The position numbers and the translations under genes were made by a program. A stretch of DNA of 64,000 nucleotides from an uncultured Verrucomicrobiota bacterium (GTDB taxonomy: Bacteria > Verrucomicrobiota > Verrucomicrobiia > Limisphaerales > UBA9464), in the NCBI GenBank assembly GCA_903916195.1, contig CAIWVP010000034.1, positions 3,575 through 67,574 on the forward strand, given 5' to 3'. Under the pieces are notes generated by a model. That model searched no databases. It saw nothing but the letters and a program-made list of their open reading frames with translations, and was not told where the DNA came from. How positions within the stretch are numbered: the stretch's first letter is position 1; every line of letters begins with the position of its first letter. Positions 1 through 64,000 of this stretch are shown here, in pieces.

Positions 1-906
1 AAGGCTTCGGGGGAGGCCAGGGCCGCGGCGCTCCGCCCCTGGGTGGCTGCCGACCACTTCAAAGCGATGGCGTCCAGCGATTCCGGCGCCGAAGGCCGGT
101 TCCGCGAACGCGCTTCGCGGCTCCTCCGCTACGCCGCCGCACAAACCCACGAGAGCCTCCGCCTCGAGGCCTCGAAGCTCGACGCGGAGCTGGATCCCAA
201 CCATGCCACCGGCCCGCTCACCGAGAAGCTCAGGTCCGGTTCGCTCACCGAGCAGCAGTCCGCCTTCACCTCGCTCGGCGACCTCAAGTCCGACGCGGCG
301 GACGCCGTCCTCGCTGAATGGCTCGACAAGCTCATGAAGCGCGAGGTCGCCAACGAGGTGATGCTCGACCTCGTCGAGGCCGCCGCCAAACGCAGCGCCG
401 TCGCGGTGAAGTCGCGTCTCGAGGCCTACGCCAAGTGGAAGCTGCCGCAGGACCATCTCACGCCTTATCGTGAGACGTTGTCGGGTGGGGACGCGGCGCG
501 CGGCAAAAAGATCTTCTACGAGAACGTCGCCGCGGCCTGCACCCGCTGCCATCACCTCGGCACCGACGGCGGCGGCAACGCCGGGCCGGTGCTCGACGGC
601 ATCGCGTCGCGCCAGACCCGCGAGTATCTTCTGGAGAGCATCGTGTCCCCGAACCAGCAGATCGTGCAGGGCTTCGAGAGCGCGACGCTGACGCTGAAAA
701 ACGGCGCGAACCACGCCGGCGTCGTGAAATCCGAGACGGACTCCGAGGTCACCCTCCTCTCGCCCGAGGACGGCGACGTGAAGGTCAAGAAGTCGGACAT
801 CGCCACGCGCGAAAAGGGCCTGAGCGGGATGCCCGAGGGCCTCGTCCAACTGCTCACGCGCCAGGAGTTGCGCGATTTGGTCGAGTTCCTCGGGACGCTT
901 AAATGA
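1..906 (+). CDS. C-terminal part of a PVC-type heme c (CxxCH) protein, 5' end outside window
   Basis: Open frame from base 1; helical HEAT-like segment then GDAARGKKIF...CTRCH heme motif, GPVLDGI, LLESIVSPN and C-terminal SGMPEGL...DLVEFL. Confidence 0.8.
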   Translation, partial: KASGEARAAALRPWVAADHFKAMASSDSGAEGRFRERASRLLRYAAAQTHESLRLEASKLDAELDPNHATGPLTEKLRSGSLTEQQSAFTSLGDLKSDAADAVLAEWLDKLMKREVANEVMLDLVEAAAKRSAVAVKSRLEAYAKWKLPQDHLTPYRETLSGGDAARGKKIFYENVAAACTRCHHLGTDGGGNAGPVLDGIASRQTREYLLESIVSPNQQIVQGFESATLTLKNGANHAGVVKSETDSEVTLLSPEDGDVKVKKSDIATREKGLSGMPEGLVQLLTRQELRDLVEFLGTLK

Positions 907-1000
907 GCCGACGGGCCCTATCATCGCGGGCCAGCCGTCCAAGTCGGCGGTTGAACAACCTCGGGGTTCGTGTAGTCCTCAAGTCAGCACGATCATCTGC

Positions 1001-1291
1001 ATGAAACCTCGCCTGATCCTCACTTCCTTCGCAGCAGCGCTCTTGGTCCTGACCGGTTGCGACAAGTCGGACAGCACCGCGCCGTCGGCCTCTGCCGTCC
1101 CGGCGACCGCCGCAGGCGTGAAGCCTTATCCGCTGACCGTCTGCCCGGTCTCCGACGAGAAACTCGGCTCGATGGGCGATCCCGTGGTGTTCGTCCACGC
1201 CGGCCAAGAGATCAAGCTCTGCTGCAAGAACTGCCGCAAGGACTTCGACGCCTCCCCCGCCAAGTACATAGCGAAGCTGACGGCGAAATGA
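1001..1291 (+). CDS. Small lipoprotein with YHS/TRASH-like Cys motif (paralog 1)
   Basis: Signal peptide with lipobox LTGC; PYPLTVCPVSDEKL...GQEIKLCCKNC. Confidence 0.8.
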   Translation: MKPRLILTSFAAALLVLTGCDKSDSTAPSASAVPATAAGVKPYPLTVCPVSDEKLGSMGDPVVFVHAGQEIKLCCKNCRKDFDASPAKYIAKLTAK

Positions 1292-1320
1292 TCTTCCCCG
1301 AGCCACACCCTGCACCGTCC

Positions 1321-1572
1321 ATGAAGAACGTCTTCTTGCCCCTCGCCGTCGTGGCCTTGTTAGCCGGTTGCGCCAGCTACAGCGACAAGCCTTCGGCGTC
1401 CGCCAAGCCATATCCGCTCAACACCTGCATCGTCTCGGGCGACAAGTTCGACCATGGCAATCCGGTCGTGCGGATCGTGAACGGTCAGGAAGTGAAGCTC
1501 TGCTGCAAGGATTGCTTGAAAGACTTCGACAAGGATCCGGTGAAATATTTGACGAAGCTCGACGCGAAGTGA
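1321..1572 (+). CDS. Small lipoprotein with YHS/TRASH-like Cys motif (paralog 2)
   Basis: ATG at 1321, lipobox LAGC; PYPLNTCIVSGDKF...GQEVKLCCKDC. Confidence 0.8.
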   Translation: MKNVFLPLAVVALLAGCASYSDKPSASAKPYPLNTCIVSGDKFDHGNPVVRIVNGQEVKLCCKDCLKDFDKDPVKYLTKLDAK

Positions 1573-1599
1573 CCTTTTGGATGTCCGCCCGCTGATCCT

Positions 1600-1968
1600 A
1601 TGAAACGAACCTGCGCCCTCCTGATGAGCTTCGTGCTCCTTGTGGCGCTGTTCTATCCCGGTGTCGCCCGTTGCGCGGCGGGCGTCGACCGTTCCGCCGT
1701 GGCCGCCAAGCATGGCTGCTGCGCTCCATCCCAGTTCGCCTGCTCCGCTCCTTGCTGTGCGGATCGCTCCGCCGCTCCGCACGACCGCTCGACCCCGACG
1801 CCGGCCACCGACCACGGTCCCCGCGTCACTCCGCTCGCCTTGCTCGCCGCTCTCTGGACGCTCCCGGCGCCTGCCGCTCTTCCCGCGTCCTTCTCCGCGC
1901 CGTCCCCCGACGCGGTCCCGGCACCGGTTCTCCCGCTTTTCTTGCGGGATGCCGCGCTGCTGATCTGA
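1600..1968 (+). CDS. Exported Cys-rich/Pro-rich small protein preceding the efflux genes (possible DUF2946/CruR-like leader)
   Basis: Hydrophobic N-terminus, HGCC and CSAPCC motifs, Pro/Ala-rich linker, C-terminal PVLPLFLRDAALLI. Confidence 0.6.
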   Translation: MKRTCALLMSFVLLVALFYPGVARCAAGVDRSAVAAKHGCCAPSQFACSAPCCADRSAAPHDRSTPTPATDHGPRVTPLALLAALWTLPAPAALPASFSAPSPDAVPAPVLPLFLRDAALLI

Positions 1969-2085
1969 CCCGACCCTGCTCCGCGCACCCGGTGTGCCCA
2001 TCGATGGCGCCCGTGTGCCTCGCTGTCGTCGCCCGTCGTCCAGGTCCTTGTCCGGTCGTCCGTCTTTCACCTCCTTTCCCGTCCC

Positions 2086-3444
2086 ATGAGAACGCGTGTC
2101 TCGTCCGCGTCGGCTGGCTTGCTCGCCGCCCTCCTGTGCGTCGCCGTGTCGGCCGATGCACCGGCGGCCTCCCATCATGCCGTGCCGTCCGAGGGCGCCG
2201 CCGTGGTCGGTCCGGCCTTGCTGGACCGCTACGCGGAAGCGCTGCGGGCACATCATCCGGCGGTGGCCGCTGTGGCGGCGCGGACCGAAGCGGCCGAGCT
2301 CGCCCTCGCCGGCACACGTCGGTTCGCGGACCCGACCTTCCGCTTGGGTGGCGGCCTGTTCGACGAACGGAACATGTCGGCCCGAGAAGAGGGCAACCTG
2401 GGCTACGGCATGGAGCAGAAGCTGCCCTTGCTCGGGAAGGAGCAGGCGGCCCGGTCGTCCGCGCGGGCCGAAGCGGAGGCCGCCGCGACCCGCGCCGAGG
2501 TGCGGTTCCAGGGCCTCCGCCGATCGCTCGCCCGGGCCCTGCACGCCGCGGCGCTCGCGGAGGAGACCGTCCGGCTCGGCCGCGAGGACCTGGCCTGGCT
2601 GGACACGACGGTGACCGCGGCCGAGGCCCGATATGCCGGCGGGACGGCCTCGCAGTTCGAGTTGCTCCGCGTCCAGAACGAGCGCTCGAAACGGGCGAAC
2701 CAGCTCGCCAACGACGAGCGCCGGCGCGACGCGGCCCGGGCGTTGGTGAACCACGCGCTGGGACGCGACCCTCTCGTGCCGTTGCCGGACCTCGTGCTGC
2801 CGCCGGTCGCCGGCGAGTTGGTCGGGTCGGACGCGTTGGTCGAGCGCGCCGTGCGCAACGCGCCGGACCTGCGCGTGCTCGCCCGCGAACGCCGCGTCGC
2901 CGAGGCGTCGGTCGAGGTCGCCCGGCGTTCGCAGCGGCCGGACATCGCGCTCGGCGTGGAAGGACGGCAGTTCGCCGGCGACGGCGGGTTCCGCAACGGC
3001 ACCTTCACCGTCAGCTTGAGCCTTCCTTGGTTCAACCGCGCCAACTACCGCCGTGATCTCGACCGGGAACGCGCGAAGCTCCGCGCCGCCGAAGCGGACC
3101 ACGCCGATGCCGCGGTGTCGGTGCGCAACGAGGTCCATCATCTCCTGGTCGAGACCGAGACGGCGCGCCGCGAGGCCCTTCTCTATCGCGACGACGTGGC
3201 GCCGCGGTCCGGCCAGGCGCTGGCCGCCGCGCACGCCGCCTGGTCCGGCGGCAAGGGCATGATGAACGACGTGCTCGAGGCCCGCCGCATGCGGGTCGAG
3301 GCGAAGCTCATGCTCGCCCGCGCGGTCGCGGCACAGCAGGACATGCTGAGCGACCTGTCCTTCGTCTGCGGCGTGGCCGACATCACCGCGCCCGATGTCG
3401 CACCCCTTTCCGCCGGTCCAGCAGCGATGCCCGCCCAACCTTGA
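2086..3444 (+). CDS. cusC: TolC-family outer membrane efflux protein (CusC/CzcC-like)
   Basis: Signal peptide, two OEP repeats (EQKLPLLGK; SLSLPWFNR), directly upstream of adaptor and RND genes. Confidence 0.85.
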   Translation: MRTRVSSASAGLLAALLCVAVSADAPAASHHAVPSEGAAVVGPALLDRYAEALRAHHPAVAAVAARTEAAELALAGTRRFADPTFRLGGGLFDERNMSAREEGNLGYGMEQKLPLLGKEQAARSSARAEAEAAATRAEVRFQGLRRSLARALHAAALAEETVRLGREDLAWLDTTVTAAEARYAGGTASQFELLRVQNERSKRANQLANDERRRDAARALVNHALGRDPLVPLPDLVLPPVAGELVGSDALVERAVRNAPDLRVLARERRVAEASVEVARRSQRPDIALGVEGRQFAGDGGFRNGTFTVSLSLPWFNRANYRRDLDRERAKLRAAEADHADAAVSVRNEVHHLLVETETARREALLYRDDVAPRSGQALAAAHAAWSGGKGMMNDVLEARRMRVEAKLMLARAVAAQQDMLSDLSFVCGVADITAPDVAPLSAGPAAMPAQP

Positions 3445-3448
3445 TCCT

Positions 3449-5233
3449 ATGAAGCTCCTCCTTCCCATCGTGGCCGCCGCCGTCGTGGCCGGCGCCATCG
3501 GTTGGTTCGCGCGCCCGCATCTGTCGCCGGGGGGCGGGCGTCCCGTCGCCGGACCCTCCGACGACGCTCCGGGCACCCGCCGGATCCTCTACTACCAATC
3601 GCCGATGCATCCATGGGTCCGCTCCGACCAGCCGGGCAGATGCACGGTGTGCGGCATGGACCTCGTGCCGGTCCGCGAAGGCGAGGCGCCCGCCGTCGAC
3701 GGACTGGTCACGCTCGGATCGAACGCCGTCACGGTCGTGGGCGTGCAGACCGAGGCGGTCCGCCGCCAACCGCTCGTGCGGACGCTCCGCTTCGCCGGCA
3801 CGATCGACGACGACGACTCGCGGCACCGCATCCTCGGCGCCTACCTCGACGGCCGCATCGAGGAGCTCTTCGTGAACAACGAGGGCGCGGAGATCGTCGC
3901 CGGCCAGCGCCTCGCGCGCTTCTACAGCCCGATGCTCCTGACCGCGGTGCGCGAATACGTGGCGCTCCGCAAGGACGCCTCGGCGGCGGGCGGTCCGCTG
4001 CTGCTCTCCGGCGCGGCGACCCGACTGCGGCAGCTGGGCCTGACCGACGCGCAGGTCCTGTCGTTGCCGACGACGTTCCGCGAGACCGACCTCGCGGTGG
4101 ACATCTTGGCGCCGATGAGCGGCACGGTGGTGAAACGCACCGTGTACGCCGGACAGCACGTGAAGGAAGGCGAACCATTGTTCGAGCTCGGGGACTTCAC
4201 GACGATGTGGTTCAAGTTCGACGCCTACGAACGCGACCTCGCGTGGCTCAGGCCGGGCCAAGCGGTCGAGATCACCACGGCGGCCCTGCCCGGACGCGTC
4301 TTCACCAACGCGGTGGCGTTCATCGATCCGAACGTCGACGCGGTGACCCGTAGCGCGAAGGTCCGCGTCGAGATCCCCAACCCGTCCTCGACGGTCGAGG
4401 GCCGCGCGGAACGGCTCTTCCGCCACCGCCTCTTCGCCGATGCGCGGGTACGGACGGTCGCGCCCGATGCGCTGTGCCTTCCGCGCACCGCCGTGCTCTC
4501 GACCGGCGGCGCGCCCGTCGCCTACGTCGAACGTGCGCCGGGTCACTATGAGGCACGTGCGCTGCGCCTCGGCCGCATCGGCGACGAGGTGGTCGAGGTG
4601 ACCGCCGGTCTGGCCGAAGGCGAACGCGTGGTGACGCAGGGCAACCTGCTCCTCGATTCGCAGAGCCAGATCGCCGGCGTACCGCGTCCAGAAGATCCCG
4701 CGGGCGATGACGCCGGCCCGGTCGCGTCGCCGCAGGCCAAGCCCGCCCCGGCCGCTCCGGTCGGCGGTCCGAGCGGCGGCGTGATCGCTCCCGGGGCGCA
4801 ACGCGCGGTGCGTGACTTTCTCAAGGCCGCGGACGCGGTGCGCGAGGCGTTGGCGGCGGACGACCTGACGCGCTTCAACGTCGCCGCGGCGGCGTTGCAT
4901 CCGGTCGTCGGTGCGCTGCCGGACATCGGCGCGCTCCCCGCGTTGGCCCGCGCCGGGAAGGCCGCGCATCTGCCGGAGGCCAAGGACCTCCCGTCGGCGC
5001 GGAAGTCGTTCTATCCGCTCAGCACGGATCTGGTGGAGGTCGTCCGCGGCCTCCGAGGGATGCCGGATATCGCCGCGGCATCCGCCGACGTGACCCTCTA
5101 CCAGTGCCCGATGGTGAAGCGCGCCTTCCCCGGGGCGCCGAAGACCGCCTCGTGGATCCAGCTCGGCGGGCCGGTGCGCAACCCGTGGTTCGGCGCCGAC
5201 ATGATCGATTGCGGCACCGAGCTAGGACGATGA
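3449..5233 (+). CDS. cusB: Heavy-metal efflux periplasmic adaptor (CusB-like) with N-terminal metal-binding motif and C-terminal DUF3347-like domain
   Basis: YYQSPMHP...CTVCGMDLVP, YSPMLL, biotinyl-lipoyl/beta-barrel MFP core, tail YQCPM...WIQ...VRNPWFGADMIDCG; start moved to ATG 3449. Confidence 0.88.
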   Translation: MKLLLPIVAAAVVAGAIGWFARPHLSPGGGRPVAGPSDDAPGTRRILYYQSPMHPWVRSDQPGRCTVCGMDLVPVREGEAPAVDGLVTLGSNAVTVVGVQTEAVRRQPLVRTLRFAGTIDDDDSRHRILGAYLDGRIEELFVNNEGAEIVAGQRLARFYSPMLLTAVREYVALRKDASAAGGPLLLSGAATRLRQLGLTDAQVLSLPTTFRETDLAVDILAPMSGTVVKRTVYAGQHVKEGEPLFELGDFTTMWFKFDAYERDLAWLRPGQAVEITTAALPGRVFTNAVAFIDPNVDAVTRSAKVRVEIPNPSSTVEGRAERLFRHRLFADARVRTVAPDALCLPRTAVLSTGGAPVAYVERAPGHYEARALRLGRIGDEVVEVTAGLAEGERVVTQGNLLLDSQSQIAGVPRPEDPAGDDAGPVASPQAKPAPAAPVGGPSGGVIAPGAQRAVRDFLKAADAVREALAADDLTRFNVAAAALHPVVGALPDIGALPALARAGKAAHLPEAKDLPSARKSFYPLSTDLVEVVRGLRGMPDIAAASADVTLYQCPMVKRAFPGAPKTASWIQLGGPVRNPWFGADMIDCGTELGR

Positions 5234-5301
5234 CCCCTATTTCCCGTGGCGGTGCGTGGGACGCCGCGGGCTCCAAACCAATCCACGCGAGGAGAAACAA
5301 G

Positions 5302-5616
5302 ATGAAACTGCACCACACGTTGATCGCCGCCGCCGTCCTGTTGGGCTCGGTCGCGATGTCCACCACCGGCTGCAAATCCGGCGCCTGCTGCGACATGAAA
5401 TCGAAGGGCGCCAAGTCCGCGTCGGTGAAGCCGTATCCGCTCAAGACCTGCATCGTGTCCGGCGAGAAGCTGGGCGAGATGGGCGAGCCCGTCGTGTTCG
5501 TCCACGAAGGACAGGAGATCAAGCTCTGCTGCAAGAACTGCCGGAAGGACTTCGACAAGGAGCCCGCCAAGTATCTGAGCAAGCTGGCCGACGCCGCGCC
5601 CGCCGCGCACCACTGA
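5302..5616 (+). CDS. Small lipoprotein with YHS/TRASH-like Cys motif (paralog 3)
   Basis: GAGGAG RBS, ATG 5302, TTGC lipobox-like, extra GACC, PYPLKTCIVSGEKL...GQEIKLCCKNC, ends HH. Confidence 0.82.
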   Translation: MKLHHTLIAAAVLLGSVAMSTTGCKSGACCDMKSKGAKSASVKPYPLKTCIVSGEKLGEMGEPVVFVHEGQEIKLCCKNCRKDFDKEPAKYLSKLADAAPAAHH

Positions 5617-5630
5617 AGCGCCGACCATCG

Positions 5631-5659
5631 GGCGGGAACGGCCGAAGTCCGTTCCCGCC
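5631..5659 (+). other. Perfect 11-bp stem-loop between lipoprotein gene and cusA
   Basis: GGCGGGAACGG-ccgaagt-CCGTTCCCGCC, no U-tract. Confidence 0.6.
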
Positions 5660-5715
5660 TGCACTTCCATCCGCACCGCACCGCCCTTTCGTCCGTCCAC
5701 AGCAACGCGTCCGCC

Positions 5716-8700
5716 ATGATCACCCACCTCATCGATTGGTCGTTGAAGAACCGCTTCCTCGTGATCTGCGCCGCGCTGCTCTTGGCCGCGTGGGGCGTGA
5801 AGGCGCTGCGCGCGACGCCGGTGGACGCCATCCCGGACCTCTCGGAGAACCAGGTGCTCGTGTACGGCGATTGGCCGGGCCGTTCGCCGCGGGAGGTCGA
5901 GGACCAGGTGACGTATCCGCTGAGCGTGAACCTCCAGGGGCTCTCCGGCGTGAAGGCGGTCCGCGCGAATTCGATGTTCGGGTTCTCGCTGGTGACCGTC
6001 GTGTTCGAGGACCGCGTGCCCGGCGATCTCGCCCGGCAACGCGTCAGCCAGCGCCTCGGCCTCGTCGGTTCTCAGCTGCCGGCCGGCGTCACCCCGCAGC
6101 TCGGCCCCGACGCGACCGGCCTCGGCTGGGTGTACCAGTACCACCTCCACGTGGATCCGGACGCGCCGGGCGGCCACGACCTCGGCGAGCTCCGCGCGGT
6201 GCAGGATTTCTTCCTGCGCTACCAGCTCCAGAGCGTTCCCGGCGTCGCCGAGGTCGCGAGCATCGGCGGGTTCGTGCGGCAATACCAGATCGAGGTGGAC
6301 CCGGCGAAGCTGCGCCAGGCCGGGGCCACGTTGGCGCAGGTGATGGACGCCGTGGGCTCCAACAACCTGAACGTCGGCGGGAAGGTGATCGAGGAGAACG
6401 GCATGGAGTTCGTGGTCCGCGGCGTCGGCCTGGTGAAGTCCGTCGCCGACCTCGAGCAGATCGCGGTCGCGACCAAGGACGGCACGCCGGTCTATCTGCG
6501 CGATGTCGCGACCATCGGCCTGGGCGGCGATTTCCGCCGCGGTGCGCTCGACGTCGACGGGCGCGAGGTCGTCGGGGGCATCGTGGTGATTCGCACCGGC
6601 GACAACGCGATGGAGGTGATCCAACGCGTGAAGGCGAAGCTCGCGGAGATCGCGCCGAGCTTGCCCGCGGGCGTCACCGTCCTGCCCTTCTACGACCGCA
6701 GCGACCTCATCGCGCGGACGATCGAGACACTGAAGCACGCGCTGGTCGAGGAGATGGTGCTCGTGACATTGGCGCACATCGTCTTCCTGTTCCATTTCCG
6801 CAGCATCCTCATCGTCACCATCCCGCTGCCGCTGAGCATCCTCGTGTCGTTCGTGCTGATGCAACGGTTCGGCATCTCCTCGAACATCATGTCGCTCGCG
6901 GGCATCGCCATCGCCATCGGCGTGCTCGTCGACGCCGGGATCGTGATGACCGAGAACGTCATCCGCCACTGCGAGGAGGCGGAGGCCAGGAAGAAGGCGG
7001 CCGGCGGGTCGGCGGACGCCGACCCTTCGCTCACGCCGGCCGAGCGCCTCCAGGTCACGCTGGAGGCGGCGACGCAGGTCGGGCGTCCGATCTTCTTCGC
7101 GATGGCCATCATCATCCTCGCGTTCGTGCCGGTGTTCGCGATGGGCGGCCAGGAGGGCAAGCTGTTCCATCCGCTCGCGTTCACCAAGACCTTCGCATGC
7201 GTCGGAGCGACGCTGCTCGCGGTGACGCTCGTGCCGGTGCTCTGCTCGCTGCTGGTCAAAGGACCGTTCCATCGCGAGGAGGACAACTGGGTGATGAAGC
7301 TGCTGCTGCGCGTGTACGACCCGGCGCTCGACTGGTCGCTCGCGCATCGCAAGAGCGTGCTCGGGCTCGCGGCGCTGGTGCTGCTCGTGTCGCAAGTGGT
7401 CGCGTGGGGATTGCCCCGGCCGGTGCTCGACCGCATCGCGGCATGGAGCCCGTCGGCCGCTGCGCGGCTCGGAGGTTTCGGCCGCGAGTTCATGCCGGCG
7501 CTGAACGAAGGCTCGCTGCTGTTCATGCCGGTGCTGCTCCCTCAGGTCTCGCTCACCGAGGTGAAGCGCATCATGTCCTGGCAAGACCGCGTGATCTCCC
7601 GGACGCCCGAGGTCGCCAGCGTCGCGGGCAAGCTCGGCCGCAGCGAGACGGCCACCGATCCCGCGCCGGTGGAGATGATCGAGACGACCATCATGCTCAG
7701 GCCCGAATCCGCGTGGCGCCCCGGCATGACGCGCCAGAAGATCGTCGCCGAGCTGACGGAGAAGCTCACCGCCGTCCCGGGCTACGTGCCCGGCTTCCTC
7801 CAGCCGATCGAGAACCGCGTGCTGATGATCTCGACCGGGATCCGCGCGCAGGTCGGCGTGAAGCTGCTGGGAGAAGACCTCGACCAACTGCAGCAGCTCG
7901 CCTTCGACGTCGAGAAGGTGGTGCGCGAAGTGCCGGGCGCCGTCGGCGTCGCGCCGAGCCGGGTGCAGGGCAAGCCGTATCTCGACATCGAGGTCGACCG
8001 TCCCGCGATGGCCCGCCTCGGCCTCTCCGCGAAGGACGTGCTCGACGTCGTCGAGACCGGGCTCGGCGGCAAGAACGTCGGCACCACCATCGAAGGACGC
8101 CAGCGGTTCCCCATCCAGGTGCGCTTCGACCGCGCGGCGCGCGACGACATCGAGAAGCTCGGCGAGGTGCTGGTGCCGCTGCCTTCCGGCCGGTCGATCC
8201 CGCTCGGCAGCGTCGCGAAGATCCGGCGCGTCGTCGGCCCGAGCGAGATCGCCAGCGAGAACGGCCGCCTCCGTGTGTTCGTGCAGGCCAACGTCCAGGG
8301 CCGCGACCTCGGCGGGTTCGTCGAGGACGTGAAGGCGCGCATGGCGAAGGACGTCGTCCCGCGCCTGCCGAAGGGCGTGACCGTAGAGTATTCCGGCCAA
8401 TACGAGCACCAGCTGCACGCGGAGCAGACGCTGCGGATGATCGTGCCCGTGGTGCTGCTCACCATCTTCCTGCTCCTCTACATCGTATACCGCAGCGCGA
8501 AGGAGGCGGCGCACGTGCTGCTCGCCGTGCCGTTCGCGCTGAGCGGATCGGTGTTCCTCCAATGGGCGCTCGGCTACGACTTCAGCGTCGCGGTCTGGAT
8601 CGGCTACATCTCGCTCTTTGGCATCGCCATCCAGACCGGCGTGGTGATGGTCGTTTATCTTGAGGAGGCCATGGCGAAGCGCCAGGAGGCCTGCCGGGCC

Positions 8701-9000
8701 CGGGGCGCACCGTTCACTCGCGCCGACCTGCTCGAAGCGATCAAGGCCGGCGCCCGGCTCCGGCTGCGTCCGAAGGTGATGACCGTGGCCACGACCATCG
8801 CGAGCCTGCTGCCGATCATGTGGAGCACGCGGGCGGGCGCCGAGGTGATGAAGCCGCTCGCGACACCGGTCATCGGCGGCAGCGTCAGCTCGCTCATCCA
8901 CATCCTCATCGTCACGCCGGTGATCGTGGCGTGGTTGCGCGAACGCGAGCTGGCGAAGGCGTCCGCGAAGGGGTCCGCCGGGTCCGTCACTTCCCGGTGA
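5716..9000 (+). CDS. cusA: Heavy-metal efflux RND permease, CusA/SilA type
   Basis: TPVDAIPDLSENQV, GPDATGLGWVY, AIAIGVLVDAG, EGKLFHPLAFTKTF, RLRPKVMT; Met triad equivalents LLFMP, EMIET, VLMIST. Confidence 0.95.
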   Translation: MITHLIDWSLKNRFLVICAALLLAAWGVKALRATPVDAIPDLSENQVLVYGDWPGRSPREVEDQVTYPLSVNLQGLSGVKAVRANSMFGFSLVTVVFEDRVPGDLARQRVSQRLGLVGSQLPAGVTPQLGPDATGLGWVYQYHLHVDPDAPGGHDLGELRAVQDFFLRYQLQSVPGVAEVASIGGFVRQYQIEVDPAKLRQAGATLAQVMDAVGSNNLNVGGKVIEENGMEFVVRGVGLVKSVADLEQIAVATKDGTPVYLRDVATIGLGGDFRRGALDVDGREVVGGIVVIRTGDNAMEVIQRVKAKLAEIAPSLPAGVTVLPFYDRSDLIARTIETLKHALVEEMVLVTLAHIVFLFHFRSILIVTIPLPLSILVSFVLMQRFGISSNIMSLAGIAIAIGVLVDAGIVMTENVIRHCEEAEARKKAAGGSADADPSLTPAERLQVTLEAATQVGRPIFFAMAIIILAFVPVFAMGGQEGKLFHPLAFTKTFACVGATLLAVTLVPVLCSLLVKGPFHREEDNWVMKLLLRVYDPALDWSLAHRKSVLGLAALVLLVSQVVAWGLPRPVLDRIAAWSPSAAARLGGFGREFMPALNEGSLLFMPVLLPQVSLTEVKRIMSWQDRVISRTPEVASVAGKLGRSETATDPAPVEMIETTIMLRPESAWRPGMTRQKIVAELTEKLTAVPGYVPGFLQPIENRVLMISTGIRAQVGVKLLGEDLDQLQQLAFDVEKVVREVPGAVGVAPSRVQGKPYLDIEVDRPAMARLGLSAKDVLDVVETGLGGKNVGTTIEGRQRFPIQVRFDRAARDDIEKLGEVLVPLPSGRSIPLGSVAKIRRVVGPSEIASENGRLRVFVQANVQGRDLGGFVEDVKARMAKDVVPRLPKGVTVEYSGQYEHQLHAEQTLRMIVPVVLLTIFLLLYIVYRSAKEAAHVLLAVPFALSGSVFLQWALGYDFSVAVWIGYISLFGIAIQTGVVMVVYLEEAMAKRQEACRARGAPFTRADLLEAIKAGARLRLRPKVMTVATTIASLLPIMWSTRAGAEVMKPLATPVIGGSVSSLIHILIVTPVIVAWLRERELAKASAKGSAGSVTSR

Positions 9001-10291
9001 CGGCGGCGACGATCATGGCGACGGTCTTCTCGATGCCGCCCTGGTTCTCGTCGACCACGGCGCGGGCCCGTTCGCCGAGCCGGGCGCGCAGGCCGGGATC
9101 GGCGAGCACCTCGGCCAACGACCGCTCCAGGGCCCCGGCATCGGGGACCTGGATGGCGGCCTTGCGCTCGACGAACTGCGGCACGATCTGCGGGAAGTTC
9201 TGCATGTTCGGTCCGAACAGCACCGCCTTGCCGAGCGCCGCGGGCTCGATGGGGTTCTGGCCGCCCTCGGCCGTGAGGCTCTTGCCCACGAACACCGCAT
9301 CGGCCCGTTTGTAGAAGAAGCCGAGCTCGCCGGTGGTGTTGACGAGCAGGCACCCGACCTCGCCCGGGGCGCGTTGCGTCGTCGAGGTCACCTCGGTGCG
9401 GAAGATGAACTTCACGCCGCGGGCCGCCAGCTCGCGTCCGACCTCGGCGCCGCGCTCATGGTGGCGCGGCACCAGCACGAGGAAGAGCTTGGGGAACCGC
9501 ACGCGCAGACGGCCCGCGATATCGGCCAGGATGGCTTCCTCGCCGGCGTGGGTGCTGCCGGCGACCAGGACGAGCGCGTCGTCCGCCACGCCGAGCTGGC
9601 GCAGAAGCAGCGGCACGTCCAACTGACGGCGGTCCGGGACCTTCGCGGAATCGAACTTCAGGCTGCCGGTGACGAGCACCGATGCCGGCCGGCAACCGAG
9701 TTTCCGGAGGCGCTCGGCATCGGCCTCGCTCTGGACGCCGACGCCGACGAAGCCCGCGAAGAACGGGCGGAATAGAAAACCGGCGCGACGATAACCGCGG
9801 AACGACCGGTCGGAGACCCGGGCGTTCACCAGCAGGTACGGGATCTCCCGCTTCTGGAGGCCCCAGAGCATGTTCGGCCACAGCTCGGCCTCGACGAAGA
9901 CCATCGCCACCGGGTTGATGATCCCGAGGGCGCGCTGGACGTGTTTCCGCCGGTCGATGGGGTAGTAGATCTTCGCGACGTGGGCCGGAAGGCGCTTCTT
10001 GAGCTCGGCCATACCGGTGGCGGTCGTGGTGGAGACAAGCAGCTTGTGGTGCGGTAGCCGCAGCTCCAACACCTTGAGCAGCTGCACGCAGAGGTTCACC
10101 TCGCCGACGCTGACCGCGTGGAACCAGAGGGTCCGCCGGTTGGTCAGCGCCTGCTTGAGCTTGGCGTCGTAGTTGCCGAAGCGCTGCCCGAACCCAGCGA
10201 CCCAACCGCCGCGACGCCACATCTTGAGGAAGTAGAAAGGCGCGGTGACCAAGAGGCCGATGTTGAAAAGAAGGTTGTAGAGAAACCGCAT
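8987..10291 (-). CDS. waaA: 3-deoxy-D-manno-octulosonic acid (Kdo) transferase
   Basis: WFHAVSVGE, EAELWPN, TGSLKFD, AGSTHAGEE, VPRHHER, GGQNPIEPA. Confidence 0.95.
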   Translation of the reverse strand: MRFLYNLLFNIGLLVTAPFYFLKMWRRGGWVAGFGQRFGNYDAKLKQALTNRRTLWFHAVSVGEVNLCVQLLKVLELRLPHHKLLVSTTTATGMAELKKRLPAHVAKIYYPIDRRKHVQRALGIINPVAMVFVEAELWPNMLWGLQKREIPYLLVNARVSDRSFRGYRRAGFLFRPFFAGFVGVGVQSEADAERLRKLGCRPASVLVTGSLKFDSAKVPDRRQLDVPLLLRQLGVADDALVLVAGSTHAGEEAILADIAGRLRVRFPKLFLVLVPRHHERGAEVGRELAARGVKFIFRTEVTSTTQRAPGEVGCLLVNTTGELGFFYKRADAVFVGKSLTAEGGQNPIEPAALGKAVLFGPNMQNFPQIVPQFVERKAAIQVPDAGALERSLAEVLADPGLRARLGERARAVVDENQGGIEKTVAMIVAAVTGK

Positions 10292-10510
10292 GTCCGTGTC
10301 GGCCAGCTAGCGCCGCGCCAGATTTGACCAGAAGTTCACACCGGCAAGCAAATGTTGCGGCCGCGAACGGAAGCCCGCGGATGCCCGGACGGAGGATTGT
10401 CGGCAGGTCCCGCGGAGAATCCTGCCCCGGACAAGTTCGGTTTGGAAATAACTCCGGCGACCCCTATCGCGTTCTCCGATCCCACAGCGTCGAATGAACG
10501 TTGAGGTGTC

Positions 10511-10652
10511 GGGAGGGACGCGGTTCCACCCGCGCCCTCGATGTTTCACGCCGCACCCGTCATCGCTTTCCATCGCAGCCCGTCACGTCACGGGATATCC
10601 TGCACGGCTTCTTCGCGAATGGATCAGGGCGCGGATGGAACCGCGCCCTCCC
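10511..10652. repeat. REP-like inverted doublet A
   Basis: GGGAGGGACGCGGTTCCACCCGCGCCCT (10511-10538) is nearly the reverse complement of AGGGCGCGGATGGAACCGCGCCCTCCC (10626-10652). Confidence 0.7.
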
Positions 10653-10680
10653 GGGTTCCCGGCGCGCCGGTCCACTCGAA

Positions 10681-10814
10681 GCGTCTTGGACTGCGGTGGC
10701 GCAGCAGAGCGGAGCCACCGCTTTGGGCGGGATACCCGATCCGGCGAGGCGCAACCCCGTTCGTCGCCGCGTCCGGCAGGCGAAGGCGGTGGCAAGCCAC
10801 ACGCACTCCAAGAC
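10681..10814. repeat. REP-like inverted doublet B
   Basis: GTCTTGGACTGCGGTGGC near 10683 pairs imperfectly with GCCACACGCACTCCAAGAC ending 10814; internal GCGGTGGC/GCCACCGC palindromes. Confidence 0.65.
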
Positions 10815-10925
10815 CTCGCGGAATCCGCATGGGGCGGGAGAAGTCGCGTTGGCGTCGTGATGCTCCGCACCGACTTTTCTTTGCCTCCCGGGAGCGGGTT
10901 TCCGTAAGAATCGGACCGCACCGCT

Positions 10926-13900
10926 ATGCCGCACCGATCCGCCTCCGCTGTCGCCGCACCCTCGGGCCGCCGTGAGTTCCAGAAGCTCATGGCCGCGAAC
11001 CGTTCCGAGATTGCCATCCGCATCTTCCGCGCGGCGACCGAGCTCGGCATGCGCACCGTCGCCATCTACGCCGCCGAGGACCGCTTCGGGGCACACCGCT
11101 TCAAAGCCGACGAGGCGTACCAGGTCGGCCAGGGCAAGGGGCCGGTCGCCGCCTACCTCGACATCGATAGCATCGTCGCCGCCGCCAAGGCGCGCGGCGT
11201 GGACGCCATCCATCCCGGCTACGGCTTCCTCTCGGAGAACCCGGCCTTCGCCCGCGCCTGCGCCAAGGCGGGCATCACCTTCGTCGGGCCACGTCCCGAG
11301 CTGCTGGACATGATGGGCGACAAGACGGCCGCCCGCGCGCTGGCTCAGAAGATCGGCGTGCCCGTGCTGCCCGGCACCGAGGAACCGGTGAGCGACCGCG
11401 ACGAGGCGCTGAAGGTGGCGAAGCAGATCGGCTTCCCGCTCATCATCAAGGCGGCCTTCGGCGGCGGCGGACGCGGCATGCGCGTGGTGCACAAGGCGGG
11501 CGACCTCTCCGGCCTGCTCGACGAGGCGCAGGGCGAGGCGGGACGCGCCTTCGGCAACCCGGCGGTCTTCCTGGAGAAATACATCCCGCACGCGAAGCAC
11601 ATCGAGGTGCAGATCCTCGGCGACCAGCACGGCAACGTGATCCACCTGCACGAGCGCGATTGCTCGGTGCAGCGCCGGCACCAGAAGGTCGTGGAGGTCG
11701 CGCCCTCCTTCGGCCTGCCGGAGCACGTGGTGAAAGAGCTGTGCGACGCCGCGGCGCGCATGGCCCGCGAGATCCGCTACGACAACGCGGGCACCATCGA
11801 GTTCCTCTACGACCTCGACCGCCACGAGTGGTTCTTCATCGAGATGAACCCGCGGATCCAGGTCGAGCACACGGTCACCGAGGTCATCACCGGCCTCGAC
11901 CTCGTCCGCGCGCAGATCCTCATCGCGCAGGGACACAGCCTGCATTCGCAGCAGGTGGCGATGCCGCCGCAGAACCAGGTCCCGCGGAACGGCTACGCCA
12001 TCCAGTGCCGCATCACCACCGAGGACCCCGAGAACAAGTTCATGCCGGATTACGGCAAGATCCTCGCCTACCGCTCGCCCGGCGGCTTCGGCATCCGGCT
12101 CGACGGCGGCATGGGCTACACCGGATCGGTGATCACGCCGTTCTACGACTCGATGCTGGTGAAGATCACCGGCAGCGGCCAGTCGTACGAGATGGCGATG
12201 AACCGCGTCCACCGCGCGCTGAGCGAGTTCCGGATCCGCGGCGTGAAGACGAACATCCCGTTCCTCGAGAACGTGATCGGCAACCCGGTGTTCCGCGCCG
12301 GGCAGGCGACCACCACGCTCATCGACACGACGCCGGAGCTCTTCACCTTCAAGCCCCGCCGCGACCGCGCCACGAAGCTGCTGAACTTCCTCGGCAACGT
12401 GATCGTGAACGGCAACCCGCACGCCAAGGGCTACAAACCCGAGCGTCCGTCCGTCGCCGCCCCGGTCCCGGCCAGCGAACCGCTCACCGCGCCCGCGCCC
12501 GGCACGCGCGACCTGCTGCTCAAGCTCGGGCCGGCCAAGTTCGCCGAGTGGACGCGCAAGCAGAAGCGCCTGCTGGTGACCGACACGACCTTCCGCGACG
12601 CGCACCAATCGTTGATGGCCACCCGCGTCCGCAGCTTCGACATGCTGGCCGTGGCCGATGCCGTGGCGCGCCGCACCCCGGACCTCTTCTCGCTGGAGAT
12701 GTGGGGTGGCGCGACGTTCGACACGTCGATGCGCTTCCTCAACGAGGACCCTTGGGAACGCCTCCGCCAACTGCGCGCCAAGATCCCGAACATCTGTTTC
12801 CAGATGCTCTTCCGCGGCAGCAACGCCGTGGGCTACTCGAACTATCCCGACAACGTGGTCGCCGGCTTCGTGAAGCACGCCGCGTCGTCGGGCATGGACA
12901 TCTTCCGCATCTTCGATTCGCTGAACTACCTGCCCAACCTGCGGGTCGCGATGGCGGCGGTGCACGACACCCACGCCCTCTGCGAAGCGGCCGTGTGCTA
13001 CACCGGCGACATCCTCGACGAACGCCGCGACAAGTATTCGCTGAAGTACTACGTCAAGCTGGCCAAGGAGCTGGAGAAGATGGGCGCGCACATGCTCGCC
13101 ATCAAGGACATGGCGGGCCTGTGCCGTCCGTTCGCCGCGAAGAAGCTCGTGAAGGCGCTGCGCGACGAGGTCGGGCTGCCGATCCATTTCCACACCCACG
13201 ACACCAGCGGCGTGCAGGCGGCGTCCATCCTCAACGCCTCCGAGGCGGGCGTGGACATCGTGGACCTCGCACTGGCGAGCATGAGCGGCAGCACGTCGCA
13301 GCCGAACCTCAACTCCATCGTGGCCGCGCTGCAGCACACGTCGCGCGACACCCAGCTCGACCTCGCGGCGCTGAACGAGTTCTCCGACTACTGGGAGAAG
13401 GTGCGCGAGCACTACGCGCCGTTCGACACCGCGCCCAAGACCGGTAGCGCCGAGGTCTACCTGCACGAGATGCCGGGCGGCCAGTACACCAACCTCAAGG
13501 AGCAGGCCGCCAGCATGGGCGTCTCGCACCGCTGGCCGGAGATCGCCCGCACCTACGCCGAGGTCAACGCCCTCTTCGGAGACATCGTGAAGGTCACCCC
13601 GAGCAGCAAGGTCGTCGGCGACATGGCGCTGTTCCTCTTCAGCCGCGGCATCCGCCCGGCCGACGTCGTCAACCTGGAGCCCGGCACCGGCGGATTCCCG
13701 GAGAGCGTCATCGACATGCTCAGCGGCGGGCTCGGCTGGCCGGCCGGCGGATTCCCGGAAGCGGTCCAGCGCGTCGTGCTCGGCGAGAAGAAGGCCAAGG
13801 AGGCCCAGGCCCTCTTCCGCGCCGACCAGACCGGCAACCGCGCCGCGCCGATCCATCTCGGCAAGCTCCGCAAGGAGCTCTCGGAGAAATCCAAACGCGA

Positions 13901-14438
13901 GGTCGGCGACGACGACCTGTACTCGCACCTGATGTACCCGCAGGTCTTCGCCGATTACGCGAAGCACCACTTGGCATACAGCGACGTGAGCGTGCTGCCG
14001 ACGACGGCGTTCTTCTACGGCCTTCGTCGCGGCGAAGAGATCGCTGTGAGCATCGAGGAGGGCAAGACGCTGATCATCCGCCTCGTCAACGTGAGCGAGG
14101 CCGACAAGGACGGCCGCCGCACGGTGACCTTCGAGCTCAACGGCATGACCCGCGAGGCCTTCATCGCCGACAAGAAGGTCGTGCCGCAGACCAAGGCCCG
14201 GGTGAAGACCGACATCGCCGACCCGCTCCAGCACGGCGCGCCGATCCCCGGCCTCGTCACCAGCATCGCCGTCACCGTCGGCCAGAAGGTCGCGAAGAGC
14301 GACAAGCTGCTCATGATGGAGGCGATGAAGATGCAGACCACCGTGTACGCCACCGCGGACGGCGTGGTCGCCGAGCTGCACTGCGCCGTGGGCGAGACCG
14401 TCGAGAGCAAGGACCTGCTGGTGCGCCTGCGGGCGTAG
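10926..14438 (+). CDS. pyc: Pyruvate carboxylase
   Basis: ANRSEIAIR, HPGYGFLSEN, ERDCSVQRRHQK, RDAHQSL, EMWGGATFD, HFHTHDT, biotinylation motif EAMKM. Confidence 0.98.
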   Translation: MPHRSASAVAAPSGRREFQKLMAANRSEIAIRIFRAATELGMRTVAIYAAEDRFGAHRFKADEAYQVGQGKGPVAAYLDIDSIVAAAKARGVDAIHPGYGFLSENPAFARACAKAGITFVGPRPELLDMMGDKTAARALAQKIGVPVLPGTEEPVSDRDEALKVAKQIGFPLIIKAAFGGGGRGMRVVHKAGDLSGLLDEAQGEAGRAFGNPAVFLEKYIPHAKHIEVQILGDQHGNVIHLHERDCSVQRRHQKVVEVAPSFGLPEHVVKELCDAAARMAREIRYDNAGTIEFLYDLDRHEWFFIEMNPRIQVEHTVTEVITGLDLVRAQILIAQGHSLHSQQVAMPPQNQVPRNGYAIQCRITTEDPENKFMPDYGKILAYRSPGGFGIRLDGGMGYTGSVITPFYDSMLVKITGSGQSYEMAMNRVHRALSEFRIRGVKTNIPFLENVIGNPVFRAGQATTTLIDTTPELFTFKPRRDRATKLLNFLGNVIVNGNPHAKGYKPERPSVAAPVPASEPLTAPAPGTRDLLLKLGPAKFAEWTRKQKRLLVTDTTFRDAHQSLMATRVRSFDMLAVADAVARRTPDLFSLEMWGGATFDTSMRFLNEDPWERLRQLRAKIPNICFQMLFRGSNAVGYSNYPDNVVAGFVKHAASSGMDIFRIFDSLNYLPNLRVAMAAVHDTHALCEAAVCYTGDILDERRDKYSLKYYVKLAKELEKMGAHMLAIKDMAGLCRPFAAKKLVKALRDEVGLPIHFHTHDTSGVQAASILNASEAGVDIVDLALASMSGSTSQPNLNSIVAALQHTSRDTQLDLAALNEFSDYWEKVREHYAPFDTAPKTGSAEVYLHEMPGGQYTNLKEQAASMGVSHRWPEIARTYAEVNALFGDIVKVTPSSKVVGDMALFLFSRGIRPADVVNLEPGTGGFPESVIDMLSGGLGWPAGGFPEAVQRVVLGEKKAKEAQALFRADQTGNRAAPIHLGKLRKELSEKSKREVGDDDLYSHLMYPQVFADYAKHHLAYSDVSVLPTTAFFYGLRRGEEIAVSIEEGKTLIIRLVNVSEADKDGRRTVTFELNGMTREAFIADKKVVPQTKARVKTDIADPLQHGAPIPGLVTSIAVTVGQKVAKSDKLLMMEAMKMQTTVYATADGVVAELHCAVGETVESKDLLVRLRA

Positions 14439-14475
14439 GCGCAGGAGCGGCCGATCCCAGGGGTCGCCTCCTATC

Positions 14476-14545
14476 GCCGCCGATCTGAGGAGGCGGAAGG
14501 CCTGGGTTTGTCCGTGGCGATCCGCCTCCTCACGTCGGCGGCTAC
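14476..14545. repeat. GTAG-type REP-like inverted doublet C between convergent pyc and gntP
   Basis: GCCGCCGATCTGAGGAGGCGGA (14476-14497) vs TCCGCCTCCTCACGTCGGCGGCTAC (14521-14545). Confidence 0.75.
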
Positions 14546-16197
14546 GGGGTCAGCGGCAGCAGCCATGCGCCGAGCAGCACCAAGGCGAACCCCACGCAGC
14601 CCATCAGGCTCATCATCACCGAGGCTGTCTTCAACGTCTCGGCCTCGGTCATGCCGCTCATCCGGCTGATGATCCAGAAGCCGCTGTCGTTGAGCCACGG
14701 GATCGGCTTCGAGCCGCACCCGACGGCGAGCGCGAGATAGACCGGATGATACGGCAGCGCCGCAGCCGCCGCGAGGGGCGCGACCACGCCCGCGGCGGTG
14801 ATCATCGCGACGGTGGCGGAGCCCTGCGCGATCCGCACCAGCGCGGTCACGGCGAAGGCCGCGGTCAGCAGCGCGAAATGCCCGGAGCCGGAGAACGCCG
14901 CGAGGCGCGACGCGACGTCCGTCTGCCGCAATGCCGCGCCGAACGCGCCGCCCGCCGCGGTGATGAGCAGGATCACACCGCCGCTGGCGACCGCCGGGGC
15001 CAACGCGTCCTTGAGGATGCGCCAACGCCAGCCGTTCTGGCGGACCAGCACCAAGACCGCGATGACCGTCCCGAGCAGCAACGACATCTGGGTCTGGCCG
15101 AGGAAGTGGATGGTTCCGGCCCACGCGGTCGCCGCCGGCGCCGGCGCGAACGCCTTCAGGGATTCGCTCGCCGCGATCAACGAGACCGGCAGGAGGATCG
15201 GCAGGACGGACAGACCCAGCGAGGGAAGCGTGTCCGGCGACCGGACGACCGGCGCAGGCGCGTCGCCTCCACCGTCGTCGCCCACCGGTCGCAGCGGGAT
15301 GGGCCAGCGGCGGTTCGCCCACCGCGCATAGGCCAAGCCCACGAGCACGGGCAATCCACCCACCACCAATCCGCCCGCCATCATCGTGCCGACGGACACG
15401 CCGAACGCTTGCGCGGCGAAGAGCGGTCCCGGTGTCGGCGGAACCAGCGAGTGCGCCATCGTCGCGCCGGCCACGATGCTGAGCGTGTAGAGCAGGAAAT
15501 CCCGGCCCGTGCGCGCGGCCAACCCGCGGCCCAGCGGCATGAGCAGGTAGAACACCGTGTCGAAGAACACCGGGATGCCGAGCAGGAAACCGCTCAACGC
15601 AAACCCTTGCGAGGCGCGCGGCTCACCCAAACCGGCTTGGATCCAGCGCACGATGCGGTCCGCCGCGCCGCTCTCGGTCAGGCATTGACCGATGACCGAC
15701 GCCAGCACGATGAGCAACCCGATCCCTCGGCAGGTGTCGCCGAAGCCGTCCGCGACCACCTCCAGCGGATGCCGCCGGCTCTGGGCCACCGCGGCCTCCC
15801 AAGCGGCCACGGGAGCGAGCCACAGGTCGTCCGCGGGAAGCTGGGACAGACCCGTGTCGCTCAACCGCCAGACGGCGCGGTCGCCGTCCTGTTGCCGCAG
15901 CAGCAAGGCCGTCGCCAACGGGGCCGGTCCGTCCGCCCGCTGCGTGAACAAACGCACGCGTCCTTCCGCCGGCGGTTTGGATCGGGGCGGGAAGGTGACC
16001 TCGCCGCTGGCGACATCCGTGCGCGCGACTTGGACGGCGCCGGCCCGGAGCGCCTGCCATTGCCGCGCCGGCGCGGGCGTGAGCAAGCAGACGACCAAGG
16101 CCCCGGCCACGAGCGAAAGAAACGCATGCAGCCGGAAAGCCATCAGGCACGTCACCATGACGGCCGTGCCGGCGAGCACGATGAGCAGGGGGTCCAT
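14542..16197 (-). CDS. GntP-family sugar-acid:H+ symporter with large extra loop
   Basis: RLHAFLSL, ESGAADRI, IPVFFDTVF, HSLVPPTPGP, ITAAGGAFG, RIAQGSATVA, NDSGFW; start at ATG 16197. Confidence 0.9.
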   Translation of the reverse strand: MDPLLIVLAGTAVMVTCLMAFRLHAFLSLVAGALVVCLLTPAPARQWQALRAGAVQVARTDVASGEVTFPPRSKPPAEGRVRLFTQRADGPAPLATALLLRQQDGDRAVWRLSDTGLSQLPADDLWLAPVAAWEAAVAQSRRHPLEVVADGFGDTCRGIGLLIVLASVIGQCLTESGAADRIVRWIQAGLGEPRASQGFALSGFLLGIPVFFDTVFYLLMPLGRGLAARTGRDFLLYTLSIVAGATMAHSLVPPTPGPLFAAQAFGVSVGTMMAGGLVVGGLPVLVGLAYARWANRRWPIPLRPVGDDGGGDAPAPVVRSPDTLPSLGLSVLPILLPVSLIAASESLKAFAPAPAATAWAGTIHFLGQTQMSLLLGTVIAVLVLVRQNGWRWRILKDALAPAVASGGVILLITAAGGAFGAALRQTDVASRLAAFSGSGHFALLTAAFAVTALVRIAQGSATVAMITAAGVVAPLAAAAALPYHPVYLALAVGCGSKPIPWLNDSGFWIISRMSGMTEAETLKTASVMMSLMGCVGFALVLLGAWLLPLTP

Positions 16198-16324
16198 CCC
16201 TCGATGACAGCGGAGTGGACGGCGAAGCTCAAAGCCGAAAGCGTGGAATCCGATGCTTCGGAGCGCGAACCGCGCCGCGTTCCCGGCCATCGGTCGAACG
16301 AGCCACCCGCGCGGCAGTTTTCAG

Positions 16325-16429
16325 CGTGCTGCCGGCGTCCCGCCGGCAGGGCCACCGATGACCCGAAAACATTCGTGCCCGTGCTCGGCTTCGCTACGTC
16401 GCCCCTGCCTGCAAGATGCCGGCAGCACG
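16325..16429. repeat. REP-like inverted doublet D
   Basis: CGTGCTGCCGGCGTCCCGCCGGCAGG (16325-16350) vs CCTGCCTGCAAGATGCCGGCAGCACG (16404-16429); each arm internally palindromic. Confidence 0.72.
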
Positions 16430-16480
16430 TTGCCCAAAGAATGGCAGGCGCGGCCACGGGATGTGCCGGCAATCCGTTCT

Positions 16481-16508
16481 TTTGAGCTTTGAGCTTTGAA
16501 CTTTGGGC
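16481..16508 (+). repeat. Heptamer tandem repeat (TTTGAGC)x4, degenerate
   Basis: TTTGAGC TTTGAGC TTTGAAC TTTGGGC. Confidence 0.75.
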
Positions 16509-16536
16509 TCCGAACCTAGCGTGCTCCCACCACTCC

Positions 16537-18270
16537 ATGTCATCCGCCGCGCGCAAACGTCCCGAGGACCTCCGCAGCCATCGCTGGTTCGGTCCCGACG
16601 ACCTCCGGTCCTTCGGCCACCGCTCGCGCACGAAGGGCATGGGCTTCGACACCGAGGATTTCGCCGGCAAGCCGGTCATCGCCCTGCTCAACACCTGGAG
16701 CGATCTCAACACCTGCCACTCGCATCTGCGCGAGCGGGCCGAGCAGGTGAAGCGCGGCGTGTGGCAGGCGGGCGGTTTCCCGGTCGAGCTGCCCGTGATG
16801 TCGCTGAGCGAGCAGTTCATGAAGCCGACGTCGATGCTCTACCGGAACCTCACCGCGATGGAGGTCGAGGAGACGTTGCGCTGCCATCCCATCGACGGCG
16901 CGGTGCTGATGGGCGGTTGCGACAAGACCGTCCCGGCGCTGCTCATGGGCGCGCTGACGATGGACCTGCCCTGCGTCTTCCTGCCGGCGGGCCCGATGCT
17001 CAAGGGACGTTGGCGCAACGAGACGCTCGGCAGCGGCAGCGATGCGTGGAAGTTCTGGGCCGAGCGCTGCGCCGGGAAGATCGGCTGCGACGCCTGGCGC
17101 GAGATCGAGGATGGCATCGCCCGCTCGCCCGGCGTGTGCATGACGATGGGCACGGCGGCCACGATGGCCTGCGTCGTCGAGGCGCTGGGCTTCATCTTCC
17201 CCGGGGCGGCGTCCATCCCGGCGGTCCAATCGGCGCACTCGCGTCTCGCCGTCGCCTGCGGACGGCGCGCCGTCGAGATGGTCTGGCAGGACGTGCGCCC
17301 GTCGCGTATCGCCACCCGCGCCGCCTTCGAGAACGCGGTCACGACGCTGATGGCCATCGGCGGCTCGACCAACGCCATCGTCCATCTGATCGCCCTCGCA
17401 GGACGCGCCGGGACGAAGCTCACGCTCGACGATTTCGACCGCGTCTCGCGGCGCACGCCGCTGCTGGCGGACATGCGGCCGACCGGAAGGTTCCTCATGG
17501 AGGACTTCCACGACGCCGGCGGCGTGCCGGCGCTGCTCGGCCGCATCCGCGACCTGCTCGACCTCGGTTGCCTCAACGTCGTCGGCAAGACCTTGGGCGA
17601 GGCCATCGACGGAGCGGAGGTGCTCGACGACCAGGTGATCCGGCCGCGCGACGGCGCGTTGGCCTCCGAAGGCGGCATGGCGGTCCTGAGGGGCAACCTC
17701 GCGCCCGACGGCTGCGTGATCAAGCACCTCGCGGCCGAACCCCGGCTGCGCCAGCACACCGGCCCCGCGCTCGTCTTCCGCGATTATCCCGACCTCAAGG
17801 CACGCATCGACCGCGACGACCTGCCGGTCACGGCGGATTCGGTGATCGTCCTGCAGAACGCCGGCCCGGTCGGCGCGCCGGGGATGCCCGAGTGGGGCAT
17901 GTTGCCCATCCCGAAGAAGCTGCTGAAGGCCGGCGTGCGCGACATGGTCCGGCTCTCCGACGCGCGGATGAGCGGCACGAGCTACGGCGCCTGCGTGCTG
18001 CACATCGCTCCGGAATCGGCCGCCGGTGGACCGCTCGCGTGGGTCCAGGACGGCGACTTGATCGAGCTCGACGTCGCCGGACGCCGCCTCCACTGGCACG
18101 TCTCCGACGAGGAGATCGCACGCCGTCGCGCCGCGTGGAATGCGCCCGCACCGCGCTTCGCCCGGGGCTACGGCAAGCTCTTCAGCGAAGAGGTCACGCA
18201 GGCCCACGAAGGCTGCGATTTCCGCTTTCTTCACCACGGTCCGCCGACGCCCGAGCCCGACATCTTCTGA
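16537..18270 (+). CDS. IlvD/Edd-family dehydratase, probably sugar-acid (L-arabinonate-type) dehydratase
   Basis: NTCHSHL, PTSMLYRNL, GGCDKTVP, CMTMGTA, IGGSTNA, GAPGMPE, DARMSGTSYG; start at ATG 16537. Confidence 0.9.
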   Translation: MSSAARKRPEDLRSHRWFGPDDLRSFGHRSRTKGMGFDTEDFAGKPVIALLNTWSDLNTCHSHLRERAEQVKRGVWQAGGFPVELPVMSLSEQFMKPTSMLYRNLTAMEVEETLRCHPIDGAVLMGGCDKTVPALLMGALTMDLPCVFLPAGPMLKGRWRNETLGSGSDAWKFWAERCAGKIGCDAWREIEDGIARSPGVCMTMGTAATMACVVEALGFIFPGAASIPAVQSAHSRLAVACGRRAVEMVWQDVRPSRIATRAAFENAVTTLMAIGGSTNAIVHLIALAGRAGTKLTLDDFDRVSRRTPLLADMRPTGRFLMEDFHDAGGVPALLGRIRDLLDLGCLNVVGKTLGEAIDGAEVLDDQVIRPRDGALASEGGMAVLRGNLAPDGCVIKHLAAEPRLRQHTGPALVFRDYPDLKARIDRDDLPVTADSVIVLQNAGPVGAPGMPEWGMLPIPKKLLKAGVRDMVRLSDARMSGTSYGACVLHIAPESAAGGPLAWVQDGDLIELDVAGRRLHWHVSDEEIARRRAAWNAPAPRFARGYGKLFSEEVTQAHEGCDFRFLHHGPPTPEPDIF

Positions 18271-18274
18271 ACCT

Positions 18275-19198
18275 ATGGACACACGCCCCGTCACCACCGC
18301 CCGTCTCGCCGCTTCCGTCGTCGCCGTGCCGCCGCTCGCCCGCGATGCCGATGGGTGCATCTCCGCCGCCGAGAACGCCAAGATCATCCGCCACATCGAG
18401 GCCGGCGGCGTCGACACGCTGCTCTACGGCGGCAACGCGATCCTCTACCACATCCGTCCCAGCGAATACGCCGGCATGCTGACGATGCTCGCCGGAGCGG
18501 CCGCGAAGGACACCTTGGTCGTGCCGTCCGCGGGCCCGTCCTACGGCGTGATGATGGACCAGGCCGAGGTGCTGCGGGACTTCGAGTTCCCGACGGTGAT
18601 GGTCCTGCCGCACCAAGGCCTGAACACCTTCGCGGGGGTCGAGACCGGACTGCGGCGCTTCGCGCAGAAGCTCGGCAAGCCGATCGTCGTCTACGTGAAG
18701 CAGGAGGGCTACGTGACGCCGAAGGAAGTCGCGCGGCTGGTCGCCGACGGCGTGGTCTCGTGGATCAAGTACGCCATCGTCCGCCCCGATCCGGCGGAGG
18801 ACCCCTTCCTCAAGGACCTGGTCGGCCTCGTGCCGCCGTCGCTCATCGTGAGCGGTATCGGCGAGCAACCTGCCATCGCCCATGTGCGCGGCTTCGGCCT
18901 CACGGGCTTCACCAGCGGTTGCGTGTGCGTCGCGCCGGCGTTGTCGCAGAAGATGCTGCTGGCCATGCGCGCCGGGGACTGGGCGGAGGCGGAGCGGATC
19001 CGCGGGATCTTCAGACCGCTGGAAGACCTGCGGAACGCGATCAACCCCGTGCGGGTGCTGCACGAGGCCGTACGCCTCGCCGGAGTCGCGGACACCGGCA
19101 CGATCCTTCCGCTGCTGAGCCCGCTCGACGAGACCCAGCGCGCGACCGTCGCCTCGGCGGCGAAGGCGTTGCTCTCGCAACCTGGCGCGACGGTCTGA
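18275..19198 (+). CDS. Dihydrodipicolinate-synthase-family aldolase/dehydratase
   Basis: TIM-barrel pattern AVPP...LLYGGNA...VVYVK...WIKYA (Schiff-base Lys)...GFTSG; 4 bp after the dehydratase. Confidence 0.8.
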   Translation: MDTRPVTTARLAASVVAVPPLARDADGCISAAENAKIIRHIEAGGVDTLLYGGNAILYHIRPSEYAGMLTMLAGAAAKDTLVVPSAGPSYGVMMDQAEVLRDFEFPTVMVLPHQGLNTFAGVETGLRRFAQKLGKPIVVYVKQEGYVTPKEVARLVADGVVSWIKYAIVRPDPAEDPFLKDLVGLVPPSLIVSGIGEQPAIAHVRGFGLTGFTSGCVCVAPALSQKMLLAMRAGDWAEAERIRGIFRPLEDLRNAINPVRVLHEAVRLAGVADTGTILPLLSPLDETQRATVASAAKALLSQPGATV

Positions 19199-19228
19199 CG
19201 ACGCGACGACGCGACGGCGCGACGACGC
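19197..19228 (+). repeat. Octamer tandem repeat (GACGACGC)x4
   Basis: GACGACGC GACGACGC GACGGCGC GACGACGC between convergent genes. Confidence 0.75.
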
Positions 19229-19244
19229 GGAGCCGGGCCGCGCC

Positions 19245-20447
19245 TCAAGCCGTCACGCGGAGCAGCGAACCGCCGCGCGCGAGATGGCGCCGCTGCAGCT
19301 CGTCGATGGCGTCGACGACCAGCGACTGCGACATCTCGTGCACCTCGAAGCCCTGGCCGATGGCGCGGAGGAGCGTGATGGTGAGCTCGCCGCCGAGATG
19401 CTCGCGGAACTCCTCCAGCCCGGCGACGACCAGCAGTTGGCCGGTCTCGTCCTCATGCAGGAGCTCGCCGGCGAAGAGGTCGAAGCCGAGCCGCTCCAAC
19501 AGCACCAGCACGCGCTCCGCGTCGGCCGCGCCGAGGAACCCCCGGGAGCGCGCGTAGACGACATCGAGAGCGACCCCGACGGCCACGGCCTCGCCGTGGC
19601 GGAGCCGGTATTCGGAAAGCTGCTCCAGCTTGTGGGCGGCCCAATGGCCGAAATCGAGCGGACGCGCGCTGCCCATCTCGAACGGATCACCGTTGCCCGC
19701 GATGTGGTCGAGGTGCAGCTCGGCGCTGCGGAAGATGAGACGCTGCATCGCCGCGGGTTCGAACGCGGCGAGCGCGGCGGCGTCCTGCTCCATCCGGGCG
19801 AAGAACGCGGCGTCGCGGATGCAGGCGACCTTCACCGCCTCGACGTAGCCGGCGCGCTTGTCGCGCGGCGGGAGCGTCTCCAGCAGCTTGAAGTCGTTGA
19901 TCACCGCGAACGGCGGCGTGAAGGTGCCGACGAAGTTCTTCTTCCCGAACGCGTTGATGCCGTTCTTCACGCCCACGCCTGAATCGTCCTGCGCCAAGGT
20001 CGTGGTGGGGAGCCGGACCAGCCGGACGCCACGGTGCGCGGTCGCCGCGGCGAGGCCCACCATGTCGAGCAGCGCGCCGCCGCCGATGGCGAGCACGTAG
20101 TCGTGCCGGTCGATGTGGAACCGCTCGATGAGCGCGTGGATCTCGGAGACGCGGAAGTAGGCGTTCTTCACCGGCTCGCCGCCGATGATGAGCACCGGCG
20201 GGCAGACGAGCAGGGTGGAGTCGGCGCGGGCCGCGAACCACGCCTCGATCCGCGCGACCAATCCGGGCGCCGCCTGTGCAAGCGCCTCGTCGACGACGAC
20301 CAACGCCTTGGCCCGGCGTCCGAACGGCACCGGCCGCCCCTCGACGAGCACGTCGGCGAGCAGCACGTTTTCCAGCGAGAACACGTCGTGCGTAAAATGC
20401 ACTTGGTGCCGCCAGCGGACTTCGATGGTGCGTTCCAGGGTGGGCAT
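19245..20447 (-). CDS. 3-dehydroquinate synthase-like sugar-phosphate cyclase (EboD-like subfamily)
   Basis: GGEPVKN, IGGGALLDMVG, PTTTLAQDDSGVGVKNG, GSARPLDFGHWAAHKLE, LRHGEAVAVG. Confidence 0.85.
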   Translation of the reverse strand: MPTLERTIEVRWRHQVHFTHDVFSLENVLLADVLVEGRPVPFGRRAKALVVVDEALAQAAPGLVARIEAWFAARADSTLLVCPPVLIIGGEPVKNAYFRVSEIHALIERFHIDRHDYVLAIGGGALLDMVGLAAATAHRGVRLVRLPTTTLAQDDSGVGVKNGINAFGKKNFVGTFTPPFAVINDFKLLETLPPRDKRAGYVEAVKVACIRDAAFFARMEQDAAALAAFEPAAMQRLIFRSAELHLDHIAGNGDPFEMGSARPLDFGHWAAHKLEQLSEYRLRHGEAVAVGVALDVVYARSRGFLGAADAERVLVLLERLGFDLFAGELLHEDETGQLLVVAGLEEFREHLGGELTITLLRAIGQGFEVHEMSQSLVVDAIDELQRRHLARGGSLLRVTA

Positions 20448-20531
20448 CGGACAGATCGTTGCGGTCGGACGGGGCAGGGCCGGGATTATTTGATCAGGTT
20501 CCAAGAACCGCACCGGAAGCCAGGGCGGCGG

Positions 20532-20564
20532 AAAACAGGCACGCCCGGCCGAGGCCGGGCGTGC
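20532..20564 (-). terminator. Probable intrinsic terminator of the ThuA/DUF1080 gene
   Basis: GCACGCCCGGCC/GGCCGGGCGTGC stem followed on minus strand by CTGTTTT. Confidence 0.65.
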
Positions 20565-20586
20565 TGGGAAATGCGGAACCGCGGGA

Positions 20587-21957
20587 TCAATCCAACCGCT
20601 GGATGCGGATGTTGCGGAAGCCGGCCGCACCATGGTCGCCCTGGAGCAGGATCGGACCCGGCTTGTCGTTGTCGTCGTCGAGGTGGCCGCCGGTGCCGTG
20701 GGAGACCGGGACGTTGTCGTGGACCTTCACGCCGTTGAGGATGTAGGTGACCTTGTCGCCCACCATGCGCGCCTCGCCCTGCTGCCATTGGCCGGCCTTG
20801 CGGGCCGCCGGGACGGCGCAGGACGCAACGTTGTACAGGTCGCCGTTCAGGCCCTTGGCATGGCCGTCCTTGTTGGCGTTGTCGAAGATCTGCAGCTCGT
20901 AGCGGCCGCGGAGATAGAAGCCGGAGTTGGACCCGGGCGGCACCTGGTACTCAAAGCGCACGACGAAGTCCTTGTACTTCTCCTCGGTGTGGATGTCGGT
21001 GCCGTGCTCGCCCTTGCCGAGCGTGTTCACGAGCATGCCGTTCTGGACGCTCCACGACTTCGGTCCTTCGGCGCGGCGGTACTTCCAGCCGTTCATCGTC
21101 TTGCCGTCGAAGAGCAGCTTGAAGCCGGCCTTCTTCTCGTCCGCGGAGATGCTGTTCGCGGTGTCGGTCGGCTTGCCCGAGCCCTTCTCGAGGCCGAGCG
21201 CCCACTTGATGCCGCCCAAGATGTGCTGTTGGTAGAGCGCGCTGGTCCAGACGTCCTCGCGGTGGCCGAGCGAGGTGTAGAAGACCTTGCCGCCGTGGCC
21301 GACATCCTTGGACCAAGCGATGGGATAATCCCCCGGGGCGAGCGTCTGCGGATGCTTGTCGAGCGTGAGCAGCCCGTGGACGCGATCACGGTGCCAGCTG
21401 GCGTCGGTGAACTCGTAGATCTCGTCGAAGATGGTGTAGACGGGCCCGAGGTGTTTGGTGGCCGGATGGCTCGGGTCCTGGTTGTAGGCGTCCACCTGCA
21501 CCTGGGCGCCATGGGTCTTGAACTCGGCGCCGAGCAGGTCGATGAACGGTTGGTGGCGGGCGGCCCCGTCGAAGGTATCGCTACACGAGTGCATGCCGAT
21601 CAAGGCGTGGCCGTTCTCGACCCACTTGATGAAGCCGTCCTTGTCGGGGATCGCGAGGTTGCCGGTCGTGTTGGCGAAGATGACGGCGTCCACCTGCGCC
21701 AGCTTGGCGAGGGTCATCTTCTCCATCACGTCGGAGTCGTCCTGGCCCTTCTTGGCATCGCCGCCGCCCCGCACGTAGTCCACGACCGTGAACGCGCCGC
21801 TGGTCTCGCCCAGGGTGGCGATGACGTTCTCGGCGGTGGCGATGGAGCTGTGGCGGAAACCTTTCGTGGCGGTGACGACAAGGACCTTCTTGGGCGCGGC
21901 TTCGGCGGCGATCGATCCGACGGCGACGAGCGCTGCGGTGAGGAGACGGAGTTTCAT
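20587..21957 (-). CDS. Secreted ThuA-like + DUF1080 (3-keto-disaccharide hydrolase-like) fusion
   Basis: Signal peptide; GFRHSSI, FANTTG, DEIY, VFYTSLGH, GGIKWALG; then LFDGKTMNGW, NSGFYLRG, LLQGDHG, FRNIRI. Confidence 0.85.
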   Translation of the reverse strand: MKLRLLTAALVAVGSIAAEAAPKKVLVVTATKGFRHSSIATAENVIATLGETSGAFTVVDYVRGGGDAKKGQDDSDVMEKMTLAKLAQVDAVIFANTTGNLAIPDKDGFIKWVENGHALIGMHSCSDTFDGAARHQPFIDLLGAEFKTHGAQVQVDAYNQDPSHPATKHLGPVYTIFDEIYEFTDASWHRDRVHGLLTLDKHPQTLAPGDYPIAWSKDVGHGGKVFYTSLGHREDVWTSALYQQHILGGIKWALGLEKGSGKPTDTANSISADEKKAGFKLLFDGKTMNGWKYRRAEGPKSWSVQNGMLVNTLGKGEHGTDIHTEEKYKDFVVRFEYQVPPGSNSGFYLRGRYELQIFDNANKDGHAKGLNGDLYNVASCAVPAARKAGQWQQGEARMVGDKVTYILNGVKVHDNVPVSHGTGGHLDDDNDKPGPILLQGDHGAAGFRNIRIQRLD

Positions 21958-22122
21958 GGCGTGATGCGTGTTTCTGGATGCGTGACGACGCGAGCGCACT
22001 GGCGAACGCGGGGACACATCCATTTAGCCGCTCTGCCCGATGCTGCGGCAAGCTGCGAGTTGGCGACGAGCGCGATCCGTAGCGATCGGATGGAATTCCG
22101 GCCCCCGATGGCCGGCACGGGC

Positions 22123-23061
22123 TCACGACAGGCGGTCGATCGTGTGGCCGGCGAGGAACTGCTCGGCGGTCATGCGTCGGCCGCCCTCGGGCTGGACCTC
22201 GGTCAGGCGCAGCGCGTCTTCACCGCACGCGACCACCAGCCCCGCCTTGTCCGCCGCTAGGAGCGTCCCAGGCGCTCCACATCCGGCAACGGGCAACGCC
22301 ACGTGGACCTTGAGCAGCTTCGCCTTGGGCCCGGAGGGGATATGGCAGAACGCTCCCGGCCACGGCGTGAACGCCCGGATGCGCGCCGCCAAGGTCCGCG
22401 CCGGCCGCGTCCAGTCGAGACGTCCGTCCTCCTTGGTCACCTTGCGCGCGTAGGTGACGCCTTCCGCGGGCTGGGGCCGCGGGACGATCTCGCCCGCGAG
22501 ATAGGCGGGCAAGGTGTCGACGAGCAGCTCGCCGCCGAGCCGGGCCAGGCGGTCGTGCAGGGTCTGGCCGGTGTCGGCGTCGCTGATCGGCGTGCGTGCG
22601 ATCGAGACGACCGGACCGGTGTCGAGTCCGGCCTCCATCCGCATCAAGGTGACGCCCGTCTCCGCGTCGCCGTCCGCGATGGCCCACTGGATCGGCGCCG
22701 CGCCGCGCCAGCGCGGCAGGATCGAGGTGTGGACGTTCAGGCAGCCGTGGCGCGGGATGTCGAGCAGGGCCTGCGGCAGGATCTGGCCGTAGGCGGCGAC
22801 GATGATGAGATCGGGCGCCAGCGCGCGGAGCTGGTCGAGGAACGCCGGGTCGCGGGCCTTCTCCGGTTGCAGCACCGGCAAGCCACGTGCGAGCGCCTCG
22901 ATCTTCACCGGCGGTGGCTGGAGCTGGAGATCGCGGCCCTTCGGTCGGTCCGGTTGGGCGACGACCGCGACGACAGGGAACCGGTGATCGTCCGCCAAAG
23001 TGGCCAAGACCTCGCGGGCCAGGTCGGGCGTGCCCATGAAGATGATCCGGAGCGGAATCAT
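22123..23061 (-). CDS. fmt: Methionyl-tRNA formyltransferase
   Basis: IFMGTP, QPDRPKGR, VAAYGQIL, NVHTSILPRWRGAAPI, GLDTG, IRAFTPWP. Confidence 0.96.
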   Translation of the reverse strand: MIPLRIIFMGTPDLAREVLATLADDHRFPVVAVVAQPDRPKGRDLQLQPPPVKIEALARGLPVLQPEKARDPAFLDQLRALAPDLIIVAAYGQILPQALLDIPRHGCLNVHTSILPRWRGAAPIQWAIADGDAETGVTLMRMEAGLDTGPVVSIARTPISDADTGQTLHDRLARLGGELLVDTLPAYLAGEIVPRPQPAEGVTYARKVTKEDGRLDWTRPARTLAARIRAFTPWPGAFCHIPSGPKAKLLKVHVALPVAGCGAPGTLLAADKAGLVVACGEDALRLTEVQPEGGRRMTAEQFLAGHTIDRLS

Positions 23062-23146
23062 TGGGACATGTCGATTGTTGCTGATCCGATGGGGCCGGCC
23101 CGGGCGCCGGAAAATCCGCGACGCCCAGCGGGAGGCCGGGGTGGGG

Positions 23147-23782
23147 TCAGGCGTTCGGCTTGACCGCGAAGGTGGTGTTGCCGTCGCTCACCGCGGGCTT
23201 GGGGACGCGGGCGACGATCTTGAGGATGTCGAGCAGGACGTGGAGCGGTTCCTGGGTGGAATCAATCTGGTGGATCAGCTCCTCCGGGTAGCACTCGAGC
23301 ACGGCGCGGGTCTCACGCTTATAGGTCTCGAGGCGGGCGCGGATCGTCTCCACATTGGCGTCGTCGAGACGGTTTTCGCGGAGGGCGCGGCGCTGGAGGC
23401 GGTTGATCAGCTTGTCCATCGCCGGGCAGAACAGGTTGAAGACGGCCTTCACCTCGATCAACTCGGTCATGATCCGGGCTTGGTTCGGGTTCCGCGGGAT
23501 GCCGTCGAGCAACAGGGTGTCCGCCTCGGGATTGAATCGGCCGGCGGCGATGAAGCCGCTGATCGAGTTGTGCCAGAGCTCGATGGTGGGCTCGTCGGGG
23601 ACGAGCTGGCCCTTGGAGGCGTACTCGACGAAGACGCGGCCGAGGGGCGAATCGACGCGCAGGTTGCGGAAGGCGTCGCCGCAGGAGAAGTGGATGAAGT
23701 TCGGGACCTGGCCGAGGATCTTGCCCTGGGTGCCTTTGCCGGCTCCAGGTGCCCCGAACAGCAGGATGGCGCGATATCTCAT
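23147..23782 (-). CDS. adk: Adenylate/nucleoside monophosphate kinase (short LID)
   Basis: GAPGAGKGTQ P-loop, SCGDAFR, GQLVPDE, LDGIPR, RLDD. Confidence 0.85.
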   Translation of the reverse strand: MRYRAILLFGAPGAGKGTQGKILGQVPNFIHFSCGDAFRNLRVDSPLGRVFVEYASKGQLVPDEPTIELWHNSISGFIAAGRFNPEADTLLLDGIPRNPNQARIMTELIEVKAVFNLFCPAMDKLINRLQRRALRENRLDDANVETIRARLETYKRETRAVLECYPEELIHQIDSTQEPLHVLLDILKIVARVPKPAVSDGNTTFAVKPNA

Positions 23783-23825
23783 GGGTGGCGTTGGGAGCTT
23801 TCGGGCCGCGCCGGGACAGGCTCGA

Positions 23826-24773
23826 TCAGGCGGCGTCCTTGGACCGGAGCTTCACCTCGACCATCTCCGCGAACGGCACCTGCAGCTCTTGGTTGGTCGC
23901 GGTCTTGATGAAGACCTCATTGGCCGAGATGCGGCTGATGCGGACGGCGACGACGCTGTGCTTGCCGGCGGCGATCTCGATGACGAGGTCCTTGTCGGCC
24001 TCGCTGGAGACGACGCGGAAGAAGGTCGGGAACTGCGTCTCGAAGAAGCGGCGGTTGAAGGTGATGTCGCCGCGCTTGAAGATCTTGGGCAGGCCTTCCT
24101 GCTGCGTGGCGCTGCCGCCGCCCTTGGCGACACCGAGCGCGGATGCGACACCCCCGCCGCTCGCGGGAACCGCCCCGCCCACAGGGACGCCGAGATGGGT
24201 CTGCTGCACGGCGGTCTCGGTGGCGCTCTCCTGGGCCTCGACCGTGTGGCGCGGCAAGACGAGGAAGATGAGGGGGCCGAGCACCGGCAAGATCGCCGAG
24301 GTGCCGCACACGAGCGCGACCGGACGCCACTTGAAGCGGGCGATCTCGTAGGCACCGTAGAGGTTCGCAAAGAAGAGGACACCGAGGAGGACCAAGCCGT
24401 TGGGCGAGGTCAGCGCGGCAGCGAGGCCCTTCTTCACGTCGGGCAGCTCGACCCGGGCAGGCTGCTTGACCGGGATCTCCTTGGCCTGCTGAAGGGCGAT
24501 CGTCTCGGACGGCGGTTCGATGAACGGTTCGACGAAGCGGCGGGCCTTGGGGTTGTCGGCCAGGTCCTTCAGCGTCTCGTCGCTCAGCTTCGCCCAGTCG
24601 ATGCGCGGGGAGAAATCGCCGCTGTCGAGCCGGACGACGAGGCCGTCCTTGTCGGCAGCGGAAAGCTCGCCCTTGAAGACGTCACCGGTGACCAGACGGA
24701 ATTCGGCGGCCTCGACCATCAGGGCCACCATGGCGCACGACAGCAAGGCTAGGACTTGACGAACCGGAGACAT
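23826..24773 (-). CDS. Conserved hypothetical membrane protein (start uncertain)
   Basis: Good codon bias; signal-like N-terminus, small beta domain, two hydrophobic segments, Gly/Ala linker, C-terminal beta domain. Confidence 0.7.
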   Translation of the reverse strand: MSPVRQVLALLSCAMVALMVEAAEFRLVTGDVFKGELSAADKDGLVVRLDSGDFSPRIDWAKLSDETLKDLADNPKARRFVEPFIEPPSETIALQQAKEIPVKQPARVELPDVKKGLAAALTSPNGLVLLGVLFFANLYGAYEIARFKWRPVALVCGTSAILPVLGPLIFLVLPRHTVEAQESATETAVQQTHLGVPVGGAVPASGGGVASALGVAKGGGSATQQEGLPKIFKRGDITFNRRFFETQFPTFFRVVSSEADKDLVIEIAAGKHSVVAVRISRISANEVFIKTATNQELQVPFAEMVEVKLRSKDAA

Positions 24774-24956
24774 GATGACGCGACCTTGGCAAAGGGCTCC
24801 GGCACGGGGAACTAAAAACTTCCGGACGGAGCGGGACGACGGGGTTCCGATAGGCATGCCCCCGCCTTAGCAAGTGCGCTGCCTATCTCTTGCGGAGAAT
24901 CTTGCGCGGAAGGCGGGCTGCTTGACCCCGCCTTCCGCGCTCCGCAGCCTGCGGTC

Positions 24957-25358
24957 GTGTCGCCGCCGTCCCCAGCCGCCCGAGCCCGCCGAGCCGAACA
25001 GGCCCGCGGACGCGTGCTCGCCGCGTGGCGCGGGATCGATGTCCGGCCGCTCGAGATCGCCGCGCGTTCCGCCGGGCGCCCGGTCGGCCAGCTCATCCCG
25101 CAGGTCCTGGCCGGCCTCCGGCTGGAGGAGCGCGTCGCCGAATCGCAGATCCAATCCGTCTGGCAACGGACCATCGATCCGTTGATCGCGCAGCACGCGC
25201 AGCCGGCCGGCCTCGTCCGCGGCACGCTCTTCGTGAACGTCGACAGCAGCACGTGGCTCTCGGAGATCGTCCGCTACCGGCGCCACGAGATCCTCGAACG
25301 GCTCCAGCTCGCCGTCGGCAAGGCGATGGTCCAGAAGATCAGCTTCCGCGTCGGTTGA
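24957..25358 (+). CDS. dciA: DUF721/DciA replicative helicase loader-like protein
   Basis: W-x-x-I-D-P-L-I-A-Q-H-A-Q-P, GTLFVNVDSSTWLSEI, KISFRVG; GTG start. Confidence 0.75.
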   Translation: MSPPSPAARARRAEQARGRVLAAWRGIDVRPLEIAARSAGRPVGQLIPQVLAGLRLEERVAESQIQSVWQRTIDPLIAQHAQPAGLVRGTLFVNVDSSTWLSEIVRYRRHEILERLQLAVGKAMVQKISFRVG

Positions 25359-25493
25359 GGCGGCCTCGGCCGGTCCGACCGACGTCGTCGGGCACGACCC
25401 TCTGGAACCTTCGCTGTAACCGTCCGTTCGCCGGCCGGGTCTTCTTCCAAGTCACCACCGTTGCTCAAACCAGCACACTCACTCCCCGACCCC

Positions 25494-26210
25494 ATGAAAC
25501 ACATCCTCACCGCCACATTCCTCTCCTCGTTCGCGCTGACGCTCTGCCTTGCCGACGCCAAGGAAGATGTCAAAGCCGCCGCCAAGAAGCTCTCCGACGC
25601 TCCGAACTACAGCTGGACCGCTGTCACCGAGATCGAGGGCGGGCAATCCACGCCGGCGCCGATCAGCGGCAAGGCCGAGAAAGGCGGGTTCGCGGTGCTC
25701 ACCCAGGAACGTGACGGCAACACGACCACCGCGGTGCTCAAAGGCGACAAGGGCGTGCTCAAGACCGAGGACGGTTGGCAGACCGCCGAGGAGCTCCGCG
25801 CCGCCGCGAGCGGTGGCGGCGGCGGTGGCGGCCGGATGCGCGGGCAACTGCTCCGCAGCCGGATCCCGGGCGACGAAGCGGGCAAGCTCGCCGACAAGGT
25901 CAAGGAGCTGAAAGCCTCGGACGGCGTGGTCAGCGGCGACCTCACGGAAGAAGGCGCCAAGGAACTCGCCGCCTTCGGTCGCGGCGGACGTCCCGGCGGC
26001 CAGGCGCCCGAGCCCAAGAACGCCAAGGGCTCGGTGAAGTACTGGCTCAAGGAAGGCCAGATCTCCAAGGTACAGGTCAAGATCTCGAGCACCGTGAACA
26101 TCCAGGGCGAGGACCGGAACATGACCCGCACGACCACTTACGAGCTCAAGGCCGTGGGCACCACCAAGGTCGAGGTGCCCGAAGAAGCGAAGAAGAAGAT
26201 CGGGGCCTGA
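25494..26210 (+). CDS. Secreted hypothetical protein
   Basis: Signal peptide MKHILT..., strong codon bias, Gly-rich loops, followed by terminator. Confidence 0.8.
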   Translation: MKHILTATFLSSFALTLCLADAKEDVKAAAKKLSDAPNYSWTAVTEIEGGQSTPAPISGKAEKGGFAVLTQERDGNTTTAVLKGDKGVLKTEDGWQTAEELRAAASGGGGGGGRMRGQLLRSRIPGDEAGKLADKVKELKASDGVVSGDLTEEGAKELAAFGRGGRPGGQAPEPKNAKGSVKYWLKEGQISKVQVKISSTVNIQGEDRNMTRTTTYELKAVGTTKVEVPEEAKKKIGA

Positions 26211-26235
26211 ACCGGCCGCCACCGGACCGATCGCG

Positions 26236-26263
26236 GGGCGGGCCCTCCAGGCCCGCCCTTTTT
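26236..26263 (+). terminator. Intrinsic terminator
   Basis: GGGCGGGCC-ctcca-GGCCCGCCC-TTTTT. Confidence 0.85.
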
Positions 26264-26353
26264 GCGCCGGCGACCCATCCGAACGCGGCCGCTCCGGCTC
26301 CAGTAAATCCGGTCGCCTCCGGCGGGCAGCCTCCTTAGCGTCCTCCCCTCACC

Positions 26354-29300
26354 ATGGAAGCTGCCCGGTATGCCCGCGATCTCGCCGGAGGTGTGGCGCT
26401 CGCCTTCGTCGTCTGCACCAGCGTCCCGGTCCTCGCGGCCCCGCCGCTCGTCTGGCAGACCGGCGAAGGGTTCCGCAGCGCCAAGGCCGAGGTCCCGGCG
26501 ACCGGGAAACCGGGCTTCACTTTGCTCCCACCGGCCGAAACCGGCATCCGCTTCACCAACCGTCTCACCGACGCGATGGTCGCCGCCAACCGCCTGCTCG
26601 AGAACGGTTCGGGCGTGGCCTTGGGCGATGTCGACGGCGACGGCTGGGTGGACATCTACTTCTGCCGGCTCGACGGCGGGAACGTCCTGTACCGGAACCT
26701 GGGAGGCTGGAAGTTCGAGGAGGTCACCGCCGCGTCCGGCGTCGCATGCCCGGGCCAGTTCTCGACCGGCTGCGCGTTGGCCGATATCGACGGGGACGGC
26801 GACCTCGACCTGCTGGTCAACAGCCTCGGCGGCGGCACCCGCGCCTTCCTCAACGACGGCCGCGGCCGTTTCACCGAGGTCGCCGATCCGAAGCTCGCCA
26901 AGAAGTCCGGCGCCACATCGATGGCCCTCGCCGATGTCGACGGCGATGGCGACCTCGACCTGTACGTCACGCATTACCGGACCGACACGGTGAACGACAA
27001 CCCTCCCGGCCTGCGGATGACCACGGGCCGCGCGCCCGACGGCTCGCCGGTCGTCGAACCGCGCGACCGTTTCCTGGCGCTACCGAACCCGGGCGGCGCG
27101 ACCGAGGTGCTCGAGAAGGGCGAGGGCGACCAGTTCTATGTGAACAAGGGCGGCGGCAATTTCATCCCCGCCCCGTGGCACGTCGGCGTGTTCCTCGACG
27201 AGGACGGCCAGGCACTGAAGGAAGCACCGCCGGATTGGGGGCTGGCCGCGATGTTCCGCGACCTGGACGGCGACGGCCTGCCGGATCTCTACGTCTGCAA
27301 CGACTTCGTCTATTGGCCGGACCGCATCTGGATGAACCAGGGCGGCAAACGCTTCAAGGCCGCTCCGCGGACCGCCTTCCGCCACTACAGCCTGTCGTCG
27401 ATGGCGGTCGACGCCGCGGACATCGACCGCGACGGCTTCGACGACCTCTTCGTCGCCGAGATGCTCAGCCCGCGCCGGCAGACGCGCGCATGGCAACGGC
27501 CGTTCACCTTGGACGGCATCCTGCCCTGGCCGGTCTCCGACCCGGATTTCCGCCCGGAGGTCCCGCGCAACACGCTGCACCTCGCGCGCGGCGACGGCAC
27601 CTACGCCGACATCGCGCCGCTCGCCGGTGTGGCGGCGACCGATTGGACGTGGAGCGCCGTCTTCCTCGACGTGGACCTGGACGGCTGGGAGGACCTGCTC
27701 ATCGCCAACGGCAGCAACCATGACGTCCAGGACGCGGACGTGATGGCCGAGGTCGGCCGCACCGGCGCGTGGCGGACGCCGGAGAAGCGCCTCCAGTTCC
27801 TCGGGCGCATGCCGCGACGCGAGGTGCCGAGCATGGCGTTCCGCAACCGCCGCGACCTGACCTTCGAGGACGCCGGCGCCGCGTGGGGGTTCGACACCAC
27901 GGGTGTGGCACAGGGCATGGCCCTGGCCGATCTCGACAACGACGGTGATCTCGATGTCGTCATCAACTGCCTCAACGGGCCGGCACGCGTCCTCCGCAAC
28001 GACTCGTCCGCGCCGCGCGTCGCGGTGCGCTTGAAAGGCGCCGGTGGCAACACACGCGGCATCGGCGCGAAGATCAAGGTCCTCGGCGGCCCGGTCACGC
28101 AGACGCAGCAGATGATGGCGGGCGGCCGCTACTGCTCGAGCGACGATCCGATGCGCGTCTTCGCCGCGGGCACGGCCAAGCGGCTCTCGATCGAGGTCGT
28201 CTGGCGCAGCGGCAAGAGGAGCGTCGTGGACGACGTGGTGCCGGACCGCATCTACGAGATCGACGAGGCCGCGGCGCGGCCCTCACCGCCCGCCGTCGCC
28301 GCACCGCCGGCGTTGTTCCGCGATGTGAGCGCGTCCGTCCGGCACGTCCATATCGACGAGCCCTACGACGACTTCGCGCGGCAACCGCTGCTTCCGCGCA
28401 AGCTCAGCACCCTCGGGCCCGGCGTCGCCTGGGCCGATGTCGACAGCGACGGCGCGGACGACCTCATCGTCTCCGGCGGCAAGACCGGACGCACCGTCGT
28501 CTTCCGCAACGACGGCCAGCGCGGTCTGATCGAATGGACCAACGCTCCGGTGCCGCCGTCCAATCCGCGCGACCAGACCGGTATCGCCGTGTGGCAGGTC
28601 GCGGACGGCACCGTCCGCATCGTCTCCGGCGCGTCGAACTGGGAGGACTCGGACGCGGATGCGGCGCCGTTCGTCATCGCGACCTTGAAGGGTGCCGCAC
28701 CACCCGTCGCCAAGCTCGCGGTCATCAACCATCTCAACTCCACCGGCCCGGTCGCGATGGCGGATGTCGACGGCGACGGCGACCTCGACCTCTTCATCGG
28801 TGGGCGCGCGGTCGCCGGTCGGTATCCGGAGCCGGCGACTTCGTTGCTCCTGCGGAACGACGGTGGGGTCTTCGTGGTCGCCCAGACCTTCGCCGACATC
28901 GGCCTCGTGAGCGGCGCGGTGTCCACCGACTTCGATGGCGACGGCGATGCCGACCTGGCGCTCGCCTGCGACTGGGGCCCGGTCCGACTGCTGCGGAACG
29001 ACGGCGGCAAGTTCACCGATGTGACCACATCGTACGGGATGAACGGTATCACCGGCTGCTGGAACGGCATCACCACGGCGGACCTCGACGGCGACGGCCG
29101 GATGGACCTGGTCGTCTCGAACTGGGGCCGCAACTGGCGCGTCGACCCACCTTCCGGCAGCGACCTGCCCGCGCGGCTCTTCTACGGCGACCTCGCGGAC
29201 AACGGCGGCGTGCAGACGTTGCTCGCATCGATGGATCCGCAGCTCTCGATGGTGACGCCGTGGCGGCAATGGAAGACGGTCGCGGCGCTGCTGCCGGCAG

Positions 29301-30052
29301 TGGCGGGGCGCGTGCCGGACCACCACTCCTACGGGCGCGCGAGCATCGCCACCGTGCTCGGCGACCACGCCGCCGCGGCCCGCGAGCTGGTCGCTTCGAC
29401 ATCCGACTCGATGGTCTTCCTGAACCGCGGCGACCGCTTCGAGGCGCGGGCGATGCCGTTGCAGGCGCAGTTCGCGCCGGCCTTCGGCGTGAGCGTCGCG
29501 GACTTCGACGGTGACGGGAACGAGGACGTGTTCCTGGCACAGAACTTCTCCGGCATGGATATCGAGACCGCGCGGCAAGACGCGGGAGCCGGCCTGGTGC
29601 TGCTCGGCGACGGTCGCGGCGGGTTCCGCGCGCTCGGGCCTCTGGCATCAGGCGTCTCCATCCACGGCGAGCAGCGCGGCAGCGCGGTGGGGGATCTCGA
29701 CGGCGACGGCCGTCCGGACCTGGCGGTGGGACAACAGAACGGTCCCGTGCGGCTCTTGCGGAACCAGACCGGACGCCCGGGCGTCCGCGTGGCCTTGCGC
29801 GGCCCGAAAGACAATCCCGACGCGGTCGGTGCGATCGTGCGGTTGCGGTCCGGCGACCGGCACGGTCCGGCCCGCGAGGTCCACGCGGGCCACGGATACT
29901 GGTCACAGGATTCGGCGACGGTGCTGCTGGCCGCGCCTTCGACCCCGACCGGGCTCCAGGTCCGCTGGCCGGGAGGCAAGTCGCAGGAGTTCGCCTGGCC
30001 GGCGGGCGCGCGATCCGTGGAGGTGTCGACCGAGGGCATCCGCGGACGTTGA
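26354..30052 (+). CDS. FG-GAP/VCBS-repeat, ASPIC/UnbV (CRTAC1-like) secreted protein, two tandem modules
   Basis: Many DxDGDGDxD Ca-binding repeats; N-x-x-G-I-G-A-K-I...W-R-S-G and DAVGAIV...VRWPGG ASPIC-like domains. Confidence 0.9.
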   Translation: MEAARYARDLAGGVALAFVVCTSVPVLAAPPLVWQTGEGFRSAKAEVPATGKPGFTLLPPAETGIRFTNRLTDAMVAANRLLENGSGVALGDVDGDGWVDIYFCRLDGGNVLYRNLGGWKFEEVTAASGVACPGQFSTGCALADIDGDGDLDLLVNSLGGGTRAFLNDGRGRFTEVADPKLAKKSGATSMALADVDGDGDLDLYVTHYRTDTVNDNPPGLRMTTGRAPDGSPVVEPRDRFLALPNPGGATEVLEKGEGDQFYVNKGGGNFIPAPWHVGVFLDEDGQALKEAPPDWGLAAMFRDLDGDGLPDLYVCNDFVYWPDRIWMNQGGKRFKAAPRTAFRHYSLSSMAVDAADIDRDGFDDLFVAEMLSPRRQTRAWQRPFTLDGILPWPVSDPDFRPEVPRNTLHLARGDGTYADIAPLAGVAATDWTWSAVFLDVDLDGWEDLLIANGSNHDVQDADVMAEVGRTGAWRTPEKRLQFLGRMPRREVPSMAFRNRRDLTFEDAGAAWGFDTTGVAQGMALADLDNDGDLDVVINCLNGPARVLRNDSSAPRVAVRLKGAGGNTRGIGAKIKVLGGPVTQTQQMMAGGRYCSSDDPMRVFAAGTAKRLSIEVVWRSGKRSVVDDVVPDRIYEIDEAAARPSPPAVAAPPALFRDVSASVRHVHIDEPYDDFARQPLLPRKLSTLGPGVAWADVDSDGADDLIVSGGKTGRTVVFRNDGQRGLIEWTNAPVPPSNPRDQTGIAVWQVADGTVRIVSGASNWEDSDADAAPFVIATLKGAAPPVAKLAVINHLNSTGPVAMADVDGDGDLDLFIGGRAVAGRYPEPATSLLLRNDGGVFVVAQTFADIGLVSGAVSTDFDGDGDADLALACDWGPVRLLRNDGGKFTDVTTSYGMNGITGCWNGITTADLDGDGRMDLVVSNWGRNWRVDPPSGSDLPARLFYGDLADNGGVQTLLASMDPQLSMVTPWRQWKTVAALLPAVAGRVPDHHSYGRASIATVLGDHAAAARELVASTSDSMVFLNRGDRFEARAMPLQAQFAPAFGVSVADFDGDGNEDVFLAQNFSGMDIETARQDAGAGLVLLGDGRGGFRALGPLASGVSIHGEQRGSAVGDLDGDGRPDLAVGQQNGPVRLLRNQTGRPGVRVALRGPKDNPDAVGAIVRLRSGDRHGPAREVHAGHGYWSQDSATVLLAAPSTPTGLQVRWPGGKSQEFAWPAGARSVEVSTEGIRGR

Positions 30053-30087
30053 CGTGCAACCGTCTTCGGCTAAGCCTCCGCGCTTCT

Positions 30088-30858
30088 ATGGGACTTCTCA
30101 CCGGAAAGCTCGGTATCGTCTTCGGCGTCGCCAACAAACGCTCCATCGCCTGGGCCATCGCGCAGGCGTGGGCCCGCGAAGGGGCAACCCTCGCGTTCAC
30201 CTACCAGGGCGAACGCCTGAAGGACAACGTCGAGGAACTCGCCGGGACGTTCGGCGCGGACACGATCATCCTTCCGTGCGACGTGACGCGCGACGAGGAC
30301 ATCGCGTCGGTGTTCGCGCAGGTCGGCGCCAAGTTCGGCCGGCTCGACCTGCTGTTGCACTCGGTGGCGTTCGCGCCGCGCGAGGCGTTGGAGGGCGATT
30401 TCTTGGACACGAGCCGCGACGCCTTCAAGGTCGCGCACGACGTCAGCGCCTATTCGCTGATCGCGCTGGCCCGCGGCGCCGCGCCGTTGATGACCGACGG
30501 CGGCAGCATCGTGGCGATGAGCTACTACGGCGCCGAGAAGGTGATCCCGCACTACAACGTCATGGGCGTGGCGAAGGCCGCGCTGGAGGCGAGCACGCGT
30601 TACCTGGCGTATTCGCTCGGGCCGAAGAAGGTCCGCGTGAACTGCATCAGCGCCGGCCCGATGAACACGCTCGCGGCGCGCGGCATCGCGGGTTTCGGCG
30701 ACATGCTCAAGCACTACGAGGCGCACTCGCCGCTCAAGCGCAACGTGCTGCCCGACGAGCTGGGCGCGACCGGCGTGTTCCTCGCCAGCAACGGCGCGGC
30801 GGCCATCACCGGCCAGGTGATCTACGTCGACGCCGGCTACCAGATCATGGGCATGTGA
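30088..30858 (+). CDS. fabI: Enoyl-ACP reductase
   Basis: GVANKRSIAWAIA, HSVAFAP, YNVMGVAKAALE, ISAGP, TLAARGI. Confidence 0.96.
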   Translation: MGLLTGKLGIVFGVANKRSIAWAIAQAWAREGATLAFTYQGERLKDNVEELAGTFGADTIILPCDVTRDEDIASVFAQVGAKFGRLDLLLHSVAFAPREALEGDFLDTSRDAFKVAHDVSAYSLIALARGAAPLMTDGGSIVAMSYYGAEKVIPHYNVMGVAKAALEASTRYLAYSLGPKKVRVNCISAGPMNTLAARGIAGFGDMLKHYEAHSPLKRNVLPDELGATGVFLASNGAAAITGQVIYVDAGYQIMGM

Positions 30859-30948
30859 GCCGGCGCGACGCGGGCTCTCCTGCGATCGGGCGCGCTGCGG
30901 GCCGTTTCCGGGGTTGAAGCCGGACGCGGGTTGTCGCGTCATGCGGCC

Positions 30949-33900
30949 GTGCACCCGTTGTTCCGCTCCCGTTGCCTGCTCGCCGGCCTTCTCGTGTTCT
31001 TCGCCGGTCCGCCGGCCGCCCGCGCGGTCGACGCCCTGTTCGCGCCGACCAACCTCGTCGCGTGGTGCATCGTGCCGTTCGACACGAAGAAGCGCGGACC
31101 CGAGGAGCGTGCCGAGATGCTGCAGCGGCTCGGCATCCGGCGGCTCGCCTACGACTGGCGGTCCGAGCACGTGCCGACCTTCGACGCCGAGGTGGCGGCC
31201 CTCGGGAAGCGCGGCATCGAGCTGACCGCCTGGTGGTTCCCGGCCTCGCTCGACGACGAGGCCAAGGCCGTGCTGGATTGCCTCGCACGTCACAAGCTCA
31301 GCCCGCAGCTCTGGGTCACGATGGGCACCGAACCAGAGCCGGATGCCGCGAAGGTCGCCGCCAAGCTGGACGGCGCGGTCGCGACCCTCGCGCCGATCTG
31401 CGACGCGGCGCAGAAGATCGGGTCGACGGTCGGCCTGTACAACCATCTCGGCTGGTTCGGGGAACCGACGAACCAGGTGGCCATCGTCCGGCGCCTGCGC
31501 GCCGCCGGCCATCCGAACGTCGGCATCGTCTACAACTTTCACCACGGCCACTCCCATATCGAGGATTTCGCCGCGGTGCTCCGTCTCGTGCAGCCCTTCC
31601 TGCTCGCGGTGAACCTCGACGGCATGGTCCGGGACGGCGACCGCACGGGGAAGAAGATCATCCCGCTCGGCACCGGCGACGAGGAGGTCGACATGGTCCG
31701 CACGCTGCGCGCGAGCGGATGGAGCGGCCCGGTCGGCATCCTCGGCCACACCGAGGAGGACGCCGAGGTGAAGCTGCGTAAGGAGCTCGACGGCCTCAAG
31801 GTCGTGCTCGCCCAGCTGGACGCGCCGCCGAAGCCCAAGGCTCCGCGTCCGTCGCGCGCCGCGGCGGGCCTCCTGCCTCCGGCCTCGACGGCGGTGCGGC
31901 CTGGGAAGTCCGGTCCGGCGCTCGACGCGCGGGTGACAGGCCTGGTGCTCGACGGGAAACCATGGTTCCGCCAGCCGCCGATCCGCGTCACCGCCAAGGT
32001 GCGCTTCGGCAGCAAGGCGCAGTTCAACATCATCGCCGCGAGCGAGGCCAAGTCCTCGCCTTCTCACTGGGAACTCTACACCTACACGGGCACCGGCGAA
32101 CTCAGCATGTACGTGCCCGGCGTGACGCCGTCCGAATTGCGCTCGGGCCGGGACGTCTGCGACGGCCAGTGGCACACGATCGTGATGCATTTCGCGCGCG
32201 AGGCGGTCCGGTTGTCGGTGGATGGCGCCGAGGTCGCACGGGCTTCCATCAAGCGGGATACCGAAGGCGACGGTACCGCGGCGCAGATCGCGGTCGGCCG
32301 GCTCGTCGAGGGCGGCCTCGGTTGCGATGGTTGGATCGAGGACCTGCAGGTGACGGAGCAGGGGACCGGCAAGGGCGAGACGGTGTCGCTGGCGGTCTGG
32401 CGCAAGAGCGACGGGTCGGAAGCGGATCTCACGGCCCTGCCACGGCCCACCGCTCCCGCGGTCGGCGGATCCAAGAGCGCGGCCAGACCGGTCGCGAAGG
32501 CCGGCGTGGGCGAGCCGGCCATCTCCGGTCGCGAGGCGTCGACGCAGGGCGAAGCCGATTGGAACGACAACCGCTGGCAACAGACCGACGTGGGGCCGTT
32601 TCTGGCGTCGACCTTGATGTTCCCCGAAGGCGCGGTGGCCAAAGGGCTCACCATCAAGGTCGGCGACCACGGCGAAGGCGCGGTCGCCTACGACATGGCC
32701 ACCGGCGCGTTGCGCGCGGCGTGGACCGGCGGGTTCCTCCAGTTCAGCCCGGTGCGGTTCGGGCTCATCCGCGCGCCGCAGCCGGCCGGCAAGCTGGCCT
32801 TCACCGCGGTCGATGGGACCGCATCCTCGACCGGGGCATCGTACCGCTATGTGGGACTCCATCGGGGCGACCGCCGCACCGTGCTCGAGCACGCGTTCGA
32901 CGGCGTCCGGGTGCTAGAGGTCCCGGGACTGGAAAACACTCCGGCCGGCCCGGTGTTCCGCCGGACCTTCTGGGTCGACCGCCACGCCCAGCCGCTCCGC
33001 ATGGTCGCAGCCGGGCATCTCCGCGGCACGACGAACGTCGTCAGCGCCTCCTCCGAGCACCGGAAGGTCGACGACACAGCCCGGACCGACGTCACCGTGC
33101 ATCGCCAGCTCGACCAGAACCAGGAAGGCGACACCATTTCGGCCGCGGTCGTGACCGGCGTCCACATCGCTTCTTCCGCGAACTACATCGCCGAAAGCGG
33201 CGGCTGGAAGGACATCGTGCTCCCGGCGAGCGACAAGCCCGTGGTGTTCTCGGTGCTGCTGTGGCGCGGGACGGAAGCGGCGTCCGGCGAGTTCAAGAAG
33301 TTCGCCGAGGCATCGGTGCCGACCGAGGACCCTAGCCGGCTGCTGCGGCCTTCGCCGTCGCGCTGGCCGGCGCGGACCACCCGCGGCCAACTTGGGGCGG
33401 ACACGGACATCCTCGCGGTCGACACGCTCACCCTGCCGTACGACAACCCGTGGAAGGCCCTGCTGTTCGCGTCCGGCGTGGACTTCGGACCCGACGGCGC
33501 GGCCTACGTCTGCACCCTCCACGGCGACGTGTGGCGCGTGACGGGCATCGACGACTCCTTGCGCGAGCTCACGTGGAAGCGCTACGCGACCGGGCTGTTC
33601 CAGCCGCTCGGCCTGCGGGTCCGCGACGGAAAGGTGCTCGTGCTCGGACGCGACCGGATCACCCGGCTCCACGACGAGGACGGCGATGGCGAAGCGGACT
33701 TCTACGAGAGCTTCACCGATTCCATCGCCACGTCGGCCGGCGGCCACGACTACGTCACCTGCCTCGAAGCCGACGCGGCGGGCAACCTCTACTACGTCGA
33801 CCCGAAAGGCATCCACCGGGTCTCGCCCGACGGTCGTACCAACATCACCTTGGCCACCGGTTGGCGGAACCCGAACGGCATGGGCGTCCGGCCCGACGGT

Positions 33901-34728
33901 CTCCTCACGGTCGCGCCGCAGCAGGGCGAGTGGACGCCATCGTCGCAGATCAGCGAGGTCCGGCCCGGAGGCTACTACGGCTACGGCGGCCCGAAGATCA
34001 CCGCCGAGCGGGCGCTCGGCTACGATGCGCCGTTGTGCTGGATCCCGCACGCGGTCGACAACTCCAGCGGATCGCAGGTCTGGTTGCCTCGCAGCGCGTG
34101 GGGGCCGCTCGGCGGGCAGATGCTCCATCTGCTCTGGGGCCGCTGCGGCATGATGTCCGTGCTGCGGGACACCGTGGGCGACGTTTCGCAAGGCGCGGTC
34201 GTGCCGTTGCCGGTGAAGCTCCTCAGCGGCCCGAACCGCGCGACCTTCAACGCCCGCGACGGCGCGCTCTACGTGGCGGGCAGCACCGGTTGGCAGACCA
34301 GCGCAGTGAAGGACGGCGCGCTCCAACGCGTCCGGTGGACCGGGCGTCCCGCCCATCTCCCCGTCAAATGGCACGCCCATGCCAACGGCATCACGGTCAC
34401 CTTCAGCGAACCGCTGAAGCGGGACACCGCGGAGGATGCCGGCAGCTACGCGGTGAAACGTTGGAACTACCGCTACGCCGCGCAGTACGGGTCGAAGGAC
34501 TGGTCGGTCGCGCAGCCCGGCAAGGAAGGCCGCGACGACGTCCCGATCAGATCCGCGAAGCTGCTCGCCGACGGCCGCACGGTGTTCCTTGACCTCGGCG
34601 ACCTCGCGCCGGTGATGCAGATGGAGCTGAAGTGGAACCTCGACGCCGTCGACGGCAAAACGACGCGCAGCCAGTTGTGGCTGACGTTGAACCAACTGGA
34701 CACGGCATTCGCCGGCGGCGCCCGTTGA
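30949..34728 (+). CDS. Large secreted multidomain protein: sugar isomerase-like TIM barrel + LamG-like + DUF6797-like/beta-propeller region
   Basis: LVAWCIVPFD, LYNH, YNFHHGH (TIM barrel); DGQWHTIV (LamG); GDVWRV, GLFQPLGL, TGWRNPNG, PLCWIP...DNSSG, WNYRY..YGS; GTG start inferred. Confidence 0.8.
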   Translation: MHPLFRSRCLLAGLLVFFAGPPAARAVDALFAPTNLVAWCIVPFDTKKRGPEERAEMLQRLGIRRLAYDWRSEHVPTFDAEVAALGKRGIELTAWWFPASLDDEAKAVLDCLARHKLSPQLWVTMGTEPEPDAAKVAAKLDGAVATLAPICDAAQKIGSTVGLYNHLGWFGEPTNQVAIVRRLRAAGHPNVGIVYNFHHGHSHIEDFAAVLRLVQPFLLAVNLDGMVRDGDRTGKKIIPLGTGDEEVDMVRTLRASGWSGPVGILGHTEEDAEVKLRKELDGLKVVLAQLDAPPKPKAPRPSRAAAGLLPPASTAVRPGKSGPALDARVTGLVLDGKPWFRQPPIRVTAKVRFGSKAQFNIIAASEAKSSPSHWELYTYTGTGELSMYVPGVTPSELRSGRDVCDGQWHTIVMHFAREAVRLSVDGAEVARASIKRDTEGDGTAAQIAVGRLVEGGLGCDGWIEDLQVTEQGTGKGETVSLAVWRKSDGSEADLTALPRPTAPAVGGSKSAARPVAKAGVGEPAISGREASTQGEADWNDNRWQQTDVGPFLASTLMFPEGAVAKGLTIKVGDHGEGAVAYDMATGALRAAWTGGFLQFSPVRFGLIRAPQPAGKLAFTAVDGTASSTGASYRYVGLHRGDRRTVLEHAFDGVRVLEVPGLENTPAGPVFRRTFWVDRHAQPLRMVAAGHLRGTTNVVSASSEHRKVDDTARTDVTVHRQLDQNQEGDTISAAVVTGVHIASSANYIAESGGWKDIVLPASDKPVVFSVLLWRGTEAASGEFKKFAEASVPTEDPSRLLRPSPSRWPARTTRGQLGADTDILAVDTLTLPYDNPWKALLFASGVDFGPDGAAYVCTLHGDVWRVTGIDDSLRELTWKRYATGLFQPLGLRVRDGKVLVLGRDRITRLHDEDGDGEADFYESFTDSIATSAGGHDYVTCLEADAAGNLYYVDPKGIHRVSPDGRTNITLATGWRNPNGMGVRPDGLLTVAPQQGEWTPSSQISEVRPGGYYGYGGPKITAERALGYDAPLCWIPHAVDNSSGSQVWLPRSAWGPLGGQMLHLLWGRCGMMSVLRDTVGDVSQGAVVPLPVKLLSGPNRATFNARDGALYVAGSTGWQTSAVKDGALQRVRWTGRPAHLPVKWHAHANGITVTFSEPLKRDTAEDAGSYAVKRWNYRYAAQYGSKDWSVAQPGKEGRDDVPIRSAKLLADGRTVFLDLGDLAPVMQMELKWNLDAVDGKTTRSQLWLTLNQLDTAFAGGAR

Positions 34729-34844
34729 AGGGCGGGGCGCCGGCGCGTCAGGGTGTTTTTTCTCGGCACGGCAACTTCCCCGGCCCTAAGATGCTTTATA
34801 GGACGATACAAGTTCCCTGGGCCACCACCAACGCGAGAACGGCT

Positions 34845-35681
34845 ATGAGGCTGAACCTGGCAGGGCGGAACGCAATCTTGACGGGCGCCAACGGCGGCCT
34901 CGGAGTCCATTTCACGGCGGCATTGTCAAAGGCGGGGATGAACCTGCTCCTCGTCGCCTATCCCGGCATCGGTCTCGAAGACGTGCAAGCGGCGGCGCGC
35001 AAGGATTCGGTCCAGGCCGAGATCCTGGTGGCGGACCTGAGGGTGCCCGAGGAGCGGACCCGCGTGGTCGAGACGGCGATGGCGCGATTCGGGTCGATCG
35101 ATCTGCTGGTGAACAACGCCGGGGTCGAGTTCTCGTCCACCTACCACGACCTCGATGTCGACCGGATCCGCGACGTCATCAACGTCAATCTGGAGGCGCC
35201 GATGATGCTCACCCGGTTGGCGTTGCCGCACATGCTCCGGCAAAGACGCGGCCACATCGTGAACATCTCGTCGCTCGCCGGGAAATCGGGGCCGGGTTAC
35301 CAGGAACCCTACGTCGCCACGAAAGCGGGCCTGAGCGCGTTCACGCTGTCCCTCCGCAACACATATCGCGGCACCGGTGTGAGCGCGTCGGTCATCACGC
35401 CGGGTTTCGTCGAGGCGGGGATCTATTCCCGGCTCAAGGTCCAGACCGGTCGGTCCGCGCCCATCTTCCTCGGGGCCTGTTCGCCCCAGAAGGTCTGCGC
35501 CGCCTTGTTGCGGGCCGTCCGCGACGACGTGCCGGAGGTCATCGTGAACCGGTATCCGATCCGTCCGGTGCTGGCGCTGACCACATTGTTCCCCGCGTTC
35601 GGTGAATGGATGACCGAATGGACCGGCACGAACGCGTTCTTCCGCCGTGCCCACGAGGCCTCCAAACACCCGGAAGCATGA
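34845..35681 (+). CDS. Short-chain dehydrogenase/reductase
   Basis: TGANGGLG, LVNNAG, NISSLAG, YVATK catalytic motif, PGFV; start at ATG 34845. Confidence 0.92.
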   Translation: MRLNLAGRNAILTGANGGLGVHFTAALSKAGMNLLLVAYPGIGLEDVQAAARKDSVQAEILVADLRVPEERTRVVETAMARFGSIDLLVNNAGVEFSSTYHDLDVDRIRDVINVNLEAPMMLTRLALPHMLRQRRGHIVNISSLAGKSGPGYQEPYVATKAGLSAFTLSLRNTYRGTGVSASVITPGFVEAGIYSRLKVQTGRSAPIFLGACSPQKVCAALLRAVRDDVPEVIVNRYPIRPVLALTTLFPAFGEWMTEWTGTNAFFRRAHEASKHPEA

Positions 35682-35772
35682 CGACCCACCCCGGATCCCG
35701 CCCACGGCTGCGGCCAAATGGGCCCCGAGCCTTCCCTGACGGACATCGCTTTACCATCCCTAGACTCAACGA

Positions 35773-35802
35773 TTGCCCAACATGATATCGAAGGGTTAAA
35801 AT
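35773..35802 (+). promoter_or_regulatory. Candidate sigma70 promoter giving a leaderless fadL transcript
   Basis: TTGCCC-18 bp-TAAAAT in an AT-rich patch; ATG lies 7 nt after the -10; no SD. Confidence 0.45.
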
Positions 35803-35809
35803 TATAGAC

Positions 35810-37033
35810 ATGTCCAAAACGCCCCATCCTCGCCGTCTTCTGTCCGCTGCCGTCTGCTTGGCGGCGACGTTCGTCCCGGCGCATGCCGGTGGTTTCCGAC
35901 TCCCGGACCAGGATGCCTTCGCCACGGCCCGAGGTGAAGCGTTCGCTGCGACCGCCGACAACCCGTCGGCGGTCTACTACAACCCGGCCGGCATCACACA
36001 ACTCGAAGGCCATCAGGCGCGATTCGGCGTCTATGGGATCGACCTCGGGGTGAGCTACACCTCACCTGCCGGGAAGAAGCACGACAACAGCAAGGACCTC
36101 CACGCCGTCCCGCAGATCTTCTACACCTTCACCCCCGAAAAATCGCCGGTCTCGTTCGGCTTCGGAGCGTATTCACCCTATGGCCTGAGCTCGGAGTGGC
36201 CGGAGGACACGGGATTCCGCAGCGTGGTGCTGGGCGGAAAGCTGACCTACCTGACACTCAACCCCGTGGTCGCGTGGCAGATCACGCCGACATTATCCAT
36301 CGGCGGCGGAGCGATGATCAACTACGCCGAAGCCGACCTGCGGAGCGGTCTGTCGCCGATCGCGGGTGTCGGCCAGTCGCGGCTGAACGGCTCCGGCTGG
36401 GCGCCGGGGTTCAACGCGGGGATCCTCTGGAAACTCTGCGAGAAGGTGCAGATCGGCCTGAATTACCGGAGTGAATCGCGGATCCCGCTGGACGGCTACC
36501 TCGATATCACATCGCCGGTCTTCAGCGCGCATCCGGATGCCAAGGCCGAGCTCCCGTTCCCGCAGACCTTCGTCGCCGGCATCTCATATCGGCCGACGCC
36601 GGATTGGAACCTGGAGTTCGACATCGAGTGGAACGACTGGAACCGGCTCAACTCGATGAGCGTCCACGCGCCGCAGGCGCCGTTCCTGGACTCGGCGATC
36701 GCGTTCAACTGGCAGTCGAGCTTCTACTACGAGTTCGGAGCCACCCGGCACCTCGGGGGCGGCTGGTCCGTCAGCGCCGGGTACATCTTCAACGAGAACT
36801 CGGTGCCCGACCACGACTTCACGCCGCTGGTCTCGGACTTGGACCGGCATTTCGTGAGCTTCGGCGGGGGCTACAAGCATGGCCGGCTGAGCGTGGACCT
36901 CGCCTACCAGCTCGGCTACGGGCCGACGAGGACCGTCACCGGCAACCCGGTGAACTCCTCCGGCCAATCAGCGAACGGCGAGTACGACTTCCTCAGCCAC
37001 GCGCTGCTCTTGAGCATGGGCTGGCATTTCTGA
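35810..37033 (+). CDS. fadL: FadL/OmpP1/TodX-family outer membrane long-chain fatty acid channel
   Basis: Signal peptide, GGF...ATARGEAF.ATADNPSAVYYNPAG plug motif, PYGLSSEW, LTLNPVVA, terminal Phe. Confidence 0.93.
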   Translation: MSKTPHPRRLLSAAVCLAATFVPAHAGGFRLPDQDAFATARGEAFAATADNPSAVYYNPAGITQLEGHQARFGVYGIDLGVSYTSPAGKKHDNSKDLHAVPQIFYTFTPEKSPVSFGFGAYSPYGLSSEWPEDTGFRSVVLGGKLTYLTLNPVVAWQITPTLSIGGGAMINYAEADLRSGLSPIAGVGQSRLNGSGWAPGFNAGILWKLCEKVQIGLNYRSESRIPLDGYLDITSPVFSAHPDAKAELPFPQTFVAGISYRPTPDWNLEFDIEWNDWNRLNSMSVHAPQAPFLDSAIAFNWQSSFYYEFGATRHLGGGWSVSAGYIFNENSVPDHDFTPLVSDLDRHFVSFGGGYKHGRLSVDLAYQLGYGPTRTVTGNPVNSSGQSANGEYDFLSHALLLSMGWHF

Positions 37034-37143
37034 CATGCTGTACGGACGGTACCGCCCGCTTCCGACGGGTGGCGCGGCGATCCGATGGGCCGTGGCCGGC
37101 GTGGACCACGCCCGACAGGACAACTTGCTTTAGACCGATCCGC

Positions 37144-38577
37144 ATGGCGACGAAACCGACAGGTACCTTATCGGGCGAGCGAGAGAGCTTCATCAGCTGC
37201 CGCAACAGCCAGGGCGCGGAGGTCCGGGCCACGCCGGTGCGCCTGACCCGCTTCACCGTGGTGCTCGAGGTCTACAACCCGTTCAGCATCGTCCAGATCT
37301 CCGAGGTGCTGAGCGAGTTCCGGATCACGATGAACGACCGGCTGGTCTATTCCGGCCGCGCCGTCGTGAGCAACATCGTCAACACCGGCATCATGGTGTT
37401 GTGCGAGGCCACGCTGGACGATTCATGGCTCGACGTGGACATGTTCTCGTCGTCCGCCCATCCGGGGCGGCTACGGGACGAGTTCGGCGAGTTCCTCCAA
37501 GAATGGCAGAAGATCCATAGCGTCACCCCCGGCTTCAAGGTCGTGGTGGCCGACATGCAGACGCTGCTCGCCGACCTGCGGCGGTGGATGGAGCAGGTGG
37601 AGCTGGGCATCCGTTCGTCACCCGGAGGGAACCGGGCCTTGCTTGAACGCGACGTGATCACCGACCTGAGCCAACCGGTGCTGACGGTGATCGACGAGTT
37701 GTTCGACCGGTTCGAATCGATCGCCGGCTCCTTGGATCCCGCGCTGCAGCCGATGCACCGGAACTATATCAAGCGACAACTGCATCCGCTGGTGCTCTGC
37801 GCGCCGTTCGCCTACCGCACGTTCCAGAAGCCGCTCGGGTACGCCGGCGACTACGAGATGGTGAACATGATCCTCCGCGACCCGTTCGAGGGCGGCTCTC
37901 TGTTCGCCAAGACCGTCAACCTCTACTTCCTCAACTCCGCCCCGGCCCTCGCCCACCGCAACCGCATCAAGTACCTGGTGCAGGTCCTCTCGGCCGAGGC
38001 CCGCCGCACCTCGGCCGAAGGACGACCTGTCCGCATCCTCAACCTGGGCTGCGGACCCGCCGGCGAGATCCAGCAGTTGCTGGCGACCGATCCAGTCGTG
38101 GACCAGATGGATTTCACGTTGATGGATTTCAACGACGAGACGCTCGATTTCACGCGGCACCGCTTGGATGCACTGAAGGTCCAGCACGGGCGCCGGACGC
38201 CGCTCCAGTTCGTCAAGAAATCCGTCCACCAGGTCCTCAAGGAAGGTTCGCGGCCCGAGCACGGCCAGCCGCGCTACGACCTCATCTACTGCGCCGGCCT
38301 GTTCGACTACCTCTCCGACCGGATCTGCCAGCGGTTGATGACCATCTTCTACGAGATGCTCGCCCCTGGAGGGCTGCTCGTCGCCACCAACGTCGATCCG
38401 AGCAACCCTTCTCGGAACGGCATGGAGTTCATCCTCGACTGGCATCTCGTCTACCGTGACCGCGAGCAGCTGAAGCTGCTCCATCCGTCAGGCGTGCCCG
38501 ACGAGAACATCGTCAGCCGCGCGGATGAGACGGGCGTCAACATCTACCTTGAAGTCCGCCGTCCCATCGATCGTTGA
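37144..38577 (+). CDS. phcB: PhcB-like class I SAM-dependent methyltransferase (putative hydroxy fatty acid methyl ester signal synthase)
   Basis: RTFQKPLGYAGDYEMVN, AHRNRI, RILNLGCGPA, YDLIYCAGLFDYLSD, DWHLVYR; about 477 aa; followed by sensor kinase and REC proteins. Confidence 0.78.
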   Translation: MATKPTGTLSGERESFISCRNSQGAEVRATPVRLTRFTVVLEVYNPFSIVQISEVLSEFRITMNDRLVYSGRAVVSNIVNTGIMVLCEATLDDSWLDVDMFSSSAHPGRLRDEFGEFLQEWQKIHSVTPGFKVVVADMQTLLADLRRWMEQVELGIRSSPGGNRALLERDVITDLSQPVLTVIDELFDRFESIAGSLDPALQPMHRNYIKRQLHPLVLCAPFAYRTFQKPLGYAGDYEMVNMILRDPFEGGSLFAKTVNLYFLNSAPALAHRNRIKYLVQVLSAEARRTSAEGRPVRILNLGCGPAGEIQQLLATDPVVDQMDFTLMDFNDETLDFTRHRLDALKVQHGRRTPLQFVKKSVHQVLKEGSRPEHGQPRYDLIYCAGLFDYLSDRICQRLMTIFYEMLAPGGLLVATNVDPSNPSRNGMEFILDWHLVYRDREQLKLLHPSGVPDENIVSRADETGVNIYLEVRRPIDR

Positions 38578-41236
38578 CGGCGGACCGGAGGCCGATGCGG
38601 CGTTCCAGGAGGCCTTCCACTCAGAGGACCTCCGGGAGCGCCTCCGCATCGGGAAGCTCGGCTGCGCGCTGGTCATCGTCCTGATGCCCCTCGGGGCCTC
38701 GCTGGACTACGTCGTCTACAAGGACGACGTCGCGGTGTTCCAGTTCTTCCTCGGGCTCCGGCTCCTGTGCTCGCTGGTCACGGGCGCGTTGCTGGCCGTC
38801 CACCACACCCGGTGGGGCGAGCGGAACGTGCGGATGCTCGGCCCGTTCATCGCGCTCCTGCCCGCCGTGTGCATCGCCGGCATGATCGGTCACAAGGATC
38901 AGTGGGGATCCCACTACTACGCCGGCCTGAACCTCGTCCTCATCGCCGTCAACGTCGTCGCCCGCTGGACCGTCCGCGAATCGCTCGCCATCGTCGGCAG
39001 CGTCGTCGCGTTCTACCTCTCGGCATGCCTCATCGGGACCGGCTGGCCAGAGGCCCCCGGGCAGCGGCAGGACCTCTTCAACAACCTGTACTTCCTCACG
39101 TTGACAGGTGTGATCGTGGTCGCCGGCAACTGGCTCTACAACCAGCTCCGGGAGCGCGAGTTCGCCCTCCGGTACGAGCTCGGCAAGAACCAGCGCCAGC
39201 TGCAGGAGGCCAACCAGAAGCTGCGCGACCTCGACGAGGTGAAGAGCCGTTTCTTCGCCAACATCAGCCACGAGCTCCGCACCCCGCTCACGCTGCTGCT
39301 CGGGCCGCTCGACGCGCTCATCCGGCAGCGGGGCCGCCTCGGCGAGCCGGAGATCGACGAGCACCTGGAGACGATGCACGGGAACGGTCTCCGCCTGCTC
39401 AAGCTCATCAACGACCTGCTCGACCTCGTCCGCCTCGACTCCGGGCATATCGCCCTACGACGCGAGGCCGTGCCGCTCTCCCAGTTCTTCGGCGGCGTGG
39501 TCAACTCGACCCGCAAGCTCGCCGAGGACCGCCGGATCCAGCTCCGCCTCGTCCTCGACGACCAGATGGGCCGCGCGATGCTCGACCCGGACAAGCTGGA
39601 GAAGGTCCTGTTCAACCTCATCATCAACGCGATCAAGTTCACCGCGAGCGGCGGCACGATCACCTGCCACCCCGAGCGCCACGGCGACGAGATGGTCATC
39701 GAGGTGAGCGACAGCGGCGTCGGCATCCGGTCGGACGACCTCCCGCACATCTTCGACCGGTTCTGGCAGGCCGACACCAGTTCCCAACGCAAGCACCAGG
39801 GCACCGGTATCGGCCTCGCGCTCGTGAAGGAACTGGTCGAGGCGCAGGGAGGTCATGTGACGGTCGCCAGCGAGGTCGACAAGGGCACGACCTTCACCAT
39901 CACCCTGCCATGGATCGATCCGCCCCGGACCGATCCACACGCCCAGCCGGTCACTGTGCTCCCGCCGGCCGGGCCGGCCGAACCGCAGGACGCTTGGCTG
40001 GTCAGTCTCTATCGCAGGGCGGAGCTCTTCCCGGGGATCGCCCCGCTCAAGGAGAGCCTGAGGCCCGACACCATGTCGTCCACCGACCACCGGCCACGGA
40101 TTCTCATCGCGGACGACGAGCCGGACATGTTGCGGTTCCTGCGGTCCCAACTTTCCGGGCAGTTCCAGGTGTTCGAAGCGGTGGACGGACAGCAGGCGAT
40201 CGAGAAGGCCGCCCAGTTCCTGCCGGACATCATCCTTTGCGACATGATGATGCCGGAGAAGGACGGCCTGGACGTCTGCCGCGAGGTCCGCGCGCGGTTC
40301 CCGACCCGCAACATCCCCATCGTGCTGCTCACCGCACGGGCCGACGACGAGACCAAGCTCGCAGCGCTGGCCGCCGGCGCGAATGACTTCCTGTCCAAGC
40401 CGTTCTCGACGACCGAGCTCCGGATCCGCCTCAAGAACCTGGTCGACGCCCAGAGGCTCCAGAAGGAGCTGGCCTGGCAGAACCAGAAGCTGCAATCGAC
40501 CCTCGAGCAGCTGAAGGAGACCGAATCGCAGCTCGTGCAATCCGAGAAGATGGCCTCGCTCGGCCGCATGAGCGCCGGGATAATACACGAGATCAACAAC
40601 CCGCTGAACTATGCCAAGACGGGCATCTTCACGCTCCAGAAGATGGGCCGCTCGATGCCGCCCGGCGAGATCGCCGATTTCGAGGAGATCCTCCATGACA
40701 TCGGCGACGGGCTCACCCGTGTGGCCGGGATCGTCGGCGACCTGAGGGCTTTCACCCATCCCCACGGCGGGGCGATGGAGGATGTGGATGTCCGCGCCGT
40801 CGCGGCCGGCGCGCTGCGGTTCCTCGCGGCCGAGACCAAGGATGTCGCGATCGACAACGCCATCCCGCCGGGTTTCCGGGTGAGGGCGAACCGCAACAAG
40901 CTCATCCAGGTCTTCGTCAACCTGCTCCAGAACGCCGTCGACGCGCTCGGCGAGAAGCGGTTCAGCGACGGCGAGACCGCCCGGATCGTGCTCGGGGCCG
41001 AGGCCACGGACACCGCCCGGACCGTCACGTTCCACGACAACGGCCCCGGGATGGATACCGATATTTTGGACAAGATTTTTGACCCGTTCTTCACCACCAA
41101 GGAGGTAGGCAAGGGCACCGGGCTCGGATTGAGCATCTGCTACCGCATCATCAACGAGGCCGGCGGGCGCATCACAGCCCAGAGCGAGCCAGGAAAGTGG
41201 ACCGAATTTGCATTGGAGTTCCCGACGACAGTGTGA
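38525..41236 (+). CDS. Membrane hybrid histidine kinase TM-HisKA-HATPase-REC-HisKA-HATPase (PhcS-like; start uncertain)
   Basis: About 6 hydrophobic segments; [25 protein letters not shown]; REC ADDE/CDMMMP/SKPF; [24 protein letters not shown]. Confidence 0.93.
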
Positions 41237-41268
41237 CATAAGAAAAACGCCTCAACGCACTGCCGGTC

Positions 41269-42534
41269 ATGGATCCCCACTACGATTACAAGCGATACGC
41301 CGTCCTTTATGTGGATGACGAGGAGAAGTCCCTGAAGGGCTTCGATCGCGGCTTCAAGGACACTTTCCGCATCCTCACGGCGACCAACGCCGACGATGCC
41401 CTGCGCTTGATCGAGACCCAAGGTGATGAGATCGGCGTCATCATGTCCGACCAGCGGATGCCCGGCATGAAGGGCGTGCAGTTCCTGGAGCGCTCGCGCC
41501 AGCTCCGGCCCAAGACCGTCCGCATCCTCGCGACCGCCTTCACCGACCTGGATGCCGCCATCAGCTCGGTCAACAACGGCGCCATCTACAAGTACGTCTC
41601 CAAGCCCTGGGAACCGTACGAGCTGGACCACGTGCTCAAACGTGCCCTCGAGTTCTACACGGTCCAGAACGAGCGAGACCAACTGCTGCGCGAGAAGATG
41701 TCGGTGCTGCACAAGATGGTGATCACCGACCGCGTGCTCAGCCTCGGGGTGCTCGCCGCCGGCCTCGGCCACCACGTGCGCAACGCGATGTCGGCCGTCC
41801 GCACCTTCCTCGACCTCGCGCCCGAGATGCTCCACCGCGAGAGCCTCGATCTCAACCAGCTCCACCACCCGGCTTTCTGGCAAGATTTCCACCACAAGGT
41901 GCAGGGTCGTGTGAAGCTGCTCGTCGACCTGCTCGACGACCTCTCCGACCACACGCAACCGGGACCGTTCCAGTTCGACAGCGAGATCGGTCTGCGCGAC
42001 GTGATCTCCGACGGGGTGACCGAGATCGGTCTCGAGCTGGCCGGCCGCCGCATCCAGGTCATCAACGATATCCCGTCGGATCTGCCGCGCCTGCTCGTCG
42101 ACCTTCCGAAGATCCGCAAACTCTTCCAGCTCCTCCTCCGCGACGAGCTGACCAACCTCCAGGACGGCGCAACCATCCGGTTCGAGGCCGCTGCCCGCGA
42201 GGCCACCGCTCTCCAGCCTGCCGGTGTCGAGCTCTTGATCCAGGACGACGGACCGGGCCTCCCCCAGGCCTCGATCATGGCGGTCTTCGACCCGTTCTTC
42301 GTCCGGAACGACAGCCCGGACGAGTTCGGGATCTACCTCATGGCGTGCTACTTCATCGTGTACCATCATGGCGGCACGATCCATGTGGGACCGGGCAAGG
42401 ACGGAGGCCTCGCGTTCCGCATCTGGCTCCCGTTGGCGCCCGGCATCGGGACGGCGAGCGAAGAGAACGCAGATTTCCTTGTCCGGGTGATGACCAACGA
42501 ACGGCTTTGGGAACGCCTGCTCGCGACCCCCTGA
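41269..42534 (+). CDS. REC + degenerate histidine-kinase-like protein (PhcR/PhcQ-like)
   Basis: YVDDE, SDQRMP, SKPW; H-box-like GHHVRNAM; DDGPG and FDPFF kept, N and G2 boxes degenerate. Confidence 0.85.
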   Translation: MDPHYDYKRYAVLYVDDEEKSLKGFDRGFKDTFRILTATNADDALRLIETQGDEIGVIMSDQRMPGMKGVQFLERSRQLRPKTVRILATAFTDLDAAISSVNNGAIYKYVSKPWEPYELDHVLKRALEFYTVQNERDQLLREKMSVLHKMVITDRVLSLGVLAAGLGHHVRNAMSAVRTFLDLAPEMLHRESLDLNQLHHPAFWQDFHHKVQGRVKLLVDLLDDLSDHTQPGPFQFDSEIGLRDVISDGVTEIGLELAGRRIQVINDIPSDLPRLLVDLPKIRKLFQLLLRDELTNLQDGATIRFEAAAREATALQPAGVELLIQDDGPGLPQASIMAVFDPFFVRNDSPDEFGIYLMACYFIVYHHGGTIHVGPGKDGGLAFRIWLPLAPGIGTASEENADFLVRVMTNERLWERLLATP

Positions 42535-42546
42535 GCCTCCGGATGT

Positions 42547-43827
42547 ATGTCGCCACCCCCCTCCATGCACCCGGTCCGCGCCGGCGGCGTCCTGACGGCG
42601 GACAGCCCGGCGTTGCCGCCGCTGCCCGTGCGCCGTCCCGTGCTGCTCGTGGTCGACGACGACGAGCCGCTGCGGCAGGCGTTGCGGCTCATCTTCGAGT
42701 ACCAATACGAGGTCGTGCTCGCCGCGTCCGGACCGCACGCGCTCTCGCTGATCCAGCGCGGGCTCTTCGATGTCGCGGTCGTGGACATCCGCATGCCCGG
42801 CATGTCGGGCTTCGAGTTCCTCGAGCGCTCGCGGACGGTGGACCCCGACATCCAGACGGTGATCCTCAGCGGGCAGAGCACCTTCGAGATGGCCCGCCAA
42901 GCGGTGCGGCTCGATGCGTTCGATTTCCTGCCGAAGCCGTTCGACTTGCAGGTGCTGCGGCAGACCATCCAACAGGCGGCCCGGCGACGCGCATGGCTGC
43001 GGTTCGAGAAGAAACGCGAGGCGGCGCTCCAGCGCGCGGTGACCGCCGCGGAGACGGCCGCGCAGGAACGTGACCTGCTGGTCAGCCTCTTGTCCGAATT
43101 CCGCGCCCCGCTCAACTCGATCTCCGCGGGGGCGGCAGCCCTGGACCAGGAGTTGACCCGGCAATCCACACCCTCCGAGCCGCAGGTCGCGGCGTGGCGC
43201 CACCAGCTCCAGGAGCTCGGCCGCCAAGCGACCCTCTGTGTCCAGTTGGCGGGCGGCCCCCGGCAGGACCTCTCGTCGCCCGGTCCGCCCGAAGGCGTGC
43301 CAGCCGTGCAGGTGATGGACGACCTGGGACGCTTGCTCCGCGTGCACCCGGCGTCCAAGGGCCACCAGCTCACGATCCGCCCGCCCGCGCTGCCCGCGGG
43401 CTTGAAGGCGCGGGAGGCGGACCTGCTCCGCATCCTGGTGAACCTCGGCCGCAACGCGCTCGAATCCTCCGAGGTGCCGCACCGCGTGGACTTCGAATCG
43501 TGGCTGGTCAACGAACCGGTCCTGCTCGACGGCCCTGAACGTTCCCAAGGCCGCTTCGTGCTGCGCGAGACGTTCGAGAACCGTCCGCCCCTGCTCGCGA
43601 TCGCGGTCAAGGACGACGGCCCGGGGATCTCGCCGGAAATTTGGCCGCACCTCTTCCAAACCGCTGTCACGACCAAGCCCGGCAGGGGCGATGTCGGCCT
43701 CGGACTCACCTCGGTGCGGGACCTCGTCGCCGCCACCGGATGCGCCCTGGAGATCCGCAGCGAGCCCGGATCCGGGACCACGGCCACGCTCTACGTGCCG
43801 GTCGTCCGCCCGGTGGACCCTTCGTAG
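42547..43827 (+). CDS. REC + histidine-kinase-like protein lacking the phospho-His
   Basis: VVDDD, VDIRMP, PKPF; H-box LSEFRAPL; NLGRNALES, DDGPGI, TTK, VGLGL. Confidence 0.85.
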   Translation: MSPPPSMHPVRAGGVLTADSPALPPLPVRRPVLLVVDDDEPLRQALRLIFEYQYEVVLAASGPHALSLIQRGLFDVAVVDIRMPGMSGFEFLERSRTVDPDIQTVILSGQSTFEMARQAVRLDAFDFLPKPFDLQVLRQTIQQAARRRAWLRFEKKREAALQRAVTAAETAAQERDLLVSLLSEFRAPLNSISAGAAALDQELTRQSTPSEPQVAAWRHQLQELGRQATLCVQLAGGPRQDLSSPGPPEGVPAVQVMDDLGRLLRVHPASKGHQLTIRPPALPAGLKAREADLLRILVNLGRNALESSEVPHRVDFESWLVNEPVLLDGPERSQGRFVLRETFENRPPLLAIAVKDDGPGISPEIWPHLFQTAVTTKPGRGDVGLGLTSVRDLVAATGCALEIRSEPGSGTTATLYVPVVRPVDPS

Positions 43828-43891
43828 ACGGCGAATAGGTTCGCCCGCCCGCGGCGTGTCCGGTATCGCTCGCCCGGCCTCGCGCCGACCC

Positions 43892-45303
43892 ATGCGCAGA
43901 ACCAAGATCATCGCCACGCTCGGGCCCGCCACCGACTCGTCCGAGATGCTCGGACGCCTCATCGACGCGGGCATGGACTCGCCCGGCTGAACATGTCCCA
44001 CGCCACGCCCGATTGGGTGCGCCGCGTCGTGAAGGACATCCGCGCCCACTCCAAGGCGCGCGGCGTCGCCATCGGGATCCTGCTCGACACCCAAGGCCCC
44101 GCGATCCGCACCGGCGATGTGCCGGCGAAGATCCCCCTCGCGGTCGGTGACCGCTTCGTCTTCACCGTCCAAGGCGACTCGCTCCGTCCCGACGAAGGTG
44201 TCAAGGGCACGTCCGTCGGCTACGACGGGTTCGCGGCGGACGTCGAGGTCGGCAAGACGCTGATCGTGGACAACGGCGAGCTGCGGATGCGCATCCTCTC
44301 CAAGACAGCCACACGGGTCGTGTGCGAAGTGCTCACCGAGGGGCAGATGGGCAGCCGACGCCACATCAACCTCCCCGGCGTCCGCGTCTCGCTCCCTGCG
44401 TTGACCGACAAGGACAAGGCCGACGTGGAGCTCGGGCTCGAGGTCGGGGTCGATTTCATCGCGCTCAGCTTCGTCCGCGATCCCGATGACATGGCGCAGC
44501 TGCGCGCGCTCGTGGCCGGTTCGCCGCACCAGCCCAAGCTCATCGCCAAGATCGAGCACCAGTTCGCGGTGGACCACTTCGAGGCCATCGCCCGGGCCTC
44601 CGACGGCGTGATGGTCGCGCGGGGCGACCTGGGCATCGAGTGCCCGTACGAGGAGCTGCCGATCATCCAGCGCCGCATCGTCAAGAAGTGCCAGGAGATC
44701 GGCCGCCCGGTGATCGTCGCAACGCATCTGCTCGAGAGCATGATCACGAACCCGATGCCCACGCGCGCGGAGATCACCGACGTGGCGAACGCCGTGTTCG
44801 AGCAGGCCGACGCCATCATGCTCAGCGGCGAGACGACCGTGGGGAAGTACCCGCTCCAGTGCATCGAGGTGTTCGACACCGTCACCCGCCGCATCGAGCG
44901 GAGCGGTGGAGCCGATTACCACCACGCCGCCGAGCTCACGTCGCCGCGGCAGAAGCTCGTGAAGAGCGCGGTGCTGCTCGCCGACGAACTGAAGGCCGCC
45001 GCCATCGTGGTCTTCACCCGGCGCGGCCACATGGCCCGCTACGTCTCGTGGCTCCGGCCGCGTTTTTCCCCCATCTACGCCTTCGCCGACCGCTGGACGA
45101 CCGCGGAATCCCTCGCGATCTGCCGCGGCGTCGTGCCTGGTGTCGTCCCGTTCACCCACGCGGAACCGGACAAGACCGTCGACGCCGCCCTCGCGTCGCT
45201 GATGGCGAAAGGCCGACTCAAGCGCGGCGATGCCGTCGTCGTGCTCAGCATCGTCACCGCCGGCGACCAGCTCGTGGACGCGGTGACGATGCGCGTGATC
45301 TGA
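43892..45303 (+). pseudogene. pyk: Pyruvate kinase, interrupted by a 1-base frameshift near 43979 (real or sequencing error)
   Basis: MRRTKIIATLGPA...AGMD in one frame, ARLNMSH...DTQGPAIRTG, AKIE, MVARGDLG, DAIMLSGET in the next. Confidence 0.9.
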
Positions 45304-45404
45304 CGACCGGCGGCGAGGTCCGGCGCGGCGTGGGGCGCTTTGTCAGGACCGCCTGTGCTCGACCGGCTCGACGTCCCGTGACCCCGCCGTCGGCGCGGCG
45401 CTGC

Positions 45405-46157
45405 TCAGCCGATCTCGATGCCCACCGGGCAGTGGTCGCTGTCCATGACGTGGGGCTGGATGAACGCGCGCCGGAGGCTCGGCCGGAATGCGGCGCTGAC
45501 CATGAAGTAATCGATCCGCCAACCGATGTTCCGCGCACGGGCGGTGCCCATCGGGCTCCACCAAGTGTAGTGGCCGCCGCCCTTCTCGAACTCGCGGAAG
45601 GTGTCCACGAACCCGGCGTCGATGGCAGCGCCGAAACCGGCGCGCTCCTCGGGCGTGAAACCGTGGTTCTTCATGTTCGCCTTCGGGTTCGCGAGATCGA
45701 TCTCCGTGTGGGCGACGTTCAGGTCGCCGCACCAGATCACCGGCTTCTTCTGCTCGAGCGTCTTGAGGTAGGCGAGGAAGTCGACGTCCCAACGCTGACG
45801 GTAAGGGAGCCGAGCGAGCTCGCGCTGCGAGTTCGGCACGTACGCGTTCACCAGGTAGAAATCTCCGTGTTCGGCGGTGAGCACGCGGCCTTCGTTGTCA
45901 TGGTCCCCGATGCCGATGCCTTGGGTGACCGCGATGGGTTTCGTCTTGGTGAATATCGCGGTGCCGGAGTAGCCCTTCTTCACGGCCGAGTTCCAATAGG
46001 TCTGGTAGGTGGCCGGCCAGACCGGCTCGACCTGGTCGGGCGAGCACTTGGTCTCCTGGAGGCAGAGGATGTCGGGCGCCTCGTCGGCGAGGTAGGAGAG
46101 GAAGTTCTTCCTCAGCACGGCCCGCAGACCGTTCACGTTCCAAGAGATGAGCTTCAT
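45405..46157 (-). CDS. xth: Exodeoxyribonuclease III / AP endonuclease
   Basis: [43 protein letters not shown]. Confidence 0.96.
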
Positions 46158-46283
46158 GACGGCGAAGATGGCGGCAGAAGCCCGCCGGAGCGGAAAGCAG
46201 AATCGCGACGAGGACGCCATGGACCGGCGTGGCGGCGAAGGGAGGATGGCTTCGCTGGAGGAACGTCTGTCGGGAAGCTGGGC

Positions 46284-46341
46284 GGCCTCGACCTTCACCC
46301 GGCCCTCTCCGTCGGGGAGGGTCTCCACGACGGTCGAGGCC
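46284..46341. repeat. Nested palindrome in xth upstream region
   Basis: GGCCTCGACC...GGTCGAGGCC enclosing CCCTCTCC-gtc-GGGGAGGG. Confidence 0.5.
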
Positions 46342-46503
46342 CACGGATCGTGGACAGGGACCTGAACGGTGCGCCCGGGAGATCCGCGTCAGCAGCCGGA
46401 CCACGGACGGGGCCAGCGATGCCCGGCCGCCATCCATCGGCCTGATCAGTCCCTGCCTTCGTTCCCTTCCGTCAGGTTCCTCTTGTTCTTTCCGGGGCCC
46501 GCT

Positions 46504-46872
46504 TCACTTCGCCGGCTTGCCTGCGACGACCCGCGGGCGCAGCCCCTCCAACGTCTTCGGGCCGATGCCGCTCACCTTGGCCAAGTCGTCGACCACGTCG
46601 TAGGGCCGGCCCGCGATGATGCGGCGGGCCATCGCCTCGTTGACCCGCGGGAGCAGCATGAGGTCGTCCGCCGAGGCCGTGTTCAAGTCGACGACCTTGG
46701 CGGAGGCCCCGGCGACCTGCTCGCGCGACCCGGGCTTGCCGCACTGTTTCAGGCCGACGGCCGCGAGCAGCGCGGCCACGGCGAGGCCGGCGAGCTTGGA
46801 GACGATGCGCGACGTCACGTTGCGCGTGACGCGCCCGGCGATGTCGCCGACGGGGCCGAAGGACCGGCTCAT
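46504..46872 (-). CDS. ComEA-like helix-hairpin-helix DNA-binding protein
   Basis: Membrane anchor then VDLNTAS...LPRV...ARRII..RP...KVSGIGPKT. Confidence 0.85.
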   Translation of the reverse strand: MSRSFGPVGDIAGRVTRNVTSRIVSKLAGLAVAALLAAVGLKQCGKPGSREQVAGASAKVVDLNTASADDLMLLPRVNEAMARRIIAGRPYDVVDDLAKVSGIGPKTLEGLRPRVVAGKPAK

Positions 46873-46888
46873 TCGGAGCGGGCGCGGA

Positions 46889-47608
46889 TCAATCCAGCTT
46901 GCGCAGCCAGATGTTGCGGTAGCGGACCGGGTTGCCGTGGTCCTGGAGGAACAGCGGGCCCTTCGGCGTCACGCCGGAGAACTTCGCCGCCGTGGTCGAG
47001 TCGCCTTTGACCGGGACGTGGTCCTGCACGAGCACGCCGTTGTGCAGCACCGTGAAGGAACCTTCGGCGACCTTGCCGTCCGCGCCGGGCACCGGCGGAT
47101 GGAACACGATGTCGTAGGCCTGCCACTCGCCGGGCTTGCGGCTCGCGTTCACCAAGGGCGCGTTGTGCAGATAGAACGCGGCGGCCTGGCCGTTGAAGTA
47201 GGTCGGGTTCTTCCAGGAATCGAGCACCTGGATCTCGTAGCGGCCCTGGAAATACACACCGCTGTTGCCGCGGCCCTGGCTGTCGCCCTTCACCTCGGCG
47301 GGCGCGGCCCACTCGATGTGGAGCTGGATCGCACCGAACTCCTCCTTGGTCGTGATGCCGCCGCCATGGACCTCGGCGTAACCGTCGGCGATGCGCCACC
47401 CGGGGGCCGGATCCTTGTCGCCCTTCCACGCGGAGAGGTCCTTGCCGTCGAAGAGCACGATGGCATCCGACGGCGGGGCGCCGGCGACGCCGGCCGTGAC
47501 CACGGCCGGTTCCTTGGCAGTGGGGTTGCCCGCGGCGGAAGCGGCGAGGACAAGGGCGGCGTTGGTGACGAGCGCGAAGCGCCGGAGGCAGGGCAGAGGA
47601 GTTTTCAT
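46889..47608 (-). CDS. DUF1080 (3-keto-disaccharide hydrolase-like) secreted protein
   Basis: PPSDAIVLFDG, QGRGNSGVY, YEIQVLDS, LQDHGNPVRYRNIW. Confidence 0.9.
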   Translation of the reverse strand: MKTPLPCLRRFALVTNAALVLAASAAGNPTAKEPAVVTAGVAGAPPSDAIVLFDGKDLSAWKGDKDPAPGWRIADGYAEVHGGGITTKEEFGAIQLHIEWAAPAEVKGDSQGRGNSGVYFQGRYEIQVLDSWKNPTYFNGQAAAFYLHNAPLVNASRKPGEWQAYDIVFHPPVPGADGKVAEGSFTVLHNGVLVQDHVPVKGDSTTAAKFSGVTPKGPLFLQDHGNPVRYRNIWLRKLD

Positions 47609-47642
47609 CGTTGGGATCGGGGATATGCCACGGAGGGGAAGA

Positions 47643-49019
47643 TCAGTTGGCGGAGGCGACCGGCTTGCGCATCGCCTCGGGGGGGACGGGATCGAGCACG
47701 GCGCGGACCTTGCCGTCGGCCGGATCGAACACGCGCACGAGGCCGTCGAAGCCGGCGGTGACGAGCCGTTTGCCGTCGGGCGAGAAGGCCAGCGCGAAGA
47801 CCGCACCGCCGTGGCCGCCGCAGGTCGCGGCGCGCTTGCCGTCGTCGGTCTTGTAGACGCGGACCTCGCCGCCGACGCTCCCGGCGGCGAGCAGCAAGCC
47901 GTCGGGCGAATAGGCGAGGGCCTGCACCGGGCCGGGCTGCCGCTCGAACTCGCGGACGAGGTTCACGTCGTTGTTGCCCGAGGTGCGGTCCTGGTTCTCC
48001 TGCATCTTGTAGGCGCGCACGCCGCCTTCGGCACCGCCGTACGCGGCCCATTCCTGCTTGGGATGCCGGGCCATGCTCACGACCGGTTCGAGCAGCTTGT
48101 TGACGTCGTCGATGAACTGGCCGTTGGCGGTGTTGATCAACTTCATCGCGCGGTCCCGGCTTCCGGAGAGCAGGCGCTGGCCGTCGTCCAGCCACGTGGT
48201 GCGGAAGACCCAGTCGCTGTGGTTGTCGAACTTCATCAGCTCCTTGCCGTCGGTCGACGACAGCACGCGCACGGTCTTGTCGGCACCTCCGAACGCCAGC
48301 TTGGAGCCGTCGGGCGACCAGGAGACGCCGAAGAGAGAATCGCTACCGACCTTGAAGGACCGCTCCTGCTGCGCCGTCGCCGGATCCCAGACCTCGATCT
48401 CGCCGAAGCGGGCCGGCGCGCCTCCGGCCACGGCGAGGCGCCTGGAATCCGCGGTGAACGCCAGCGCCTCGATGCGCGGAGATTCGCCGACGAGCCGCGC
48501 CTTGAGCGCAAGGTCGCCGGCGTCGAGCAGGAAGACCTCGTGATACCCCGCGACCGCGAGCCACCGGCCGTCGGCCGAGAACGCGACCGCGGTGGTCACC
48601 GGAGGCGAGAGATACGTGGGCGGCTCCTTGAGCTTGGTGGAGTAAGCGTCGGCGGGCGTGTCGTCCTTGGCGCCCTCGCGGATCCAACGCTCGACCAACG
48701 CGACCTCGGCGGGCGAGAGAGGATCGCCTTCCTTCGGCATCGACGGCTCTTTGCCGGCGACCTCCTCGAGGACGAGCGATTTCGCCGGATCGCCTGCAAC
48801 GAAGCTCGGACCGTGCTTGCCCGCCTTGAGGAAGCCCGCGTAGGTCGAGGTGTCGACCTCGCCCTTGAGCTTGTTCGGGTTGTGGCAGCCGTTGCAGGAG
48901 CGCCGGAAGACCGGCGTGATGTCGTGGAACCACGACACGGGCTTCTCGGCCGCGACGGCGGAGAAGGCCGCGCCCAACGCGGCCAACAACGGCGCGGTGA
49001 TCTTCGCGGAGCGTCTCAT
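47643..49019 (-). CDS. Planctomycete-type cytochrome c + WD40-repeat protein
   Basis: CNGCH, MPKEGDPL...WIREGA, repeated AFSPDG WD40 motifs. Confidence 0.9.
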   Translation of the reverse strand: MRRSAKITAPLLAALGAAFSAVAAEKPVSWFHDITPVFRRSCNGCHNPNKLKGEVDTSTYAGFLKAGKHGPSFVAGDPAKSLVLEEVAGKEPSMPKEGDPLSPAEVALVERWIREGAKDDTPADAYSTKLKEPPTYLSPPVTTAVAFSADGRWLAVAGYHEVFLLDAGDLALKARLVGESPRIEALAFTADSRRLAVAGGAPARFGEIEVWDPATAQQERSFKVGSDSLFGVSWSPDGSKLAFGGADKTVRVLSSTDGKELMKFDNHSDWVFRTTWLDDGQRLLSGSRDRAMKLINTANGQFIDDVNKLLEPVVSMARHPKQEWAAYGGAEGGVRAYKMQENQDRTSGNNDVNLVREFERQPGPVQALAYSPDGLLLAAGSVGGEVRVYKTDDGKRAATCGGHGGAVFALAFSPDGKRLVTAGFDGLVRVFDPADGKVRAVLDPVPPEAMRKPVASAN

Positions 49020-49156
49020 GGTGTCTGCACACGAAACCATGGGCGCGGCTGTTCGGTGAAGTTTTTTCCTCGGATGAAATCATCCCGGCCAAAATGTCCG
49101 GCGCGTCGGCGATCACGCGGCTCGCACCAAGGGCCGGTATCGTGTCTGCTGGGCAC

Positions 49157-49834
49157 ATGGGCGCGACGTGGTTCATCACCGGCACCGACACGGGCGTGGG
49201 CAAGACCTTGCTGACCGGGCTGCTCGCACGTCGTCTGCGCGCGACCGGCGGCCGGTTCCGCGCGGTGAAACCGTTCTGCTCCGGCGGCCGGGAGGATGCC
49301 GAGACGCTCTTCGCCGCGCAGGGCGGGAGGGTCCCGATGGACGAGATCAACCCGTGGCATTTCCGCGCGCCGCTCGCACCGTTGGTCGCCGCCCGTCGCC
49401 AAGGCGTCCGCGTGACGCTGGAGGAAGCGGTGGCATTCCTCCGGCGGTCGGCGCGCGGCCGCGACCAGTTGCTCGTGGAAGGCGCGGGCGGATTGCTGAG
49501 CCCGCTGGGCGAAGGCTTCTCGGCCCGGGAACTGATCCGCGCGACCCGTGCCCGTGTGCTGGTCGTCTGCCCGGACCGCCTCGGAGCGATCAACCAATCG
49601 CTGCTCGTCTTCACGGCGTTGCCGAAGATGGTCGCGGCGCGGGCGAAGCTGGTGCTTTCCGCGACGGCCGAGCCCGACGGTTCGTGCCGGACCAACCGCA
49701 CCGTGCTTGCCGAGCTGCTCGGCGCGGACCGCGTCCACGTGTTGCCGAGATCGGGCCCGGAAGAGCTCGCCGCGATCGAGGAGGACCGGATGTCGGCGAG
49801 GTTGAAGCGGAACCTGGACGCGCTGCTCGCTTGA
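49157..49834 (+). CDS. bioD: Dethiobiotin synthase
   Basis: FITGTDTGVGKT, VKP, VEGAGGLLSP, LGAINQ. Confidence 0.9.
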   Translation: MGATWFITGTDTGVGKTLLTGLLARRLRATGGRFRAVKPFCSGGREDAETLFAAQGGRVPMDEINPWHFRAPLAPLVAARRQGVRVTLEEAVAFLRRSARGRDQLLVEGAGGLLSPLGEGFSARELIRATRARVLVVCPDRLGAINQSLLVFTALPKMVAARAKLVLSATAEPDGSCRTNRTVLAELLGADRVHVLPRSGPEELAAIEEDRMSARLKRNLDALLA

Positions 49835-49941
49835 AGACGGGCTCCGGGAAAGGGGTTTGAGCCCCGGTGAGGCCGGGCTAGGGTCGCGGGCCGTAGACCT
49901 GCCACAGATGATCCGGCATCGGTCCGCGGACAGGATCTTCC

Positions 49942-51900
49942 ATGGAACAAACCACACTGACGCGGCCGCCGGTATCGCGGGACCGGTCCTCGGGCGCATT
50001 GGCCCTGTACATATTCGGCTGGCTGATGGCGATGTCGGTCGCCCTGAGGCTCGTGCTGTGCGCGCGGTTCGCGGGCGAGACGCACGGGCCGTTCGCCGGC
50101 GTGTTGTGGGCGATGGCGATGGGGATCCACCGCGACGTGCTGGTGGCGCTGGTCTTCACCTTGCCCTGGCTGCTCTGGCTCAGGTGGGTGCCGGAGCGGT
50201 GGCGCACGCGCACGTGGCATCGCCTGCTCTTCCACGCCGCGCTGGCGTTGTTCTGGGCGTGGCAGGTGTTCCAGCACGCGCTGGAGTTCTACTTCTTCGA
50301 GGAGTTCCGCTCGCGCTTCAACACCGTGTCGGTGGACTACCTGCTCTATCCGCACGAGGTCTTCGTCAACATCTGGGAGTCGTATCCCATCGTGCGGATC
50401 ATCGGCGTGTGCCTGCTCGCGGGCCTGGCGTGGGTGTGGATCGCGCGGCGCTGGTGGGGACCGCGCGGCGGCGCGTTCCCGCCGAGCGCCGGGTGGCGTC
50501 CGGTCGCGGTGGTCGCGCTGCTCGCCGCGGTGCTGGTCCCGACGGTGCCGCTGCGGCTGAAGAGCTCGGGCGAAGAACGCCTGCTCAACGAGTTCGCCAA
50601 CAACGGTCCGCTCGCCTTCCTATCGGCGGCCATCACGCGGCATCTTGATTACACGGCGTTCTACCCCACGATGCCCTTGGACGAGGCCTACGCCCGCGCG
50701 CGACGGCTTGTCGGCGGGACGAACACGGCCTTCGTCGGCGCCGGTCGGTCGCTGGTCAGGGAGATGGGCGGTGACACCCACCGCCCGCGCCACAACGTGG
50801 TGGTGCTGCTCGAAGAGAGCCTCGGGTCCGAGTTCTGGGGATCGCTCGGCCGGCCAGGCGAGACCTTGATGCCGGAGATGGACAAGCTCGCGGCGTCCGA
50901 AGGCCTGCTCTTCACCCACCTCTACGCGAGCGGCAACCGGACCGTGCGCGGCATGGAAGGCGTGCTGTCGTCGTTCCCGCCGCTCCCGGGCGATTCGATC
51001 GTCGTGCGCGACCTGTCGGACCACGTGGAGACCGTCGCGCGAACGCTCCAGCGGGACGGCTACCACACGTCGTTCTTCTACGGCGGCCGGGGCCTGTTCG
51101 ACGGCACGAAGTTTTTTGCGACGCGCAACGGGTACGACCGGTTCTTCGAGCTCAAGGACATCCCGGCCCCGGTGTTCACCACCGCCTGGGGCGCGTGCGA
51201 CGAGGACCTGTACGACCGCGCGCTCGTGGAGTTCCGCAAGTGGAACGAGGCCGGGCAGCCGTTCTTCAGCACGGTGCTCACCGTCTCGAACCACAAGCCG
51301 TACACCTATCCGACCGGCCGGATCGCCGAGGATCCCGCTGCCCGGAAACGCGAGCATGTGGTGAAGTACACGGATTACGCGTTGGGACGGTTTTTCCGGC
51401 AGGCGCGACAGGAGGCGTTCTGGACCAACACGCTCTTCGTCGTCGTCGCCGACCACGGCGCGCGCGTCTACGGCAGCGAAGAGATCCCCATCAAGTCCTA
51501 CGAGATCCCGATGGTCATGGTCGGCCCGGCCTTCGTGAAGGCTCCCGACCGCATCGGAGCGCTCGGCAGTTCGCTGGACGTGGCGCCGACCATCCTCGGC
51601 CGGTTGGGGCGTCCTTACCGCTCGACCTTCTTCGGCCGCGACCTGCTGAAGATCCTTCCGGGCGAAGGCCGCGTCCTGATGAACCACAACCGCGACATCG
51701 GCATCTTCGACGGACGCCACCTGATCGTGCTGGGCATCCGGCACGGCGTGTCCTGCTACCGCGGCGACGGACGGACGGGCGAGTTCCAGTTGCTGCCCGA
51801 GGTCCCGGCTGAGGCAAAGGCGCTTTATGACGACGCCATCGCGCTGTTCCAGGTCGCCGACGACTTGTACCAGCACGAACGTTTCCGGGTGGACCGTTGA
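49942..51900 (+). CDS. LTA synthase / phosphoglycerol transferase (sulfatase-fold) membrane protein
   Basis: 5 N-terminal TM segments, LLEESL, SGNRTVRG, TVSNHKPY, KYTD, VADHG. Confidence 0.88.
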   Translation: MEQTTLTRPPVSRDRSSGALALYIFGWLMAMSVALRLVLCARFAGETHGPFAGVLWAMAMGIHRDVLVALVFTLPWLLWLRWVPERWRTRTWHRLLFHAALALFWAWQVFQHALEFYFFEEFRSRFNTVSVDYLLYPHEVFVNIWESYPIVRIIGVCLLAGLAWVWIARRWWGPRGGAFPPSAGWRPVAVVALLAAVLVPTVPLRLKSSGEERLLNEFANNGPLAFLSAAITRHLDYTAFYPTMPLDEAYARARRLVGGTNTAFVGAGRSLVREMGGDTHRPRHNVVVLLEESLGSEFWGSLGRPGETLMPEMDKLAASEGLLFTHLYASGNRTVRGMEGVLSSFPPLPGDSIVVRDLSDHVETVARTLQRDGYHTSFFYGGRGLFDGTKFFATRNGYDRFFELKDIPAPVFTTAWGACDEDLYDRALVEFRKWNEAGQPFFSTVLTVSNHKPYTYPTGRIAEDPAARKREHVVKYTDYALGRFFRQARQEAFWTNTLFVVVADHGARVYGSEEIPIKSYEIPMVMVGPAFVKAPDRIGALGSSLDVAPTILGRLGRPYRSTFFGRDLLKILPGEGRVLMNHNRDIGIFDGRHLIVLGIRHGVSCYRGDGRTGEFQLLPEVPAEAKALYDDAIALFQVADDLYQHERFRVDR

Positions 51901-51966
51901 GCCCGGGCGCGGCGGCGGATCCGGCGGCCTTGACGACCCGGCGTCGGTGCGCGAGGACTGGCGCCG

Positions 51967-52167
51967 ATGAAACTCACTTGGAAAGACCATGAGGAGATTG
52001 CCTGGGCTCTGATGGACAAGTTCCCCGACCAGGACCCCCTCAAGCTGTCGTTCCCGAAACTCCACAAGATGGTGACCGAACTCGAGGGGTTCGGCGCTCC
52101 TCCCGAGGCGTCGAACGAGAAGGTCCTCGAGAACATCCAGATGGCCTGGTACGAGGAGAAGACGTGA
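51967..52167 (+). CDS. iscX: Fe-S assembly protein IscX
   Basis: LTWKD.EEIA..L...PDQDP..LSF..L...ASNEKVLENIQMAW.EE. Confidence 0.92.
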   Translation: MKLTWKDHEEIAWALMDKFPDQDPLKLSFPKLHKMVTELEGFGAPPEASNEKVLENIQMAWYEEKT

Positions 52168-52225
52168 ACCCGGCCTCGTCCGCCGACCTGCGCCGACCGC
52201 TTTTCTGACATCGTCCGATCCCGCC

Positions 52226-52618
52226 ATGCCCAAGCAAGCCATCTCCCCGGAAGGCGCCCCGCCGGCGCTCGGCCCTTACAGCCATGCGGTCCGCATCGGC
52301 GACCTGCTGTTCTGCTCCGGCCAGGTGCCGATCGACCTGGCGCACCCGATCGGCCCGGTCGTCGGCGACATCCGCGCGCAGACACGGCGGTCGCTCGAGA
52401 ACGTGAAGGTGGTCCTTGCCAGCCAAGGCCTCGACTTCCGGCACGTGGTGAAGAGCACGGTCTTCATGACAGACCTCGGGCAGTTCCAAGGGATGAACGA
52501 GGTCTACTCCGAGTTGTTCACGCCGCCGTACCCCGCCCGCTCGACGGTGCAGGTGTCGGCATTGCCCCGGGCCTCCGCCGTGGAGATCGAGGTCGTCGCG
52601 AGTTTCTCGGCGGTCTGA
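52226..52618 (+). CDS. ridA: RidA/YjgF reactive imine deaminase
   Basis: GPYSHA, SGQVP, VVKSTVF, MNEVY, PARSTVQV..LP, VEIE. Confidence 0.93.
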   Translation: MPKQAISPEGAPPALGPYSHAVRIGDLLFCSGQVPIDLAHPIGPVVGDIRAQTRRSLENVKVVLASQGLDFRHVVKSTVFMTDLGQFQGMNEVYSELFTPPYPARSTVQVSALPRASAVEIEVVASFSAV

Positions 52619-52819
52619 AACGGGGGGGGTCCGGCCCGGATCCAAACCAAATACCGCGTTGACGGAGAACGTGAGATTATGAGCAATTCTCGCCCGTCCG
52701 TTCAGAACGGCGGTGTCGGAGTCATGGCGACGGTTTGGGTGGCGGTAGGTTCAACCCACGCAACTAGCGGCCTGCAGGTGCAAGCAGCCCACCACGGCGT
52801 TTGGAGCGGTCAGATCGTT

Positions 52820-53242
52820 ATGGACAACAACTCAAGGCTCTTCGTGGGCAACCTGTCGTTCCAGACCTTGGAGCGCGACCTCCAAGACCATTTCAGCGCT
52901 GCTGGCGTGGTCACCAACGTCAACCTCATGCTCGACAAGTTCACGGGCAAATCCCGCGGCTTCGCGTTCGTGGAGTTCAACACCCCCGACGAGGCCAACA
53001 ACGCGGTCGAGATGTTCCAAGGCAAGGAACTCGGCGGCCGGGCTCTGACCGTCAACATCGCCCGTCCGCGCGAGGACCGTCCTCCGGGGGGAGGCGGCGG
53101 CGGCGGGTACCGCGGTGACCGTGGTCCTGGCGGCGGCGGTGGTTGGCGCGGTGATCGCGGCGGCGACCGTGGTGGCGGCGACCGTGGTGGCGGTGGTGGT
53201 GGCGGCTGGCGCGGTGACCGCGGCGGCGGCGACCGTTACTGA
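52820..53242 (+). CDS. RRM RNA-binding protein with Gly/Arg-rich tail
   Basis: RNP2 LFVGNL, RNP1 RGFAFVEF, RGDRGG repeats; start at ATG 52820. Confidence 0.93.
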   Translation: MDNNSRLFVGNLSFQTLERDLQDHFSAAGVVTNVNLMLDKFTGKSRGFAFVEFNTPDEANNAVEMFQGKELGGRALTVNIARPREDRPPGGGGGGGYRGDRGPGGGGGWRGDRGGDRGGGDRGGGGGGGWRGDRGGGDRY

Positions 53243-53268
53243 TCCGTGCCGGGCACGGGTCCTTTCCG

Positions 53269-53303
53269 AAGGCCGATGGCGAAAGCCGTCGGCCTTTTCG
53301 TTT
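53269..53303 (+). terminator. Intrinsic terminator
   Basis: AAGGCCGATGGC-GAAA-GCCGTCGGCCTT then TTCGTTT. Confidence 0.8.
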
Positions 53304-53426
53304 GGACGACGGGCTGGACGACGGCTAAGGCTCCAGACCCTTCCCGGTGTCCGTGCCCACACCCGTGGAGAATCCGCGACAACTCGTCCCTGACAGCGGG
53401 TCCGGCTCCGTTATAGTGGCGGCGCC

Positions 53427-53861
53427 ATGTCCGCCACCGCGGTCCAATTCCTCCAACGCTGGGTCGTCACCACGCTTGCCGTGCTCGTCGCCGTCAACAT
53501 CGTGCGCGGGCTCAGCTATGACGGGGTCTCGTCGCTGCTGGTCGCGTCGCTGTTGCTGGGGTTCCTGAACGCGTTCGTGCGCCCGTTGCTGTTGGTCATC
53601 TCGCTGCCGCTGCTGCTCTACACGCTCGGCCTGTTCATGCTGGTGATCAACGCGCTCCTGCTCTGGATGGTGGGCTCGATGGTGAAGGGCTTCCACGTCT
53701 CAGGGTTCGGGCCCGCGTTCTGGGGCGCCTTGGTGATCAGCATCGTCTCGCTCGTCGCCAACGCCTTCCTCGGCAAAGGCCCGAAGGTGCAGCTGAAGAA
53801 GGGCCGCGGACGCAAAGGCGATGGTGGCAGCAACGGCGACGGCCCGGTGATCGACGTGTGA
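53427..53861 (+). CDS. YvlD/4-TM holin-superfamily-IV membrane protein
   Basis: LNAFVRPLL...LP....TLGLF.LVINA, GFHVSGF. Confidence 0.9.
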   Translation: MSATAVQFLQRWVVTTLAVLVAVNIVRGLSYDGVSSLLVASLLLGFLNAFVRPLLLVISLPLLLYTLGLFMLVINALLLWMVGSMVKGFHVSGFGPAFWGALVISIVSLVANAFLGKGPKVQLKKGRGRKGDGGSNGDGPVIDV

Positions 53862-53867
53862 CCCGCC

Positions 53868-55091
53868 ATGGCACGTCGTGCTGCACCAGGTCCGCGCGGT
53901 CCTCGTCCTCGCCGCAGCAAAACGCGCTGGCTCTGGATCGGCGCGGCGATCGGCGTGCTTGCCGGTGCGGGTTGGACCGCATGGCGACGCTCGGCCGGTT
54001 CCACTTCACAGAAGGTTCCGGTCTTTTCCACGCCCGGACCTCCTGCTGCGGCCGAGCCGTCCGGACCGTCCATTTCACCCACGCAGCCGACGACCAAGCC
54101 GGCACCGATCGTCGAAGCACCCAAGCAGGCCGCTCCACCACCGGTCGAGAAGGAGCCGGCACCGAAAGTCGCGACCGACACCGATCAGGTCCGCGCCGAG
54201 ATCCCGAAAGCCGGGACGCCAGCGGCCCGCACCCCTCCACCGCCGGAGCTGCTCCTCTCGCTACAACTCGCGCTCACCGGCCACGGCATCTCCGTGGGCC
54301 CGATCGACGGCGTCGGTGGCGCGCAGACCGCGTCCGCCCTGCGCGCGTTCCAGATGCAGCACGGCCTCGAGCAGACCGGCCGACCCGACCCCGACACGGT
54401 CCGCGAGCTGGAGACCGGACGGGGCGAACCCTTCACCCTCATCACCATCACCGCCGCCGACCTCGCCGGGCTCGCGCCGGTGCCAATCACCTGGCTCGGT
54501 CGATCCCGGGTGCGGACGCTTGGTTTCGAGACCTTGCTCGAGCTCGTCGCCGAGCGGCACCACGCGCAGCCGTCGCTCGTGCGTCGGCTGAACCCGGCGG
54601 TCGATTGGGACCATCCGGCCGCCGGCCTCGAACTGTTCGTCCCACGTGCCGCCTATCCGCCGGCCCGGCACGCGGCCCTGGTCCGCGTGAGCCTCGGGCA
54701 ACGCTGGATCCGGGCCTTCGACGCGCAAGGAAACCTGCTCGCGCACTTTCCGTGCAGCATCGGCCGGATCGCCGAGAAGCGCCCGGTGGGCGAGCTCCAC
54801 GTCGCCGTCGCCGTCAAGGATCCCGACTACACGTTCGATCCCGCGGTCTTCCCAGAATCCGCCGAGGCCAAGGAGATCGGCCGCAAGCTCCGCATCCCGC
54901 CCGGCCCGAACAACCCGGTCGGAGTCGCCTGGATCGGTCTGGACAAGCCAGGTTTCGGTATCCACGGCACACCGGCCCCGGAGCAGGTCGGCCGCACCGA
55001 GAGCCACGGATGCTTCCGCTTGGCGAACTGGAACGCGGCCTATCTCCGGCAGATGGTGACCGTGGGAACCCCGGTCTGGATCGAGCCCTGA
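53868..55091 (+). CDS. L,D-transpeptidase with Pro-rich stalk, PG-binding and LysM-like domains
   Basis: IDGVGG.QT..ALRAFQ..HGL..TG; PGPNNPVG; GIHGT...SHGCFRL. Confidence 0.92.
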   Translation: MARRAAPGPRGPRPRRSKTRWLWIGAAIGVLAGAGWTAWRRSAGSTSQKVPVFSTPGPPAAAEPSGPSISPTQPTTKPAPIVEAPKQAAPPPVEKEPAPKVATDTDQVRAEIPKAGTPAARTPPPPELLLSLQLALTGHGISVGPIDGVGGAQTASALRAFQMQHGLEQTGRPDPDTVRELETGRGEPFTLITITAADLAGLAPVPITWLGRSRVRTLGFETLLELVAERHHAQPSLVRRLNPAVDWDHPAAGLELFVPRAAYPPARHAALVRVSLGQRWIRAFDAQGNLLAHFPCSIGRIAEKRPVGELHVAVAVKDPDYTFDPAVFPESAEAKEIGRKLRIPPGPNNPVGVAWIGLDKPGFGIHGTPAPEQVGRTESHGCFRLANWNAAYLRQMVTVGTPVWIEP

Positions 55092-55176
55092 CGACGACCG
55101 CTTCCGCGCTCCCGACGACGGACGACGCGCCGGACCCGGCCTTGACGCCCCGGACGGCAACGCGTGTCCTCCGCAG

Positions 55177-56496
55177 GTGCATCTTCCGAGACTGTTGTCG
55201 TCCGCCGCGGCGGCGTTGAGCATCCTGGCCCTGCGTCTCGTCGCCGGCCCGCTCGAGGACTACGTGGGCGCGCCGGACGCCTCCTTCAACTGGAAGCGCA
55301 ACGAGCAGAAGCCGCTGCCCGGCGCCACGCTCAGCCATCTCGAACTCGTCTCGCAGACGTGGCAGGGACAGTTCTGGAGCCACCACATCCTGGTCGTCCG
55401 ACCGGACAAGCTGACCCATCCAGACATCGCGCTGCTCTTCGTCACCGGCGGCGGCTACGGAGCGCCCGACGACAAGGACGCGGAGCGCTTCAACCTCATC
55501 GCCCAGCGCGCCGGCGCCGTCACCGCCATCATCACCAAGATCCCGAACCAGCCGCTCTACGACGGCCGCACCGAGGACGCGCTCATCGCGTACACCTTCG
55601 ACAAGTTCCTCAAGACCGGTGACAAGACGTGGCCGCTGCTCTTCCCGATGGTGAAGAGCGCCGTCCGCGGCATGGACACCGTCCAGCAGTTCGCCAAGAA
55701 GGAGTGGGGCCAGGACGTGAAGCAGTTCGTCATCTCCGGTGCGAGCAAGCGCGGCTGGACGACCTGGCTCACCGCCGCCGCGGATCCGCGCGTGAAGGCC
55801 ATCGCTCCGATGGTCATCGACATGCTGAACATGAAGAAGCAGCTCGAATGGACCGGCAAGATGTACGGCCGCCAGAGCGAGGAGATCAACGACTACACCG
55901 AGCTGCACCTCGACACGCGGGACGACGAACCGATGCGCCAGCTGCGTTCTTGGGTCGATCCGTACGCCTATCGCGCCCGCTACACGATGCCCAAGCTGCT
56001 CCTGCTCGGAAGCAACGATCCCTACTGGGTGGTCGATTCCCTCCGCAACTACTGGGACGATCTCCCGGCTAAAAAGGTGGTGTTCCAGACGCCGAACGCC
56101 GGCCACGATCTCGGCGGCGGCAAGGATGCCACCCTCACGCTCGCGAACTGGTTTGCCCAGGTCGCCGCGGACGAGGCGTTGCCCGAGGTGACCTGGAAGC
56201 TACGCGACGGCGCCAAGGGCGCGGCGGGGATCGACGTGGCGGTGGACCGTCCGGCGAAGAAGATCCGCTTGTGGAGCGCCCAGTCGAAGGACCGCGATTT
56301 CCGCGACGACACCTGGACCAGCCGCGAACTGGTCATCGAAGGCGACCACAAATCGGCCCACGCCGATGTGCCCAAGCCGGCTTCCGGCTTCACCGCCTTC
56401 TTCGCCGAGGTCGAGTTGCCGACTCCCCAAGGCGACACCTACAAGCTCTCGACCCAAGCACAGGTCGTTCCAGATCTTGTCAACAAGAACCCCTGA
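55177..56496 (+). CDS. PqaA-family (PhoPQ-activated pathogenicity-related) alpha/beta hydrolase
   Basis: IPNQPL, EDALIAYT, PMVKSAVRGMD, GASKRGWTTW, DPY.Y, PNAGH. Confidence 0.88.
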   Translation: MHLPRLLSSAAAALSILALRLVAGPLEDYVGAPDASFNWKRNEQKPLPGATLSHLELVSQTWQGQFWSHHILVVRPDKLTHPDIALLFVTGGGYGAPDDKDAERFNLIAQRAGAVTAIITKIPNQPLYDGRTEDALIAYTFDKFLKTGDKTWPLLFPMVKSAVRGMDTVQQFAKKEWGQDVKQFVISGASKRGWTTWLTAAADPRVKAIAPMVIDMLNMKKQLEWTGKMYGRQSEEINDYTELHLDTRDDEPMRQLRSWVDPYAYRARYTMPKLLLLGSNDPYWVVDSLRNYWDDLPAKKVVFQTPNAGHDLGGGKDATLTLANWFAQVAADEALPEVTWKLRDGAKGAAGIDVAVDRPAKKIRLWSAQSKDRDFRDDTWTSRELVIEGDHKSAHADVPKPASGFTAFFAEVELPTPQGDTYKLSTQAQVVPDLVNKNP

Positions 56497-56675
56497 GCGA
56501 GTTCCACCTGTTGAGGAAGACATGTCCGTGTCCTGATCTGGGGACATGCGGGAGCAACCGGTAGGGCACGCTGGCGAGGCACGATGAATTCGTGACACCG
56601 GGGCCCGTCTATCCCCTCGCATGAAGCCCGGCTCCGGGCAAAATGGATCGGTGGTCGGTCTGGTGGGTCGTTCTT

Positions 56676-57275
56676 ATGAAAAGCTTCATCGTCAGCAGTT
56701 CGTTGGTCGCGGCCGTGGTGCTCGTCCTGTCGGACTGTGCCGTGTCCCGGGCCGCAGCCCAAGAGGCAGCGGCCAAACCGGCGCCGGTGCCCACGCTCTC
56801 CTACAGCTCGAACGAAGTGCTCAAACTCGTCCGCGCCAAGGTCGGCGACGACACGGTCGTCGCTTACATCGACCATGCGACCGCTACGTACGCCCTGAGC
56901 GCTTCGGATTTGATCCATCTCCGTTCCGAAGGCGTTTCCGACAAGGTCCTCAGCGCGATGCTGAACCGTTCCAAGGGCGCCGAAGCGATTGCCTCTGCCC
57001 CGGTCGCTCCTGCCGCGCCGATCGCGCCGCCGGCCCCGGCGGCGGCTCCTGCGTCCTACGTCGGCGCCAATCCCCAGCCGGCGCAGGTCGTCGTGCAGCC
57101 CGCGGTCACCACCTACATCCAAGCTCCGCCTCAGGTCGTGGTCGCCGCGCCGGTGGTCTACGACTACGGGTACTATCCGTACTACGGTTATCGTTATCCC
57201 GCGGTGTCGCTCTCGTTCGGTTTCGGCGGAGGATACCGGGGCGGCTATCGGGGCGGGTTCCACGGGCACCGTTGA
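56676..57275 (+). CDS. Secreted hypothetical protein with Pro/Ala linker and Tyr/Gly-rich tail
   Basis: Signal peptide, EVLKLVRAKVGDD...LRSEGVSDKVLSAML helical domain, YYPYYGY tail. Confidence 0.75.
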   Translation: MKSFIVSSSLVAAVVLVLSDCAVSRAAAQEAAAKPAPVPTLSYSSNEVLKLVRAKVGDDTVVAYIDHATATYALSASDLIHLRSEGVSDKVLSAMLNRSKGAEAIASAPVAPAAPIAPPAPAAAPASYVGANPQPAQVVVQPAVTTYIQAPPQVVVAAPVVYDYGYYPYYGYRYPAVSLSFGFGGGYRGGYRGGFHGHR

Positions 57276-57333
57276 ACGGCGGCGGAGCCGGAACCACGGG
57301 CCGGGCCTCGGCTCCGGCAGCGGTGAATTGGTC

Positions 57334-57726
57334 TTGGAAGAGCTGTAAGCCGAGTTCTGTCTTCGCCCTTGCGGACGGAGAGGATCATTTATCTGAGCAA
57401 CCGATACCCGGGACCCGGACCGCTTGCGCGGCCACTGGTGCGGGCAGCACCGAGGTCCCCTATTTGGTCTTGCTCCCAGGCAGGTTTTCCTTGCCCCGTC
57501 GCTTGCGCTATGGGCGGTGGGCTCTTACCCCGCCGTTTCACCCTTACCGCCGACCTTGCGGCCGGCGGCGGTCTACGTTTTCTGTGGCACTATCTGTCAA
57601 CCGCGGCTTTCGCCACAGCTGCCCGCGTGTATCTCCGGCCTGACCGGAGTTACGTGGGCCTGCGCCCTATGGAGTTCGGACTTTCCTCCCGCAGCTTGCG
57701 CCACGAGCGATCCTCCGCTCTTCCAA
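57334..57726 (-). ncRNA. rnpB: RNase P RNA (bacterial type A)
   Basis: Minus strand: GAGGAAAGTCCGAACTCC near 5' end, GACAGAACTCGGCTTA near 3' end; terminal TTGGAAGAGC/GCTCTTCCAA P1 helix. Confidence 0.96.
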
Positions 57727-57895
57727 AACCGAGGTCACGCTAACAGGGGGTCACGCCGAGGCAAGGGATGTCGCAAAATAGCGCACGGGCATCGTGCTCA
57801 GGACGCCAGCGCCGGTGGACATGGGAGCCGGACCGACTTCCCGCCGGCAACCGCTCCGACTCGGAGCCCTTCCTGAGACCCCCTCGGCGACCTTG

Positions 57896-58945
57896 TCATC
57901 GACCGGTCTCGGCCACGACGACCGTGGGCGGAGCTTCCGTCGCGGGTCTCGGTTCGGCGTCGGTCAAGCCCACGCAGACCAACGCCAGCCAGGTGCAAGA
58001 CCCGACGACCCAAGTGCGGGCCTCGGGGCGGTAACGGGCGATCGCCTGCATCCGATGCACCAACGGAGCGAACTCGTTCTCGTCGCCGCCCAGGATGCCG
58101 ACAGACGCCGTGCTGTCCTGCGCCGACGCGAAAGGGGCCCCGCGCTCCAGAAGTTTGATCAATGTCTCGCCGTAGGCCCTGCGCGCTTCCGGGCGAGCAG
58201 CAAGCGCGGAGGCATCGCAGGCTTCCTCCCGGTCGGCCCGAAAACGGCGGGTCACCAGCCAGACCAACGGATTGAACCAATGGATGCTCTCGACGGCAGC
58301 CAGCAACCAGTTCAAGGCCAGGTCCCGGCGCCGGAGATGCGCCAATTCGTGGAGGAAGACCAATCGGAGCTCGTCCCGCGAGAGCTCGCCCATCAGCCCT
58401 CGCGGGAGAAGGAGACACGGCCGGAAGAAGCCCACCAAGCAGGGGCTTTGCACGTGGGCCGATTCGTGGACGGCGAACGGAGCCACCTGCCCGGTAGCGT
58501 CCTCGCACTCTTTGGCGAGCCACCCGACCTGCCATGGATCCATCCGCCGTGCGGCCTTGCGTATCCAGAACGACCGGAGCCAGCCGACGGCCACCCGTAG
58601 GGAAAGCGCGATAGCGACTCCGGTCCAGGTCCAGGCCACCCAAGGTTGTTCCACCCACCGTCCTGCTTGGGCCGCGACCTCACCAGGCAGCCAGAACGGC
58701 ACGGCATCCGGACTTGCCAAGCGGGTCGGCGCGGAGAGGAGATTGAAGAGGCTGACCGGGCTCGGGAGGGAGAACGGCCAAGCCAACCGGACGATCACCA
58801 GCAACCAGAGCCTGCACCGCCAACGCGGATCCAGATGCCGTCCCAATGCCCGGCACGTGGCCCAAACGGCCACCGCCAGCAATGAAGCTTGGGCAGAGGC
58901 GTTGCCCAGTTGGGCGAAAAACTCGGTCAATGGGGCTGCGTCCAT
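57896..58945 (-). CDS. blaR: BlaR1/MecR1-type M56 metallopeptidase without C-terminal sensor domain
   Basis: R..LWLLV.VRL, SPCLVG, HELAH, HWFNPLVW, EEACD. Confidence 0.88.
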   Translation of the reverse strand: MDAAPLTEFFAQLGNASAQASLLAVAVWATCRALGRHLDPRWRCRLWLLVIVRLAWPFSLPSPVSLFNLLSAPTRLASPDAVPFWLPGEVAAQAGRWVEQPWVAWTWTGVAIALSLRVAVGWLRSFWIRKAARRMDPWQVGWLAKECEDATGQVAPFAVHESAHVQSPCLVGFFRPCLLLPRGLMGELSRDELRLVFLHELAHLRRRDLALNWLLAAVESIHWFNPLVWLVTRRFRADREEACDASALAARPEARRAYGETLIKLLERGAPFASAQDSTASVGILGGDENEFAPLVHRMQAIARYRPEARTWVVGSCTWLALVCVGLTDAEPRPATEAPPTVVVAETGR

Positions 58946-58987
58946 GGCGGCGAAGGGATGGCCGCACTAAGCAAACGCCGGGCCGGA

Positions 58988-59359
58988 TCAGTGCTCTTCC
59001 AGAGCTTTCCGCAGCTCTTTCACCTGCTTCGCCGAGAGTTTCCGGTGCTCCACGAAGTGGGCGACCATGGTCGACAGCGATCCATCGAAGACCCGTTCCA
59101 AGAACGACGAACTGGCCGCGTTGACGCAGTCGCGCTCCTTGACCAGCGCCTTGTAGACATAGGCGCGGCCATCGAGGTCGTAGCCTAGGGCGCCTTTCTT
59201 GACCAAGCGGTTGAGGAGCGTCTTGGCGGTGACCGGGTGCCAGGTGGGGTCGTCCTTCGAGAGCTGGTCGATGATATCGGCAGCCGTGACCGGGCTCAGT
59301 GCCCACACGACGCGCATGATCTCCCATTCGGTCTCGGAGATACGGGGAAGATTCGCCAT
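58988..59359 (-). CDS. blaI: BlaI/MecI/CopY-family repressor
   Basis: ISETEWEIMRVVW, TAKTLLNRLVKKG, GRAYVY, FLERVFDGS. Confidence 0.94.
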   Translation of the reverse strand: MANLPRISETEWEIMRVVWALSPVTAADIIDQLSKDDPTWHPVTAKTLLNRLVKKGALGYDLDGRAYVYKALVKERDCVNAASSSFLERVFDGSLSTMVAHFVEHRKLSAKQVKELRKALEEH

Positions 59360-59398
59360 AGAGATAGCAGGTGAGGTATCTAACGGGTGGACAAAAAA

Positions 59399-59427
59399 CG
59401 TTTATGCGCGTGAACGGTGGTTGTCAA
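59399..59427 (-). promoter_or_regulatory. Candidate blaI promoter with overlapping operator palindrome
   Basis: Minus strand TTGACA-17 bp-TAAACG; imperfect palindrome CGTTTATGCGCGTGAACG at 59399-59416. Confidence 0.55.
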
Positions 59428-59671
59428 CGGACAAGCGGACACGGACGAGGCCGGGATCCGATCCGGCGCGTCTTCGGCGGATCCGGACACCCATGGTATC
59501 AACTCGCCACGTGGAACCATTCCGGGAGCGCAAACCGGCAAGGTGAGTCCACCTACTTTTCATCCATCCTTCCGATGATGGACCGTTGTCGGCCGACAAC
59601 GTTTGGGACAGACTTTTCCGAGACGCCTCCAAAAGATCAGGACCTCACCGTCCGACGACCGACGCACGCTT

Positions 59672-60979
59672 ATGCCTACCCACCACTTCTCCCGCCGCAC
59701 GTTCCTCCGCGGAGTCGGCGTCACCATGGCGCTGCCGTGGATGGAATCCATGACCGTCTGGGGCGACGCCCCGCCGTCGGGTGTCCGGCCCGCCAGCGAG
59801 GCACCGGTCCGGCTCGCCGTGCTCTTCTCCGGGAACGGCTTCCACTCCAAGGAATGGTGGGCCAAGGGCGAAGGCAAGCAGATGGAGCTCGGCAAGGTGC
59901 TCGCGCCGTTGTCGGACTTCCGCGAAAAGATGCTCTTCATCCGCGGCCTCCACAACGAGGAGGCCCTCAAGGGCAACATCCACAGCTCGCAGACCGGCAA
60001 CCTCCTCTCCGGCGCGCCGCTCGCCTCCGGTGGCGAGATCCGCTCCGGCACCAGCATCGACCAACTCCTGGCCCAGCGCTACGGCCGCTCGACCAAGGTC
60101 CCCAGCCTCGTGCTCGGCTGCGAGAAATCGAACCCTTCGGTCCACAAGAACTACTCGATGCTCTACAGCTCCCACATCTCGTGGAGCTCGCCGACCACGC
60201 CGACGCCGCTGGAGATCTATCCCGCGCTGGCGTTCGACCGGTTGTTCAAGGACGGCGCGGACAAGGGCGACAAGAGCGTGCTCGACGCCGTGCTTGCGGA
60301 TGCCGCGGATCTCCGCCGGAACATCAGCCGCGGCGACCAGCACAAGCTCGACGAATATCTCGATTCCGTCCGCGACGTGGAGCAGCGCATCGAGAACGCC
60401 GGCAAAAAGGGCGAGCTCCAAGGCTGGCGGCCCGCTTCGTCCGTGCCGGACATGCCCCGCCCGGCCGACGGCATCCCGCAGGACATCGCCGAGCACATGC
60501 GCCTGATGTGCGACATCCTCGTGCTCGGTTTCCGCACCGACACCACCCGCATCACCACCCTCAAGCTGAACAACGACCACAGCTCGCTCCGGTTCCCCAA
60601 CCTCGGCGTGGACTACATGATCCACCATCTCCTCTCGCACAGCGACACGGCGGATTGGCTGAAGGTGAACCAGTTCTTCCTCGAGCAGGTCGCCTACATC
60701 GCGCGCAAGCTCGACAGCATCCAAGAAGGCCCGCGCACGCTGCTCGACAACACGATGCTGATGTATTGCTCGTCCATGCTGAACGGGAACCACGACGCCA
60801 CCAACCTCCCGGTGGTCCTGCTCGGTGGCGGTGGTGGCCGCATCCGCGGCGGTCGCGTGCTGGACAACACCGGCAAGCCGGATCGCCAGATGTGCCGGCT
60901 GTACCTGTCGATGATGGACAAGATGGACGTGCGCCTGCCGAAGTTCGGCGACGCGACGATGGCGCTCGAGGAGATCTGA
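59672..60979 (+). CDS. DUF1552-family protein
   Basis: SRRTFLRGVGVTMALPWMES, SIDQLLA, PSLVLG, SVLDAV, KLDEYLDSVR.VE, TLLDNT; start at ATG 59672. Confidence 0.88.
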   Translation: MPTHHFSRRTFLRGVGVTMALPWMESMTVWGDAPPSGVRPASEAPVRLAVLFSGNGFHSKEWWAKGEGKQMELGKVLAPLSDFREKMLFIRGLHNEEALKGNIHSSQTGNLLSGAPLASGGEIRSGTSIDQLLAQRYGRSTKVPSLVLGCEKSNPSVHKNYSMLYSSHISWSSPTTPTPLEIYPALAFDRLFKDGADKGDKSVLDAVLADAADLRRNISRGDQHKLDEYLDSVRDVEQRIENAGKKGELQGWRPASSVPDMPRPADGIPQDIAEHMRLMCDILVLGFRTDTTRITTLKLNNDHSSLRFPNLGVDYMIHHLLSHSDTADWLKVNQFFLEQVAYIARKLDSIQEGPRTLLDNTMLMYCSSMLNGNHDATNLPVVLLGGGGGRIRGGRVLDNTGKPDRQMCRLYLSMMDKMDVRLPKFGDATMALEEI

Positions 60980-61059
60980 GCGACGGGCACCGGGCCGGCA
61001 GGTCCGCCACACCAACTTCCTGCTGGCGGACGCACCGTCGCGCGCAAGACTGCGGGGCG

Positions 61060-61518
61060 ATGAGCGATACCCCGGAACAGATCCTCTGGAAAGGCAGCCC
61101 GTCGGCAGCCCAAGACTTCTGGCTGAACCTCAGCTGCCTGCTGGTGGTCCCGATCCCGTGGGCGCTCTGGCGCTGGTGGCATCGCAGCAGCCATCGCATC
61201 GAGATCACCACCGAACGGGTCCGGGTGACCCAGGGGGTCTTCACCAAGCGCACCGACGAGCTGGAGCTCTACCGCGTCCGCGACATGACGTTCCTCCAAC
61301 CGTTCATCCTCGGCGTGTGCGGCCGGGGGGATCTTCAGTTGGACACCGACGACGTCACCACCCCGGTCGTGTTGTTGCCCTGCATCCCGGCGGACCCATC
61401 GTTGCGCGACCAGTTGCGCAAGGCGGTGGAATCCTGCCGCGACCGCAAGCGCACCCGCGTCTCCGAGTTCGGCGGCACCGGCGGCCACGACCACGACCAC
61501 GACCATCCGGGATCCTGA
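61060..61518 (+). CDS. Bacterial PH-domain (bPH_2-like) membrane protein
   Basis: EITTERVRV..GVF.K..DELELYRVRD, GDL; His/Asp tail. Confidence 0.82.
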   Translation: MSDTPEQILWKGSPSAAQDFWLNLSCLLVVPIPWALWRWWHRSSHRIEITTERVRVTQGVFTKRTDELELYRVRDMTFLQPFILGVCGRGDLQLDTDDVTTPVVLLPCIPADPSLRDQLRKAVESCRDRKRTRVSEFGGTGGHDHDHDHPGS

Positions 61519-61546
61519 ACGCCTTGCCGGACGGTTGCCCTACCCG

Positions 61547-63829
61547 TCAGGGGACCACGGGGCGCGGCGGGCCGTCGTAGGGCCGGGCGCCGCCCTTCGG
61601 GATCTCATCGGGACGTACGGTGAGCAGCCCGGGTTCACTCGTGTCCGGCGCGGAGATGAAGCCTTCGTGGCGACCCAGCCAATAGGCGAGCAGCCAGCTC
61701 GCCGGCTCCACCACATCGTTGCCGCCCGAGCCGCCGTCGGCCTGCATCGTCCAGTGGTCCCAGCGCAGCGGCTCGGTCTCGCTCGGCGAGAAGGCCTTGG
61801 TGCCGCCCTTGGGCGCGACGTATCCGGCCGGTGTGCGAAGATCGGAGCGGTGCGAGTTCTGGTAGGACCAGATGCGCAGGTCGAGCGGCCATCCGCGGAG
61901 GTGGGCCACCGCGGGTCCTGTCTCGCAACCCTCGCCGGTCAGCGCGCCGTGGAGGAACTCGAACCAAGGGTTGTGCTCGACGCGCACGACTTCCCGGCTG
62001 CGTTCGTAACCTCGGCGGTAGAACGCACGCAACTCCGGGTCCTGCTCGTGGCGGATGAGATTCCACCAGCCCCAGAGACCGAGCTCGTCCAAGAAATGGA
62101 GGATGCTGTCCGCCGGGAAGGTCGTCCGGGCGCGCAGGGTGTAGGCAGGATACCCGAGCTTCGCGAGCCGTTGGTAGGCCTCGCTGAACTTCGCTCCGCC
62201 GGTCAGCACCTCGGCCGTCTTGATGAACGACAGCAGCTCGACGGCCTGCAGCCCGCGGTCGTAGCGGCCTTCGTCGGTGAGGAAGTAATCCGGATCCCAA
62301 CGGCCCCAGCGCGTCGGCTTGCCGTCGGTGTCCACGAGCTGCCACCGGTGGTCGATCAGATGGGTCGCGATCCGGGCGAGGTGCGCCTTCGCCTGGGCGA
62401 CCTCCTCGCCTTGAGCAGCCAGTTGAAGGAACACGTCGAACGCGTAGAAGTGCGAGCACAGCTCATCGCTGGAGGTGTCGCCCTTCCACTCGAACTTGGC
62501 GTCGGCGGTATCGTGCCATTCGGCCGGATAGCCGCCCGATCCGCCGCTGGATTTGTGCCCGCGCTCGCCCTTGGCCCACACCGACCGCGCCGGGAAGCCA
62601 GGGATGCCGGTCATCCGCTCCAGCCATCGCAAGGCGTGGAACGTATTGGTCGCCTCGCGCCGGGCGGCCGGGTCCTTCGTGACAGCGTACCGGTACGATT
62701 GGGCGGCGAGATAGTAGCCCGTGTAACCACCGTCGTTGTCGCCCGCCTCGCGCACGAACTCTTTCAGGCCGTCGTCCCATTCAAGCTTGTGCACGAGGCC
62801 GAGGCGTTTCTGTCCCCACGCCTCGAGGTGTCGTTCGTAGTAAGCGGCCTTCTTCGCGAGCGTGAACGGCTCGTGGTCGATGATGCCGAGCCCGCGGTCG
62901 GTCGCGATGTACGCCGTGCGCGGCCCGATAGCCATCGCCTGCACGCGTTCGTCCGGCAACCAGCGCCGGCCGGCGAAGTAACGGAACTCGCCCCCCGTCT
63001 TGCGGATCGCGCCGCGGCTCGTGCCGATCCAAAGATCACCATCGAAACCGGCGGCCAGACAGGTCGTGTCCTCGAACGGCAAACCGTCCTCGCCCCGCGA
63101 AGCCGTGAGCGACATCCCGCGCAGCACCCCGAGCCCGCGGTCCGTGGCGATGTAGATCGCCCCGCCCAGGCCCAGCGCGTCGCGCGTCACCGGCGACGGC
63201 AGCGCACCCCAGTCCCAGGTCTGGTCCGCCGGGAAATCGTACGCATCTTTCCCGCCGAACGTGCCGAAGGCGTACGTCGTGAGCCGGCCTGCCCCATGCA
63301 GGTAGAGCGAGCCTTGGTGCGGGACGAGCCGCGTGATATCGAACTTGGCCTCCACGTCGCCGATCGGTTCCAGCACATCGCCGCGCACACGGCGGAGCTT
63401 CCTGCCGGCCGCGGTGACGATCGCGCCGCGGTGCTCGCACACGTCGGACACGGCCTCGTCGCCGACGGCCTTCCATCCGGTCGTATCGAGCCGGCGCAAG
63501 CCGAGCGCCGTGACCGCCCATAGATCTCCTCCGGCGGAGACGAGCCTCCGGACCGGCGCTCGCATCGCGGCGTCCTCGACCAGCGTTCCACCGACGAGCC
63601 GCATCACACCCTTGCCCGAGCCGATGAAGACCTCGCTGCCATGCAGCGCCACCGCGGTGAGCGGCTCGGCCGTGACGACCTGGCGACCGACCTCCTGGAG
63701 GAACACATCATCGCGGACCCTCTGACCGCCACGAGCGCCGGCGGGTTCCGCGGCCTCGACCGCCGGCCCCAGCACCAGCGACAGACCGAAGACGAAGCGG
63801 AGGCACATCGGGAGGGTTTCGGTTCTCAT
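61547..63829 (-). CDS. Large secreted hypothetical protein (beta-propeller repeats + helical C-terminal domain)
   Basis: Signal-like N-terminus; GLP..D...LWIGT..G and YIATDRGLG propeller repeats; DNDGGYT, KGDTSSDE, PTRWG motifs. Confidence 0.8.
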   Translation of the reverse strand: MRTETLPMCLRFVFGLSLVLGPAVEAAEPAGARGGQRVRDDVFLQEVGRQVVTAEPLTAVALHGSEVFIGSGKGVMRLVGGTLVEDAAMRAPVRRLVSAGGDLWAVTALGLRRLDTTGWKAVGDEAVSDVCEHRGAIVTAAGRKLRRVRGDVLEPIGDVEAKFDITRLVPHQGSLYLHGAGRLTTYAFGTFGGKDAYDFPADQTWDWGALPSPVTRDALGLGGAIYIATDRGLGVLRGMSLTASRGEDGLPFEDTTCLAAGFDGDLWIGTSRGAIRKTGGEFRYFAGRRWLPDERVQAMAIGPRTAYIATDRGLGIIDHEPFTLAKKAAYYERHLEAWGQKRLGLVHKLEWDDGLKEFVREAGDNDGGYTGYYLAAQSYRYAVTKDPAARREATNTFHALRWLERMTGIPGFPARSVWAKGERGHKSSGGSGGYPAEWHDTADAKFEWKGDTSSDELCSHFYAFDVFLQLAAQGEEVAQAKAHLARIATHLIDHRWQLVDTDGKPTRWGRWDPDYFLTDEGRYDRGLQAVELLSFIKTAEVLTGGAKFSEAYQRLAKLGYPAYTLRARTTFPADSILHFLDELGLWGWWNLIRHEQDPELRAFYRRGYERSREVVRVEHNPWFEFLHGALTGEGCETGPAVAHLRGWPLDLRIWSYQNSHRSDLRTPAGYVAPKGGTKAFSPSETEPLRWDHWTMQADGGSGGNDVVEPASWLLAYWLGRHEGFISAPDTSEPGLLTVRPDEIPKGGARPYDGPPRPVVP

Positions 63830-64000
63830 GGCGACCTGGCGAGAGGACCATCGGCCGCGCCCCCCGGGCAAGCCCGGTGGCTGAATGGTTGGGTTCGATC
63901 TGGATGACGTCCATCCCCTCCCCGGAGAGACGCCGACCCCGCGTCGAGCCCAAGATGGACATCGACGACGCTTCCTGGAGCCGTGCCGGCAGCGATCCCG

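Follow-up and report, generated by a model that had tools for sequence, protein, structure and literature searches.

A locus with relatives of the Phc signaling genes in a freshwater verrucomicrobium

Gene content of the locus

In this study, we analyzed a stretch of 64,000 nucleotides (the window) from an uncultured Verrucomicrobiota bacterium, in which six genes for a short-chain dehydrogenase/reductase (SDR), a FadL-family protein, a methyltransferase (MT), a hybrid kinase (HK903) and two receiver-kinase-like proteins (RK421 and RK426) all lie on the plus strand (Table 1). The first-pass annotation had placed six co-directional, closely spaced genes here, which proved correct: the intergenic distances in gene order were 128, 110, -53 (an overlap of MT and HK903), 32 and 12 nt. 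All six reading frames are open, and their GC3 resembles that of neighboring genes. A hairpin behind the preceding gene is probably the upstream boundary of the six-gene unit; the evidence for it is weak, since the whole hairpin scan did not rise above shuffled sequences (4 found vs 4.5 expected).

The presumed verrucomicrobial host was supported by the matches that carried organism names, as Verrucomicrobiota metagenome-assembled genomes accounted for five of the eight for MT and four of the five for pyruvate kinase, the others being Limnocylindria, Chloroflexi and Omnitrophica. Near-identical DNA of the locus occurred in 14 sequencing runs of lakes or freshwater, which belong to 5 studies. 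All six genes were touched by contigs from 4 metatranscriptome libraries, which are assembled contigs and possibly reflect DNA carry-over.

Table 1. Features of the locus (nucleotide positions in the window; residues numbered within each protein)
Feature	Residues	Nucleotides	Strand	Description
Hairpin		34736..34749	+	Terminator-like, then T-run; just past the upstream gene (1265 aa, stop at 34728)
SDR		34845-35681	+	278 aa; classical short-chain dehydrogenase/reductase
FadL		35810-37033	+	407 aa; FadL-family outer-membrane channel for hydrophobic molecules
MT		37144-38577	+	477 aa; PhcB-family SAM-dependent methyltransferase
MT, PilZ-like beta-barrel	16-91	37189-37416	+	Predicted from fold matches
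MT, helical domain	100-290		+	
MT, Rossmann methyltransferase domain	296-472	38029-38559	+	
HK903		38525-41236	+	903 aa; multi-pass hybrid sensor kinase
HK903, membrane sensor	22-221	38588-39187	+	PhcS-type, multi-pass; by hhalign
HK903, kinase 1	240-462 (H249)	39242-39910	+	Canonical kinase
HK903, receiver	526-636 (D573)	40100-40432	+	
HK903, kinase 2	653-900 (H688)	40481-41224	+	PhcS-type kinase
RK421		41269-42534	+	421 aa; receiver and degenerate ATPase domain
RK426		42547-43827	+	426 aa; receiver and kinase-like domain

The SDR matched Pfam adh_short (7e-46), and its nearest solved relatives by sequence, (3R)-hydroxyacyl-CoA dehydrogenase 2et6 (5e-31) and FabG 3-oxoacyl-ACP reductases, act at C3 of acyl chains, so that its role is presumably tailoring or inactivation at this position. 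FadL matched Pfam Toluene_X/FadL (3.5e-56), begins with a signal-peptide-like N-terminus and has E. coli FadL as its closest solved relative (6.5e-15). A search of the entire 96%-complete genome gave this gene as the only FadL-family match, and the protein could simply be the general fatty-acid channel of the cell. Uptake of long-chain acyl-homoserine lactone (AHL) signals through FadL has been reported in Sinorhizobium (PMC9938287). There, as would be the case here, a FadL channel is tied to a hydrophobic signal that would cross the outer membrane poorly; however, according to the same source, the Sinorhizobium fadL lies outside the signal locus and serves an AHL signal, whereas the verrucomicrobial FadL is linked to a signal by gene adjacency only.

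Relationship of the methyltransferase to PhcB

Pfam assigned class I methyltransferase domains to MT. It aligned with the PhcB proteins of R. pickettii and C. necator at 42% identity over 455 aa (E 3e-132), and the aligned span (aa 17-470 of 477 vs aa 11-459 of 463 in R. pickettii PhcB) covered the N-terminal, helical and class I methyltransferase domains, that is, the full length of the protein. When searched against two Ralstonia/Cupriavidus genomes, MT gave a single match, at the place of phcB (E about 1e-120), and in the opposite direction R. pickettii PhcB found MT as the top match in its own genome (1.4e-119; runner-up 6.6e-4). Judged by sequence, MT is thus a member of the PhcB family and the reciprocal best hit of the Ralstonia/Cupriavidus PhcB, which bears out its earlier description as PhcB-like. 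In an alignment of 88 MT sequences, 5 of them Burkholderiales PhcB, 15 columns were invariant and 27 nearly so, and the Burkholderiales proteins share them. The three motifs first noticed in MT fall within these columns, which include K229, P230, G232, G235 and D236, then C303, G304, P305 and A306, and finally C383, A384, G385, L386, F387, D388 and Y389.

In the stricter sense, MT is a possible ortholog of PhcB. In the tree of the 88 sequences, it lies across a split (98*) from the Burkholderiales PhcB (97*), and hence in the other half of the family tree, which has a midpoint root only and contains 70 nameless rows. Members of the host phylum were found on both sides of this split. The substrate of MT may therefore differ from that of PhcB, given the 42% identity and the position across the split. 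The products of PhcB are methyl 3-hydroxymyristate or methyl 3-hydroxypalmitate, which are reported to be sensed through H230 of PhcS (PMC11960443).

The AF2 model of MT had a pLDDT of 92.6, and the best fold matches of the entire model were small-molecule O- and C-methyltransferases. When the N-terminal domain was modeled separately (pLDDT 83.7), PilZ proteins made up seven of the nine top rows in VIA, with Z scores of 8.3-9.2 that barely exceed the tool's stated background of 7-8, and the top rows in Foldseek were MrkH, BcsA, PP4397 and YcgR (TM 0.5-0.6). The best structural matches of the barrel are therefore PilZ proteins (YcgR, MrkH, PP4397, BcsA and Alg44), and on the modeled structure this domain is predicted to have the PilZ beta-barrel fold. 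In contrast to those proteins, none of the 88 family members matched Pfam PilZ (PF07238) at E<=0.01, and the canonical c-di-GMP motifs could not be recognized by eye in the consensus of the domain. Pfam PilZ was present in more distant clusters of the family. A literature search found no paper on a PilZ-type domain in PhcB.

This fold raises the question of whether MT is a regulatory methyltransferase that tunes the adjacent phosphorelay without a diffusible product, acting on protein in the manner of CheR or gated by a nucleotide through the PilZ-like domain. Such a role would fit the PilZ matches of the distant clusters as well as the weak Pfam CheR matches in 25 of the 88 family members (best 6.4e-06). 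Nevertheless, we regard it as improbable, because the whole model resembles small-molecule enzymes, PhcB has been reported as a methyl ester signal synthase (PMC11960443), and the family itself shows neither the Pfam PilZ match nor motifs recognizable by eye.

Kinase and receiver proteins compared with PhcS, PhcR and PhcQ

Pfam identified HisKA, two HATPase_c stretches and Response_reg in HK903. The transmembrane region was aligned with the PhcS transmembrane profile over 194 columns (hhalign probability 100, E 7e-40), whereas reversed-profile controls reached only 0.036 and 0.081; the membrane domain is thus homologous to the sensor domain of PhcS as far as profile comparison can tell. The C-terminal core (kinase 2) was also much closer to the PhcS core than kinase 1 was (3e-70 and 8e-29, respectively), and its H-box reads HEINNP vs HEVNNP in PhcS. 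The catalytic motifs of HK903 were all without variation across its family (51 of 51 members). On the other hand, R. pickettii PhcS carries HisKA and HATPase only, on a membrane domain with a single DHp-ATPase core, whereas HK903 possesses two cores and an internal receiver. HK903 is also not a simple fusion of PhcS and PhcR; its sensor and its PhcS-type core are separated by a complete kinase-receiver module.

Both RK421 and RK426 contain Response_reg and HATPase_c according to Pfam, and neither has a DNA-binding domain. The first-pass annotation had remarked on the lack of a DNA-binding output, which is no difference from Ralstonia, as PhcR and PhcQ are also described as lacking one (PMC8578825). 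Three parts were recognized in RK421: a PhcQ/PhcR-type receiver with D61 and K112, a DHp-like helix that carries H168, and an ATPase domain that is degenerate, its N-box having Asp instead of Asn. It thus combines a receiver with a histidine-kinase domain in the manner of PhcR, with a degenerate N-box. Its receiver is 39% identical to that of PhcQ, and hhalign gave 1e-44 to PhcQ and 3e-40 to PhcR. Full-length alignment with PhcR gave 25% identity (E 3e-29), and hhalign matched the C-terminal part to PhcR at 4e-13; by contrast, the C-terminal domain of PhcQ is not shared by RK421, as only 51 linker columns align. Within the RK421 family, D61 was conserved in 35 of 35 members, H168 in 28 of 35, and D or E occupied the N-box Asn position in 34 of 35, which indicates that the N-box change is an old, maintained state.

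RK426 (Response_reg 8.6e-25, HATPase_c 1.5e-13) has a receiver with D80 and K130 and intact ATP-binding boxes, and its hhalign comparison with the C-terminal part of PhcQ gave E 0.28. Ser183 is found at the expected position of the phospho-acceptor His, and SEFRAPL replaces the H-box. Among 14 aligned RK426-like rows, 13 have His at this position, with Ser only in the RK426 of the window. RK426-like genes occurred in 7 of 80 metagenome loci. Receiver Asp and Lys were retained in all receivers aligned.

Could the cassette be a decaying or silent relic that no longer signals? The Ser of RK426 and the replaced N-box Asn of RK421 might suggest so, but the RK421 substitutions are family-wide, the six frames are open with the catalytic motifs of HK903 and MT intact, the GC3 is like that of the neighbors, near-identical DNA persists across studies, and RNA-library contigs cover the genes. 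We consider this explanation very improbable.

The earlier proposal that the genes follow the order of phcBSRQ, read here from R. pickettii and C. necator, was supported. As in phcBSRQ, a methyltransferase is followed by a membrane sensor kinase and then by receiver proteins without a DNA-binding domain (PMC8578825). MT is homologous to PhcB along its full length, the membrane sensor of HK903 to that of PhcS, and the receiver of RK421 and the linker behind it are PhcQ-like. However, HK903 has a complete HisKA-HATPase-REC module inserted before its PhcS-type core, RK421 alone replaces PhcR and PhcQ by combining a PhcQ-like receiver with a degenerate PhcR-like kinase domain, the PhcQ C-terminal domain is missing, and RK426 is an extra His-less receiver-kinase. 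The verrucomicrobial locus also adds the SDR and FadL upstream (among Burkholderiales loci, a FadL match was found in 1 of 80, and it was weak), and the host is a freshwater verrucomicrobium rather than a plant-associated betaproteobacterium. Finally, no PhcA was identified in the verrucomicrobial genome, and of its four LysR-type genes (LysR_substrate matches) none is on the contig of the locus, in agreement with the initial remark that no LysR (PhcA) gene lies nearby.

Conservation of the cassette and its proposed role

In metagenome loci with 300 nt or more of downstream sequence, MT was directly followed by an HK903-like gene (76 of 76); where the downstream sequence reached 4300 nt or more, an RK421-like gene came next after the kinase gene (34 of 34). 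This arrangement is thus not due to chance. Among genomes of the host phylum that contain MT, an HK903-like kinase follows in 14 of 14 and an RK421-like gene in 12 of 14. The first two genes upstream behaved differently. Of 80 loci, only 3 had the SDR and 15 had FadL. FadL lay immediately upstream of the cassette in 8 of 48 loci and immediately behind the RK421-like gene in 2 of 26, and the FadL genes adjoining the cassette belonged to two different similarity classes. In three loci (L116, L118 and L153), the cassette adjoined an SDR-then-FadL pair that differed in position and strand. MT plus the sensor kinase is the universally conserved unit, with FadL and the SDR as occasional neighbors; the linkage first proposed is confirmed for the kinase and has to be given up for the SDR and FadL as conserved parts.

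Of the 400 other genomes of the phylum that were sampled, only 14 contained MT. The locus is no rarity, since the family comprises 759 clusters at E<=1e-30. Automatic labels exist, as anticipated: 37 of 120 homologues among the matches listed bear the JGI name '3-hydroxypalmitic acid methyl ester biosynthesis protein'. A literature search likewise agreed with the first impression in finding no paper on a Phc-type system in Verrucomicrobiota, and none on the MT family outside Burkholderiales.

A different possibility is that the locus senses and handles exogenous lipids, with MT as a metabolic enzyme instead of an autoinducer synthase: a hydrophobic compound from the environment, such as a fatty acid or ester of algae or bacteria, would enter through FadL, be modified or detoxified by the SDR and MT, and be reported by the kinases. 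The presence of the genome's only FadL within the locus, the resemblance of the SDR to beta-oxidation and FabG-type enzymes, the lake-water habitat and the separation of MT from the characterized PhcB clade would all suit this explanation. It is nonetheless unlikely in our view, as the unit that is conserved joins MT to the sensor kinase and seldom includes FadL or the SDR, no fadD, fadE, thiolase or other catabolic genes were seen among the neighbors scanned, and in the only system studied the homologous methyltransferase makes the ligand of the homologous sensor (PMC11960443).

With moderate confidence, we therefore favor the reading that this freshwater verrucomicrobium possesses a Phc-type signal-synthase/receptor cassette, with the following mechanism. 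MT would use SAM to methylate a hydrophobic carboxylic acid, most likely fatty-acid-derived and possibly C3-hydroxylated, to a membrane-permeant methyl ester. A possible task of the SDR is to install or take away the hydroxyl or keto group at C3, either on the signal or on its precursor. The ester would build up outside the cells, re-enter or cross the outer membrane with the aid of the adjacent FadL, and bind the six-helix membrane domain of HK903. We infer the methyl-ester product, FadL uptake and quorum sensing at this locus. Ligand binding would control kinase 1, from whose H249 phosphate would move to D573 of the internal receiver. The state of this receiver would gate the PhcS-type kinase 2 (H688), which would have D61 in the receiver of RK421, and perhaps also D80 in the receiver of RK426, as phosphorylation targets. 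Considering the degenerate ATPase domain of RK421 and an RK426 without acceptor His, the phosphorelay as drawn is a guess. As has been suggested for Ralstonia PhcR and PhcQ, the output would probably depend on protein-protein contacts with a regulator that is not linked to the locus.

Phc-type lipid signaling is a little-studied kind that was discovered in plant pathogens. The relatives of the Phc genes described here include an additional kinase module and adjoin the sole FadL channel of the genome, and the occurrence of PhcB and PhcS relatives together with this channel in a verrucomicrobium suggests that Phc lipid signaling reaches far beyond plant pathogens. It is a tentative and rather doubtful possibility that freshwater Verrucomicrobiota, and many phyla through the wider family, communicate by self-made methyl esters derived from fatty acids, here with a self-contained six-gene unit. 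If so, this unit would bring a tailoring SDR and a dedicated FadL gate for a hydrophobic signal at the outer membrane, and the PilZ-like barrel of a PhcB-type synthase would couple signal output to an intracellular cue. The two-stage kinase (sensor kinase, internal receiver and second kinase) would give a thresholded response, delivered through receiver proteins that do not bind DNA. Rather than a specialty of wilt pathogens, Phc-type signaling would in that case be an ancient bacterial language in wide use.

Gene content and surroundings of the locus

Analysis of open frames and Pfam families bore out the first-pass annotation of six co-directional, closely spaced genes at 34845-43827: all six frames lay on the + strand, Pfam agreed with each assignment, and the successive spacers were 128, 110, -53, 32 and 12 nt. 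The hybrid kinase following the methyltransferase (MT), here HK903, contained a HisKA domain and two HATPase_c stretches with a receiver in between, and the receiver-kinase-like proteins RK421 and RK426 possessed one receiver and one HATPase_c apiece. The locus was bordered on the 5' side by a gene for a 1265-aa AP_endonuc_2/LamG/DUF6797 protein (stop at 34728), followed by a hairpin with a T-run, and on the 3' side by pyruvate kinase. A promoter/terminator scan performed no better than shuffles (promoters, 2 vs 0.8; terminators, 4 vs 4.5). As previously noted from the sequence, no DNA-binding output lay nearby: none was found among the 10 neighbouring ORFs scanned with Pfam. A genome-wide count gave four LysR-type genes, the class to which PhcA belongs, and none was on this contig. 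GC3 of the six genes (0.86-0.91) was similar to that of the neighbours (0.88-0.92), and composition thus gave no sign of recent transfer. Among relatives bearing organism names, five of eight for MT and four of five for pyruvate kinase were Verrucomicrobiota metagenome-assembled genomes, so that the host is, as first read, a probable verrucomicrobium.

Features of the window and predicted domains of MT
Feature	Position	Strand	Length	Basis or remark
SDR	34845-35681	+	278 aa	open frame, Pfam
FadL-family protein	35810-37033	+	407 aa	open frame, Pfam
Methyltransferase MT	37144-38577	+	477 aa	open frame, Pfam
Kinase HK903	38525-41236	+	903 aa	open frame, Pfam
RK421	41269-42534	+	421 aa	open frame, Pfam
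RK426	42547-43827	+	426 aa	open frame, Pfam
Hairpin and T-run	34736-34749			3' of the 1265-aa gene
FabI-type enoyl-ACP reductase	30049-30858	+		adh_short_C2, 7e-93
L,D-transpeptidase with peptidoglycan-binding domain	53868-55091			adjoins PhoPQ_related protein
PhoPQ_related protein	55177-56496	+		Pfam PF10142, 3e-114
Antisense ORF	41140-45159	-	
Antisense ORF	42366-43787	-		without Pfam family, atypical codon-position GC
Antisense ORF	41655-42278	-
MT beta-barrel	aa 16-91			AlphaFold2 model
MT helical domain	aa 100-290			AlphaFold2 model
MT Rossmann methyltransferase domain	aa 296-472			AlphaFold2 model

Long antisense ORFs, of up to 1339 aa, overlapped RK421, RK426 and pyruvate kinase and could misguide a naive gene caller. 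We interpret the three listed in the table as high-GC artefacts; the one scanned with Pfam, 42366-43787, had neither a Pfam family nor typical codon-position GC. The FabI-type gene 4 kb 5' of the locus, flanked by those for a 1232-aa FG-GAP/ASPIC protein and the 1265-aa protein, probably belongs to housekeeping fatty-acid synthesis.

Fourteen lake or freshwater runs from five studies contained near-identical DNA (0.73 or more of the words sampled); one of these runs is possibly the window's own source. Contigs of four metatranscriptome libraries from four studies, 95-100% alike, touched all six genes; the stretch 39715-40476 had no RNA-library contig in the four runs, which is uninformative on transcription. 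Since these contigs were assembled and DNA carry-over is possible, they offer a weak hint that the locus is transcribed.

Relationship of the methyltransferase to PhcB

NCBIfam has no PhcB model, and the sole matches to MT there, BioC (24.8 bits; cut-off, 184.95) and CpaM, fell far below threshold; a sequence search of solved structures reached a best E-value of only 0.056. We therefore fetched actual phc loci. A plasmid tblastn search with MT led to a Paraburkholderia graminis plasmid carrying genes in the order methyltransferase-kinase-regulator-regulator, whose methyltransferase, used as query, yielded 80 Burkholderiales loci, including those of Ralstonia pickettii chromosome 1 (L073) and Cupriavidus necator (L059). 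Both of the latter showed four consecutive frames of 463, ~453, ~377 and ~333 aa, which is the architecture described for phcBSRQ (PMC8578825). MT was 42% identical to PhcB of both species over 455 residues (E ~1e-132), and each was the other's only strong match in both directions and both genomes. In an alignment of 88 members, including five Burkholderiales PhcB proteins, the three motifs of MT fell on invariant or nearly invariant columns. By sequence comparison, MT is thus placed in the PhcB family, with a reciprocal best hit to PhcB itself. Strict orthology, which the first-pass annotation had made a test of its reading, was less clear, and with it whether the substrate is shared: in a quick maximum-likelihood tree of the 88 rows, the Burkholderiales proteins formed one group (support 97) on one side of a split (support 98), and MT lay across it, grouped with two metagenome loci, L116 and L118 (support 100).

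MT genes from the window's phylum fell on both sides of that split. Those of L108-L112 and L101-L106 straddled the deepest well-supported division of the tree, with at least three label changes, and the HK903-type long kinase was kept on both sides of it. The tree may reflect either two old subfamilies or repeated acquisition of the cassette. The P. graminis plasmid pPHS1_P (L002; phcBSRQ-like locus at 8971-13346) is a 494-kb replicon typed as conjugative (MOBP, MPF_F), and its second regulator is annotated at just 134 aa, the receiver alone. Shortened PhcR seems common among Burkholderiales, because PhcR matches covering 90% or more were obtained from no more than 41 of the 80 loci. In one phylum genome (G035), the MT homologue (L097; L111:6814-8196) carried one in-frame TGA, which may represent a pseudogene, a sequencing error or recoding.

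An AlphaFold2 model of MT based on the 88-member alignment (pLDDT 92.6, pTM 0.90) comprised a barrel, a helical domain and a Rossmann domain. Foldseek matched the whole model to small-molecule O- and C-methyltransferases (3ocj, SgvM, DnrK and others). Folded separately (pLDDT 83.7), the barrel had PilZ domains as its best matches: seven of the top nine VIA rows were PilZ (MrkH, PP4397, YcgR, VCA0042, MotI, BcsA and Alg44; Z 8.3-9.2), and the same proteins headed the Foldseek list, where E-values were weak. Because of these structural matches, the PhcB family is predicted to carry a PilZ-like N-terminal fold. Pfam PilZ matched none of the 88 close family members and was present in 10-84% of members of related Atlas clusters; canonical PilZ binding motifs were not recognisable by eye in the barrel. 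A literature search for PhcB with a PilZ domain found no fitting paper; in one that mentions both, pilZ is a pilus gene. A PilZ-like domain would be common to the whole PhcB family, and its presence in the Ralstonia enzyme could likewise be tested.

HMMER searches of 1.84 billion cluster representatives retrieved 4981 proteins with E<=1e-3, of which 759 had E<=1e-30, and the Atlas pointed to clusters most frequent in Pseudomonadota, Myxococcota, Bdellovibrionota and Nitrospirota. The automatic labels suspected at first reading do exist: 37 of the best 120 word-indexed matches were named '3-hydroxypalmitic acid methyl ester biosynthesis protein' by JGI. To our knowledge, Phc signalling has been studied in Ralstonia and Cupriavidus only. 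Subscription journals and supplements aside, no paper describing it in Verrucomicrobiota was found, either by phylum or under KO-type labels (K19620), as the annotation had supposed. A 2023 comparative analysis reports a restricted distribution of the phc cluster in Betaproteobacteria (PMC10653808), and the genome paper of C. necator JMP134 puts its Phc products at 56-75% identity to their Ralstonia counterparts and refers to a working system in Cupriavidus (PMC2842291). This cassette type is common in environmental genomes and already labelled automatically, yet is not known to have been studied outside Burkholderiales.

Composition of the cassette and its signalling proteins

To survey the phylum, we sampled 400 other genomes for MT at E<=1e-30. 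MT was present in 14 of them and, with the window's own genome included, in 9 of 185 genera. An HK903-like gene lay directly 3' of MT in all 14 loci (36-53% identity, nearly full coverage), which upholds the proposed linkage, and an RK421-like gene came after the kinase in 12. Metagenome loci gave the same picture: the HK903-like gene directly followed MT in 76/76 loci with at least 300 nt downstream, and the RK421-like gene came after the kinase in 34/34 with at least 4300 nt downstream. An RK426-like gene was found in 7/80.

SDR and FadL had been read as parts of the circuit. Their adjacency in the window was confirmed, but they were not conserved parts: FadL occurred anywhere in 15/80 metagenome loci (directly upstream in 8/48 with at least 1600 nt upstream; directly after the RK421-like gene in 2/26) and SDR in 3/80; in the phylum loci FadL matched in 5/14 of the fetched stretches, two of them weakly (22-24% identity), and SDR in 1/14. 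Burkholderiales gave one weak FadL match in 80 loci. On these counts, the core of the cassette is MT, the sensor kinase and the RK421-type protein, and FadL and SDR are recurrent accessories of the window's lineage. The SDR-then-FadL pair kept its internal order and varied in placement: upstream and co-directional in the window, downstream and convergent in L116 and L118, and upstream and divergent in L153. FadL proteins beside MT formed two groups by similarity, at 45-61% and 25-29% identity, and the window's FadL was the sole FadL-family match in its 96%-complete genome.

A third layout, with a different receiver-kinase-like gene of ~365 aa directly 5' of MT, occurred in 13/80 metagenome loci (L170, L173, L175-L177, L179-L181, L184-L186, L189, L191); its product shared 25-36% identity with HK903 in the latter's C-terminal part. 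In a 2.4-kb metagenome contig (L115; 1-339 and 453-1871), the C-terminal 113 aa of FadL were 100% identical to the window's and MT 79%, a mismatch that could reflect strain recombination or chimeric assembly.

The signalling proteins were compared by hhalign with profiles built from the loci (HK903-like, 51 rows; RK421-like, 35; RK426-like, 14; PhcS, 78; PhcR, 41; PhcQ, 76). The membrane regions of HK903 and PhcS matched with probability 100 (E 7e-40, 194 columns), against E-values of 0.036 and 0.081 when either profile was reversed as a composition control; this match is the strongest evidence for a PhcS-kind sensor in HK903. A tblastn alignment running colinearly over phcS and phcR of the R. 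pickettii locus raised the possibility that HK903 is a PhcS-PhcR fusion. We rejected it for three reasons. First, the C-terminal kinase 2 (H688, IHEINNP H-box) was far nearer the PhcS core (3e-70) than was kinase 1 (aa 240-462, H249, SHELRTP H-box; 8e-29, and 4.5e-21 against the PhcR kinase domain). Second, the PhcR kinase domain fitted kinase 2 (4e-29) and RK426 about equally (~1e-29). Third, the internal receiver (D573) resembled the PhcR receiver only generically (8e-17). On these profile matches, HK903 is best described as a sensor and a core, both of PhcS type, separated by a canonical kinase-receiver module. All catalytic residues of both cores and the receiver were invariant in 51/51 family members.

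The receiver of RK421 was nearest to that of PhcQ (1e-44, 39% identity), then PhcR (3e-40), and the following linker was similar to PhcQ's; the remaining C-terminus of PhcQ was unrelated, with only 51 columns aligning. Among RK421-like rows, D61 was present in 35/35 and H168 in 28/35, and the ATPase N-box Asn position held Asp or Glu in 34/35. RK426 kept its ATP-binding boxes and had Ser183 at the acceptor-His position, where 13 of 14 aligned relatives had His.

A putative synthase-receptor circuit and its implications

Linkage is strict between the small-molecule methyltransferase, a member of the PhcB family, and the kinase, whose membrane sensor is of PhcS type and whose catalytic residues are intact. 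The original observation is thus confirmed, and its reading as a Phc-like circuit is supported in part: the six genes, the PhcB family, the PhcS-type sensor and the linkage stand, but the PhcQ C-terminus is not shared, and SDR and FadL are not conserved parts. As described for the known systems, PhcB produces methyl 3-hydroxymyristate or methyl 3-hydroxypalmitate, PhcS detects the ester and autophosphorylates at H230, PhcQ binds and stabilises PhcA, and, as with RK421 and RK426, PhcR and PhcQ have no DNA-binding domains (PMC11960443; PMC13320629). By analogy, MT would make a hydrophobic methyl ester, whose outer-membrane passage FadL might ease, as reported for uptake of long-chain AHLs (PMC9938287). 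The nearest solved relatives of the SDR act at acyl-chain C3, and the SDR may tailor or inactivate the ester. HK903 would act as a two-stage relay, in which H249 passes phosphate to D573 and D573 gates H688; the phosphate might then reach D61 of RK421 and perhaps D80 of RK426, and both proteins could act on an unlinked target via protein contacts. We hold the synthase-receptor reading as a whole to be moderately probable; that the product is specifically a 3-hydroxy fatty-acid methyl ester is a tentative proposal, possible rather than probable.

Our results extend the published view in that the putative synthase and its sensor form one unit in a verrucomicrobium and in all related loci examined, within a very large family. 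Should the product prove to be a lipid methyl ester, the cassette would open a first way into the study of cell-to-cell signalling within Verrucomicrobiota. Its variants, among them the insertion of a kinase-receiver stage, partners that are pseudo-kinases and the linkage of an outer-membrane gate, would then represent natural experiments in circuit building.

Follow-up and report, generated by a model that had tools for sequence, protein, structure and literature searches.

Phc cell-to-cell signalling within the species complex of Ralstonia solanacearum is encoded by phcBSRQ, in which PhcQ, like P1 of the locus described here, comes last after a PhcB-like methyltransferase and a PhcS-like kinase. 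In the accessible text of PMC6989110, PhcQ consists of a receiver and an uncharacterised C-terminal part, deletion of phcQ lowers signal production and a contact between PhcQ and PhcB is suggested; the excerpt available from PMC13320629 states that PhcA is bound and kept stable by PhcQ. PhcR, in turn, is a receiver-controlled histidine kinase (Rec-HK), as is LvrB, whose activation mechanism is described in the accessible part of PMC13269768: the receiver is phosphorylated, His161 is then autophosphorylated and LvrC is phosphorylated. PhcQ homologues are also found in Cupriavidus, Paraburkholderia, other Ralstonia species and Oxalobacteraceae.

Several proteins with histidine kinase domains depart from this scheme. 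DivL, the pseudo-histidine kinase of Caulobacter, keeps the kinase fold without the acceptor His; it has a Tyr at that site, PAS domains and no receiver, and its kinase domain is reused as a binding or sensing module. ChpT combines a His-bearing DHp domain with a CA-like domain to which ATP does not bind; it has no receiver and depends on its His. CheA3 and CheA4 of Rhodobacter sphaeroides form a split kinase, in which one protein carries the phosphorylatable His, the other the ATP-binding kinase domain, and each depends on the other. Among these proteins, DivL binds phosphorylated DivK (PMC4211667).

We analysed two adjacent genes, P1 and P2, in a stretch of 64,000 nucleotides (the window) from an uncultured Verrucomicrobiota bacterium. 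An initial annotation had described them as receiver-bearing pseudokinases with complementary defects.

Gene order and homology of the operon

P1 (41269..42534, plus strand; an open reading frame of 421 aa) and P2 (42547..43827, plus strand; an open reading frame of 426 aa) are separated by 12 nt and follow a string of genes on the same strand. The string is headed by a short-chain dehydrogenase (SDR) gene (34677..35678; Pfam adh_short 1.2e-45), which also lies upstream of the FadL gene in several relatives and whose product is possibly part of signal synthesis. Next come a gene for a FadL/TodX-type outer-membrane channel for hydrophobic molecules (35810..37030; Pfam Toluene_X 3.5e-56), which adjoins the methyltransferase gene in most of 15 syntenic loci, then MT, encoding a PhcB-like SAM methyltransferase and presumed signal synthase (37069..38577; Pfam Methyltransf_12/25/23), and then P3, encoding a PhcS-type sensor kinase (38525..41236; two HisKA, two HATPase_c and one Response_reg domain in Pfam) and ending 32 nt before P1. 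The order MT, P3, P1 was kept in 15 of the 15 larger loci in which P1 was called and upstream DNA was present, a count that omits L034, L040, L042 and L046, where the gene caller missed P1 (4 of 20 larger loci), and L050, which has no upstream DNA. In 29 of 30 loci the gene directly upstream of P1 is P3-like, the remaining locus beginning at a contig end, and five relatives without P1 (93–96% complete) also gave no match to MT. No other response regulator was conserved in the operon across the syntenic loci compared, and scanning the locus for promoters and terminators gave counts not above those of shuffled controls, a result that speaks neither for nor against co-transcription.

The initial annotation did not cover P3, which combines two complete kinase modules with a receiver. 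On the plus strand it comprises a membrane domain (aa 30–210, 38612–39154), an inserted kinase A (aa 240–462, 39242–39910), the receiver (aa 526–636, 40100–40432) and a PhcS-type kinase core B (aa 660–900, 40502–41224). The catalytic motifs of both modules and the receiver residues are intact in 15 of 15 orthologues and, judged by such motifs, P3 alone among these proteins has its kinase sites complete. PhcS-like proteins align with its membrane part and with core B, and a short form of 456 aa in one relative (G059) can be aligned along its entire length with Cupriavidus PhcS (33%, E 4e-78).

Homology to the Phc system extends to the methyltransferase and to P1. MT is 42–44% identical over 455–457 aa (E about 1e-126 to 1e-133) to the protein encoded first in the four-gene operon of Ralstonia edaphi, R. 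condita, two Ralstonia sp. and Cupriavidus, and 40% identical over 91% of its length to the product of a Paraburkholderia graminis plasmid gene. Profiles of P1 and PhcQ aligned in hhalign with an E value of 2.2e-43 over P1 residues 13–209, and BLAST matched P1 at 37–42% over 156–176 aa to PhcQ-like proteins, against 23–25% to PhcR-like proteins. A tree of the receiver and signalling helix placed P1 as sister to PhcQ with SH-like support of 0.996 and PhcR next with 0.979. The JGI label PhcQ is attached to 36 of 120 P1 homologues among the matches listed. The receiver, the signalling helix and the first DHp helix are homologous between the two proteins, and neither has a DNA-binding domain. At the junction of helix and DHp an invariant Arg is R155 in P1 and R154 in PhcQ of R. 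edaphi and R. condita; R155 is probably the counterpart of the residue whose change R154C inactivates PhcQ in the accessible text of PMC6989110, a mapping made through those two PhcQ sequences.

P1 is about 85 aa longer than PhcQ, its HATPase_c domain can still be recognised and includes G1 and F boxes, and the His is usually present; PhcQ has neither His nor boxes (as seen in Cupriavidus PhcQ), and a profile comparison of the C-terminal halves did not demonstrate homology (hhalign E 0.4). At the C-terminus, the models of both proteins show a small alpha/beta domain followed by a helix with an invariant Trp. Whole-model fold searches (Foldseek and VIA) gave essentially receiver matches only for PhcQ, as VIA did for P1. 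Of three contig scans, one yielded almost only Verrucomicrobiota-labelled MAGs, with Prosthecobacter records among the loci, one Paraburkholderia, Cupriavidus and relatives but no Ralstonia locus, and one other Ralstonia species; none of the loci kept from them was labelled R. solanacearum, and the link to the studied Phc proteins runs via other Ralstonia species, Cupriavidus, JGI names and the statements of papers. Sequence comparison identifies the operon as a homologue of phcB-phcS-(phcR)-phcQ from Ralstonia, Cupriavidus and Paraburkholderia. We conclude with high confidence that P1 and P2 are the final genes of a Phc-type cell-to-cell signalling operon, and we regard it as quite likely that P1 is the verrucomicrobial counterpart of PhcQ. 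A literature search did not find Phc-type methyl-ester signalling described in Verrucomicrobiota.

Domains and catalytic motifs of P1 and P2

P1 comprises, on the plus strand, a receiver (aa 12–122, 41302–41634), a signalling helix with DHp (aa 126–235, 41644–41973), a CA-like domain (aa 236–395, 41974–42453) and a conserved C-terminal helix (aa 396–421, 42454–42531). Pfam recognised Response_reg (1.8e-15) and HATPase_c (2.2e-09), with HisKA at 0.017 falling under the cut-off. We aligned the motifs to two intact references, the second kinase module of P3 and Cupriavidus PhcR, and the motif assignments of the initial annotation held throughout. The H-box His of P1, His168 (41770–41772), is encoded by the first CAC of GGC CTC GGC CAC CAC GTG CGC AAC (G L G H H V R N). 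At the position of NLLQNA stands LLLRDE, with Asp292 (42142–42144) replacing the Mg-binding Asn of the N box, and EFGIYLM replaces the GxGLGL of the G2 box. The G1 (DDGPG) and F (FDPFF) boxes are retained, which, like the conserved C-terminal helix, had not been remarked on.

P2 has a receiver (aa 34–141, 42646–42969), a DHp domain (aa about 150–250, 42994–43296) and a CA domain with N, G1 and G2 boxes (aa 290–419, 43414–43803), all on the plus strand; Pfam recognised Response_reg (8.6e-25) and HATPase_c (1.5e-13) and gave no match to HisKA. Here the alignment placed Ser183 (43093–43095) at the His position, encoded by the TCC of TTG TCC GAA TTC CGC (L S E F R), two changes away from either His codon (CAC or CAT), and confirmed the intact N, G1 and G2 boxes as NLGRNA, DDGPG and VGLGL. 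P2 has a complete ATP site (N, G1 and G2) and P1 does not. Both receivers look phosphorylatable, as had been noted, and keep the acidic pair, the acceptor Asp, the Thr/Ser and the Lys.

In Pfam and in the P1 model, the two proteins share the architecture of LvrB (Leptospira, 8vc9) and PhcR, namely receiver, signalling helix, DHp and CA. Compared with these kinases, P1 is without the N-box Asn and the G2 box and P2 is without the His, so that neither alone appears fit for the full reaction; P1 has its acceptor His in this genome, but the residue is inconstant in the family. NCBIfam gave no model at cut-off for P1, P2 or P3, with LvrA-like and LvrB-like scores far below. The P1 model (mean pLDDT 71.9) shows a receiver, a helix of 50 residues, a helical hairpin and an alpha/beta domain. 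Its best PDB match was full-length LvrB (8vc9, E 4e-17), followed by the kinase cores of ZraS, HK853, CckA, DivL (4q20) and RetS.

That LvrB is the best overall fold match, that His168 is present in this genome, that the G1 box does not vary among close homologues and that the F box is retained would all be expected if P1 were a weak Rec-controlled kinase, with Asp292 serving as metal ligand and the G1 and F boxes binding ATP. We consider this very unlikely: a different conserved sequence stands in place of the G2 box and ATP lid, this region of the model (residues 332–351) falls below a pLDDT of 50, and the His is lacking in many family members. The identical Asn-to-Asp substitution in EnvZ eliminates kinase activity, which also speaks against it. 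P1 may still be able to bind nucleotide, given its invariant G1 box and, in place of the Asn, an Asp that could act as a metal ligand.

Conservation and pairing of the two defects

The P1 family is large (4,415 cluster representatives at E 1e-30 or better), and throughout it the receiver is constant and the His is not, a variability absent from the initial annotation. Among 120 close homologues, the acceptor Asp and the Lys are present in 120 of 120, the canonical His in 94 and the N-box Asn in 7; in the G1 box, Asp326 is found in 119 and Gly328 and Gly330 in all 120. The G2 box is replaced in the family by EFGIxLM, another conserved sequence. Across 124 full-length representatives at the 50% cluster level, the Asp is kept in 121, the His in 56 and the N-box Asn in 16. 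The degenerate ATP site occurs order-wide, with or without P2. Against three relatives, dN/dS was 0.17–0.30 for both genes, pointing to purifying selection, and within P1 it was lowest in the signalling helix and DHp (0.02–0.18). Sequence conservation points to an ATP site that was most likely disabled long ago and a His that is most likely vestigial, or at most facultative, in a protein that most likely descends from a Rec-controlled histidine kinase of the LvrB/PhcR type.

The strong constraint on the signalling helix and DHp and the presence of His168 in 52 of 79 orthologues would also suit a ChpT-like phosphotransferase, one of the functions first proposed for P1, in which His168 would relay phosphate from the P3 or P2 receiver to another and the CA-like domain would serve as a docking surface. 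A His-bearing DHp joined to a disabled CA-like ATP site is indeed the design of ChpT. P1 differs in carrying its own, fully conserved receiver, and its His appears dispensable across the family, being absent from 26 of the 120 close homologues, from 68 of the 124 broader representatives and from PhcQ. Because an obligate phosphotransferase should keep its His, these losses count against the role, and the operon has no further conserved response regulator. The same pattern speaks against the proposal as the function of the family, and for P1 itself we judge it improbable.

The defect of P2 has a different distribution. About 25 full-length homologues were found. Of 22 close homologues, 21 are without the His, and all 21 full-length sequences retain the N, G1 and G2 boxes together with the receiver residues; in the more distant homologues the His is present (9 of 9), and these carry all kinase motifs, like Cupriavidus PhcR. 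The initial annotation had asked whether the loss might be strain-specific decay, and the distribution indicates that it is not: from the sequences compared, the His was probably lost once, in the ancestor of this genus, with the ATP boxes kept. Some genomes carry P2-like genes on other contigs, and P2 is a second Rec-kinase that is joined to the operon in some lineages only.

The His loss, an H-box region that varies between species (S, N, G or A) and the absence of P2 from most operons are what would be seen if P2 were a decaying remnant without function. This seems to us the least probable of the readings considered, since dN/dS is 0.23–0.30 over the whole of P2 and 0.05–0.22 in its receiver, the frame is open, with no frameshifts or stops seen in eight genus-level loci, and the receiver residues and ATP boxes are kept down to 49% identity. 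The receiver is the most conserved part of P2 and the DHp the least. With low dN/dS in both genes, and with each defect conserved across many species, as the comparison of orthologues suggested at the outset now shows, the pattern of defects in P1 and P2 reflects neither chance nor decay.

We surveyed 79 P1 orthologues for an adjacent P2. It was present in 28 and absent in 51, and in 20 of the 28 pairs P2 bears the His. In the eight pairs with a His-less P2, the canonical His position of P1 is occupied by Gln in four (L006–L009), whose P2 proteins still have conserved ATP boxes; complementary defects are seen in the other four, this genome, L002, L003 and L005. His168 is present wherever the adjacent P2 bears the His (20 of 20 loci), in half of the loci whose P2 is His-less (4 of 8) and in 28 of the 51 that have no P2. 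An obligate split kinase acting as an AND gate had been proposed, and of that interpretation the pseudokinase-like Rec-DHp-CA character of two conserved proteins with apparently phosphorylatable receivers stands, while the obligate pairing does not: the same P1 defects occur without an adjacent P2 in 51 loci and beside a His-bearing P2 in 20, and half of the His-less P2 proteins face a P1 with Gln. The two neither co-occur consistently nor complement each other wherever they are paired, and we think it likely that there is no obligate split kinase. CheA3 and CheA4 differ from this pair in class, and also in that P1 mostly occurs without P2 and complementarity is confined to 4 of the 8 species with a His-less P2.

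A narrower form of the idea would apply to this species and its nearest relatives, in which the P2 ATP domain would phosphorylate His168 of P1 in trans, within a heterodimer or a transient complex, and output would need both receivers to be on. The complementary defects of the four genomes, the genes lying just 12 nt apart, the ATP boxes kept in 21 of 21 full-length close P2 homologues despite the absent His, and the hint of a link between the P1 His and P2 in the 20 of 20 loci all lend it something. When mapped on the tree, the two traits underwent five and six changes and gave just two supported independent pairs, so the link is neither confirmed nor dismissed. P1 and P2 are about 21% identical and have receivers from different clades, a degree of likeness from which a DHp heterodimer would not be predicted; the DHp is the part of P2 under least conservation, four of the eight relevant species have Gln in P1, and the P1 ATP-site defects are order-wide, older than the His loss of P2 and found in 51 of 79 loci without an adjacent P2. 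We therefore regard a natural split kinase as unlikely. The defects of P1 and P2 most likely differ in age and do not depend on each other; the comparisons favour two unrelated events over a designed split.

Proposed signalling through P1 and P2

The explanation that we favour, at a probability of roughly 0.6, is that this is a Phc operon in which P1 is a PhcQ-like switch, P2 is an accessory protein and their defects are unrelated. The methyltransferase would make a hydrophobic methyl-ester signal, to be sensed by the membrane domain of P3. P3 would then autophosphorylate and pass phosphate to the receivers of P1 and P2, a step for which the motifs are shown to be intact; most likely these are two separate phosphate-receiving switches. 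In P1, by analogy with LvrB, phosphorylation of the receiver could rearrange the conserved signalling helix and DHp, freeing the CA-like domain and the C-terminal helix for target binding, so that P1 would signal by protein contact. The parallel in Ralstonia is PhcQ, which binds the regulator PhcA, stabilises it and has an effect on signal production (accessible text of PMC13320629 and PMC6989110).

The P2 receiver would compete for the same phosphate, with its ATP-binding domain as a conformational module. That P2 is a sink or modulator is a tentative suggestion, and it leaves the conserved N, G1 and G2 boxes unexplained, because P2 lacks the His. Conservation of these boxes without a His would be in keeping with a domain still able to phosphorylate a substrate in trans. 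It is conceivable, though improbable, that the two independent losses accidentally made a working split Rec-kinase from the P2 ATP domain and the P1 His, with both receivers needed; if true, a Phc-type lipid-signal pathway would here end in a naturally occurring AND gate with two inputs, built from pseudokinases.

PhcQ is a key and poorly understood quorum-sensing regulator in an important group of plant pathogens, and P1 indicates the likely ancestry of its C-terminal part, which is most likely the DHp-CA core of a Rec-controlled kinase. As a less eroded relative of PhcQ, P1 offers material for structural and biochemical work, and does so in bacteria that are harmless. Its family, with a constant receiver and an eroding His and ATP boxes, gives a clear natural example of the change from kinase to phosphorylation-controlled adaptor; P2 is the rarer case in which the ATP site is retained without the His, raising the question of what purpose the site serves. 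The operon is a further piece of evidence for widespread methyl-ester signalling of the Phc type in Verrucomicrobiota.

Motifs of P1 and P2 and their conservation

The forward-strand gene for the double sensor kinase P3 (38525–41236, 903 aa) is followed after 32 nt by that for P1 (41269–42534, 421 aa) and, 12 nt further on, by that for P2 (42547–43827, 426 aa). Pfam assigns a receiver and a HATPase_c domain to both P1 and P2, and HisKA is matched below the cut-off in P1 and not at all in P2. Their motifs were read from an alignment with Cupriavidus PhcR and with the second kinase module of P3, which is intact. P1 carries the first His of GLGHHVRN at the acceptor position (codon 41770, CAC) and retains G1 (DDGPG) and the F box; its N box has Asp292 instead of the Mg-binding Asn, and EFGIYLM stands where G2 would be. 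P2 has all three ATP boxes and Ser183 at the His position (LLSEFRAPL; codon 43093, TCC). The acidic pair, the acceptor Asp, the Thr or Ser and the Lys are kept in both receivers. Codons and alignment thus bear out the initial annotation, which had given P1 a His and no N or G2 box, P2 intact N, G1 and G2 boxes with Ser for His, and both proteins phosphorylatable receivers; it had proposed from these complementary defects a split kinase acting as an AND gate.

Orthologues of P1, at 40–95% identity, are present in 36 of 61 related genomes (the window's own counted). Among 120 close homologues (119 database proteins and the window), the receiver's acceptor Asp and Lys are each present in 120, the G1 box is invariant, and almost no variation is seen in the sequence replacing G2 or in a C-terminal helix (F403, N410, W414). 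The N-box position is Asp in 82, His in 17, Glu in 14 and Asn in only 7, and the canonical His occurs in only 94, with Arg (11), Gln (10) or Asn (5) elsewhere; both ATP-site defects of P1, the loss of the N-box Asn and the replacement of G2, proved conserved when orthologues were checked. When a profile was run against 1.84 billion cluster representatives, 4415 relatives scored E 1e-30 or better. The best 150 of these include 124 full-length proteins, of which 121 keep the acceptor Asp, 56 the canonical His, 49 the G1 Asp and 16 the N-box Asn; about 8 of the 124 are ordinary intact receiver-controlled kinases (Rec-kinases). Because of these residue counts in the 120 and 124 homologues, we regard the receiver as the constant element of the P1 family and the kinase residues as the part that erodes.

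Relatives of P2 are few, with 25 full-length homologues in a search of 5.8 billion proteins. Its close group (22 sequences with the window, 49–96% identity) lacks the His in 21, with Ser, Asn, Gly or Ala instead, and the N, G1, G2 and receiver residues are kept in 21 of 21 full-length members. The loss is genus-wide and not strain-specific. The sole member with an acceptor-position His (SRLHELVSPL) is P0128, 66% identical to P2, where the residue was either kept from the ancestor or regained. All nine more distant homologues (34–40% identity) have the His, within an HDLNG H box, and several of them have degenerate receivers. Mapped on the P1 tree, the presence or absence of the His in P2 switches a single time. 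Relatives of P2 in other genera (L014, L018, L019, L021; P0142, P0143) keep the His and ATP boxes and have degenerate receivers that have lost the acidic pair, with the acceptor Asp replaced by Ser in L014; their erosion is opposite in direction to that in the window's genus, where the receiver is intact and the His lost. In several P2-like genes of other genera (matches in G033, G014, G035, G050 and G048) one in-frame TAG or TGA is reported, and in L010 (G015, 2706–4031, reverse strand) the gene is split into two ORFs; real breaks, match edge effects and read-through are possible alternatives.

Against three relatives, dN/dS was 0.17–0.30 for P1 and P2 alike, and was lowest in the signalling helix plus DHp of P1 (0.02–0.18) and in the receiver of P2 (0.05–0.22). 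Judged by these ratios, neither gene is decaying.

The operon and its relation to phc genes

A SAM methyltransferase gene precedes P3, and the order methyltransferase, P3, P1 holds in 15 of 15 larger loci with a called P1 and upstream DNA present, a count that leaves out four loci failing in gene calling and one without upstream DNA. No methyltransferase match was found in five relatives without P1. In Cupriavidus necator, Ralstonia edaphi, R. condita and two Ralstonia sp., the methyltransferase is matched at 42–44% identity over ~455 aa (E ~1e-126 to 1e-133) by the gene that opens a four-gene operon; the gene lengths of this operon match those published for PhcB, PhcR and PhcQ, as reported in PMC8578825. 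A Paraburkholderia graminis plasmid gene matches at 40% identity over 91% of the length of the methyltransferase, and after it come genes for a 445-aa kinase and for two response regulators.

The PhcS-like protein aligns to the membrane domain and second kinase core of P3, and an insert (aa ~215–645) lies between these two PhcS-like parts. Two relatives have a short form of P3 (456–464 aa) before P1 (L047, 6676–8043; L048, 6616–8007). One of the two can be aligned end to end with Cupriavidus PhcS (33%, E 4e-78) and has a kinase core 51% identical to the second core of P3. Because both the flanking parts and a short form align to PhcS, P3 is, on these alignments, a sensor of the PhcS type into which an additional complete DHp-CA-receiver block has been inserted. 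In 15 of 15 long-form orthologues, the two kinase modules and the receiver retain every motif. Comparison at the sequence level thus shows the operon to be homologous to phcB-phcS-(phcR)-phcQ. "Probable response regulator PhcQ" is also the JGI name for 36 of the 120 listed P1 homologues.

An SDR gene and a FadL/TodX channel gene (34677–37030) lie ahead of the methyltransferase gene in the window, as they do in several relatives, and may have a part in the synthesis and passage of a signal resembling a 3-hydroxy fatty-acid methyl ester. Upstream of the operon lies a 1265-aa protein (30931–34725) with a xylose-isomerase-like TIM barrel, Laminin_G_3 and DUF6797. Pyruvate kinase (43993–45303) begins 165 nt after P2 as the next gene, a position that it also holds in L031, L032 and L033, the three genus-level loci examined. 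Where P2 is missing, no other gene has a conserved place after P1.

P1 as a counterpart of PhcQ

P1 and PhcQ-like proteins are 37–42% identical over the receiver, the following long helix and the first DHp helix, and profile–profile comparison matches P1 residues 13–209 to PhcQ at E 2.2e-43. A tree built from this region joins P1 and PhcQ as sister groups (SH-like support 0.996), then PhcR (0.979), and leaves P2 and the receiver of P3 outside. The kinase motif set is complete in Cupriavidus PhcR; PhcQ has neither the His nor the boxes and, unlike P1, lacks G1 and F. Homology of the C-terminal halves of P1 and PhcQ was not demonstrable by profile comparison (E 0.4). In the AlphaFold models of both, the chain beyond the helical hairpin forms a small alpha/beta domain and ends in a helix with an invariant Trp.

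The best match to the P1 model (pLDDT 71.9) is full-length LvrB (8vc9, E 4e-17), a Rec-kinase, followed by the kinase cores of ZraS, HK853, CckA, DivL and RetS. Rec-kinases are defined in the LvrB paper (PMC13269768), which names PhcR as one: once the receiver is phosphorylated, the signalling helices are described as zipping up to form a coiled coil, and the CA domain as being freed. Given the PhcQ homology, the LvrB-like fold and the Rec-kinase identity of PhcR, P1 looks like a PhcQ still showing its Rec-kinase origin. An Arg at the junction of helix and DHp (R155, 41731–41733), which is invariant among the window's P1 and the 44 homologues aligned with it (45 of 45), corresponds to residue 154 of R. 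edaphi and R. condita PhcQ (L269, L275; 5474–6481). By that numbering it is probably the counterpart of the residue altered in PhcQ R154C, which is reported to act like a deletion in Ralstonia (PMC6989110).

The split-kinase proposal and the roles of P1 and P2

A full-length P1 is present in 85 of the 110 loci that we surveyed; 81 of these are unique, and in 79 the DNA extends far enough downstream for the presence of P2 to be judged. No P2 is adjacent in 51 of the 79, and P1 there has its His (His168) in 28; P1 has it in 20 of the 20 loci where the adjacent P2 has its own His, and in only 4 of the 8 where P2 lacks it. The latter are the window, L002, L003 and L005, with His168, and L006–L009, with Gln at that position and P2 ATP boxes still conserved. 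Genes resembling P2 are also found in other genomes without linkage to P1. The absence of P2 from most loci and the split among His-less pairs argue against P1 and P2 forming one split kinase. Because the ATP-site defects of P1 are present in all three settings, its degeneration is older than the His loss of P2 and independent of it. The main point favouring some link between the two is the association of the P1 His with P2, which is real as a raw count; on the tree His168 changes only five times and P2 adjacency only six times, and because just two independent pairs are supported the association is indistinguishable from shared ancestry.

Among the three proteins, intact kinase sites are found only in P3, and intact receivers in P1 and P2. 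In the mechanism we propose, the methyltransferase would make a hydrophobic methyl-ester signal, which the FadL channel would help across the outer membrane and P3 would sense, passing phosphate to the receivers of P1 and P2. P1 would then switch conformation as LvrB does, its CA-like domain and terminal helix acting on a protein target. Ralstonia PhcQ is reported to bind the regulator PhcA and maintain its stability (PMC13320629), and also to influence signal production, with an interaction with PhcB suggested (PMC6989110). P2 might compete for phosphate or modulate P3 or P1, with ATP binding retained as a conformational element. We hold a role for P2 as a phosphate sink to be rather doubtful; it is the weakest step of the mechanism and leaves the retention of the ATP boxes unexplained.

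Rec-kinases are already known, as are PhcR, PhcQ, pseudokinases without the His (DivL among them) and a CheA-type split kinase. Our literature search for PhcB with Verrucomicrobia and for Phc terms found no paper on Phc-type systems in Verrucomicrobia; the Phc papers among those listed concern the R. solanacearum species complex (including experimentally evolved symbiotic Ralstonia) or, in one case, Cupriavidus taiwanensis alongside Ralstonia. Three points are new: P1 is an intermediate form between PhcQ and the Rec-kinases, P2 is a Rec-kinase that lacks the His throughout the genus and keeps a conserved ATP site, and there is evidence against the pair being one split enzyme.
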